A DNA stretch of 42,287 bases from a virus (lineage: Duplodnaviria; Caudoviricetes), in the IMG/VR virus record IMGVR_UViG_3300037608_000246, positions 1 through 42,287 of that record; one strand, written 5' to 3'. The notes under the pieces are model-generated. The model saw only the letters and a list, made by a program, of their open reading frames with translations. It searched no databases and was not told where the DNA came from. Shown here one piece after another: positions 1 to 42,287 of this stretch; within the stretch, counting starts at the first letter, position 1; every line of letters starts with the position of its first letter. The position numbers and the translations under genes are program-made.

Positions 1-678
1 CTATATCTTCTTATTATTTTTGGTGTTTATTCTATACGAGTATCCATTACGATGATTTGTTTTCCATGTTTTAGAATTCATAATAGATACCAAAGCAGAT
101 ATGATTGTAGCTGAAGTAATTATCGTAGGTGTGAATAGCTCAGTCATATCTCCGACTTCTAGTATTCCAATTATGCCAAATGCCATTATTAGAACACCTA
201 CCATAATACCTAAACTAGCACTTAATTGTGTTGCAGCGCGATATTTGGAATTTAACCTATATGCTTGTTCGTTCATTTCGATGATTTCATCTTTTTCCTT
301 TTGTATTAACGAGAAATTATTTTCCAAGATATCACAATACTCTCTTTTGGTTACTATAGAAATAAAGCTTGAATCCATAATTTCTTTGATCAGTTCTTCA
401 ACAAGTTCAATGGGTTTGTGAACGTCTTTAATATCCACTTTATAGCGCCTAGATGTTGAGTTAATTAGAGATGTAATTATTTCATCAGACGGAAAATGTT
501 TTTCAGGAATTCCTGAACGTAAAGCATACAAAACCTCTTTATTTACTGTTTCGATTTTTTGTAAATACTCTCTTTTTTCACGTCTCTTTAGAATTCGACT
601 TGAAATTAACCATACAAATAAACCACTAATTAAACTTACAAATATATTTTCAATAAATTTTAGAACTAACCCCGCCAT
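1..678 (-). CDS. Hypothetical membrane protein (one N-terminal and two C-terminal TM-like segments), last gene of the RM operon
   Basis: 225-aa ORF, AGGAGG RBS, 18 bp after the vsr stop; hydrophobic stretches IFVSLISGLFVWLI, LGIMVGVLIMAFGIIGIL and IITSATIISALVSIM. Confidence 0.75.
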   Translation of the reverse strand: MAGLVLKFIENIFVSLISGLFVWLISSRILKRREKREYLQKIETVNKEVLYALRSGIPEKHFPSDEIITSLINSTSRRYKVDIKDVHKPIELVEELIKEIMDSSFISIVTKREYCDILENNFSLIQKEKDEIIEMNEQAYRLNSKYRAATQLSASLGIMVGVLIMAFGIIGILEVGDMTELFTPTIITSATIISALVSIMNSKTWKTNHRNGYSYRINTKNNKKI

Positions 679-696
679 AAATCCTCCTACAAATTA

Positions 697-1149
697 CTAT
701 ATTTCCAGAAAATTATCGCGATCATCTTCAAAACAATCCAAGATCATTAGCATAATTTGGTTCTTAAAATTTGGATATCTCAGCATCTTTTTAATGGAGC
801 ATTCCCAGATTACAATGACTTTCCACCCAAGACTTTTTAGCAATAAATAGTTATTTAAATCCCTCTCCTTGTTTCTCTTTAACTTTTTCTCCCAATACTC
901 TACATTTGACTTTGGCCACTTGAATCTCGAACAGCCTTCATGCATGTGCCAAAAGCACCCATTAACAAATATCACCGTCTTATATTTTGGCAGAACGATA
1001 TCAGGGCATCCAGGCAATCGTATATCATTCTTTTTATACCTAAACCCCTTGCTGAATAAGTATTTTCTTACAACTTCTTCTGGCTTTGTATCCTTACTTC
1101 GTATTCTTGACATGTTGTAACTTCGTATATCTTTTGAGTGGTTGTCCAT
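697..1149 (-). CDS. vsr: Very short patch repair endonuclease
   Basis: RSYNMSRIRSKDTKPE, LPGCPDIV, FVNGCFWH and GWKVIVIWEC motifs; next to a C5 methyltransferase. Confidence 0.95.
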   Translation of the reverse strand: MDNHSKDIRSYNMSRIRSKDTKPEEVVRKYLFSKGFRYKKNDIRLPGCPDIVLPKYKTVIFVNGCFWHMHEGCSRFKWPKSNVEYWEKKLKRNKERDLNNYLLLKSLGWKVIVIWECSIKKMLRYPNFKNQIMLMILDCFEDDRDNFLEI

Positions 1150-1160
1150 TAAATCACCTA

Positions 1161-2702
1161 CTAAAGATCTGACAAAATCACCTGCCTGTTGACCGAAAAG
1201 ATATCTTTAATATTTGAATGTGAATATTGTTTATGCGTATGTTTTTCAACCAGCCTTATCATATTTGTGACACTAATTGCACTGCCATTAGTTTTTGTTT
1301 CATCAGCGATGCTTCTAATTTGCGAATCAATGTTTGACCCAAATCCTCCTGAAATATATGAAAAGAATGCAAGTGGATATATACCTGATTTGTATTGCTC
1401 TATGTAATTATGTACCATCCTATTTCGATGATCATTTGAAACGGTATATTTTCGATACGCTTTATTATCTACAATTCCAATGTATTTTCCTTCATTTGAA
1501 ATTAAAAAAACATCAGGATTGAGCCCTACTGGGCCAATATGTCTAGCATCAAAACCAAGAATGTTCTTAAATAGTTCAACTGTTGCCTTTTCAAATTCAA
1601 TTGCGTTGTCTCTACCCTTAAATGCAAGCTCAAAGTATTCAGTCATAAACGAACCGATCGCACCATTTGGATACAGGTTTATTAATGTTTCTTCAACTAT
1701 TTTCTCTTCAAAACCTGTAATGTTTGATATTTTTTTAACCAATTCAGAAGATATTTTTGTAATTGGATATTTCAAAGATTCTGAAATAAAAGCTGTTTTG
1801 ATTTTTTGAATAGCAATTATTCCGGGCGTTATAGTTTTTGTTTCGGTCAAATTTCGAATATCCTTTTTATGTTTTGGATCAAGTCCGTACTTTCGCTGAT
1901 AGTATTCATGCTCCTCAGGTCTGTCAATCAACTTGCTTTCTACGTTCAATATCTTAAAAACATCATTAAACTTCTCATCAAGAATCCTCAATTTTTTTTC
2001 ATCGTCTCTTTTTGCTAGCTGAGTGTATTCAATCCAGTTGGCAATAGTATTAGCAGCGTCAAGAATATGTCTGAAAGGATGATCTGGGTTGACCTCACCA
2101 GTTTTAGGCGCAATAACATCAAAGAAATCAGCTGATAAGCATCTATTACCAATATTCCTGAATTCATATATTCTACTAACTATTTTTTCATAACATCTAT
2201 CATTTTCAGCCTCTACAATAACTATCTTTGCAATTTCTTCTATCGTTAAGTAACCTACTCTGTCGTCGGCGAGCAGTCGAAGGATAAATCGAAATGGTTG
2301 AATTCTAAACCTTTTAGAGACATCAACTCCCCTTGTGAGAGAAAATGAAGATGGGAACTGGTATTTTAATACTTGATTAGTGATAATTTCGACTGGTGAT
2401 TCTCCAGCCAGTATTGCCTCCCCAGCAAGTGTTAGCTTCACCTTCTTTGTCGATTCCTGAATAAAGATCAATCCCAAACTTACAAGCCAAGCATAGTATG
2501 TCCTGGCTCCACCCCCACGCTGGTCTCTTCGTTCTCCAACTCTTTTGAGGCCAGATTTTTCAAGGGCTTCTTCAAGTGATAATTGAGTGCCTACTTGTCC
2601 GTACCATTCCATGTCGTAAGAAATTTCGGCAATAGTTGCTAGTACTTCTGGTATGGAATTCAATTTTCGCTTGGGTCTCGACACCCACCAATGATTTATC
2701 AC
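1161..2702 (-). CDS. Restriction endonuclease, AlwI-family-like N-terminus with a FokI-like PD-(D/E)xK cleavage domain (type IIS-like)
   Basis: C-terminal FE...HIG...PDVF...IVDNKAY resembles the FokI catalytic region (HLGG..KPDG...IVDTKAY); VLKYQFP motif; lies between the MTase and vsr. Confidence 0.8.
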   Translation of the reverse strand: MINHWWVSRPKRKLNSIPEVLATIAEISYDMEWYGQVGTQLSLEEALEKSGLKRVGERRDQRGGGARTYYAWLVSLGLIFIQESTKKVKLTLAGEAILAGESPVEIITNQVLKYQFPSSFSLTRGVDVSKRFRIQPFRFILRLLADDRVGYLTIEEIAKIVIVEAENDRCYEKIVSRIYEFRNIGNRCLSADFFDVIAPKTGEVNPDHPFRHILDAANTIANWIEYTQLAKRDDEKKLRILDEKFNDVFKILNVESKLIDRPEEHEYYQRKYGLDPKHKKDIRNLTETKTITPGIIAIQKIKTAFISESLKYPITKISSELVKKISNITGFEEKIVEETLINLYPNGAIGSFMTEYFELAFKGRDNAIEFEKATVELFKNILGFDARHIGPVGLNPDVFLISNEGKYIGIVDNKAYRKYTVSNDHRNRMVHNYIEQYKSGIYPLAFFSYISGGFGSNIDSQIRSIADETKTNGSAISVTNMIRLVEKHTHKQYSHSNIKDIFSVNRQVILSDL

Positions 2703-2725
2703 AGCTGCACCTTCTTAAAGATATT

Positions 2726-3781
2726 TTATTCTTTAATGTTGCACACCACATTATTGTAGGGAATTCCTGCAAATGTTTTTAATACTGCTTCAAGAATAAT
2801 CTGAGCACCTCGTGGTGGTACCGCCATCCCAATTTGCTTCCTTACGCTCTCTTTAGATCCTTTGAACTCATAGTCATCTGGAAACGTCTGCAGTCTTGCC
2901 CTTTCTCTATTTGTCAAAGCCCTGTGCTCTAAATAATGATAAATATGAGTTCCGCCACCACCTGAACCAGTCACGGTATAGGCGGGTTTATCAGGATGTA
3001 ATCTTTTGTATATCTGACTAATTTTAGCACCTTTTACGTTCAGTTGTAAATGCTCTGGTAAATTGGCGTTAAATGCATTTTCACCTGGCTTAATATGCTT
3101 CAATCGTTCAACTACCTGGGCTGACTGTTTTGTCAACTCGTTATTGAATGCGTTGTCAGATATTGGAGGATTTTCAATTGCGTTTTTTGCGGAGTTATTA
3201 ATGTCTTTATATTCTGTAGGACTAGGTGGCGCAAACACGAATGGCAGATCTTTTCTAATTCCAATAATTATAATTCGATGTCTTGCTTGAGGTACTCCAT
3301 ATTCTTCGAATTTGTAAAGGTGAGGGTAAATGTTGTATCCAACCTCTTTTAGATCATCGAGGATTTGCTTTAACGCGCCGCCTTCATTTGCAGATTTCAA
3401 ACCACCTACATTCTCAGCAAAAAACCATGCAGGTTGGAATCTTTTTAAGACTTTGACACCATAGGTGTACAGTGGTCCAAATGTTCCATTAAAGCCTTTC
3501 TGCTCTCCTACCTGTGAAAAGTCATTACACGGAAAGCCAAACGCCAACGCATCAATTGGACTTAATTTATCAATGTCGAGTTTTCGAACATCTCCACAAA
3601 TAACGCTTTCAGGGTTTTCGGGACAAATATTGCGTCGATATGTTTCGCAAGTATCAGCATCATAGTCATTTGCCCATTCGTGGATTATTTTATAATCTTC
3701 TATTTCAATAGATGCTTTTTTAGCACCATAAGCAATACCACCTGGTCCGCAGAACAATTCACCCAACTTAAATTCCTTCAT
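2726..3781 (-). CDS. dcm: DNA (cytosine-5)-methyltransferase
   Basis: Motif I ELFCGPGG, IV GFPCNDFS, VI ENV, VIII QARHR, IX RERARLQTFPD, X QIGMAVPP. Confidence 0.96.
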   Translation of the reverse strand: MKEFKLGELFCGPGGIAYGAKKASIEIEDYKIIHEWANDYDADTCETYRRNICPENPESVICGDVRKLDIDKLSPIDALAFGFPCNDFSQVGEQKGFNGTFGPLYTYGVKVLKRFQPAWFFAENVGGLKSANEGGALKQILDDLKEVGYNIYPHLYKFEEYGVPQARHRIIIIGIRKDLPFVFAPPSPTEYKDINNSAKNAIENPPISDNAFNNELTKQSAQVVERLKHIKPGENAFNANLPEHLQLNVKGAKISQIYKRLHPDKPAYTVTGSGGGGTHIYHYLEHRALTNRERARLQTFPDDYEFKGSKESVRKQIGMAVPPRGAQIILEAVLKTFAGIPYNNVVCNIKE

Positions 3782-3795
3782 ATTACAACTCCCAT

Positions 3796-4254
3796 CTATA
3801 CTTTTTCGCCATTTATGAGGACAAATTGCCTTTCAAATTAACCGCCCACCGCATTGGCAATGATATCAAGTTCGGTAATAGTGAAACTTTCTCTTTTAAG
3901 CTTTGAATTAAAGTTCTGTGGTGAGTGACCAATTCTTCGCGCCATTTCTGCAACGCTGATATTTGATCGTACACACAAAACACTTATTTGTGAATATTTC
4001 GCGGTAAAAGCATCATCAATTCGCACTTCAGGCAGCAGTAGTCCACAATCAGGGCATCACTGTCACTTTCATTCTAACTCGAGACAGAGTAAGAACCTCA
4101 ACAGTAGCTCAATAGCCTCATAGAGGGTTGAGATACTAACCTTAATCTCCATAATGCTAATCTGTGAATTCAGTCAAAATATCAGGGTGATGCTCAACCG
4201 CGAATCAGTGATGCCCTGACCACGAAATAATCATATTTGCTCAGAAATCGTCAT
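3796..4254 (-). pseudogene. Xre/HTH regulator (controller-like) of the RM operon, disrupted by a MITE and a nonsense codon
   Basis: ATG at 4254 reads MTISEQI. Removing 3991-4233 and one TATTTG copy continues in frame as SVLCVRSNISVAEMARRIGHSPQNF...AVGG, then TAA (3838-3840), then FERQFVLINGEKV and TAG at 3796-3798. Confidence 0.85.
3991..4233. mobile_element. 243-bp non-autonomous MITE-like insertion (TG...CA ends, multiple subterminal repeats, IS21-like architecture)
   Basis: 25-bp terminal inverted repeats (3991-4015 vs 4209-4233, 20/25 match); 6-bp direct repeat TATTTG at 3985-3990 and 4234-4239; internal 14-bp perfect IR at 4049-4062 / 4206-4219; no transposase. Confidence 0.88.
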
Positions 4255-4287
4255 TCAGCACTTCCGTTGCTAAACAATATCATTTAT

Positions 4288-4316
4288 ATTGTAAATTATA
4301 AAGTTTATAAAGTAAA
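4288..4316 (-). promoter_or_regulatory. Sigma-A-type promoter of the HTH/RM operon with a palindromic operator in the spacer
   Basis: TTTACT (4311-4316), 17 bp, TACAAT (4288-4293); perfect IR TTATAAA-G-TTTATAA at 4296-4310. Confidence 0.6.
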
Positions 4317-4323
4317 CTTAAAA

Positions 4324-4337
4324 AGAACCCTTGTTCT
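4324..4337. promoter_or_regulatory. Possible LexA (SOS) box
   Basis: AGAAC-CCTT-GTTCT matches the Firmicutes GAAC-N4-GTTC consensus; just upstream of the RM-operon -35. Confidence 0.4.
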
Positions 4338-4348
4338 AATTGTGATCG

Positions 4349-4378
4349 AAAAAAGAGTCGCGGACTCACCGCGACTCT
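4349..4378 (-). terminator. Intrinsic terminator
   Basis: Perfect 10-bp stem AGAGTCGCGG / CCGCGACTCT, 5-nt loop, T-run on the minus strand. Confidence 0.8.
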
Positions 4379-4461
4379 GCAATCTGTAGCCACCCAAAGT
4401 GGAATTCGTATCTTATTGTACCCATTTTACTTGTTCGATCGAAAGTATTCAATTAATTTGT

Positions 4462-4492
4462 AAAAAACTCGCCATTTAAGTTAGGTGAGTTT
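4462..4492 (-). terminator. Intrinsic terminator after the Lamassu operon
   Basis: AAACTCGCC...GGTGAGTTT stem with a minus-strand T-run, about 40 bp after the lmuB stop. Confidence 0.65.
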
Positions 4493-4532
4493 CTAAAAAA
4501 TCTTATTTTACCAATTTATACTATAAAATTTA

Positions 4533-6290
4533 TTATACTTCTTGATAATCTTTCTTTAAAAATTTATTTTTCTTCGTAAAAGAAGCAACTTTATGACTAT
4601 CTATATCAATATTTATAAGTCTTTTTCTTTCTTCTCCTTCAATTTTATCCCTATTCAACGTTAAAATATATTGAAATTCAAGCCCTTTTTCTTCTTGTTT
4701 CCCCAAATAATTCAAACACTGAACTAGCGTATCTTGATCAACATCAAAGATATTATCATGTATTAAAAATAAAGGATGTCGAAGATTTGTGTAGATATTA
4801 AACATTAAAGCCATATCATAAATAAATACTTTAGTTCGGTTTACGCTTCTACTACCATCATCATAAATCCTCATATGAATTTCAATTGGTGTTTTTGATT
4901 GATCTTTATCAATTGTTTGAATCAAAAACGAACATTCTTTATTTCCCATAATTGATTCATGAATAGTTAATAATGTATTCGTAAATTGCTCCATTAACAC
5001 TTTATTGTTTTCGATTATTTCATCGATTTTTAGTATTTCTTGTGACTTTGATAAAGTTAAACTTTTCTTTTGCTTCAAATTTTTTTCGTATTCTTCAAAT
5101 AACATCTTCATTCTGTTCATTGATGATCTTTTCTCTTCATATATTCGAAGGCCAGATTTTAAATTTCGTAAGACTCCCTTCTGATCAATCATCTTCATTT
5201 TTTCTGAATAGGCATCATCAATTAGTTGTATCTCCTTGGATATTTTTTTTATTTCATCATCTAACTCTGATGCTTTCTGATTAATTAGCATTCTTTGAAA
5301 AGCTTCAACCTTATTTTTGAAAAATTGCATTTCACTAAGCGATTTGACTATCATATCTCCTAAATCATTTTTAAATTGATTATAGACAAGTGCAATCTCA
5401 TGATCATCTATAATCTCTGGTTTTGGAAGTTCTTTAATTTTCGCAAGTTCATACTGGTATATTTTTTTTCTTTTTCTTAGCCTATCTAAAAGCTCCTCAA
5501 AGTCTATGATATCTTTTTCAATCAACTTAAATGCGTCATTTGTTTTAAAATTTTCAATAGCTACATCCATTTTGATTAATTCGTCATCAAGTGAGTTAAT
5601 TTCAGCTTTAACATCAACTAACTTTTTCATATTATTGTTTGTAAGATCTCGTTTATTTTTTGATATTATTTTCTTAATAGTATCAATTTGTTTAATGATT
5701 TCTTGAACATGCTTGTATATTTCATGTGAAATATTCAACATAAATAAATGTGGTGTCAAATCGTTCGGAATTTTTTTTGAGGTATCATGGCATTCCAATA
5801 TATCTTTAAATTCTGACCTCTCATCTCGAATTAAGATTGAAATTAAGCTTCTAATGCTCGGTATTTTATTGTTATCGATTTTTTCAAAAATTAATTCAAT
5901 TAAATACAATCTAGCATCTGCAATTTTATCAAATTTAACGGATATATCATTTCTAATTATAAGTGGTGAATTTTCTTCTCTCCTATTTCGAATAATAGTA
6001 ATTTCATCAGATCCTATTTTCAAATCCAAACAAATATTCTCGTCTAAACCTAGAATATTTCCCGGAATTTTCTTAATTCTAGAATTTTTATAGTCACTCA
6101 ACAAACAAAAATCTATTGCCACGATTGACATAGATTTTCCAACACCATTTGTTTTCCTACCTTTTAATGTATTTTCATTATATTTTTCACCCAAAATAAT
6201 GTTTATACCATCATGGAATATAATATCATCAAATATTTGATTTTCTGAATACAACCTGATAAGGCGAACACGTTTTACTTCCTTATCCAT
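4533..6290 (-). CDS. lmuB: SMC-like ABC ATPase of a Lamassu/ABC-3C defence system (short LmuB, DUF2326-like C-terminus)
   Basis: Walker A NGVGKS, long central coiled coil, C-terminal DDGSRS...FIYDMALM...HPLFLIHDNIFDVDQD (Walker B / D-loop); third gene of an overlapping three-gene operon. Confidence 0.85.
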   Translation of the reverse strand: MDKEVKRVRLIRLYSENQIFDDIIFHDGINIILGEKYNENTLKGRKTNGVGKSMSIVAIDFCLLSDYKNSRIKKIPGNILGLDENICLDLKIGSDEITIIRNRREENSPLIIRNDISVKFDKIADARLYLIELIFEKIDNNKIPSIRSLISILIRDERSEFKDILECHDTSKKIPNDLTPHLFMLNISHEIYKHVQEIIKQIDTIKKIISKNKRDLTNNNMKKLVDVKAEINSLDDELIKMDVAIENFKTNDAFKLIEKDIIDFEELLDRLRKRKKIYQYELAKIKELPKPEIIDDHEIALVYNQFKNDLGDMIVKSLSEMQFFKNKVEAFQRMLINQKASELDDEIKKISKEIQLIDDAYSEKMKMIDQKGVLRNLKSGLRIYEEKRSSMNRMKMLFEEYEKNLKQKKSLTLSKSQEILKIDEIIENNKVLMEQFTNTLLTIHESIMGNKECSFLIQTIDKDQSKTPIEIHMRIYDDGSRSVNRTKVFIYDMALMFNIYTNLRHPLFLIHDNIFDVDQDTLVQCLNYLGKQEEKGLEFQYILTLNRDKIEGEERKRLINIDIDSHKVASFTKKNKFLKKDYQEV

Positions 6291-6502
6291 ATGTGCGCCT
6301 CCTCAAAATCGATAATATTAACAGAATATAAGAATGACAAGCCTAACGTTAGCTGTCGACTGCTGTTAATACCATTAGCTTTCAACAATTTATACAAATC
6401 ATATACAGACATTCTATCTATTTTTTTCTTTTTCATTTCTTTCAAAATAAGAAAACTGATATATGCTGTTGATGATTTTGATATACTTTTGTTAGTTAGC
6501 AA
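6275..6502 (-). CDS. lmuC: Small middle component of Lamassu/ABC-3C (LmuC)
   Basis: About 75 aa from TTG at 6502 (GAGAGGG RBS); wHTH-like with C-terminal LSFLYSVNIIDF; overlaps both neighbours. Confidence 0.75.
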   Translation of the reverse strand: MLTNKSISKSSTAYISFLILKEMKKKKIDRMSVYDLYKLLKANGINSSRQLTLGLSFLYSVNIIDFEEAHIWIRK

Positions 6503-7460
6503 TATAATCAGCCCTCTCATTTGGGAAAACATTACACTTAACTATTTCATTTATTAGATAAAATTTTATTGCAGCTTTGTCATACCGCTTTCCATATGTA
6601 CTTATTTTATCTTCAAAATAATCGACTAATTTATTTAATGCAGAAATCGGATTTTCGTCCGATTCGTCTAAAAACTTTATACTAATATCTTGTAAATATA
6701 ACTGAATTATTATTTCTTGAGCTTCATCAATTGGCATTAAGCTATTTACAATATCAATCGCCTCGCCATATACAACTAATAATGTTTTGTACTCATTTAT
6801 TATACGATTCGAAAAAGCATTAAAACGCTTTAAAATTTTATAATCTGGATCTATTACTGTATCTCTTTTTTCAGAACAAATTCTATTTTTGGTTAAATAT
6901 TCTATTAATTCAATAATTGTCTCAACTTCATTTGCTTGTGATCTTTGAATTTTTTCAATCTTATTCGTGAGTTCTTCTTCGATAAATGCTGATAACTCTT
7001 TCAATTCTTGAATCTCTAATTTTCTAATTTCTCTGATCAAATCTGTATTATCAAGAATATCATTTTTTTTGTCAAAACTAAACTTGTCCTCTGTATTAAA
7101 TTCTGTAGTATATTTTTTTTTCTTTGTAAGCAAAATTACAATCAACCGATCATATATGGTATAGTGCTTATGTTCAATAAACTCTCCTATTGTCTTTTTA
7201 ATTTTTTCACTGCTGTTGTCAGAAGTAACTTGTATAGCAATTTTGTTTATTTCATCTCCCAAGTCTATTGCAACAACATTTCTGTCGATTATATTCAGGT
7301 TTTTTAGGTTATACCTAAAAATTCTATTCAATAATTTTGAATAAAAGTCTTCAGAGATCAAATTAATATCATATAAATTTATTGCATTTCTAGCTTCTAC
7401 TTGATAGCACAAGGTTGCAATACCGTCGCAAACTGACTTTAAATAGAATTCTCTGTTCAC
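6492..7460 (-). CDS. lmuA: Lamassu effector with an N-terminal SMEK-type domain and an ABC-3C C-terminal domain (LmuA)
   Basis: LYDINLISEDFYSKLLN...NLKNLN...AIDLGD...AIQVTS is typical of SMEK domains; C-terminal YLINEIVKCNVFP resembles the ABC-3C CTD ending. Confidence 0.8.
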   Translation of the reverse strand: MNREFYLKSVCDGIATLCYQVEARNAINLYDINLISEDFYSKLLNRIFRYNLKNLNIIDRNVVAIDLGDEINKIAIQVTSDNSSEKIKKTIGEFIEHKHYTIYDRLIVILLTKKKKYTTEFNTEDKFSFDKKNDILDNTDLIREIRKLEIQELKELSAFIEEELTNKIEKIQRSQANEVETIIELIEYLTKNRICSEKRDTVIDPDYKILKRFNAFSNRIINEYKTLLVVYGEAIDIVNSLMPIDEAQEIIIQLYLQDISIKFLDESDENPISALNKLVDYFEDKISTYGKRYDKAAIKFYLINEIVKCNVFPNERADYIAN

Positions 7461-7643
7461 AACCCCACCAACTTTAATTTATTTTTTAAATTTAGTATAC
7501 CATTTATAGCCATTCTCTACTATAATATTACAAATAAACATTTATTACGGAAGCAACATTTTATAGCCTAGATTTGTTGCATAATTAACAATTAACAAGT
7601 GTTGAAAAACCATGAGTAAACTTCATCTGGACGCAAATATTAC

Positions 7644-7678
7644 AAATCAATCCTCAGCTAAGTGCTGAGGATTGATTT
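7644..7678. terminator. Strong hairpin terminator ending the late/lysis transcript
   Basis: Perfect 15-bp stem AAATCAATCCTCAGC / GCTGAGGATTGATTT, 5-nt loop, 15 bp after the holin stop. Confidence 0.8.
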
Positions 7679-7693
7679 ATTCTAACCGTTTAA

Positions 7694-8077
7694 CTAGGCT
7701 CTGGTAACATAAAATTCGATTTTATTATCCAACCACACATCAAAATCAGCGTATACTTCTTTGAGAACATCACGAGTAGAAATTCCCATAATTGCAACCG
7801 ATTTTCTCTTTGCCTCTTCAAACGCCATCTTTTGAACTTCAAGCGTCCATCCATCTGTGCCCTTTATTCTTGATACAAAAGTCTGAAATACAGATATTAC
7901 TGCAGTCTGAACCGCATCTTCGGCAATATCGATGTACTTTTCGAAGTTCTTGTCGTTATTACGTTGGCGAATATAATCCGTTCCAGCCTTAATCAACGCT
8001 ACAACAAATGGCACCAATGCAACGAGAACCGGAACGACTACACTAGCCACAATCATATTAAGCGTTTCCTGATTCAT
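7694..8077 (-). CDS. Holin, LL-H-like
   Basis: Single N-terminal TM helix, AVQTAVISVFQTFV motif, ...IEFYV end; adjacent to the endolysin. Confidence 0.75.
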   Translation of the reverse strand: MNQETLNMIVASVVVPVLVALVPFVVALIKAGTDYIRQRNNDKNFEKYIDIAEDAVQTAVISVFQTFVSRIKGTDGWTLEVQKMAFEEAKRKSVAIMGISTRDVLKEVYADFDVWLDNKIEFYVTRA

Positions 8078-8705
8078 TCTTCCTTACCTCCTTCGCGTAT
8101 CCCATAATCAGATATTCAAGATTTGGAGTGGTATTTGCAATGATATTATTATGCCAATATTCCGGGCTGTTTATTCGCCCTGTTTTTTGTAGGTACTGGA
8201 GAGCAGCCAATGCCTTTTGTTTTGCTTCACTTATGGCCATCTTCTCACCTCTTAACTTGAGTGATTTCATTTCTTGAAGTGGGAAGTACTGTCCCGGACA
8301 GGCCGTTGGTCGCCAATGCCGGTGTCCATCAACCACTTGAATTGTCGATACTTTATACTTCAGCCACTTGATGAGTTCAACTCCAGCGTTGAACTGCGCG
8401 TCAGGCATCTCAACATCTTTCCCATCGTAGTCACCTTGAAAAACAATGCCCAGAAGGTGGCTATTGTGGCTTGCAGTGTGAGCCTGAAAGTTAAATCCCC
8501 GCCCCTCAATGACATGACCGTCCTTCATTACTAGCCAGCCGTAACCGAAACCTGACCAACCCTTCTTCAGGTGCTCTGCGTGAGCTTCTTCGAGCCCCCA
8601 TGTTGTATGATCCATATGATGTAGGGCTATTCCATCAATCTCATCAAGTCGATACGGATAAAGGGGCCTAGCCCATTTCAAGTTGTTTTTCTTTATGTCT
8701 AGCAT
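8058..8705 (-). CDS. Endolysin, N-acetylmuramoyl-L-alanine amidase (Amidase_2/PGRP) with a short C-terminal domain
   Basis: IALHH, GWSGFGY, IEGRG..AH and GHRH...TACPG zinc-ligand motifs. Confidence 0.92.
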   Translation of the reverse strand: MLDIKKNNLKWARPLYPYRLDEIDGIALHHMDHTTWGLEEAHAEHLKKGWSGFGYGWLVMKDGHVIEGRGFNFQAHTASHNSHLLGIVFQGDYDGKDVEMPDAQFNAGVELIKWLKYKVSTIQVVDGHRHWRPTACPGQYFPLQEMKSLKLRGEKMAISEAKQKALAALQYLQKTGRINSPEYWHNNIIANTTPNLEYLIMGYAKEVRKNESGNA

Positions 8706-8715
8706 GTCATCCTCC

Positions 8716-9087
8716 TTATAGAGTTAACTTGATTCCGGTGATAGCTGCAGCGAAAACTAGCCCCCATTTGATCACACTTGCAAAATGCGGCATTACTCGA
8801 TCGACCCATCCATCTTTTAGACTGGACTGCAGTTTTTCAATTGCTGCCAGCATTTCTTCGTTTGCTGCCTTGTCCTTGAGCTCGCTTTGAACTTCTTTCA
8901 GACTCAGCTTAATTTCGTCATTGGACTCAATCAGCAGTTTTAGATAGACACGCGTTTCAGCATCTGAATTAGACAATTTTGTAAACTGACGCTCAAGTTC
9001 TGTTACCCTTGTATCAATGCGTTCTAAGGACTTTTCTTGTTTACACGGCTCCATCGGCTGACCTCCTGTTGCTTCATTTGCCTCCAT
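8716..9087 (-). CDS. Lysis-associated coiled-coil protein with a C-terminal TM segment (XhlA-like)
   Basis: Heptad-rich body, C-terminal VIKWGLVFAAAITGIKL; first gene of the lysis cassette. Confidence 0.6.
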   Translation of the reverse strand: MEANEATGGQPMEPCKQEKSLERIDTRVTELERQFTKLSNSDAETRVYLKLLIESNDEIKLSLKEVQSELKDKAANEEMLAAIEKLQSSLKDGWVDRVMPHFASVIKWGLVFAAAITGIKLTL

Positions 9088-9119
9088 TCTAACACCTCCA
9101 TAAGAAATGGGGCGCGATG

Positions 9120-12100
9120 CTACCGCACCCCAAGTTTGTAGAGTTCAGCTGACATTTCTGCTTGGATCTTGACGAGATCTGCGAGGGTCGTCGCCTTTAC
9201 GGCCCTCTTCAAGTGATTGTTCATGGCGAGCCGGATCTTCTGGATTTTCGGATCATCGGCCTTGAGATTTGCATTGATATACTTTGTGGTCTTGGACAGT
9301 TTTGAAGAGATCTTGTTCATCGCGTTGTAATGTCGTTCCTCCGGCGTGACGACACTTGACTTAATGCTTTGCTCAATATTCTTGTCATTCTTGACCCGTT
9401 CAGCTTCGTCCAGTTTGTCATAGAAGTCCGTCATGGCCTGTGAGTTGAAGGCTGGGTCTACTGTAAATGCGCCTACAGTAGCACGTTCAATCGCATTTCC
9501 TATCCCTGCGCGTTCAGTTGTTGCAGGAAGCAGTATCTGACCAACTACTCCCGTGTAAGACCTGATGATGTAATCCATCTGCTTCGGAGAAATGTTCGTC
9601 AGACGACCAATGGCCTTTGCAATCTCGGAGGTGTTGTCGTCATACTGATTTTTACCGGAGTATTTCTGTAAACTCTGAGGAACAATGGTGCGTCCAGCAA
9701 AGTCTTTATTAACCGGCAAATTCCAAATGATCGGAGCAAAGATGTTACTAGTGAATGGATCAACTGGAGTGAAGTTTGTGGCTACAGTCCCGGCAAAGCC
9801 TTTGTAGGATCCTGCTAGCGCCCTCTCAAAGAGGGATCCCCACAAAACACCAAGCTCCCTGGATTTCGGTATCTTCCAATACGTTCCGTCACCTTTAGGA
9901 AAGACGTAGTAAGCATCTTTTGTACGCTGATCGAGCATCTTGTACTTCTCTTCGTCATCGGCCATGCTGACAAGATAGGAAACGATCTGCGGCGCGGTGA
10001 CTGCGATGCCCGCTTTGGCCATGCGCTTCAGAGCGCCGGATGGATCCTTCTTGAAGTTGAAAGCCTGGAAGAATCGGTCAAGACCCTGCACAGACGCGTT
10101 CAGGTAAGGGACGAACGGTTCGACTTGTTTGGTGATGTCACCGCCACGTGCGAAGTTGACAGTGACGTTCTGAGCGGCATAGAGAGCTTTCTCCACATCT
10201 CCGGTTTTCTCGAGGACGTAGTTGAACTCGGAGATCCTTGGGGCTTGTTCTGTGAGGTTGTTGAGCCACTCGATCATCTTCAGAGGTACTTTTAGTTTTG
10301 AGGCCGCGCTAGGCTGAAGAAGTTTCGCATATTGAGCCGCTTCACTCGCCGCAAACTGACCCGAACCAGCGCCGCCAATGTTCTTGAATATTTCTGCTCC
10401 ACCAGTGTCTGTGGCGATCTCATAACCAGCCTTTGCTAGGTTCATAAGGAAGAATAACGGGTTGTCCTGAGAACCGTATACATAAGCGGTTGGGATGTCG
10501 CGGAAGATGTTGCGCAGAGCGAAGAGTGGGTTGTATTGGGTGATGAGGCCCTTAAAGACCCCTGTGACCTTACGCATAACCTGTGCGTTGTTGATGATCT
10601 TTGGTAAGCCCTGAAGTGCTTCCAGAAGCATCTTGTCGTTGATCTGGAGATACTGAGGACTGCCGCCCTCCCAGATTGCGATCACATTATCGAGTTTTTT
10701 ACTTCGAAACATCCCGATATTGGCCGGTATCTCCTCGACGAACTTTTGCATCTCTTGGGGGTTATTACGAACCTCTTCTAGAAGGGAAAGGCCAACTTCA
10801 TTGTAGCGAGCGGTTCGCACTACCTTATTGACCATCTGCATGACATTTCCCACTGGGTTGGTGAGATCACGATCTGATCCGGTTGCTTTCTTAACTGGGT
10901 TCGGAAGATCCACGAAGCGCTTGCCTGGCCCACCATGTCCTACGTCCTCAAGATCTGAGAACTCACGGTAGGTTGGGAAGTAGGACGGATACATTTCGCG
11001 CCACTCGTCGTAGGTTTCAGCGTCGATGATCCCAGTGTTTACCGCCCACGTTTTCATGAACTGGTCGATCCATGCGGTTACGCTGTCACCCCACGCACGG
11101 TACTCTGGGTATAGCCGTTCGGCGTTTGCCGCGAAGACGATTGAGTCGTCCGGCGTCATGCCCGGATCTACCGGCTTACCCTCTCGGGAGCGGTCAATGT
11201 TGTGACGCTGGGCCATGTACTGCCAGAAGTCCTTGTTCGTCGCGAACGGCTCTGTCACTGTCTTCCACGACGTGCCTACATCCCGCCCTTTAGTGTCGAC
11301 GAGGGCGTGGGTCAAAATGCGCTCCACTGATCCGGAGACCAATGCTGTGTTGGCCGCTTTCATTTTGACCGTGTCGCTGACTTTGTTCAACGGGTGATTC
11401 TTGTCGACTATCCTGCGATATAGATTGGCCAGATCGCCTTTCAAATCCCTAGGCACCTTCTTCTCGTCCATCTTGATATCGATTGTAGGGACGGAAAACT
11501 TGTCAGCGGGTAATGCCTTTAGCCACGCGTTTTGAGCCTTATGATATTCTTTGATCAGTATTTCAGGCGCTTCATTTAATCCGTCTTTATAGGAATAAAT
11601 TTCATTGCTAAGATCTTCATACTTCTTTTGCAAGGCTTTGATGTCGACCAGTCTTGGCGCAGCCTCGTCGTCGTCTTCGAAAACTTCCTCAGCATCGTCG
11701 ACTTCTTTTACATGCTGATAATCATCGAAGTCTTCTTGCGCTGGGTTCTCTGAAACATAGAAAGCTTTCTCATTCATATCCTTTAGGTTAAGTTCACTAA
11801 AAACGTTTTCAAGCAACTCTAGCGCTACTTCAAATGTCAGCGGGTCATAACCCTCGTCTATTGCGTCCTCATCAGAATAGATGCCGTTCGAATCGTTTTG
11901 TTGGAGTACACGGATAAGATTTTTTCTTCCAATCTTGTCTGCGTTATTAAGGATCCACCTTGGAGATTGCTTCACGCTGTACTTTTCTCGTCCTTCCCAA
12001 GCACTCTCACCGACTCCTTCTTCCCTGCCCTGCCAGACACCTGGTCTCGAATCGTTTAGAGCACCTCGAGCGCCGTCCCCGGTTGTGGCGTTAATGACCT

Positions 12101-15100
12101 CAAAGAGATAGGCGTCATCGATTAGTTTTCTCGCCTCCTCAAAGACAAGCATATTCTCAGCTACGAGGAAAGGTCGGTGCCCACCAAAGTCAAGGGCGTT
12201 TTTCTTGAGGTGGCTTTTGAGTTTTTTCTGATCAAAAGCCACCTCAGACGGGATCTCCTGTATACCCCGGACTTTAAGACCCGGAGACATATAGAAGATG
12301 GTCGAGTACCCCTCATTGCCCTTCAGTTCCTTAGCCATTTCGACGACGTCTTCAGCGCTGCCAATCTTTCGCCCAAGAAGTGCGTGAGGCTTGTCTGGCA
12401 TAAGAAGTTTGTCCGATCCGAGGTTTAAGTCGTGTATGGAAGCCTCCTTAAAATTATCAGGCGAGATGAGGCCATACTGGCCACTGTTGATGACGATATG
12501 CCCTTTAAATTCCACGATTCCACTAAACATACCCGCAAAGCGCCCGGTCATGTCGAAGTCTTGCCCCGAAGGCATAGGTTGCCCGGACGGGTGGTTGTGC
12601 ATAAGGTAAAAACTAGTCGCATCCATGCTCTTGGCAAAGTTGATCTCTGTGTTGATCCACTGCTCCTTTTCTGCTCCATCCTTACCGACGAAGATTGCTG
12701 ACGATCCCGGCATCCGGGAAGAGACACCAGTGTGGTGGACTATCTGCCCGTCGTCGTTTAAAAAGAACATCCGGAAGGTTTCGAAGCGAGGATCTCTGAG
12801 AACTTGCGCAATGACCGCAAGCTCATGGGTGTCCTTTATTTTTTGTCCGATGAACTCGACTTTACCTTTGCTGAGGAATTTTTTTGTGTAGTCTCTTGCA
12901 ATCGTTTTAGCACGTCGAGATCCGTCCACCTCTCGTCCGGTAGGGGTTTGTACACTGAATTTTTCTTCGAGTGCTTCAAGAGCTTGGGCACCGAGAACCG
13001 CCTCCTGTTCAGAAACTTTAAGGTTTTGCATCAATATAATGCTTTTTTCAACTGTTTCAGCTGAGAACTCCTCAATCAAGGCTTTTGCAACCGATTTATC
13101 CGAAGGAAGTGATCTATGTTCTTCGACATAGTCGCTAAGCAGCTTCGAGATTGCAACATCTTTAAAAATAGGTTTTGGTGGTGCCATCTTAATATTATTT
13201 CCTGATCCGTCAACCATTCTGCGGTCAATCAGGAGTTTCCAGTAGTTCTCTTCATGAGAGAACTGTTCAAACTTAGGTTTTACACCAAACTGCTCGCAGA
13301 GTTCGAGATACTTCTGCTGATTCTCCTGTGGTGTCTTTTTGTTATCCCACCATTCAAACATTTCGGGTACCCTGACTTTTCTCTGGCGTGCCTTCTCATG
13401 ATTTTTTCCACCATATGCTTCGTTTATATCCCAGTCGAAGACAACTTCGCGCTGGGTTGATTCGTAATTTGTCCATTTTTCAATGCCCTGACCCGAGAGA
13501 GCCCGATTTTCCGCACTAAGCCCTGAGATGTGGTACGGAATGACATAATCAATGTCCGGTGAGCGTAATAGTGCCAGAATTTGATCGTCGTTGATGCCAA
13601 TTGCTATGGTACCCGCTGTTTTGTCAAACCGGTTTCTGAAATTGAGGGCTGTCTCAAAGTCCATCCCTTCAATGGAATCAAATACGAGTTTCCCGTTTTT
13701 CATACCTGATTCGCCTTTAGGAATAAGGGACAGATTAATCATTAATCCTGTGTCCCCTAATAGCTCCACAAATTCAGGAACTTTTGTATAAGCATGGCCG
13801 GTAAGTCCAACTCTGGACATGTCAACTATAGCTTGCATTGCATCAAGCAAATGAGGGATCTCAAAGTCTGACCATGACTGCCAACGTAGCCCAGATCGTT
13901 CATTATACGCTTTTACTTTATTCTTGTTTCTGCTAAAATGCTTAAGAATTTCTCCACGATACTCCGTTCTGCTCTCTTGCGTCTTGATTCCGCGGACACC
14001 AGTGCTCGAATTGAATTTTGAGTAAATCTTTGGTTGCTCTACCTTTAGTCGATCGTATCCTTCCTGCGTAAGAAATAAATCAGGGTCAAGATCTGGATTC
14101 TCTTCGATGAATTTGTTTGCAACTTTTCCGAGTTCAATTCGCCGAGAATCTACATAGCAAATTCCACACGAAACAACTACACCCTTATCCAACAACGTCT
14201 TTCTTACTTTAAGAAATTCAGCAGGTGACAAACCTCTTCCAATCGCTGTCTGTATCTCTTCAATAGTTCCCTGCATGACAAGTCTTTTTTTGCATAGTGT
14301 TGAGAAGTCTAATGACTTATCATAGTGAGGATCTGAGTTGTCCTTAAGCGCAGTGTACAAATCTGAGGCTTCATAATCTAAGCGAATCGGATCATTCAAT
14401 ATGATAGCCATAGCATTATCAAGACTTTTCAACCAATTTGACACCTTATTCTTTGGCAGTCCAAGCTTTTCAATCAGATCCTTTATAGCTGCAGACTTTT
14501 CTTCTCCTGTCCATGTTCGAACACTATAAAGAGGTGCAGCTGATGCCGCTTCAACAACTACTTCCGATGTTTGAATTTTGCCCACATCACGGCCCATAAC
14601 CTCAGCAACGACTTCTTCGAACTTCTTCTGAAAATCCTTAATCTGCGTCTCTGTCATGACGCCGAGATTGCCAGATTCCTTCTTATCATCTGTGAGGATG
14701 CGATTGATAAAGGATCGAATGACTCTGGCAAGTTTCTGAGCCGTGGTGACGTCGCGCTCATAGAGGTTTTGCCAAAATTGCCTGTCAGTAAAAAGGGATC
14801 CGGCTTCCTCCGCCAACATTTCTTCAATCAGGAGTTCGCGGTCTCCGGATAGACGCTGTTGATACTCCTTATCCATCGCATATTTCGACAGTTGTTGATT
14901 GATCTTTTCAGTAGTCAAGCTGTTTCCGACCACTTCACGGAGCTTTTTATAGAGATCGCCATGCTTTGTGTTGACGTGATGGAGAAACTCGTGTCCAAAA
15001 ACGTCCATGACGACCTTGCCCTCTGTCGCCTCCGCGCGATTGATGAAGATCGTGTTCGCTTCCCTTGACGAAAACATACCCCTCGTATTGGCACGCCCGC

Positions 15101-17435
15101 TTTCATAGAAGACGACGTCCACACCAAGGCGTCTGCCGAGCTTCTGAGCTTCGAGGTGACCGATCTCAAGATCTGCAGCCCGAACCGCTGTTGCTCCTGT
15201 CAGCGCCTTGACGTTTGTGATTCTATTTGTTGCCTCTGCGTCGTCGATGAGGCGCACAGGTGCTTCAATAGCCGTCTTGGCTCCCTCAAATGCTCTAACC
15301 TCTGAGAAAGTCTTCAGTGTTTTCCACTTCTGGAAGGCTGCATTGTTCGTATCCGGGATCCCCTTGAGCGCCATGATGGATCTGACCATACGGGGCTCGA
15401 CGCCGAGCTCCTTGGCAATGGTTTTACGGGCTGTGCCCTCCATGGCCATATCCGCGATCCGCTGGTCAATGCCGTCCTCAACTGCCAGCGCTAGGTCTGC
15501 TTCCATGTTCTTCAGAACGGTCTTGTTCATCTTAGAGGTGTCGACGACCGGTGTGAACTCAGGTATCTTTGGCTCTGCTGTCTCCGCTTTCGTGAGTTCC
15601 TGTAGACCAGGAGTACGATTCTTGTAAGCCTGTTCCTTTGCCATGTCGAGAATGTCGAGAGAAGCATAGCCCCTGAGGAGGCTCTCCCGGATCGACTCAG
15701 GCGTCGTGTTTTCGATCTCGTCTTGAAAGGCTTCCCACTCCTGCATTGACTCAACATCGTTAGACTCGCTCTTAAGGATCTCCTTCTGATAGTTGATCAT
15801 TTTGTCCATGATCTGATCCGCTGCGTCAATGAGTTCGGTCTGGGCGTAGGTCTCACCGCGGTACTTGGTGTTCTTACCCTTTTGGCTTTCTTCGGGCACA
15901 CCTTTACGCTTCTCGTACTCGGTCATCTGCTTGGTGTAGCCTTCAAGGTCGTAGGAGATCTGAGGTGTGGTCTTCTCCTTGATGTAGTTGATCGCCGTAC
16001 CCGGAGTGGCCATCGCTCCGCCTGCGAAACCACCCGTAGTACCCAGCGCCGCGGAATAGAGATCGCGCTGCGGGTTGATTATGGATTCAGCGTTCGGATC
16101 GTCTGAGTAGATCGGGATGTCTTTACCTGCGACGATGCGATCCACCGAACCTTCCCACCAGTTCTGCTTGACCTCCTCAAAACCCTCACCGAGTGAGCTC
16201 TTAAGGAAATCGACCGCCTTCTCCATGCCACCTTCTTTGAAAGCTTTGTTGACACCGCCACCCTCGAGGACGCTCTGGCCATAAGCGTTGATAAATGCTG
16301 TGAAGAAAGCCTTGCCATCGTCCATGCCTTCAACGAGGTTCCTCTGGTAGGACTGGGAGAAGATCTTCGCCCCCAGCGGCAGTGTCTCAGGGCTGATGAC
16401 CGCACGCTTGGCGAGCTCAACCATGGCGACCTTGCGGGTCTCTTTGCTGAGTAGTTTCTTGCCAATCTCCTTCGCGCCCATCTGTGCCACATTGCCTGTA
16501 CCGCTTGTAGCCAAAGCGAGGACGATAGTGGTCAGCATGTCCGGGACGAAGGAAGTGAAGTCGTACAGGAAGCCTTTGATCGCGTCGTCGCCGACGGTAG
16601 CTTCACGGTTGATGCCCATCTGTTGGTACTGCTCTGCACCGCGCCGAAGCTGACCTTTTGCTTTCTGCTCGCCTGCGAGGAGCTCTTCCTGAGACACTAC
16701 CCTGCCGGACTCAATCTTTCTCATGTTGTAGGTGTTGCCCCCACCAAGTCCCTGCAGAGTATTACTTGCAGCCTTCGTGCCGAGCCACCAGTCCGAGAGA
16801 CTCTGGGCGATGACCTTCAGTTTGCCGTCGTTAGGGAAACGTGCATCGATCTCGGCCTTGGCCTTACTAACAGCCTGCTCGTGCTGGATCTCACCGTATA
16901 GGGCGTCCTGCGTCGCTTTCTTAAAAGCCGAGTCCAGCTGGTACTGCTTCAGACTCTGCGAGTCCAGGGTGTTGGCCGCAAGGGTGAGCCATGCGTATTC
17001 GTCCTGAGGGTTGGCTGCGATGCTGGTGCGAGCCTGCTCGGTGACGAGCTTCTTCTTTACGTTCTCCACCGTCGGGGTCTGCCGGAGTAGGGCTTGCTTT
17101 TGTTCAGCGATGGCTTTGTAGGCCATGGGATTTAATGAGGTCATAGTTCTTTGCTGGGCCTCGATCTCTCTGAGGCGCTTGTTCTGCTCCTCCTGCTCCT
17201 TCCTCAAACGGTTCTGAATGGTGACCGGCGTGATTCTGGGCGCAATGACAAAGCCTTGCCGCTGTGAATGGAAAGGGCTTTCGATCTTCGGCGCGATGCT
17301 GTCGACAGTCATCTTCTTAGGCTCCTCGTATCTGGATGCCTTGAATCGCTCAAACTCGTCGGTTTTTCTGGATTCTACGAAGCGTTCAAACTCCGTCTTT
17401 TTTTTCTTGCTCTTGTTGTCATCTCTTATTAACAC
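9120..17435 (-). CDS. Giant polyvalent internal virion/ejection protein (zincin HExxH, CxxC module, JAB/RadC, LPD38-like C-terminus)
   Basis: 2771 aa; HEFLH at aa 815-819; CGICY at aa 1090; E...HNHPSG..PS..D JAB motif at aa 1613; C-terminal WKIPKSRELG...NKDFAGRTIVP...ISPKQMDYIIRSYTG typical of LPD38; sits in the podovirus ejection-protein position before lysis. Confidence 0.85.
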   Translation of the reverse strand: MLIRDDNKSKKKKTEFERFVESRKTDEFERFKASRYEEPKKMTVDSIAPKIESPFHSQRQGFVIAPRITPVTIQNRLRKEQEEQNKRLREIEAQQRTMTSLNPMAYKAIAEQKQALLRQTPTVENVKKKLVTEQARTSIAANPQDEYAWLTLAANTLDSQSLKQYQLDSAFKKATQDALYGEIQHEQAVSKAKAEIDARFPNDGKLKVIAQSLSDWWLGTKAASNTLQGLGGGNTYNMRKIESGRVVSQEELLAGEQKAKGQLRRGAEQYQQMGINREATVGDDAIKGFLYDFTSFVPDMLTTIVLALATSGTGNVAQMGAKEIGKKLLSKETRKVAMVELAKRAVISPETLPLGAKIFSQSYQRNLVEGMDDGKAFFTAFINAYGQSVLEGGGVNKAFKEGGMEKAVDFLKSSLGEGFEEVKQNWWEGSVDRIVAGKDIPIYSDDPNAESIINPQRDLYSAALGTTGGFAGGAMATPGTAINYIKEKTTPQISYDLEGYTKQMTEYEKRKGVPEESQKGKNTKYRGETYAQTELIDAADQIMDKMINYQKEILKSESNDVESMQEWEAFQDEIENTTPESIRESLLRGYASLDILDMAKEQAYKNRTPGLQELTKAETAEPKIPEFTPVVDTSKMNKTVLKNMEADLALAVEDGIDQRIADMAMEGTARKTIAKELGVEPRMVRSIMALKGIPDTNNAAFQKWKTLKTFSEVRAFEGAKTAIEAPVRLIDDAEATNRITNVKALTGATAVRAADLEIGHLEAQKLGRRLGVDVVFYESGRANTRGMFSSREANTIFINRAEATEGKVVMDVFGHEFLHHVNTKHGDLYKKLREVVGNSLTTEKINQQLSKYAMDKEYQQRLSGDRELLIEEMLAEEAGSLFTDRQFWQNLYERDVTTAQKLARVIRSFINRILTDDKKESGNLGVMTETQIKDFQKKFEEVVAEVMGRDVGKIQTSEVVVEAASAAPLYSVRTWTGEEKSAAIKDLIEKLGLPKNKVSNWLKSLDNAMAIILNDPIRLDYEASDLYTALKDNSDPHYDKSLDFSTLCKKRLVMQGTIEEIQTAIGRGLSPAEFLKVRKTLLDKGVVVSCGICYVDSRRIELGKVANKFIEENPDLDPDLFLTQEGYDRLKVEQPKIYSKFNSSTGVRGIKTQESRTEYRGEILKHFSRNKNKVKAYNERSGLRWQSWSDFEIPHLLDAMQAIVDMSRVGLTGHAYTKVPEFVELLGDTGLMINLSLIPKGESGMKNGKLVFDSIEGMDFETALNFRNRFDKTAGTIAIGINDDQILALLRSPDIDYVIPYHISGLSAENRALSGQGIEKWTNYESTQREVVFDWDINEAYGGKNHEKARQRKVRVPEMFEWWDNKKTPQENQQKYLELCEQFGVKPKFEQFSHEENYWKLLIDRRMVDGSGNNIKMAPPKPIFKDVAISKLLSDYVEEHRSLPSDKSVAKALIEEFSAETVEKSIILMQNLKVSEQEAVLGAQALEALEEKFSVQTPTGREVDGSRRAKTIARDYTKKFLSKGKVEFIGQKIKDTHELAVIAQVLRDPRFETFRMFFLNDDGQIVHHTGVSSRMPGSSAIFVGKDGAEKEQWINTEINFAKSMDATSFYLMHNHPSGQPMPSGQDFDMTGRFAGMFSGIVEFKGHIVINSGQYGLISPDNFKEASIHDLNLGSDKLLMPDKPHALLGRKIGSAEDVVEMAKELKGNEGYSTIFYMSPGLKVRGIQEIPSEVAFDQKKLKSHLKKNALDFGGHRPFLVAENMLVFEEARKLIDDAYLFEVINATTGDGARGALNDSRPGVWQGREEGVGESAWEGREKYSVKQSPRWILNNADKIGRKNLIRVLQQNDSNGIYSDEDAIDEGYDPLTFEVALELLENVFSELNLKDMNEKAFYVSENPAQEDFDDYQHVKEVDDAEEVFEDDDEAAPRLVDIKALQKKYEDLSNEIYSYKDGLNEAPEILIKEYHKAQNAWLKALPADKFSVPTIDIKMDEKKVPRDLKGDLANLYRRIVDKNHPLNKVSDTVKMKAANTALVSGSVERILTHALVDTKGRDVGTSWKTVTEPFATNKDFWQYMAQRHNIDRSREGKPVDPGMTPDDSIVFAANAERLYPEYRAWGDSVTAWIDQFMKTWAVNTGIIDAETYDEWREMYPSYFPTYREFSDLEDVGHGGPGKRFVDLPNPVKKATGSDRDLTNPVGNVMQMVNKVVRTARYNEVGLSLLEEVRNNPQEMQKFVEEIPANIGMFRSKKLDNVIAIWEGGSPQYLQINDKMLLEALQGLPKIINNAQVMRKVTGVFKGLITQYNPLFALRNIFRDIPTAYVYGSQDNPLFFLMNLAKAGYEIATDTGGAEIFKNIGGAGSGQFAASEAAQYAKLLQPSAASKLKVPLKMIEWLNNLTEQAPRISEFNYVLEKTGDVEKALYAAQNVTVNFARGGDITKQVEPFVPYLNASVQGLDRFFQAFNFKKDPSGALKRMAKAGIAVTAPQIVSYLVSMADDEEKYKMLDQRTKDAYYVFPKGDGTYWKIPKSRELGVLWGSLFERALAGSYKGFAGTVATNFTPVDPFTSNIFAPIIWNLPVNKDFAGRTIVPQSLQKYSGKNQYDDNTSEIAKAIGRLTNISPKQMDYIIRSYTGVVGQILLPATTERAGIGNAIERATVGAFTVDPAFNSQAMTDFYDKLDEAERVKNDKNIEQSIKSSVVTPEERHYNAMNKISSKLSKTTKYINANLKADDPKIQKIRLAMNNHLKRAVKATTLADLVKIQAEMSAELYKLGVR

Positions 17436-17464
17436 GGGCTGGCCTCCTTGGTTTTAGGATCGGG

Positions 17465-18658
17465 CTAGTCGATTGGGATACTCAACATTTTCATAAGCCT
17501 GAACGCTTCCTCGTCTGTGAGTGCGGACTGCTTGATCATATCGCCGACTTCTTTCTGAGTGTGCCGAGGAGCATCAATTATTTGATCAGGGTATTCCGGA
17601 TCAACTTTCTTTTTTGTGGCGCCGATCATGTCCCACGCGCGGCTGAACATATCCTTGAACATCTTTGACTCGCCTTCCACAGCCTGCATGGCATTGTTCG
17701 GATTACTCGGATCCTTCGACCAGTTGAACTTTTCTCTGTCTAGGGCGAGGTTGCCCCAGGAGATCGATCGGCTGGCGGCGGCATTGGCCTGATCCGCTTG
17801 AAAAGCCTTGAGCCACTGTCCGTCTGCGACCTTGTCGCGGTCTTTCTGATAATTAAAGGTTGTCTGCCACTGCTGGTCGCTCACCACGGCGCGTTCTTTG
17901 GCGAAGTCAAACTGCTGGTTCCACTGCTGGTTGCCGGTGTCAAAAGACTTCTGCCACTGCTGGTCGCCTACAGCGTCACGGGACTGCTGGTACTGGGCGC
18001 CGTAGAGGCGGTCTGACTCGTCGATTAAGGCGGCGTTTTTCTGGGCGGTCGTGGTAGCGTTCATCTCGAGTTCTTTAAAGCTAGAAGATCTGTTGTTGTC
18101 TGCGATGGCCCTTTTCAGATTCTGTACGAGGTTGATCTCTTGCTGGTTGAGGGCGGTTTTCTGGGTATCGGCATTGGCGACGATCGCCCCTTGATCTGAA
18201 GCCACCCCTCCGCTGAAGGCGTTGCCCTTAGCCGCAGCAGTCTCGTTGGCCCTTTGCATGTTGCGCATCGCGCCGACATCGGCCTGATCCCTGAAGGGCT
18301 GGAATTGTGCGGGGGCGCCCGCAATCTGCTGGTTGTAGTCAGAGTTAGCCTGATCCCTTGCGGCCTGTATCGACGCGATCTGTGCGGCAGCCTGCGCGTT
18401 GAACATACTGCTGATCATACCGGAGTTGTCGACTGGTGTCGGTGTTTGTGTAACTAGGTTCTGTATTTTGTTGTATCCAGTGCCGTCGGCGTTGGTGCTA
18501 AAGCCCGCTGCGTTACGGATAGCCTCGGCCGCCGCTCTAGCGGCTTCCATGCCTGCTTTGTCCCCTGAAACGTTGGCCGTGGTCCAGGCATCGCCTAGAC
18601 TTTTGACCTTCTTTTGATCCTCCGCACTTAGTGTAAGATCGCCTACTTTAGTTGCCAT
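17465..18658 (-). CDS. Putative internal virion/ejection (DNA-pilot-like) protein, Q/A-rich with DQQWQ repeats
   Basis: 397 aa, helical composition; 18-bp repeat TCTGCCACTGCTGGTCGC at 17863-17880 and 17950-17967. Confidence 0.6.
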   Translation of the reverse strand: MATKVGDLTLSAEDQKKVKSLGDAWTTANVSGDKAGMEAARAAAEAIRNAAGFSTNADGTGYNKIQNLVTQTPTPVDNSGMISSMFNAQAAAQIASIQAARDQANSDYNQQIAGAPAQFQPFRDQADVGAMRNMQRANETAAAKGNAFSGGVASDQGAIVANADTQKTALNQQEINLVQNLKRAIADNNRSSSFKELEMNATTTAQKNAALIDESDRLYGAQYQQSRDAVGDQQWQKSFDTGNQQWNQQFDFAKERAVVSDQQWQTTFNYQKDRDKVADGQWLKAFQADQANAAASRSISWGNLALDREKFNWSKDPSNPNNAMQAVEGESKMFKDMFSRAWDMIGATKKKVDPEYPDQIIDAPRHTQKEVGDMIKQSALTDEEAFRLMKMLSIPID

Positions 18659-18676
18659 ATCATCACCTCTGGTCTA

Positions 18677-18708
18677 AGTATATGAAAGGGAAGCCTCTTT
18701 CACCGCAA
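18677..18708 (-). promoter_or_regulatory. Late promoter, TTGCGG-N20-TATACT
   Basis: TTGCGG (18703-18708), 20 bp, TATACT (18677-18682); same layout at 27161-27192 and 31792-31823. Confidence 0.65.
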
Positions 18709-18710
18709 TA

Positions 18711-18732
18711 GAAAAAAACCCCGCGAGGGGGT
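18711..18732 (-). terminator. Intrinsic terminator after the tail genes
   Basis: ACCCC-ctcgc-GGGGT followed by a T-run on the minus strand, directly after the 18733 stop. Confidence 0.7.
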
Positions 18733-19122
18733 CTATTTCTTAACTATTTCATCTTTTTCAGCAATAGTAAGTTTCATCTTGGCTGTCAAGGCTTCAACTT
18801 TAGCCGCGGCGACTTTCCCTTCTGTGAAGAGGGTGTCTACAGCTTTCTTGAGCTCCACTCCGTCGTTTACGATGTCGAGGGCAAGCTCTTCTTTGGCCTT
18901 TCTTTTGATCTCATCCTCCTGCGCTTCAAATTCAGGGCTGATGGAGACAACACCGTTTTTAATCCTGTGCTTGAAGGGTACAACCTCTCCCTCAAAGTCA
19001 AGGATCTCATAGCCGTCATCCGGATAGATTACACCCCCGCAAAGGAGCCCGTTGGGTTTCTGTGTAACTGTCGCCCCGTAAGCAATAACTCTTCCTGAAT
19101 CTTTATGTGCGATCACTTTCAT
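18733..19122 (-). CDS. Hypothetical protein, possible tail-fibre assembly/chaperone
   Basis: 129 aa directly downstream of the receptor-binding protein; called by position only. Confidence 0.5.
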   Translation of the reverse strand: MKVIAHKDSGRVIAYGATVTQKPNGLLCGGVIYPDDGYEILDFEGEVVPFKHRIKNGVVSISPEFEAQEDEIKRKAKEELALDIVNDGVELKKAVDTLFTEGKVAAAKVEALTAKMKLTIAEKDEIVKK

Positions 19123-19133
19123 ACTTTATCCCC

Positions 19134-21716
19134 CTATACACTTAATTGATTCTTGATCAGCAGTTTGTTTTCTCCAACGGCGTACCCGATAGGAGTTAAG
19201 ACATCTGGCTTCAGCTCGCCCGTGCTAGCGTCGTACCCGTAAGGCGTGCCCGGCGCGAGTTTTTGGGTGGTTTGCGCGATACCTTCGATGACGACGTTTC
19301 CGTCAGCCTGGATATATCCCACTGCTGTGCCGTTGTGGGACATAGGAGAAAAGATAGCAAATCCTGTTGCGAACTGTGCGATCTGCCAGATGCGCCCACG
19401 GAAGAAGAAGCTGTTCATGCACGTAAAACTGTTCGGGCTTGTCGAGAAAAACTGTACACCACCCATCGAAAACGGGTTTGGAGCGAGAATATCTGAAGTT
19501 GATATAGAACCAAGGTAGGCTTCCTGGATATGTGTGTTGCTCACCAGGTAGAACCTTTTGCCTACCCGGACCGGCGTGATTTGGGTCAACAGGTTGAATG
19601 TACCTGCAGTCTGTGTGGACTGGAAGAGCGCCGGGTTACTCGCCCCGGCCCGCGGCGAGACTTTAACGAGGACCGTGTACTGGTGAGCGCTACTGTCCCG
19701 ATTGTACGAGATATACCCGTTTGACGCTACGGGAATAAGACCTGATGTGACCCCACCGGTTGTCGCCCCTCCGGTGTTTGTCGCGAAAGTGAACTCATAA
19801 CCGTTCGAGGTCGGCCGCAGATAGTAGACGCCATTAACTGTAGAACTGCCCGTAAAATACTGAAAACCGAAGGTGAAGGAGTCGCCCAAAAAGCCGAGGT
19901 AGACCACGTCGTGGTAAGTAGCTTGTATACCGGTAGAGGGGAGCATAAAGTTTGACAGCTCTACCAGTTCCCCTGCGGCATCCACACTAAATACCATGCA
20001 GGCGGCTTTTGGGTCCCCAGTGACCATTAGTGCGGCGAAGGTGTTTTCTTTAAGTTTGAACAGTTTTATTGTCGTTATATTCGTTGACCATGATGCCTTG
20101 TTCCCGCTGGCGATAATGCTGATTTGATCCTCCTGCACAGACACGACGTTATAATAGAAACGGGTGCTGGCTCTGTGGGCTATCAGGAAGCGTGTGTCAT
20201 CTATTTGCACTATCTGGTGCTCCCCCGGCTGACTCGCGGCGCTCACCATCTGGAGTTTATGCACTTCGGTCCAAGTGTCTGTCGCCTCGTCATATTTCGA
20301 AAGGTACGCAAACACTTTGAATGGCGACGAGTTGTCACCATTTGTTGTTAGGAGGTATTCGCCAAATTGGGCGAAACTGATCCGCGGGAACCCGATAGAG
20401 AGTGACGCGAGACTTGCCGCTTCGGGGTGTTCGGAGATAAAACTTAGGCCCGGCCGGGAGAGGCCATTCGATTCACTCAATTTCATCTTTCTGAGTGTCA
20501 CATAAGCCGACCCTGGGGTAGCGTTATACCAATCATTGGTGCTTAGTGTTTTAAAGTACCGTGGGTTATCAGCGTTATCCGCGAATAGTCTCAATCGGGT
20601 AATTGTTGTCCCGCTTACCTCATACAGCCCTGTGGCACCATTGTTCGCGACTGTGAAACGGCTTTCTGACAAAGGTACTACGCCAAAAGCATATGTGCCT
20701 ACGCCGACAAAAGTAGACCCCTGCGTAATCGTTGTCCCATTCACCGTGCAAGCTCTCAGGTTTGTAATATTGCTGGTAGCCCTCACGGCTACCACAAAAG
20801 TGTCATCTTTTAGGCGCGCTACTTTCATCTGTTCGCCATTTGTAGAAGTGGATAGACGTCCTGGCCCTGAGACGGCGGTGCCCGCAGTGATGTCAAATCC
20901 GTTTATCTCAAACACCCTAAGTGTGGTACTCGTTGTTGAGTGCCCCACAATCACAGCCACCTTGTCAGGGCTGAGTAGGGACGAACTGACACTGCAAACT
21001 GCACTAGCTATCACGACGATAGCGGAGCCAAGTGACACCGAGGTGCCCGATACAGTGACCACACATGCCGTGCCGTAGCTGGCGTTCGCCGTATCTGTGT
21101 ACAGGAACAAATATCTGGAAGCATCCAGGGCGGTAAAATCAGTATTGTGGCATGCGGTGCCCCCAATAGAAGAAGCCGTTCCCGCCGTAGCCGTAAGGCC
21201 TGACACGGAGATCACCCGTATCTGCCCGCCAGAAGTACCTCTATTGTAGAAAGCAAGGGCTCGTGTTTCATCAATTCTGACGATGTTGATGGCCTGTGGC
21301 CTTGACCCGTCCGTGTATGCGGCCTCTGTCGCGAGCGAGATCGCGGCGCCTTTGATAATACTTCCGTCCGGTTTTATTTCGAACGCCTGCGCGATGGTGG
21401 CATATGCAGGCGCCGTTGTGCGCGTGGTGTAAATCGCGAGAAATTTCGTGTCTGTCAGCGCGGTGATTTGCACCATGTCGATGACCGTCGTATCAACCCC
21501 CGAATAAATCGGGAGTAAGATGTTTTTACTCGCCCAATCCTCGTACTTTTCCTCCGGGAGATTCGCGATCTTGCCGTTGGTTTTGAGCTGTACTACACGA
21601 TCACGAATTACCATGCCGTCTTCCGGGTACTGCATCTTGACTCCGCTTCCCGCGTTCTGTACAGCACCGTAGACAAGATCCAGTGTTTGCTTATCCGCAA
21701 TTCCTATTGATGGCAT
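19134..21716 (-). CDS. Putative receptor-binding/tail appendage protein with beta-propeller blade repeats
   Basis: 860 aa, S/T/G-rich; repeats ITALTDTKFLAIY, IVRIDETRALAFY, FTALDASRYLFLY, VARLKDDTFVVAV, IVQIDDTRFLIAH, LFKLKENTFAALM. Confidence 0.65.
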   Translation of the reverse strand: MPSIGIADKQTLDLVYGAVQNAGSGVKMQYPEDGMVIRDRVVQLKTNGKIANLPEEKYEDWASKNILLPIYSGVDTTVIDMVQITALTDTKFLAIYTTRTTAPAYATIAQAFEIKPDGSIIKGAAISLATEAAYTDGSRPQAINIVRIDETRALAFYNRGTSGGQIRVISVSGLTATAGTASSIGGTACHNTDFTALDASRYLFLYTDTANASYGTACVVTVSGTSVSLGSAIVVIASAVCSVSSSLLSPDKVAVIVGHSTTSTTLRVFEINGFDITAGTAVSGPGRLSTSTNGEQMKVARLKDDTFVVAVRATSNITNLRACTVNGTTITQGSTFVGVGTYAFGVVPLSESRFTVANNGATGLYEVSGTTITRLRLFADNADNPRYFKTLSTNDWYNATPGSAYVTLRKMKLSESNGLSRPGLSFISEHPEAASLASLSIGFPRISFAQFGEYLLTTNGDNSSPFKVFAYLSKYDEATDTWTEVHKLQMVSAASQPGEHQIVQIDDTRFLIAHRASTRFYYNVVSVQEDQISIIASGNKASWSTNITTIKLFKLKENTFAALMVTGDPKAACMVFSVDAAGELVELSNFMLPSTGIQATYHDVVYLGFLGDSFTFGFQYFTGSSTVNGVYYLRPTSNGYEFTFATNTGGATTGGVTSGLIPVASNGYISYNRDSSAHQYTVLVKVSPRAGASNPALFQSTQTAGTFNLLTQITPVRVGKRFYLVSNTHIQEAYLGSISTSDILAPNPFSMGGVQFFSTSPNSFTCMNSFFFRGRIWQIAQFATGFAIFSPMSHNGTAVGYIQADGNVVIEGIAQTTQKLAPGTPYGYDASTGELKPDVLTPIGYAVGENKLLIKNQLSV

Positions 21717-22348
21717 TAAATCGCCTCCTCGTAGTTGAATGTGAGAACGCCTTCAACCACACTGAAACCGTAGCGGTATGTCGTTCCCCCGTCTGAAAAG
21801 ATGTGCGGCAGTGACACAGTCAGATGAGACGCTACAGTGTCGTATTCAGCCACACCTCCGATCTGCTTTTTCATGGTTGCGGCCATCTTGATCTCGCCGA
21901 TGCTGTTGTCTGGGATCTCGCCAAGTACGGTCTGCATGACGGCCTGCGCGATGGCTTCGTCAACGTATCCCTTCGGGCTTGCCTGGAACGGCGTCTCCGG
22001 CGTCGGGACTATAGGGCTGGAGGCAAAGTCCTTCACACCTTCAATGCTTTGATCCGTGGTCGTCTTGACATTGCCGTAGACACTGGACTCCACAAGGATC
22101 TTCATGGACTCGAGAACCGCCTGCACATTGCCACCGGTGATACCTTCCACTGTAGCACCAATTTGTGAGGCGCCTGTAACGGCGAGAGTATCTATGAGGG
22201 CATTGAATGCGACCCGGAGTTCCTCCGGGGAAGCGTCAAACCACTCCTTGACCTGTTGCGCGGTTAGTCCGTCATTAGCATTTGGTTCATCCGGTAATGA
22301 GGCGATCAGCTTCCCGAAGGTTTCTATCTTTAGGGCTGTTAATGGCAT
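21716..22348 (-). CDS. Tail-associated protein (fibre anchor-like)
   Basis: 210 aa with fibre-type motifs (DQSIEGVKDF, ASPKGYVD); start/stop overlap with both neighbours. Confidence 0.55.
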   Translation of the reverse strand: MPLTALKIETFGKLIASLPDEPNANDGLTAQQVKEWFDASPEELRVAFNALIDTLAVTGASQIGATVEGITGGNVQAVLESMKILVESSVYGNVKTTTDQSIEGVKDFASSPIVPTPETPFQASPKGYVDEAIAQAVMQTVLGEIPDNSIGEIKMAATMKKQIGGVAEYDTVASHLTVSLPHIFSDGGTTYRYGFSVVEGVLTFNYEEAI

Positions 22349-24171
22349 TATCTCACCTCGCTTAAAGTTTGATATGTGATGTCAATGGAGGAGAAACCGA
22401 AGAACTCGTTCGCCCGTCCAGAACTGCTGAGTTTTACTTGGAAGCGCTGTATATTGCGGGCATCGTCGATTCTGACTTTAAACCCGCGCGGTGCTCTGCT
22501 CGTGAGGAATGTGAAGCTGGCGAAGTTGATATCCCCGAAGTCGAGCAGATCCATCTTCTCCACATGGACCACGCCGCTCGCGCCGTCCTCGGTGAAATAC
22601 CCGAGTCTCATCTCCGCGTGGCTCCACGGTTTCATGACGACGATCAGACTCTGCACCAGTTTGGTTTGGTGGTCTTTGTCAAAGGTCGTGAAGATACTCG
22701 TAAAGTGAGCGTTGATCGGCTCCCCGTTGTCGTTGTAGGGCAAAGGGTCTGCTTTCGTTTTCAGGCGGTATACCATACCCTCCGTGGCGGATCCGAAGAG
22801 CAGGTCGTTTTGTACAGCGTGCCAGACGTTGACCGGCAGATCTGTCCATGGGTACCACACGGGCTGATACCTACCTGTGGCTTCGTCCTGGGCGTAGCGA
22901 TTGTAGTCACACACCCATACATCCCCGTCGGCCAAAGCGAGATAATATTTGCCGTTGTGGTCGATTCCCCTGCCGATGCCAGAAGCCCGGATCGGCGTTA
23001 GTTTGGAGACGCACTCCACGTTCCGTTCGTCCCTGACGTTCGTGCCTTGGATCCGGAACACACCCTCGTCGGAGAGGAATAAAGGCGTGTTCTCGATCAT
23101 GACGATGGAGTCTGCGGTGTACGCCCCGTCGGTCGCTCCCAGAGGCACACTTGGAAAACGCATGACCGTCCGACCGTAGCCATCCTCTGTCAGCTCCCAG
23201 CTCCTCAGATAGATGGAGTTGCGCTTGAGCACCAGCATCCGGTCGTACTGGATGGCGTACCCGACCACGGGGTCGTTGTCGCCGCCAATGCGGTCGTAGT
23301 TGGTGTCAGGCCAGTAGGTCGGATTGTAGGCACCGCTCATAGGCAGGCCGGTCCACCAGTCGATGTGCGGGTAGTCCGGGTTGCCAGTCAGGAAGACCCT
23401 CGAATCACTTGGGCCGCCGTACACTGCCGCCGTGGTGCACTTGGTGATTCTGGTCGGGTCGGCGTAGGCGTTCTTGCGGATCTGGACCTCCATGTTGTTT
23501 GTCCCCGCGCCTGGATCTGCCACTAGAGTCAGGGAGCCGCTGGCGAGGTTGATGGTGTAGTCCGTCATGATCGTAAGCGTGGAGCCATTCACGACGACGT
23601 ACTCAAGAGCGTCTATTGGAGCCCCGTGTAGCTGGTAAACTTTAGTGCCTGCTACGGTGGAGAACATCTGCTTGAATCTCGGTTGGAGCAGGTTGATGTC
23701 CTCCACCCGGGTGCCGCCGCCGGGAGGCGGAGTACCAATCAGGAATGTGGGGATATGGGCTATGGACTCCGCCGTGACATAGGTCGTACCGTTATGAACG
23801 ATGAAGTTCGTTCCGTCCATGATGCACAGTTTCGTCGCCAGCATAAAGGAGAAGGACTTGTGGACGGCCATGCCTGAGTAGACCTCCACAGGGCCGCCTT
23901 CACTCGTTAGTGTGTAGAGCTTGGTTCCGTGGTGGATGATCATGACAGAGCCGTACTGGTGGATCCCCTGGATGGCCCCCTCCCCGAGAGAGGTCTCGAA
24001 GAGCGGCTCGTAGCCTGTACGCATTTCCGGCGTGCCTTCGTCGTCAAGGATGCAGTTGAGCATGTCAGGCGATCGGCGCACGTCTCTCGTACCGGTCACG
24101 TCCACACCCAGGAAATTCCGGATCGAGAGTGGGTTGTTCTGCCGCGGAAGACGCGTCACCGGTTTGATCAT
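22348..24171 (-). CDS. Podovirus tail nozzle / DNA-stabilisation protein (P22 gp10 / T7 gp12-like)
   Basis: 607-aa beta-rich protein, N-terminal NFLGVD...SPDMLN..RTGY; follows the adaptor gene. Confidence 0.65.
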   Translation of the reverse strand: MIKPVTRLPRQNNPLSIRNFLGVDVTGTRDVRRSPDMLNCILDDEGTPEMRTGYEPLFETSLGEGAIQGIHQYGSVMIIHHGTKLYTLTSEGGPVEVYSGMAVHKSFSFMLATKLCIMDGTNFIVHNGTTYVTAESIAHIPTFLIGTPPPGGGTRVEDINLLQPRFKQMFSTVAGTKVYQLHGAPIDALEYVVVNGSTLTIMTDYTINLASGSLTLVADPGAGTNNMEVQIRKNAYADPTRITKCTTAAVYGGPSDSRVFLTGNPDYPHIDWWTGLPMSGAYNPTYWPDTNYDRIGGDNDPVVGYAIQYDRMLVLKRNSIYLRSWELTEDGYGRTVMRFPSVPLGATDGAYTADSIVMIENTPLFLSDEGVFRIQGTNVRDERNVECVSKLTPIRASGIGRGIDHNGKYYLALADGDVWVCDYNRYAQDEATGRYQPVWYPWTDLPVNVWHAVQNDLLFGSATEGMVYRLKTKADPLPYNDNGEPINAHFTSIFTTFDKDHQTKLVQSLIVVMKPWSHAEMRLGYFTEDGASGVVHVEKMDLLDFGDINFASFTFLTSRAPRGFKVRIDDARNIQRFQVKLSSSGRANEFFGFSSIDITYQTLSEVR

Positions 24172-24755
24172 CCGTTATACCTCACTCTCTTGGGTAGGCG
24201 ATTAGCGGCGACGATGTTCTCGAAACTGTCATTAAACAGCCCAAGCCACACTTGAGCCCTCGCTGAATCGTACTCCGTTCCCTCCTCTGAGAGGAACTGA
24301 TAGTTGGCGTACTGGCAAAGGGTTCTTGGATCAATGTATCGCTCATCAATTGGTAGAGCAGCCGCTAAGTTTGTCACCGACAATTCCGCAGGGAGGTACT
24401 CATATGACACAACCACGCGTTCGTCGGATAAGCCTTCAACTTCGATGAACTCTATGTGGCTCACGTTGAAGGTGTATCTTACTCCACCCAGCATCACAGA
24501 CCGTATTCGAATGCAGTCATGCGTCAGATCCGTGATATTGAAGTTTCCGTTCTCATTAATTACTATCTCCTCTGAGAATAGAGGGCCAATCCGCTCCCTC
24601 GCGATTTTACGGATCGCGTAATTAATCCCAGAGAGAAACCGGGTCGCGTACTCAAGACCTTTGCCTGAATATTTTCCACTTGAGGCAATCATGGTCTTCG
24701 AATTATATGTGTTTCGGGCGCACTCGCCCAGTGCATCGCCAAGTGTCCAAGGCAT
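24168..24755 (-). CDS. Head-tail adaptor (podovirus gatekeeper-like)
   Basis: 195 aa, INYAIRKIARE helix, Y..LP..L....LPID motif; between the capsid region and the nozzle. Confidence 0.6.
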   Translation of the reverse strand: MPWTLGDALGECARNTYNSKTMIASSGKYSGKGLEYATRFLSGINYAIRKIARERIGPLFSEEIVINENGNFNITDLTHDCIRIRSVMLGGVRYTFNVSHIEFIEVEGLSDERVVVSYEYLPAELSVTNLAAALPIDERYIDPRTLCQYANYQFLSEEGTEYDSARAQVWLGLFNDSFENIVAANRLPKRVRYNG

Positions 24756-24760
24756 TTACA

Positions 24761-25102
24761 TCACTCCCCATACAGGTAGTTGTTGATCAGTGGCCGCCGG
24801 ATGTCTTTTGCCAGAGCCTCAGCAATGTTTGAGAGTCTTCGATCCTCGGCCTCATCGGCTTTTTCATTCTTAGTGTCAATGTATTCGAGGATTTCCCCCC
24901 TCTTATTTAGCCACAGGGTATGCCGATACTCGGCAATGTGATCCCGTGTAAACTCGCCGTACTTCACCTTGGCGAAGAGGCCCTCATTGTATGTGACCTG
25001 GTATTCCTCATTTCGATAATCGAAGGTGATTTCAAAATTCTCATCCAGCTCCTTCAGTTCGCGCCGAATCTGGTCGCATTTCGCTCCTTTTGAATCAAGC
25101 AT
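24761..25102 (-). CDS. Hypothetical protein in the head module
   Basis: Start moved to ATG 25102 because of the GAGGAGG RBS; no recognised motif. Confidence 0.6.
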   Translation of the reverse strand: MLDSKGAKCDQIRRELKELDENFEITFDYRNEEYQVTYNEGLFAKVKYGEFTRDHIAEYRHTLWLNKRGEILEYIDTKNEKADEAEDRRLSNIAEALAKDIRRPLINNYLYGE

Positions 25103-25120
25103 GAATGTCCTCCTCAAAGT

Positions 25121-25160
25121 GAAAAAGAGGGAAGGAGTCTTGAGGCTCCCTCCCTCTTTC
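25121..25160 (-). terminator. Terminator after the major capsid gene
   Basis: AAAGAGGGAAGGAG...CTCCCTCCCTCTTT stem; T-run on the minus strand. Confidence 0.75.
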
Positions 25161-25167
25161 GTTATTC

Positions 25168-26358
25168 TTATGCCTCGTTGATGTCGTCCAGTCTACCGAA
25201 GGCGTTACGAGCGAACATACCAAGCTCCATGTAGCAGTAGAGAATAGCTTCGTAGGCGTCAACTCCGGAGACTCTGGATAAGATTGCTCCGTCCATGTCC
25301 ATCCAGTCGTAGTCAGCGAGTTTGTACATCTTCAACATACTCTCGTCAAGACCAAAGACCTTGCCTATTGGCAGATGCTTGTCAACGATAATCGGAAGGT
25401 CGTTAAATGCGATGGTGGAGTAACCACCTTTTAGCTCTGCTTTATTGACGATCTGCTTCTTGGCATCGAGAATGGCTTGGTATGCACGTCTGATGCCGTA
25501 TGAAGTGTAGAGCGCGCTGACCGCACCATTACCAGCCTGCTCAACGTCGTCTATCAATTTCTGCAGAAGCGTATCGGAGATCGCCCTACCAGTTCCGCCG
25601 TTAGCGAGGATAGTCGCTTTGTGCCAAGGGTAAGATGAGACAGCGAGACCCTGAAGCGCGCCGTAGCCACCGCCTATGTCTGTGTTATCAACGATGCCGG
25701 AGAGTCCCATTACTTCAAGGTTTCTGGATCCTGAGATATAAACCGCGAAAGTGTTGTCAGTCGTGATGGCCGCCCCGCTGATAACAAAGCTTGTTGCATT
25801 CGTAATGGAGACGACGGTTCGGCCGACAGCACCCGTGGAGGTCGTACCATCTGTAGCTTTGAGTACGTCGATCGCCATGCCTGCTCTTAAAAAGGCGGTG
25901 GATACAACAGTGACAGTCGTAGATCCTGCAGTTGTGCCGCAAGTTGTGAGTCTGCCCGTACCATCTCCTGCAAGCATTCTGTTGACGGCCTGCTTGAGAT
26001 CTCGAGTGACACCCTTGATCTCGGAGTCGACGGCTCTGACGAAAGCACCTGCGTCATTTCTAGCGGCCTTTATGGACTGACCTGTAACTTGGATACGGCC
26101 ATACAGGTAACGCATGGGCACGATGGACTCTTTGTAGGCTTGTTGACCAGCTGCCATGAGTGTTGCACCTTCGGCTCTGGCGCCAATGCCCTCATTTCGG
26201 CCATAGTGCATCGGGATGGTGAAGTTCTTACCGACGACTGAGTCGAAGTCAGTATCGATACGTTTTACTAGTTCGTTTGCGTTATTTAGCTGTTCTCTGA
26301 TAGGGCCAAGGTAATCTACCTTGAGTACGCTGTCTAATGAACTAAGGGATGCTGGCAA
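25168..26358 (-). CDS. Major capsid protein
   Basis: 396 aa, TTG start, follows the scaffold; LKVDYLGPIREQLN, GDGTG and C-terminal ARNAFGRLDDI; followed by a terminator. Confidence 0.85.
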   Translation of the reverse strand: MPASLSSLDSVLKVDYLGPIREQLNNANELVKRIDTDFDSVVGKNFTIPMHYGRNEGIGARAEGATLMAAGQQAYKESIVPMRYLYGRIQVTGQSIKAARNDAGAFVRAVDSEIKGVTRDLKQAVNRMLAGDGTGRLTTCGTTAGSTTVTVVSTAFLRAGMAIDVLKATDGTTSTGAVGRTVVSITNATSFVISGAAITTDNTFAVYISGSRNLEVMGLSGIVDNTDIGGGYGALQGLAVSSYPWHKATILANGGTGRAISDTLLQKLIDDVEQAGNGAVSALYTSYGIRRAYQAILDAKKQIVNKAELKGGYSTIAFNDLPIIVDKHLPIGKVFGLDESMLKMYKLADYDWMDMDGAILSRVSGVDAYEAILYCYMELGMFARNAFGRLDDINEA

Positions 26359-26374
26359 GGGCTACACGTCCTTT

Positions 26375-27106
26375 CTATAGTCGGAGTTTTTCGATGGCCG
26401 CCTTTCGGGCGTCCTCGAAGGTCTTCGGTGGGGTCGCACTCGGTGCGGTAGCACCCCCACCTATTTCAATGGGTTTGCCGCCTGACTTTAGCGACTCCAA
26501 GTATGTTCTGATGTGTGGTTCAGGTTTTGTGAGATCCAATAGTTCTGGCAACTTTTCAGTGACGACGATGGCAAGACCTGTCCTCAGGTCTACGCCTGCG
26601 GACTCTGCAATCTCTTTGATTTTCTCCAGGTTATCAGAGACAAAATGTCCGATCTTAGGATCACTAGTAAGCTCTTTTTCTTCGGCAGTGAGGCGATCTC
26701 TGCGCTCCACTTCGGCCAGTTTTGCTTTTGCGTCCTGAGCTTCCCTTTCGACTATGATCTGCTCTGGTGTTTTGCCCGTCCTATCAGCCTCGGCCTCAAG
26801 GTCCTCACGTTCTTGCTGCTCCTGCAAATACTGCAGGTATTCCCCCGGCTCCATGCCTGATGCTTTTGCCTGACGCTCGATCACGCTTCGGTACGGTGCG
26901 TATTCCGCTTCCATTTTCTTGCGTTCGTGCCCCAGTCGTGCGGCGAAGGCTTTCGACGGGTCTTTCTCCTTTGCCTGCGGTTCAGACCCGGCTTCGGAGG
27001 GCTCTGTGCTTTCAACAGCTTGCTGGTCGGCGGCACCAGTGTCTTCAGCGCCCGTTTCTGCGGCGTCGGCAAAGAGTTGAAGGTTAAATCTGAATGGCTT
27101 TTTCAC
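26375..27106 (-). CDS. Capsid scaffolding protein with an N-terminal Prp-cleavage motif
   Basis: GTG at 27106 with GGGAGG RBS gives MKKPFRFNLQLFADA...; charged helical body; C-terminal PPKTFEDARKAA. Confidence 0.8.
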   Translation of the reverse strand: MKKPFRFNLQLFADAAETGAEDTGAADQQAVESTEPSEAGSEPQAKEKDPSKAFAARLGHERKKMEAEYAPYRSVIERQAKASGMEPGEYLQYLQEQQEREDLEAEADRTGKTPEQIIVEREAQDAKAKLAEVERRDRLTAEEKELTSDPKIGHFVSDNLEKIKEIAESAGVDLRTGLAIVVTEKLPELLDLTKPEPHIRTYLESLKSGGKPIEIGGGATAPSATPPKTFEDARKAAIEKLRL

Positions 27107-27160
27107 AGTATTTCCTCCCATGCGGCGTCCATGAGATCTTAACGCCCGTCTTTTGATTAG

Positions 27161-27201
27161 ATAATACAGCAGCATAAAAACGACGCCCGCAATGGGGCGT
27201 C
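27161..27201 (-). promoter_or_regulatory. Late promoter TTGCGG-N20-TATTAT overlapping the portal terminator hairpin
   Basis: TTGCGG (27187-27192), 20 bp, TATTAT (27161-27166); hairpin GACGCCC / GGGCGTC at 27182-27201 with a T-run. Confidence 0.65.
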
Positions 27202-27217
27202 TAATAAGGGGGAATTG

Positions 27218-29197
27218 CTAGATGGTATCCAGAATGTTGGGATTTTGTTGAATTGCGGCCTGTTCCTCAGGAGACAGAGCTCCAATTACTCGGCTCATGT
27301 CGAGCCCTCCAGTGCCTCCCTCGTCAATTGGTTCCTGAGGTGCAGACTGCATCATAGCTTGCATGATATAGGTCATGTGCTCCTGAACATGTAAATCGAT
27401 GACCTGTTGCTCGTCTGGGCTCATACCCATGTACTCTTCGCCCTTGCGGAACTTGTTGTGCTGGGCGACGTGCACCTCGTGGTGGAAGAAGTCTCTGGTG
27501 ATCGGACTCAAATCAAGCTTCGCCCACGCAGCGTTTTCATTGAGTGCCTGCTGAACGTCAATCTCAAGGCCATCATAGAGGTCGTCGGTAATACCTAGTT
27601 CCAGCATGCGAATGATCAGATCGCGATCCATCTGTGGATTCAGGACGCCCATCGAGATCAACTCTAGGATATACTGCTTGCGCGCTGCACTAGAAAGCTG
27701 AGTCAGGCTCATGTCCTCAAAGCGCACGTCCGTTGAGGTGAGGTCAGAGCCCCTGAACTCCAGTGCTTCCATGCGCTTGTTCTGTCCGACGATTTGTACA
27801 GTACGCATCTCATTGTATTTATAACGCACGATCTTGAGCAAGTAACTCATATATTTCTGTTTCCAGCGGCCATACTTAGCTACAGTCGGCGCGAGTTTCG
27901 TATCGTCCTGCTCCTGTAATAGTTGGATAGCCACACCAGAGTTGACTCCTGTCGGCGTGGATCCGTGGCTGACTTCCTGTTGTGAGGAGATGAACATCAT
28001 CTCTTCAATGCACTGCTCAATATTTTTGTAGACATCGGATCCAAGGCTGGCGGGCTGGAGCATGATCGGAGGCTGGAAGCCCGGTCTATACCAAATGACC
28101 GTACCCGGCGCTGAGTTAATTTCATCATCGATGATACCACCGAACTCCGCAGCCCATTTAGGGTTTGCCATGAGATTCTTGTTCTCGATGATCTGGCTCC
28201 TGCTCTTGTTGTACTCCCTCTGAACAGGAATCAGCTGTTCTGTGACACTGGTGCCGATGATCTTACCCGGAACCGGAATGTGAATCAGAGGGAAGATTGG
28301 GATATCGCGATCGGTAATGTCCTCTTCGCCAAATCCGATGTCCTCTTCATAGAAGAGCTCGACGCCCCCGGCGATAGTGATCCTGCGACCCTTCGGATAT
28401 TCTTTGCTCGGCCGCTCCCAGTACTCCTTGACCATAGCACTGTTCTTAGCCTTGATTGATTGTCCGCTGAACAGATTGGATCCTGCGGTCAGGCTCTTGA
28501 GCTTTCCATCGTAGACGTTCGATGCGGTCAGGCTGTCATCCGCTGACACATCCTTACCGTAAACTGACTTGATGTACTCTATTGTTCTCTGCCGCTCGTG
28601 AATCACCCAACGTGTTTCATTCCACCTCGAGGCGGTCGGATCCCATTTGATCTCAAAAAGATTAAGCACCTCAATGTCCACGTCACCTGTCTTTACTGGC
28701 TTGCCGTCCTCAGTCGCGATCGTAAGCCCCTTGCCCGGATTCCACACAGGCTTAACAAAGCCGATGCGACTCACCAATGCCCACATGACTGCCTCTTCAT
28801 CGATCTCCTGTAACTTGAGCTCATACTCAAGCCACTCTACGACTTTGTCGGCAATTCGAGCTGCGCGGATGTCAGCCTCTTCCGTTGAAGCAGGTATGAC
28901 GACTTTGCTCAACTTGTGCCGCAGAACCTTCGAGAGCTCATTTCGAACGGCTGGCATGATGCGGTTTGCGGTGTACTGCGTCTGCCACTCTTCACGAGGA
29001 AGTGGCACAATCTGTCTCGCAGTCTTACTCATCGCGATCCACTGGTGCCCAGCGTAGTAGGCCAGCTGGACGTATGACTGCAGATCTTCTTCAGAATGTG
29101 TACCCTCCACCGACCTTTCATCAATCAACTTACACCGTTCAATCTGTTCTGGCGTTTGGGCGTCTTTATCAGGTTTCATGCGTTCTACACTGCCCAT
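27218..29197 (-). CDS. Portal protein (P22-like)
   Basis: 659 aa after the terminase; YYAGHQW, NRIMP, A..A.K...W and SGVAIQLLQEQD motifs. Confidence 0.85.
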   Translation of the reverse strand: MGSVERMKPDKDAQTPEQIERCKLIDERSVEGTHSEEDLQSYVQLAYYAGHQWIAMSKTARQIVPLPREEWQTQYTANRIMPAVRNELSKVLRHKLSKVVIPASTEEADIRAARIADKVVEWLEYELKLQEIDEEAVMWALVSRIGFVKPVWNPGKGLTIATEDGKPVKTGDVDIEVLNLFEIKWDPTASRWNETRWVIHERQRTIEYIKSVYGKDVSADDSLTASNVYDGKLKSLTAGSNLFSGQSIKAKNSAMVKEYWERPSKEYPKGRRITIAGGVELFYEEDIGFGEEDITDRDIPIFPLIHIPVPGKIIGTSVTEQLIPVQREYNKSRSQIIENKNLMANPKWAAEFGGIIDDEINSAPGTVIWYRPGFQPPIMLQPASLGSDVYKNIEQCIEEMMFISSQQEVSHGSTPTGVNSGVAIQLLQEQDDTKLAPTVAKYGRWKQKYMSYLLKIVRYKYNEMRTVQIVGQNKRMEALEFRGSDLTSTDVRFEDMSLTQLSSAARKQYILELISMGVLNPQMDRDLIIRMLELGITDDLYDGLEIDVQQALNENAAWAKLDLSPITRDFFHHEVHVAQHNKFRKGEEYMGMSPDEQQVIDLHVQEHMTYIMQAMMQSAPQEPIDEGGTGGLDMSRVIGALSPEEQAAIQQNPNILDTI

Positions 29198-29210
29198 GAA
29201 CTACCTCCTG

Positions 29211-29495
29211 TTAGAGGACTGCCTGACTGCGGCGGTCGTCTCCATATTCATATCCATTAGACACGACAGCGACGATTTCACAACCATCCACGTCCTCCAT
29301 TCGCTTTGCATAACACCCGATTGCCAGTAACGTCGGATTCAACTCACAGAGGTTGTTGAGAGCCTCTGCCTCATTTCTGGCAACGGTTCTGTATTTCAGT
29401 TCACCAAATCCACCTTCCCACACTGGAACAAAGCTGTATTCTTGATCTGCACCAATGACATCCTCGTCTATGATTTCTTGCTTCTTTGTTGCCAT
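29211..29495 (-). CDS. Hypothetical protein
   Basis: 94 aa, AGGAG RBS, in the operon between terminase and portal. Confidence 0.6.
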   Translation of the reverse strand: MATKKQEIIDEDVIGADQEYSFVPVWEGGFGELKYRTVARNEAEALNNLCELNPTLLAIGCYAKRMEDVDGCEIVAVVSNGYEYGDDRRSQAVL

Positions 29496-29507
29496 GCCTC
29501 ATTCCTC

Positions 29508-29747
29508 CTAAAGTGGTATCAACTCATCCTTTGTTGGTTCAGCATCTCTGCGTTTTGGCGGTTCTGCTGTAACTGCCTTATACTCAGGAAGATCTCTTGA
29601 CTGTATCCGATCAAGCAGCCGTTGACGTTCAATTTCAGCCATCTTCAGCATGAATTCTCTCTCCTTCTGCCAGCGCAGATCTGAAAACATGAACATGGCC
29701 ATGAACAGGATAATCAGAATCGTCAATATTATAAACTCCGGCTTCAT
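29508..29747 (-). CDS. Small membrane-anchored protein
   Basis: 79 aa, N-terminal FIILTILIILFMAMFMF; 4-bp overlap with the terL stop. Confidence 0.65.
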   Translation of the reverse strand: MKPEFIILTILIILFMAMFMFSDLRWQKEREFMLKMAEIERQRLLDRIQSRDLPEYKAVTAEPPKRRDAEPTKDELIPL

Positions 29748-31255
29748 ACCTGATGATATCCCCCTCTCTTCTTGTTGCGATGTTTGATTAGCTCATCCAA
29801 ATGATCGTCAATTCGTCTAGCGAGGGCTTCTTCAGCATCCTTTGGCGGTGGCTGTGGCGGATCACGATGATCAGTGAAGTAGATCAGTCGATTCAGCGCC
29901 TGTGTTGTTTGATCCACTTCATCATCGTTGGCTCCATTTGGGAATGCACAGAGCTCGTCCATATATTCAACCACCCATGGCGCTATCTCAGCATCCGGAA
30001 GATAGACATTACCTGACTCAAAGGCAGGAGAAACCGCGTTTGCTCTGGCAATTTTTCCACCGTCAGGGTTGACAGCAAGAATTCCCGGCACGCGTGTCCT
30101 GAGAAGCTGCACCACTGCCGGACCGTTCGCTTTATCTTCAATAAGCTTCAGCATGGCTTTGGGCCACTTTTTTGTCATCTGCATTATAACATCACAGGTA
30201 GCTGGCAGATCCAATCGTTCCTTGATTCGGTCAAGTAGATAATACTCTGCTCCAATACGCCCCCAGACACCACCCGCTACAAAGTCAGATCCGTCAGAGT
30301 CCTTAAAGGCACAGTCCCAGCTTTGTATGATCTCATCAAAATATTCCGGCCGCTTGTTGTAGAACTTGAACCACGAGCGTTTGAAGAGATTGCCCTCTGC
30401 AGCGGTCGGTCTGCCCTGAAACAGCGACTGCCATACGCGGGATCCTTCTTTGGTCAGATACACGGGCTTGAATTCTGCAAGCCATTCATTATCCTTACCT
30501 AGAACTGCACCAAGGGCTTCACCCACTTCGCGATTAAGCGGATCGTTCTCTTCTGCCTCACACGGCAGATTGATATATATGGCGCGTCTACCTTCGTTCT
30601 TGAGGATCCTTGCCACAAGATCATCCTCATGCCAGCGGGTCATAATTACGATGGTCTTTCCTTTAGCTGACAGCCGCGTCCTGATGGAATTCAACCATTC
30701 ATCCCAAACGCGTTCTCTGTATACCTCAGACTCTGCTTCCTGACGGTTTTTTACCGGATCATCAATCAAGATGAGATCTCCCGGGTTGCCTGTGATAGAT
30801 CCACCCACACCTCTCGAAAGCATGGAACCTATACCGTTGTCGAGCTCCCACTCATCCTGAGCGCTTGTAACCTTTGAGACCCTCACATCGAAGAGCTTTT
30901 CGCCAAACTCATTGATTTTTTCTTTGTTTCGCCGACCAAACTTCCGGGCGAAATCTTCATTGTAGCTGACCTCTATCACTCGCCAGGTCTTGTATTTGCC
31001 AAGAACCCATGAAGGCAGAGTTTCGGTTATCGACATTGACTTGCCGTGCTGTGGCGGAAGTGAGATGCACAGGATCATGATCTCAGTGCCATCCTCGTTC
31101 CTCAGCTTTCCCTCAAGAAAATTCTGGACGGTATCACAAATGTAAATCAGATATGGTGCTTCGATCCATCTGCCTCTGTGAACATATTTGACATACTCCC
31201 AGTAGCGGATCTTCGCAAGCTGCGCTCGGACTTCGTCCAATGTTGGAATCTTCAT
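29744..31255 (-). CDS. terL: Terminase large subunit
   Basis: Walker A PPQHGKS, Walker B LILIDDP, MTRWHEDDL, nuclease motifs SWDCA, IEDKANG, FPNGANDDEVD. Confidence 0.96.
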   Translation of the reverse strand: MKIPTLDEVRAQLAKIRYWEYVKYVHRGRWIEAPYLIYICDTVQNFLEGKLRNEDGTEIMILCISLPPQHGKSMSITETLPSWVLGKYKTWRVIEVSYNEDFARKFGRRNKEKINEFGEKLFDVRVSKVTSAQDEWELDNGIGSMLSRGVGGSITGNPGDLILIDDPVKNRQEAESEVYRERVWDEWLNSIRTRLSAKGKTIVIMTRWHEDDLVARILKNEGRRAIYINLPCEAEENDPLNREVGEALGAVLGKDNEWLAEFKPVYLTKEGSRVWQSLFQGRPTAAEGNLFKRSWFKFYNKRPEYFDEIIQSWDCAFKDSDGSDFVAGGVWGRIGAEYYLLDRIKERLDLPATCDVIMQMTKKWPKAMLKLIEDKANGPAVVQLLRTRVPGILAVNPDGGKIARANAVSPAFESGNVYLPDAEIAPWVVEYMDELCAFPNGANDDEVDQTTQALNRLIYFTDHRDPPQPPPKDAEEALARRIDDHLDELIKHRNKKRGGYHQV

Positions 31256-31767
31256 TTCGTTATCAGAATGGCTTCTATGGCCTTCAGCTGTTCCTCCGAA
31301 AGATCATCCATACTATGTTTTAACTCGATAGGATTTCCAGGCTGGCCGCCCATATTGACGTTCTGAGTCACCTTGTTATCCCATTGGCCATTCTCAGGTG
31401 TTGTATTATTCATCAGCGCAAAGATCACACCGTTGTTGTTACCGAGCCTGTGGAGCTTTGCCTCCCACTGTTCTTCAATGCGCATCCTTGCGTCTCTTAG
31501 TACGGGTGCGAACTCGTCACGATCCATATAATTTAGAATCGCCTGTCTGCCGCTGAGGCCTATCGCACGCGCCAGACCTGTCCAAGTGTAGGGCTGAGGA
31601 TCCGGATAGGTTCGTACAATCGCATTTGGGCCAGTCCCTACCAGCGCGGTCGTTACATGACTGTCCTGTGCATTAAAATAAGCGTCCACTTTCTTTTTGA
31701 GCGATTTAGCATTCTTTAGCTTATAATTTCCGAAGTTTCCAGGGTTTTTCATCTTATTTTCGTCCAC
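31252..31767 (-). CDS. terS: Terminase small subunit (P22 gp3-like DNA-packaging protein)
   Basis: VDAYF, YTWTGLARAIG..RQAILNY and GVIFALMN motifs; overlaps the terL start. Confidence 0.85.
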   Translation of the reverse strand: MDENKMKNPGNFGNYKLKNAKSLKKKVDAYFNAQDSHVTTALVGTGPNAIVRTYPDPQPYTWTGLARAIGLSGRQAILNYMDRDEFAPVLRDARMRIEEQWEAKLHRLGNNNGVIFALMNNTTPENGQWDNKVTQNVNMGGQPGNPIELKHSMDDLSEEQLKAIEAILITK

Positions 31768-31791
31768 TCTGCCAGCCTCCCTTCACCAATC

Positions 31792-31823
31792 ATTATATTT
31801 CGTGAGGCAATTTGAACCCGCAA
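31792..31823 (-). promoter_or_regulatory. Late promoter TTGCGG-N20-TATAAT upstream of terS
   Basis: TTGCGG (31818-31823), 20 bp, TATAAT (31792-31797). Confidence 0.7.
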
Positions 31824-31872
31824 CGGTCACTTTAAGGATCTTTCATTTCTTCAATTATTTAATATTTTATTC

Positions 31873-31908
31873 AAAAAAAGTTAATGCCAAGGCGTCAACC
31901 TCGGCATT
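31873..31908 (-). terminator. Terminator ending the early/replication operon
   Basis: AATGCCGAGG-ttgacg-CCTTGGCATT followed by a 7-T run on the minus strand. Confidence 0.75.
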
Positions 31909-31927
31909 TTCAACTATGTTCACACTT

Positions 31928-32230
31928 CTACCTCACCCATTTAGGATTTCCGGCAGGGCGTGTTTTTAGTTTGTACTTCTTCAACTTCTTGCTAATGCAT
32001 CCTATTGAACAGAAGCACCGCTCCGCCATTTGCCTAACTGTAAGACCTTGAGCAATCATTCGTCTGAGCAATTTTTCAGTGATGACTACTTCTCCGCTCC
32101 TCCATCGTTCAGCCATGATCAGTCTGTGAATCTGGTATCTGGATAAACCAGTGAGTTCGGCAAGATCATTGAGCGTAGAACCTTGTTTATGTCTCCACCA
32201 GAGTTGCCCTGGCGTCATGTGATTACTCAT
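31928..32230 (-). CDS. Tandem-HTH protein, candidate late-gene activator
   Basis: Two HTH-like units (GSTLNDLAELTGLSRYQIHRLI; GLTVRQMAERCFCSIGCISKKL); last early gene before terS. Confidence 0.65.
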   Translation of the reverse strand: MSNHMTPGQLWWRHKQGSTLNDLAELTGLSRYQIHRLIMAERWRSGEVVITEKLLRRMIAQGLTVRQMAERCFCSIGCISKKLKKYKLKTRPAGNPKWVR

Positions 32231-32254
32231 CCAACAATACCTCGCTCTCTTTAA

Positions 32255-32689
32255 CTAAAACGGCACCTCATCATCTCCGAAGTTAGCGGCGGCAAAATCA
32301 TCCTCGTACTGATCAGGTATTGCCGGACTTTCCTGTCTCTCAGTTTTTTCTGCTTTATCAAGAAATGCCAGGTTATGCGCAGTTACCTCGGTGGTATACC
32401 TGGTCTCTCCTGATGGTGTCTTATATGACCCCGTCGTAATTGATCCTTCTACAGCAACTCTTTTGCCTTTTGTCAGATATTGAGAGGCTGTCTCTGCAAG
32501 CTTCCCCCATGTGTTGATCTTTATGAAGTCTGCTGTAGGGATCCCTTTCTGCTGCATTTCGGTTTTCTTGTCCTTGCTTAAATTCTTATCAACTGCCAAG
32601 GTAAAACTTGTGACGGCTCTACCTGTACTTGCAATATTCCTAAGTTCTGGATCCTTCGTCAGACGTCCGATTAAAGATACATGATTCAT
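32255..32689 (-). CDS. ssb: Single-stranded DNA-binding protein
   Basis: MNHVSLIGRLTKDPELR, ADFI...WGKLAE, acidic tail DDEVPF. Confidence 0.96.
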   Translation of the reverse strand: MNHVSLIGRLTKDPELRNIASTGRAVTSFTLAVDKNLSKDKKTEMQQKGIPTADFIKINTWGKLAETASQYLTKGKRVAVEGSITTGSYKTPSGETRYTTEVTAHNLAFLDKAEKTERQESPAIPDQYEDDFAAANFGDDEVPF

Positions 32690-32787
32690 TTTTTTCCTCC
32701 TCGTTCGTAATATATGCCAAATGCGTACTTTTTCTTCACCCTGCTACCATTATTCCTTCGCATAAGCCCCCAACTGTGAACTCTTCA

Positions 32788-33168
32788 TTATCCCATCGGT
32801 TCGATCAATATCTCTGTTCTTGGAAAATCCTTATCATACAACACCCTGCTACCATCATGACCAGCGATGATATTAGCATTATCATCCTCAAACAACCCAT
32901 GATGAACCATGGCGTCATCTACAGCATTCAAGAGGTTAGGCAGATCTACCCGTCTCTTAGTTGGCATATAGAACAAACATTTTACATTGACCCGGCTATT
33001 GATCCCTCTTGGTAATGTAAACGCCGTCAAGAAGACCTGACAGTTTTGCAGGTATTCGTCATAGGCTTCTGAAGGTGAAACGAATGGTTTATTATTTGTC
33101 CTATTTCTTCTTATCTGCATTGAATTCTTCTTGGTTCGTGGTGTGAATGGCAATACGATCTTTATCAT
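32788..33168 (-). CDS. rusA: RusA-family Holliday junction resolvase
   Basis: RRVDLPNL..AVDDAM...FEDDN and PRTEILI motifs. Confidence 0.85.
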   Translation of the reverse strand: MIKIVLPFTPRTKKNSMQIRRNRTNNKPFVSPSEAYDEYLQNCQVFLTAFTLPRGINSRVNVKCLFYMPTKRRVDLPNLLNAVDDAMVHHGLFEDDNANIIAGHDGSRVLYDKDFPRTEILIEPMG

Positions 33169-33685
33169 TTCTGCCTCTCTTTTCTCTCAGGATCTTTTCG
33201 AAGTCTTCAACATTGGATCTTGATGACTCGAAATTATGGAAGCCGTTTTTGGTCTTCGATTTTGGTTTTTCGCTATATATATTTCTTAAAGATTCTTTTC
33301 TTTCTTTAGTTGTTGTTATTTGAGTGTCCGTTTGCGTGTTGCGTTGTTTGTTATTTTCCTGATCGCCATCCTGATATAATGTATATTTTTCAATGGTTAT
33401 GACGGTAAATTTGTTTGTTGTTTTGACTGTTATTTCGTTTGTTGATTTCAATTTATCTAATGCAGTCCTAACTTGCTGAATTGATAGGCCTGTTTCACTT
33501 GCAAGATTACCGTAAGAAGTGATAAATTCACCTCTTTTTATACTATGTCCCTTCCAAATATTCTCTCGAAAGTTTGCCTTAAGAAGGATGTGAATGAACA
33601 GAATGAGTACGTTTTTCTCGTCGTACCATTCCCAATCCAGCATTTTTCTATGGATTTTGATCCATCCATTAAGCTTTTCCGCCAT
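33101..33685 (-). CDS. Phage replication initiator (replisome organiser-like, wHTH)
   Basis: GWIKIHRKMLDWEWY, RGEFITSY..LASETGLS..QVRTAL..L; N/T/Q-rich linker with short repeats. Confidence 0.8.
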   Translation of the reverse strand: MAEKLNGWIKIHRKMLDWEWYDEKNVLILFIHILLKANFRENIWKGHSIKRGEFITSYGNLASETGLSIQQVRTALDKLKSTNEITVKTTNKFTVITIEKYTLYQDGDQENNKQRNTQTDTQITTTKERKESLRNIYSEKPKSKTKNGFHNFESSRSNVEDFEKILREKRGRNDKDRIAIHTTNQEEFNADKKK

Positions 33686-33701
33686 CGTCCATTCACACCC
33701 C

Positions 33702-34427
33702 CTAAAACTCCATTAGTAACCCCGGTTCTGCAACTAAGGTCTCAATACCCGTACGCATGTTGATTCTGTTTCGAAAGGTCTCAGGCTCAGAATTATTGTC
33801 TGACGTGTGAAGCAACATGATCCTTTTAGTCCTAACAAGATCAGATGCCATTAAAAAAGCTTCAACATCACTTATTTCGAAATGAGACTGCTTGGCGCGC
33901 TTTGCAATCTTCGGATGGATCTTCCCATCTCTTACATTACGCTCAAGGATCTCAAGGTCATAATTAGCTTCTACCAGAAAACAGTCAATCGCTTTAAACT
34001 TGTATTTCAGAAAGTAGGTGTCAGTTGCAAAAACGACTCTCTGTTTGAGATCCCTGGATTCAATCAGAAAACCAAGAGGCTCACTGGCATCATGCTGAAC
34101 CAGAAAGGGAAGCACATCGAACTCTCCGATAGATATAGGCTTATTCACCTCCAGAACGCGCGCATTCCGGTTTATAGCCCCAATAGTATCTAATGTTCCC
34201 TTGCTGGCATACACATCCATACTGAGGTTAAGAAGTTCTTTCACAGCTGATGCATGATCAAGGTGTTCGTGACTGACGAGTACCCCGACGACCTTTGAAA
34301 TATCATGCCCCAGACCTTCAAGGACCTTTCTTTTGGGGACGCCTGCCTCGATCAGCAGGACGTCCCTCGCTCCACTTAAAATGTAGCAGTTTCCTTTCGA
34401 ACCACTCGCGATGACCTTTATTTTCAT
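33702..34427 (-). CDS. MBL-fold metallo-hydrolase (recombination exonuclease)
   Basis: SGSKGNCY, SHEHLDH, HDA, ATDT, EANY and LLHTS motifs. Confidence 0.9.
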   Translation of the reverse strand: MKIKVIASGSKGNCYILSGARDVLLIEAGVPKRKVLEGLGHDISKVVGVLVSHEHLDHASAVKELLNLSMDVYASKGTLDTIGAINRNARVLEVNKPISIGEFDVLPFLVQHDASEPLGFLIESRDLKQRVVFATDTYFLKYKFKAIDCFLVEANYDLEILERNVRDGKIHPKIAKRAKQSHFEISDVEAFLMASDLVRTKRIMLLHTSDNNSEPETFRNRINMRTGIETLVAEPGLLMEF

Positions 34428-35137
34428 CTGAGTTCTGGAGGGATGTCGTCATCCTCGTCAGTCAAGGACATTTGATGATCCTCCTGTATTTCTGCAACAG
34501 GCTCTGGTGCGCTGAAATCCTCGAAATCGAGAGGTATTGAATTAGCCTGATCTTTATCACTCTCAACAACCTGAAAGCTGTCAGAAGGCATTTCAATCAA
34601 TTCGTCTCTGGAGTAAAGACCATACAGAATATCTGAGCAGTACAGTCGACCGAAGAAACTGGCGGCGCGGTAGCGAATCATGACTTCGGGCATGGTTTTC
34701 CACTTTGATCCGTTCTTGTCGATCCATCCTTCAGCTTTCGCCATTGCCATAGTGATTGCCGGACCGGTTATTGTGTTTCCTTCACTGTCGGTTGCATAAG
34801 CATAGCAGGAAAGCGAATCGCCTTTTCCTGATATCTCAAACTTGAGCGGCCCTTTATATCTCTTTGATCCATTGATCAGACCAGTGATCATCGAACTGCT
34901 CCAGCCGGGCTTTCCATTTACTATATAGGTGTTCTGCATGATCATGAAGACCGGCATTTTGACTCTGTCGCTCATTTCAAGTGCGATTAGACAGTTAGCG
35001 GGGTTATTTTGATATTCTCTCGGAACGATTGTGCTTTTGGCCAAAGCAACCGCCATTTGCTTGGCGGCCTCAAAGTTTTCAATGCTGCTGAATACCGAAA
35101 GGCTCTTCGTTTCGACTTGCATGAGTTCGTTGGACAT
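34424..35137 (-). CDS. Single-strand annealing protein (RecT/Red-beta-like)
   Basis: LAKSTIVPREYQNNPANCLIA, YIVNGKP, AKAEGW..K.GSKWKTMPEVM..YRA; acidic tail. Confidence 0.75.
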   Translation of the reverse strand: MSNELMQVETKSLSVFSSIENFEAAKQMAVALAKSTIVPREYQNNPANCLIALEMSDRVKMPVFMIMQNTYIVNGKPGWSSSMITGLINGSKRYKGPLKFEISGKGDSLSCYAYATDSEGNTITGPAITMAMAKAEGWIDKNGSKWKTMPEVMIRYRAASFFGRLYCSDILYGLYSRDELIEMPSDSFQVVESDKDQANSIPLDFEDFSAPEPVAEIQEDHQMSLTDEDDDIPPELR

Positions 35138-37056
35138 TAGACTGCCTCCCTCTCTGTTTTGAGATCGATCTGTTTTTCATCGACCATAAGATTGATAATC
35201 TGGCTGTTAATTGTGGCCAGAGCGCTCACTGATTCCCTGTGATCAACAAAAACCGGTGTGCGGAAGTCGTAGTATCTAGAAAGATGTTCAATGATCTCAA
35301 GCCCAGCATTAATCTGGCTCGCAGTGTTGGCGTCCTGATATGGAACACCGTTTATCAGTGTAACGAAGGTATCAGCCAAGCCTCCATTAAGCTGTGTCTC
35401 AAACAATTTAAATTTGACTGATCTGAACAGGCTGTTGAGTTCAGCTTCAATGGTTTCTACCTTCGCTTTGATATAATTCTCAAGTGAAATGATCTGACCT
35501 TCAACATTGACCAGTTCAATCGAAAGTGATTTACCCTCAGCTTCAAGTTCACTGATCCGTTTATTTGCAGTTTCAAAAGCATCCTTCTGAGCTATAATTT
35601 TCTGGAATGAAGCAATTTCGGTATCCACCTTTGAAGTATCCGCCATGTTAATTTCGATCCGGATCTGTAGTTTCTCGTTAAGGGTATTGATGTGTTCAGT
35701 GATCTGACTAATCTTATATGAATAATCCGGAACCGGGTGATTGACGATTCGTTCAAGTTCTGCCTTCCTCGCGTTGAGTTCAATCAGTCCTATTCTGGCA
35801 TTTTCAAGTTTATTGTCTCCCGTGGCGATTTCAGCTGAAATCCCTTCTATTCGATTCTTCAGCGTAGCACCTCTTTGGGTGATGTCTGCAAGATCTTTCA
35901 ACTTAAATTCTTCAAACTTAGATTTTGCGGATTCGATCACTGCAGCCATCCTTGAAGGTGGAAGATCCTGCCCACAGGTTGGACAATTTGTATCTATGTT
36001 GCCGATATCGAGCGTCTCCGCCTTCCTTGCTTTATACTCCTTAACAAGTTCCATTCGTTCGTTTTCATACTGAGCGATTTGATTCCTTGTCGACTGCTGG
36101 CTAATTGCAAAGTTCGCAATATAATCCTTCTTTGACTGAATTTCCGAGATGACCATGTCCAGTTCATGTCTGGCCAAATTCTTTTCTTTTTCAGAATCCA
36201 CTCGAATTCTTTCGAATTCCTTGATCTGGTTCTTATTGTGACTGATAGCATCCAGAACCTTCGCTTGCTCATCTATTCGTTTTCTCGCTTCATCCCTAGC
36301 TCGCTTTTCTATGTCGTTACGTTGTTTGAGCTGTTCGGCAAGGCTGGCTTCAATTATCTCAAAGTCTGTTGTCTGTGGCGATTCATAGGTAGCACGTGAA
36401 GCTTCATCAATCCGGATTGGGATCTGCTTAATCTGGTCATTTAGCTTCTTTCTGCGATCCTTCAGAAGTGTCACGGCATCTTCAGAACCATATTTTCTGA
36501 TCAAATCCCGAACAGATTCGAACTGCGGTTCATCAAGCAAGGCATCATCGCTGTACTTTATCAGGCTCATCATCAAATCCCTTCGCTTCTTCCAATCAAG
36601 TCGCTGGAACTGGGTAGGATCGCTCAGAAGTTTGAAAAGTTCTTCGTTCATGATCTCGTTGATCTTGGCTGTGTAATCACTAATTTTGACTGGCAAACTG
36701 TCGATAAAACAGCTCGTCTCATGCCCTGTAAGCTGGACTTCCGCATCCCCTCGCTTCTTTGTCCATTTCTCGCGGTATTCTTTCCTGAGTGTTATCTGGT
36801 TGTTCTCATGTTCTATTACCGCTTCAACAATGTGATCGAGACCATGGATCGGTCTGCCAAATGAATCTACAGTTTTAACTTCGAAACTGGATCTGCCAGT
36901 CGAGTCTTTCCCGAATAGAAGCCAAAGCCAGGCATCAAAGATCGTGGTTTTTCCTGCACCGTTTGCTCCCCTGATCGTCACATTGTGACCATCTGCATTG
37001 ATCTTCTTTTGTTTCAGCCCTTTAAAATTGATCAATTCTATTGATATGAGTTTCAT
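35137..37056 (-). CDS. Rad50/SbcC-like AAA ATPase with a zinc hook
   Basis: Start ATG 37056 (GGAGG RBS); NFKG, Walker A GANGAGKTT, CPTCGQ hook, PVFVDHRES Walker B. Confidence 0.9.
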   Translation of the reverse strand: MKLISIELINFKGLKQKKINADGHNVTIRGANGAGKTTIFDAWLWLLFGKDSTGRSSFEVKTVDSFGRPIHGLDHIVEAVIEHENNQITLRKEYREKWTKKRGDAEVQLTGHETSCFIDSLPVKISDYTAKINEIMNEELFKLLSDPTQFQRLDWKKRRDLMMSLIKYSDDALLDEPQFESVRDLIRKYGSEDAVTLLKDRRKKLNDQIKQIPIRIDEASRATYESPQTTDFEIIEASLAEQLKQRNDIEKRARDEARKRIDEQAKVLDAISHNKNQIKEFERIRVDSEKEKNLARHELDMVISEIQSKKDYIANFAISQQSTRNQIAQYENERMELVKEYKARKAETLDIGNIDTNCPTCGQDLPPSRMAAVIESAKSKFEEFKLKDLADITQRGATLKNRIEGISAEIATGDNKLENARIGLIELNARKAELERIVNHPVPDYSYKISQITEHINTLNEKLQIRIEINMADTSKVDTEIASFQKIIAQKDAFETANKRISELEAEGKSLSIELVNVEGQIISLENYIKAKVETIEAELNSLFRSVKFKLFETQLNGGLADTFVTLINGVPYQDANTASQINAGLEIIEHLSRYYDFRTPVFVDHRESVSALATINSQIINLMVDEKQIDLKTEREAV

Positions 37057-37301
37057 AGTGATTCCTCCTTCATAAATCTGCTTCGATACTCTCTGAATGT
37101 TGAGCCTCTTAATCCGCACAGCATTGCTTGTTCTGATATTTCAAATTCAGGCAAGCAGTTCAAGACATCCATCATGACCATTACTCTGATATCTATTGGA
37201 ATTTTCTTGGTTTCCATCGCTTTAAAGGCTATTTCCGGCAGACAGCCGGTGAGGGCTGCATAGTAACAGGCCAGAACGCCCGAGTCACCAACATACTGCA
37301 T
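37053..37301 (-). CDS. Hypothetical protein (possible C-terminal HTH)
   Basis: 82 aa, GAGGTG RBS, 4-bp overlap with the ATPase start. Confidence 0.6.
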   Translation of the reverse strand: MQYVGDSGVLACYYAALTGCLPEIAFKAMETKKIPIDIRVMVMMDVLNCLPEFEISEQAMLCGLRGSTFREYRSRFMKEESL

Positions 37302-37367
37302 TTACTCACCTCTTGTGATATAATCTTCTTGTAGTTTTTTTCTTGGGAGCCTCAGGATCTGCACATC

Positions 37368-37601
37368 CTAGGCTCTTTTTTCATTGTCATAAAGCCTGCA
37401 CGCATCTATGACATTCAGTCGGTTCGTACTTGTTCGCATTACAGCCAGAGTCCGGTTTAAGCTATTTTTTTCTTTTGTTATACCTTCCTGAATTCCTTGT
37501 TCTCTGCCGCTTCTGAAGCCTTCCCTATAGCCGATGGTGTTGCCTGTCCAGAGTAGTGCAACCATCAGTACGACTAAAAAAATCATCCCATAACTATCCA
37601 T
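37368..37601 (-). CDS. Small membrane protein
   Basis: ATG 37601 after AGAGGAG; MIFLVVLMVALLW TM followed by GYREGFRSGREQG. Confidence 0.6.
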   Translation of the reverse strand: MDSYGMIFLVVLMVALLWTGNTIGYREGFRSGREQGIQEGITKEKNSLNRTLAVMRTSTNRLNVIDACRLYDNEKRA

Positions 37602-37629
37602 TTCTTTTCTCCTCTCTATTTGTATTCCA

Positions 37630-37854
37630 TTACTCAAGTGGCTCAATACGATATTCTTTCCTGCCGCCTTCACGGATTCTAATTGCCTGTTGCTTTGGTT
37701 TCATTTGAAGAATTAGCCGAGATTCCAAGTGTCCGTTAGTTGTTTCTTCCGATCGATCGAAGTTGACTGACAGATCGCTGAATGTCTTTACCGCTTCCAT
37801 CGGGTGAGTGTAGCCAATACTGATAAGTCTTGACACGAACTCAATATGGTTCAT
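37630..37854 (-). CDS. Hypothetical protein
   Basis: 74 aa, AGGAGG RBS within the end of the upstream gene. Confidence 0.55.
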   Translation of the reverse strand: MNHIEFVSRLISIGYTHPMEAVKTFSDLSVNFDRSEETTNGHLESRLILQMKPKQQAIRIREGGRKEYRIEPLE

Positions 37855-37857
37855 TTC

Positions 37858-38076
37858 TCACATCCTCCTTAGTTCATATTTCCATACGCCGTTTTGCCGG
37901 AATCGTTCTAGTATCAGATCCCCAGGCGGTAGGAGTATAAATGTTCTGCGACCATAACTTGCATCTTCGAGTCTCCAGTTAAGTTCCTCATCTATCTGAT
38001 CCATCATTTCATTTGCATCCTGAGGAGTAACGCACCGGTATCTGATGAGATCACTTTTGAGCTGTTCTCTGGTCAA
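37858..38076 (-). CDS. Hypothetical protein
   Basis: TTG 38076 after an AAGGAGG RBS; the longer ORF-track start lacks an RBS. Confidence 0.55.
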   Translation of the reverse strand: MTREQLKSDLIRYRCVTPQDANEMMDQIDEELNWRLEDASYGRRTFILLPPGDLILERFRQNGVWKYELRRM

Positions 38077-38172
38077 TAGAATTCCTCCTTCGGCAATGTT
38101 GAAAACTATATATAGTTGTTGATAATTTATCCACAACCATATATTGAATATCACTCCAAGTTGTGATACGAT

Positions 38173-38403
38173 TTATTTGGAAGCAGTTAACAAACAATCT
38201 ATAGAAATTCCATAAATGATTGATATTTCAATTAATGTGTTTAATCCAGGTATTATTACTGAATTTTCCATTTTTGAAATTGTTGTAGTGTCAACCTCAA
38301 GCAGTTCTGCCAGCTGTGCTTGAGTATGCCCACGCTCCTTGCGCTCCTTTCTAAGATTGTTTCCAAGATTCTGCTTCCAGTTTGTAAAGTCATACGTTTT
38401 CAA
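38173..38403 (-). CDS. Xre-family HTH regulator
   Basis: LRKERKERGHTQAQLAELLEV..TTISKMEN...YGISIDCLL. Confidence 0.88.
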   Translation of the reverse strand: MKTYDFTNWKQNLGNNLRKERKERGHTQAQLAELLEVDTTTISKMENSVIIPGLNTLIEISIIYGISIDCLLTASK

Positions 38404-38449
38404 AAGATCACGCTCCTTAAGTCATATCAGGGAAGGTGGTGAAGCATTG

Positions 38450-38659
38450 ATGTTGATGGTACCAGTAATTTCAAGCAATCTTTCTTCAGTTGGATATGAT
38501 CCAGTAAGTCAAACATTAAGAATCCAGTTCCATTCAGGTTTATACGACTACTTTAATGTCCCCGCCTCAGTACATTTCAACCTAATGAACGCACCTTCAA
38601 AAGGTGAATATCACGCAGCCTATATCAAGAACGTCTATACTTACAACAAATTAATTTAA
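38450..38659 (+). CDS. KTSC-domain protein
   Basis: VISSNLSSVGYD...LRIQFHSGLYDYFNVP...LMNAPSKGEY; AAGGTGGTGA RBS, start about 38450. Confidence 0.9.
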   Translation: MLMVPVISSNLSSVGYDPVSQTLRIQFHSGLYDYFNVPASVHFNLMNAPSKGEYHAAYIKNVYTYNKLI

Positions 38660-38802
38660 TCAATAACCACCAATACTATTGCGGGGCCTTCCACTTCTAT
38701 TTGTTCAATTTGGTAAGGCTCCACTTTCATTTCATTCACTCCTACACGTATTACCAGCTCTTCGACTAGATCTTTTGTACTAAATTGGGTCAAATAATTC
38801 AT
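38656..38802 (-). CDS. 48-aa protein missing from the ORF track (BC1881-family-like)
   Basis: GGAGG RBS; translates as MNYLTQFSTKDLVEELVIRVGVNEMKVEPYQIEQIEVEGPAIVLVVID; stop overlaps the KTSC stop. Confidence 0.75.
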   Translation of the reverse strand: MNYLTQFSTKDLVEELVIRVGVNEMKVEPYQIEQIEVEGPAIVLVVID

Positions 38803-38912
38803 ATATAATCCTCCATTTTCAACTACGCGAAGTGTGAAATCCTACGCGCAACGTGTTATAATTGGATCAATAGACTTCTTTTTTTATCCATCCCTTACAT
38901 AAGACCCTAACT

Positions 38913-39656
38913 CTAAGCATTCACGCTGACCTGATTATTTTCTGGTGAGATGACCAGCTTTTTCATGAAATAGATTTGTCCTTTACCAGTTACCTTTGTT
39001 GTGAAGAAGGGCTTTAGGGTGTTGTTGCTTCCGAATCTCATACCTTCTTTCATTTCAAGAACGCCAAGTTCGACTGACTTTTGAGTTGGTTTATTTTCGT
39101 ATTTCTGAAGAAAACCGTTCTGACGAAGCCATTCAAATAGTCTCTTTTCACCTATGGCCACACCGTTCCTTGCGAGCAACTTGGCGAAGTCGCGGATCAG
39201 AATTGAGTCGACAGATGCCTCAACAGCTTCAGCAAACAGGACTTTTGGGCGCTCCAGTTCAGCTTGAGTTTCAAGTTCCTTAATCCTTTCATTCATGCCG
39301 ATCATTTGTTTTTCAGCAATCTTGAGACCTCTGGCCATGATCAGTGATGGTTCATTCCAAGCCTTTTCAATTTGGATAAAGTATGATCTTATTTCATGTG
39401 CCCTTTCACCTCCGGATATCATGCAAATATGCTTTGCCGCATCTAGGGTAAAATGAGAATCATCAAACATTTGATTGTTTGAATTAGTGTAGGTTGTCCT
39501 ACGGTAGTCATATCCCTCTGCTAAACCTAGAGAAATGATCCGACCGTTTGACCATAATGAGAACCGTTCCTTTATCCCCAATGCCTCGTGCAATTCTCTT
39601 CCGCTTACCATCTGTTCAAAATTCTCGTTTGTTCTGATAGAGATTAATTCATTCAT
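38913..39656 (-). CDS. Phage antirepressor (AntA/AntB N-terminus, KilAC/ANT C-terminus)
   Basis: VSGRELHEAL, AKHICM..IRSYFI.IEKAWN, PKVLFAEAV and TKVTGKGQIYF motifs; start set at ATG 39656 by RBS spacing. Confidence 0.9.
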   Translation of the reverse strand: MNELISIRTNENFEQMVSGRELHEALGIKERFSLWSNGRIISLGLAEGYDYRRTTYTNSNNQMFDDSHFTLDAAKHICMISGGERAHEIRSYFIQIEKAWNEPSLIMARGLKIAEKQMIGMNERIKELETQAELERPKVLFAEAVEASVDSILIRDFAKLLARNGVAIGEKRLFEWLRQNGFLQKYENKPTQKSVELGVLEMKEGMRFGSNNTLKPFFTTKVTGKGQIYFMKKLVISPENNQVSVNA

Positions 39657-39712
39657 AGGCATCCTCCGTTTCACACTCAATCTCTCGGCTTTCGTCATCT
39701 CACTTACATCCA

Positions 39713-39904
39713 CTATAGATAAACTTTCTCTTCGAAGTATCGTCTGCTGATCTTGCCAGCGATGGTAATCTTGCCTTGTTTCTTGAGTTCCAGGTTCATC
39801 TCTCTGATGAGTCGATATCCAGTACTCTCGGAAACTCCCAGAACATCTGCTACTTCCCGAGCGTCAACAAACTTTGATTCAATTCTCATTACATCACTTC
39901 TCAT
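39713..39904 (-). CDS. Excisionase-like HTH protein (ICEBs1 Xis-like)
   Basis: FVDAREVADVLGVSESTGYRLIREMN.ELKKQGK.TIAGKISRRYFEEK; GGAGGTGA RBS before ATG 39904. Confidence 0.75.
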   Translation of the reverse strand: MRSDVMRIESKFVDAREVADVLGVSESTGYRLIREMNLELKKQGKITIAGKISRRYFEEKVYL

Positions 39905-39940
39905 TTGATCACCTCCATGATTTAAGTATAATCGCATAAC

Positions 39941-39953
39941 ACGCGAAACGCGT
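39941..39953. promoter_or_regulatory. Palindromic operator ACGCG-AAA-CGCGT
   Basis: Identical copy at 40218-40230 and variant ACGCG-CAA-CGTGT at 38844-38856; all intergenic. Confidence 0.7.
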
Positions 39954-39975
39954 ATATCGAGGTAAAAAAAATATT

Positions 39976-40176
39976 TTAATCTTCACCAAACAAATCTTCA
40001 TAAGGTTTTTTCAATTTTTTCAAAATTGCAGTTATTTCTGATTGCCTAAATGGACGGTTCCCGCTTTCCTTAGACCAATACGAAGATTCCGCTATGCCAA
40101 TAGCTCTAGCCATTTCCAATGCTGAAACACTTTGATATTTTCTTTCCCGTCTTAATTTCATATTAGCTGCGTTCAT
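39976..40176 (-). CDS. Cro-like HTH regulator
   Basis: ATG 40176 after GGAGGTG; LRRERK..SVSALEMARAIGIAESSYWSKESGNRPF; divergent from the repressor. Confidence 0.85.
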   Translation of the reverse strand: MNAANMKLRRERKYQSVSALEMARAIGIAESSYWSKESGNRPFRQSEITAILKKLKKPYEDLFGED

Positions 40177-40209
40177 TTTTTCACCTCCAAATTTAATGTC
40201 CTCAAAAAC

Positions 40210-40300
40210 AAAATACCACGCGAAACGCGTAGTAGTCAATACATTATGAATATAAATTTTGTTTTATTTTGAAATTACACGGTGCGTATAGTATTATAAT
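40210..40300. promoter_or_regulatory. Divergent lytic/lysogenic promoters with an operator
   Basis: Minus strand: TTGACT (40234-40239), 18 bp, TATTTT, with the 40218-40230 operator in the spacer. Plus strand: TTGAAA (40269-40274), 17 bp, TATTAT (40292-40297). Confidence 0.65.
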
Positions 40301-40317
40301 GATGGAAGGTGATCTAA

Positions 40318-40698
40318 ATGAGTTCTCAAACAAGGCGTATTCTAATAGCGAATAAACTTAAATCATTACGCGAGCGAACTGGAATGACCCAAAAAGACTT
40401 TGCTGATTTTATCGGATTGGCACCGACTACTATAAGTAGTTATGAAACCGGTCATAGATCACCCGACATTCAAACACTAGAAATTATCGCCGATAAAGTT
40501 AATGTGCCTTTAGCAGAACTTTTGTGTTTAGATGCTTCCGAAACCACAAATCTGTCCGGCATTGATATTCCTGAAGAATTGAAGGATTTAGATATTGAAA
40601 GCATCAAAGTCCTAAAAGAGATTAAAGATTCCGGGATGGGCGCAGATGAAATCAAAGCTGTCCTTGAACTCGTGAAGACGATCAGGAAAACAAAATAA
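40318..40698 (+). CDS. CI-like prophage repressor (Xre HTH, no S24 peptidase domain)
   Basis: LKSLRERTGMTQKDFADFIGLAPTTISSYETGHRSPD; 126 aa. Confidence 0.88.
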   Translation: MSSQTRRILIANKLKSLRERTGMTQKDFADFIGLAPTTISSYETGHRSPDIQTLEIIADKVNVPLAELLCLDASETTNLSGIDIPEELKDLDIESIKVLKEIKDSGMGADEIKAVLELVKTIRKTK

Positions 40699-40701
40699 AT
40701 C

Positions 40702-40737
40702 GAGCAGCTAAAATATGGCTGCTCTTTCTATTTTTTT
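40702..40737 (+). terminator. Terminator after the repressor
   Basis: GAGCAGC...GCTGCTC stem followed by a T-rich tract. Confidence 0.7.
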
Positions 40738-40841
40738 GGTATAAAATCAAGATTAACATAAGTAATTCCATTTATTCTTACGTGATCAATCGTCGAAACA
40801 CCAAGAGACACGAATTTTATCTGCATCTAATCCCCTCTTGT

Positions 40842-40855
40842 AGAACTTATGTTCT
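40842..40855. promoter_or_regulatory. LexA (SOS) box
   Basis: AGAAC-TTAT-GTTCT fits GAAC-N4-GTTC; intergenic, overlapping promoter-like sequence upstream of the membrane-protein and integrase genes. Confidence 0.6.
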
Positions 40856-40978
40856 ATTTCTGATATGATTATACCATACAGATTTGTATTCGGGGAGGAG
40901 AAATTTCTGAAAATTGTCTTGCTTATCTAGAAAATGAAATTAAAAAATTTGAGATTAAGAAAGGATGTGAGTATTACT

Positions 40979-41182
40979 ATGGAAAAAGCTACAAAATTAC
41001 TCGCTATATGTTTTTTGATTGGTTCACTACTCATCTCACTATCGATTTTGTTTAATGAAAGATATGAAGTCTATCCAAAAGATGGAATTGCTTATTCAAT
41101 TCTTCTTGATAAGTTAACAGGTAATGTTAAGTTAATCACCCATGTTGATACCTTGAAGTTGAAAGTCATCCCTATTAAATAG
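40979..41182 (+). CDS. Small membrane protein in the lysogeny module
   Basis: ATG 40979 after AAGGATGTGA; TM segment LLAICFLIGSLLISLSILF. Confidence 0.6.
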   Translation: MEKATKLLAICFLIGSLLISLSILFNERYEVYPKDGIAYSILLDKLTGNVKLITHVDTLKLKVIPIK

Positions 41183-41201
41183 ACTAAAAGGGAGTAGTTT
41201 T

Positions 41202-42287
41202 ATGCCCGCATACAAAGACGAAAAACGCGGAACATGGTACGCCAAATTCAACTATGGAGACTGGACAGGCACAACAAAACAAAAGATGCAACGTGGATTC
41301 AAGACTCAAAAGGAAGCCAAAGCTTTCGAACGTGACTTCTTAAGCAAGTCAAATGCCAGCCCCAATATGGCATTTGGCCATTTCGTCGATCTTTATATGG
41401 AGGACTGCCGATCACGCTTAAAACCTACGACTTATGAAAATAAGGAATTCGCTGTTAACACAAAAATCCTACCTTATTTCAGAGAAATGCCTCTCAACTC
41501 AATTGAACCGGCAACTATCCGAAAGTGGCAAAACGAATTGCTTACACATGAGAACAACTATTCTCAAACTTACCTCAAGACAATAAACAATCAGTTATCA
41601 GCCATTTTCAACTTCGCGATGAAGTACTACAAGCTCCCATCAAATCCAGCAAGGATCTGCGGATCCATGGGTAAGAAAAATGCTGATGAAATGAATTTCT
41701 GGACCCTGGATGAGTTTAATAAATTCATTTCGAAATCTGATAATCCAATGTACACAACGATCTATCAGATTCTTTTCTGGACTGGTATCCGGATCGGTGA
41801 ATGCCTGGCTTTAACACTGAATGACTTTGATCTCGTGGAGCATTCAGTTAACATCAACAAGAATTATGCGCGGCACCAAAAAACCGACCTGATTCTCGAT
41901 CCGAAAACGCCTAAGTCGAAACGTACAATAGCCATACCTGATTATCTCTCGGATATAGTACGCGACTTTGCTTCGAAGCTTTACGACTATGATCCTGCAG
42001 ATCGATTGTTCCCATTTCCACGATCAACAATGAACAGCCATATAGTGCGCATAGTAAAAAAAGCTGGTGTAAAGAGAATCAGGATACACGATTTAAGACA
42101 TTCACATGCATCATTGCTGATAGAAATGGGGGTATCCCCGCTGCTGATATCTGAGCGATTAGGACACGAGAATATCGAGACAACACTCCAAACCTATTCG
42201 CATCTTTATCCAAATAAACACGGCGAAGTAAGACTAAAATTGCAAGAAATGACACAGAAAATCACGAATGACACCACAGAAAAATAA
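41202..42287 (+). CDS. int: Tyrosine integrase
   Basis: Arm-binding N-terminus (RGFKTQKEAK); catalytic R (TGIRIGE), K (PKT), HDLRH, LGH and Y (QTYSH). Confidence 0.96.
   Translation: MPAYKDEKRGTWYAKFNYGDWTGTTKQKMQRGFKTQKEAKAFERDFLSKSNASPNMAFGHFVDLYMEDCRSRLKPTTYENKEFAVNTKILPYFREMPLNSIEPATIRKWQNELLTHENNYSQTYLKTINNQLSAIFNFAMKYYKLPSNPARICGSMGKKNADEMNFWTLDEFNKFISKSDNPMYTTIYQILFWTGIRIGECLALTLNDFDLVEHSVNINKNYARHQKTDLILDPKTPKSKRTIAIPDYLSDIVRDFASKLYDYDPADRLFPFPRSTMNSHIVRIVKKAGVKRIRIHDLRHSHASLLIEMGVSPLLISERLGHENIETTLQTYSHLYPNKHGEVRLKLQEMTQKITNDTTEK

Follow-up and report, generated by a model that had tools for sequence, protein, structure and literature searches.

A recurrent peptide motif at the cassette edges of a giant phage polyvalent protein: a candidate code for self-processing

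Background

Iyer et al. (2017; PMC5512222) proposed that the metallopeptidase (MPTase) domain of polyvalent proteins processes them into functional units, placed this step either in the head or after injection, and also raised the recombinational exchange of cassettes. Self-processing is not in itself a new concept, but the accessible part of that article names no cleavage site or linker motif and describes no radical-SAM or GP88 domain, unlike what we report here. The phage-type polyvalent proteins of that survey resemble the protein analysed here (the query) in their MPTase, RadC/JAB and LPD38 domains, and share ART-PolyVal with its close relatives. One passage of the survey lists RadC as restricted to polyvalent proteins of conjugative elements, whereas here it is fused with a phage-type LPD38.

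Among the described systems, N4 vRNAP, ArdC and TraC1 bear an MPTase and are nevertheless packaged or transferred whole (PMC5512222). N4 vRNAP is, like the query, a giant HExxH protein, packaged whole and ejected into the host (PMC13434306). P1 DdrB, another packaged giant HExxH protein, is processed before packaging, by a single cut whose attribution to the MPTase is a prediction (PMC5512222). The consulted portions of PMC13434306 and PMC5512222 contain no repeated junction code for either protein. Finally, gp47 of phage phi24B (2811 aa) combines LPD38 with a metallopeptidase, was detected in virions and is proposed to be an ejection protein (bioRxiv 10.64898/2026.04.10.717836). Likened to the query by its published description, it differs in its cassettes and infects a Gram-negative host; its peptidase is assigned by the authors to peptidoglycan degradation, and the available part of the preprint reports no processing of gp47.

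Results

The window (the whole 42,287-nt stretch analysed) comes from a provirus record and encodes a P22/SU10-like portal, an SU10-like capsid protein and a terminase, with amidase and holin-like genes downstream. In this podovirus-like provirus, the gene of interest (Table 1) lies among the virion genes, as the last of the structural block, between tail-like genes and the lysis genes that directly follow it. Its GTG start is backed by 76% identity to homolog P0002 over aa 1-50, and residue numbers run from that start (first-Met numbering +41). Four unrelated domains (MPTase, radical-SAM-like, JAB and LPD38) occur in this single ORF, and the mix varies in relatives, in which an ART cassette is swapped in or cassettes are lost. 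With LPD38 and a HExxH with conserved distal Glu, both hallmarks of the class, the product is a phage-type polyvalent protein. It is likely an ejection (internal virion) protein. Its packaging in the virion is suggested by gene position and by the distant LPD38 relative present in phi24B virions, and aa 1-735 are likely the packaging or conduit part.

Table 1. Features of the 2771-aa polyvalent protein and its gene (nucleotide positions in the window)
Feature	Position	Strand	Remarks
Polyvalent protein gene	9120..17435	-	2771 aa, GTG start, ORF translation
N-terminal region, aa 1-735	15231..17435	-	without [YF]SV; GC3 0.68
Zincin-like metallopeptidase (MPTase), aa 736-950	14586..15230	-	H815, E816, H819, distal E872; GC3 0.53
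Motif 1, Y970-S-V(R)	14520..14528	-	N-terminal edge of CxxC/radical-SAM-like cassette
CxxC module, aa 970-1467	13035..14528	-	predicted GP88-like radical-SAM-fold cassette; GC3 0.39
Swap point LKVSE (~aa 1472) and N-terminal helix	12960..13022	-	identity breaks
Motif 2, K-F1493-S-V	12951..12959	-	linker between JAB-side helix and folded JAB core; pLDDT ~35
RadC-like JAB cassette, aa 1512-1790	12066..12902	-	Pfam PF04002; E1552, H1613, H1615, D1626; GC3 0.54
Motif 3, K-Y1819-S-V-K	11973..11981	-	left breakpoint of swap versus P0002/L001
Small module D, aa 1819-1892	11760..11981	-	no family assigned; GC3 0.45
Degenerate fifth site, F1893-Y-V	11751..11759	-	FSI in P0003; pLDDT ~33
Module E, aa 1893-1979	11499..11759	-	acidic disordered stretch and predicted helical hairpin; GC3 0.43
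Motif 4, K-F1980-S-V-P	11490..11498	-	right breakpoint; conserved core begins; pLDDT ~32
C-terminal core, aa 1980-2771	9123..11498	-	conserved; 345 homologs; GC3 0.60
LPD38, aa 2495-2642	9510..9953	-	Pfam PF18857, E 4.7e-30

The HEFLH sequence that a first-pass annotation of this DNA had placed at aa 815-819 was verified. Its two His and its Glu are invariant in 29 of 29 aligned sequences, and the distal Glu is kept in at least 90%. An intact HExxH with a third zinc ligand is what an active zincin would display at the sequence level, and the domain is predicted to have peptidase activity. Pfam gave no match above cut-off for the module in the query, and only weak peptidase matches for members of the family.

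The same annotation had counted only four [YF]SV in the whole protein, and our recount agrees. The expected number is 0.74 (P of four or more = 0.007, Poisson, and also 5000 shuffles); since the pattern was picked post hoc, its real support comes from the homologs rather than from this value. Family-wide, the motif reads [KRQ]-[YF]-S-[LVIDE]-[RK], and the four window sites belong to it. The reported differences in composition between modules also hold: the six GC spot counts were reproduced (0.35, 0.40 and 0.38 versus 0.63, 0.65 and 0.58), and GC3 spans 0.39 to 0.68 (chi-square p = 1e-23).

The four motifs had been taken as module borders. They do mark cassette edges, except that motif 2 lies about 20 aa past the real swap point: identity with P0003 restarts at about aa 1470, ahead of the motif, and the N-terminal helix (pLDDT ~46) travels with the JAB cassette. 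Motif 2 is kept in P0002 and P0003, and P0123, P0139 and P0143 have YS after the same helix. What had been described as one acidic module is really two parts, D and E, divided by the degenerate fifth site; among the fetched proteins, D has a counterpart in P0003 only. All four motif sites fall outside predicted folds, in low-pLDDT linkers of the structure models (for motif 1, the N-terminal tail of the cassette model), although in the D/E part the alignment is shallow and low pLDDT is weak evidence. Among the computable observations that would speak against the motifs as junctions (sites inside folds, or no conservation at junctions in homologs), only the offset of motif 2 was encountered. One further candidate, F1457-S ('EEFSAE'), was dropped because it lies within the last helix of the radical-SAM-like cassette.

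Cassettes are exchanged at the motif sites, as had been supposed. In P0002/L001, whose core is 85% identical to that of the query, the whole cassette between motifs 3 and 4 is replaced exactly: the match extends up to KFSV (equivalent to Y1819), an unrelated ART-PolyVal cassette ending in NPDIRFSI follows, and the query is rejoined at F1980. P0004 and P0005 likewise rejoin the core at the motif, identity restarting, as in P0002, at F1980. More generally, at least 10 homology breakpoints occur within 12 aa at 35 of 90 sites, versus 14% of 1133 control positions, the sites that had defined the motif being excluded.

Unrelated folds (peptidase, radical-SAM-like, JAB and ART) are all followed by this one motif, and both homologs and structure models place it recurrently in linkers between units. 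At motif 1, 36 dereplicated homologs have S in 32, [YF] in 24, [LVI] in 28 and [RK] in 25 cases. Past the radical-SAM-like cassette, [YF]S is found at a distance of 2-26 aa in 35 of 64 dereplicated proteins, compared to 15-18% in controls, and many of the misses are near-variants (LSDR, TSIR or ASLR, for example); in the query, P0002 and P0003 there is no motif within 26 aa of the end of this cassette. After the ART cassette, plain [YF]S was seen in 56 of 66 proteins whose peptidase is of the query type; the figures are 11 of 14 where the HExxH is of another type and 6 of 13 where there is none. At the N-terminal edge of the core, the motif scored in 3 of 14 peptidase-bearing proteins versus 2 of 33 without peptidase, the 11 non-scoring peptidase-bearing proteins being distant (22-27% identity), with an imprecisely placed edge. 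The 'VKYSVW' of P0007-type proteins was rejected as a core edge, as some 45 aa separate it from the downstream core and it is part of a conserved stretch that is shared.

The CxxC module of the first-pass annotation does exist, with a predicted fold that is GP88/radical-SAM-like. A search with this cassette gave 2174 matches, with three invariant cysteines (C1048, C1090 and C1093) spaced C-x41-CxxC. Its structure model (pLDDT 91) resembles spore photoproduct lyase (4fhc; Z 8.7, rmsd 4.7 over 247) and QueE (5tgs; Z 8.0, rmsd 4.9 over 196), and homolog P0302 matches GP88 clusters (PF17338; Atlas) at 0.90-0.91. The best 16 VIA-align matches are all radical-SAM enzymes, the family names being taken in part from entry titles, and the best Z of 8.7 is modest. 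The match to partial barrels points to a partial TIM-barrel radical-SAM fold as the predicted structure. The cassette differs from the superfamily in its cysteine spacing, which is canonically CxxxCxxC, and from GP88 and radical-SAM proteins in being embedded in giant proteins. Pfam gave no match to the cassette, a PDB profile search nothing meaningful, and Foldseek no match at E 0.001 or better. Neither this cassette nor the query peptidase subtype was found in cultured phage records, apart from one unannotated faecal contig, and a literature search in which most subscription papers were beyond reach returned no paper on the motif or on a GP88/radical-SAM cassette in polyvalent proteins. A metagenome scan with the JAB-to-core segment gave 155 pattern matches, of which none was confirmed.

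Enrichment of the motif is confined to the zone downstream of the query peptidase subtype. Both where the motif lies and in which proteins it occurs tie it to the HExxH domain of the protein itself, the peptidase that the first-pass annotation had considered as a possible cutter. In 170 proteins with the query-type peptidase, 36 sites lie upstream of the HExxH domain (51.6 expected), 173 in the cassette zone downstream of it (65.5 expected, leaving out the radical-SAM cassette and its edges) and 59 in the last 600 aa (48 expected). A site occurs 110-230 aa downstream of the peptidase in 84 of these 170, versus 28 in the upstream control window. The observed/expected ratio reaches 2.03 in the 174 proteins whose peptidase is of the query type, compared to 1.09 in 33 that have another HExxH; among relatives without HExxH, it is 1.06 for 33 short core relatives and 1.31 for 28 large ones (0.82 once 8 judged truncated by eye are dropped). 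This link is confounded by kinship; moreover, most peptidase-free relatives are also devoid of cassettes, so that they have no joints to mark. Bacillus phage Page gp20, a MetMV protein and L002 are poor test models, since they have nothing but the core in common with the query and each contains a single motif match.

Beside other HExxH subtypes, the same radical-SAM-like cassette often bears another edge code. Two such codes, both chosen post hoc, are [NATD]S[VI]R (7 occurrences in 6 proteins, compared to 0.9 expected) and [LF]xQ[SAGTE] (39 occurrences, compared to 25.7 expected, in 9 proteins that include 2 of the query type). Several proteins of other subtypes still have YS as motif 1 at the N-terminal edge of the cassette. 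In peptidase-free JAB proteins, VxEPxxY was not enriched as a junction motif (14 versus 11.3).

Head-maturation proteases of the T4 gp21 and phiKZ type are separate prohead proteases, whose cleavage motif is shared by scaffold, capsid or portal. Here, in contrast, the motif is absent from all 10 structural proteins scanned, which are those of head and tail and neighbouring ones, and no separate head or prohead protease was matched among the ORFs scanned.

Discussion

Being kept across its family and tracking the type of built-in zinc-protease-like domain, the motif likely marks points of self-cutting. We lean towards the view that the motif is a recognition code for self-processing by the metallopeptidase in cis, its occurrences being predicted cut sites. 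The polyvalent protein would be packaged and likely ejected into the host, its swappable enzyme cassettes being bordered by the motif in predicted flexible linkers; its own HExxH domain would then cut there and so release the cassettes. As to the timing, we infer that cutting upon refolding after ejection is likelier than cutting before packaging, because cassettes cut earlier would lose their packaging handle. Cassettes would likely be exchanged by ordinary recombination, and linker-joined recombinants would survive because their folds stay intact and every joint still has a site for cutting.

A broader scheme is offered more tentatively, as a possibility about which we have more doubt than confidence: podovirus ejection proteins may be self-cutting delivery belts with a programmable address, in which each peptidase subtype would read its own junction motif of 4-5 residues. 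Any enzyme gaining the edge motif could then be inserted and, at injection, set free in the host. In this family the cargo would include a radical-SAM-like Fe-S enzyme that has not been described before and occurs in about 2,000 sequence clusters; it might carry out radical chemistry on phage DNA or host nucleotides before phage gene expression.

The 2017 idea now has predicted sites (Y970, F1493, Y1819, F1980 and perhaps F1893). With E816 as the catalytic residue to be mutated, and with codes that change with peptidase subtype as controls provided by nature, self-cutting becomes a simple bench test. The motif can also be used to parse giant proteins of uncultured phages, hundreds of which lack annotation, and it exposes the large family of radical-SAM-like cargo. 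If confirmed, self-cutting would suggest a general way of loading and releasing proteins through the phage particle.

Three other explanations deserve consideration. First, the motif could be a binding tag in a protein that, like N4 vRNAP, stays whole: through it the cassettes would dock on the core, the portal/tail channel or the HExxH domain, and so be ordered for packaging or threading. Linker position, protein-level conservation and lineage-specific codes fit this equally well, and the motif persists next to non-canonical HExxH variants: HEIGE (L060/L061), HEITR (P0387), HEAVE (L080) and HExxxH (P0184, P0208). N4 vRNAP, moreover, requires its MPTase region for encapsidation and yet is packaged unprocessed (PMC5512222), and the CTD to which its HExxH subdomain belongs binds the polymerase (PMC13434306). 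Against docking, the aligned family retains all the zinc ligands together with the catalytic Glu, and sites on both sides of nearly every cassette suit release better; we consider a pure binding tag unlikely.

Second, the motif could be a cut site that is served not by the HExxH domain in cis but by a host protease or some other phage protein, the JAB domain among the candidates. The peptidase association might then reflect the kinship of Firmicutes-type phages sharing host proteases, and some motif-bearing proteins do lack a canonical HExxH. However, upstream of the peptidase there are fewer sites than expected, and they begin right downstream of it; only 17 of the proteins with the query-type peptidase have a JAB domain, and no separate protease gene was found among the ORFs scanned. 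Cutting by such another protease seems to us quite improbable.

Third, the motif could be a footprint of recombination, a DNA microhomology or site for cassette exchange with no role for the peptide. Swaps that end exactly at the motif, and GC3 shifts between cassettes, would agree with this. Nevertheless, all six Ser codons are used among 83 sites and third positions carry no information; sites of the same gene share the Ser codon in 17 of 78 pairs, at chance level (expected fraction 0.21); the orthologous motif 4 is written with TCC in the window but with AGC in L001; and the four window sites differ in DNA sequence. The codons being free, the motif is not supported as a DNA recombination site, and the borders lack the conserved DNA of site-specific recombination cassettes. 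This largely refutes a site-specific DNA signal, one sense in which the swapping junction proposed by the first-pass annotation could be taken, and leaves the footprint with little probability.

Finally, the motif could be due to chance or simply cap the ends of domains, which would suit a pattern taken post hoc from one protein. This is very improbable, as the motif follows unrelated folds, lies outside them and is still enriched without the defining sites, and chance is refuted by the edge, breakpoint and zone counts. Motif 1 and the ART C-terminal NPDIR[YF]S do travel with their cassettes, so that some sites are homologous copies.

The giant protein and its provirus

The 42,287-base provirus record encodes an integrase, recombination genes and a terminase. 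The portal and capsid are P22/SU10-like, and tail-like genes, an amidase and a holin-like gene are present as well. The 2771-aa protein of this provirus belongs to the phage-type polyvalent proteins as described by Iyer et al. 2017 (PMC5512222), although the association of RadC with LPD38 within a phage protein is at odds with one statement made there. A distant LPD38 relative, phi24B gp47, was found in virions and proposed to be an ejection protein (bioRxiv 10.64898/2026.04.10.717836). By analogy, and given its gene position, the 2771-aa protein may also be located in the virion.

Features of the provirus and of its giant protein (window coordinates unless marked aa)
Feature	Position	Strand	Remarks
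2771-aa ORF	9120-17435	minus	last in structural block
LPD38	aa 2495-2642 of the ORF		Pfam
RadC-like JAB domain	in the ORF		Pfam
CxxC module	13035-14528	minus	
JAB cassette	12066-12902	minus	apparently two similar alpha/beta units in model
Module D	11760-11981	minus	74 aa, predicted helical, NDSNGIYSD core
397-aa gene	17465-18658	minus	directly upstream of giant gene; repeated Q-Q-W-x-x-x-F units
Restriction/defence-like cluster	697-7460	minus	past lysis genes, at provirus edge
Metallo-beta-lactamase-fold gene	33702-34427	minus	within recombination cluster

A motif at module boundaries

The first-pass annotation had described four [YF]SV motifs punctuating the protein, at Y970, F1493, Y1819 and F1980 (motifs 1 to 4). 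All four are present where 0.74 would be expected (P=0.007) and, the pattern being a post hoc choice, it was tested on homologs. We conclude that the junction motif, with consensus [KRQ]-[YF]-S-[LVIDE]-[RK], is a real feature; that it is due to chance is most improbable.

The homolog P0002 (on viral locus L001), whose core is 85% identical to that of the query, aligns with it as far as a KFSV at query Y1819. Between Y1819 and F1980 it carries an unrelated ART-PolyVal cassette with the end NPDIRFSI, and the match to the query is back from F1980. P0004 and P0005 likewise return to the core at a motif, and an FSI in P0003 corresponds to a fifth, degenerate site in the query, F1893-Y-V. Motif 2, also placed at a module boundary by the annotation, does lie between folded domains but off the swap point, because the CxxC module of P0003, a distant paralog, replaces that of the query only to near aa 1470, about 20 aa ahead of the motif, and the helix preceding motif 2 goes with the JAB cassette. 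Among every second JAB match listed, YS follows this helix in P0123, P0139 and P0143 and is absent in most others.

Of 36 dereplicated homologs, 32 retain the serine at the N-terminal edge of the CxxC cassette. Within 26 aa beyond the C-edge, [YF]S occurs in 35/64 cases, against 15 to 18% of controls, and is lacking in the query as well as in the two proteins most closely related to it. Leaving out the sites that defined the motif, 35 of 90 motif sites (74 sampled proteins) have at least 10 homology breakpoints within 12 aa, compared with 14% of controls; at lower thresholds there is little or no difference (0.60 versus 0.64 for one breakpoint, 0.47 versus 0.39 for three). In AlphaFold models, F1493, Y1819, F1893 and F1980 fall outside folded domains, in low-confidence linkers (alignment shallow for modules D and E), and motif 1 is in a low-confidence tail preceding a domain of pLDDT 91.

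The GC contrasts reported between modules are also borne out, GC3 ranging from 0.68 in the N-terminal region to 0.39 in the CxxC module (p=1e-23). In L001 this module has a GC3 of 0.585, so that the window copy has a different history.

What the motif may do

For packaging, catalysis, cleavage and timing, we infer a scenario that we consider the most likely one, somewhat more probable than not: the protein would be packaged whole and ejected, and the zincin, once refolded, would cleave at the motifs. The radical-SAM-like cassette, the JAB cassette and the small ones would thereby be separated from the N-terminal region and from the LPD38 part. Linker-joined recombinants would persist in evolution because folds and cut sites stay intact. 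Self-processing by the HExxH peptidase (MPTase) and cassette recombination were already proposed in 2017 by Iyer et al. (PMC5512222); in the literature searched, neither the motif nor the radical-SAM-like cassette is described.

Residues H815, E816, H819 and E872 of the HExxH domain are conserved across 29 aligned sequences. In 170 proteins with the query-type peptidase subtype, the motif is enriched 2.6-fold in the cassette zone (173 versus 65.5 expected, CxxC cassette left out), roughly at background level over the final 600 aa (59 versus 48) and under-represented upstream of the peptidase (36 versus 51.6), all motif-peptidase comparisons being confounded by kinship, on a protein set collected via the query's own modules. 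Over whole proteins, the observed/expected ratio is 2.03 for query-type (n=174), 1.09 for other HExxH (n=33), 1.49 for HExxxH-only (n=4) and 1.06 for short core relatives without peptidase (n=33). Large peptidase-free proteins give 1.31 (n=28), or 0.82 (n=20) minus 8 judged by eye to be truncated.

Other observations speak against a link with the peptidase. Of 14 proteins that bear a peptidase, only 3 have the motif at the core edge; behind the ART cassette, plain [YF]S is present in 56/66 query-type, 11/14 other-HExxH and also 6/13 peptidase-free proteins; and the motif is retained next to HEIGE, HEITR, HEAVE and HExxxH variants. After JAB, in wide windows, the corresponding [YF]S counts are 10/17, 5/13 and 10/28. 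A rival reading, an uncut docking or threading tag, is rather unlikely. N4 vRNAP shows that a HExxH domain of such type need not cut. Cleavage by another protease appears still less likely. A head-maturation code is ruled out, since the motif is found in 0/10 structural proteins of the same phage.

A recombination footprint is improbable. The four window sites have no more DNA in common than their amino acids force, all six Ser codons are in use at 83 sites from dereplicated viral loci, and sites within one gene share their Ser codon in 17/78 pairs, the chance level; a site-specific recombination signal is therefore rejected.

Beside other HExxH subtypes, motif 1 is often still YS, and the CxxC cassette edges are often [NATD]S[VI]R or [LF]xQ[SAGTE] (small sets, post hoc patterns). 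The first code is seen in P0221, P0242, P0310 and P0363, and [LF]xQ[ST] in P0183, P0185 and P0338. In peptidase-like domains of L061 and of ORFs L060:6419 and L080:6476, HExxE replaces HExxH (HEIGE, HEAVE) and the YS motif is retained in the protein; HExxE is possibly a variant zinc site.

Cassettes and neighbouring genes

Relatives of the CxxC module number 2174 among representatives at 50% identity, and the best 150 are mostly giant proteins; the module has no match among Pfam and PDB sequences or in 50,697 phage records. It has three invariant cysteines (C-x41-CxxC), and a homolog matches GP88 clusters in Atlas. The best structural neighbours of its model are radical-SAM enzymes, with modest Z scores of 8.7 and 8.0, and Foldseek gave no significant match with this model. 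We predict a GP88-like Fe-S enzyme. P0302 (681 aa), apparently a stand-alone member of the radical-SAM-like family, has neither peptidase nor YS motif; its N-terminus, YLTEA, may resemble a T4-type head-protease leader.

In the JAB cassette, conserved E/HxH/D residues are confined to the first unit. Module D belongs to no known family and, among fetched proteins, is common only to P0003. The 397-aa gene, with zero Pfam matches, likely encodes a second ejection protein. The metallo-beta-lactamase-fold gene has a weak, below-cut-off match to anti-Pycsar Apyc1, and the restriction/defence-like cluster comprises a Vsr endonuclease, a FokI-cleavage-domain protein, a C5 DNA methylase, and DUF2326 and SMEK-domain genes.
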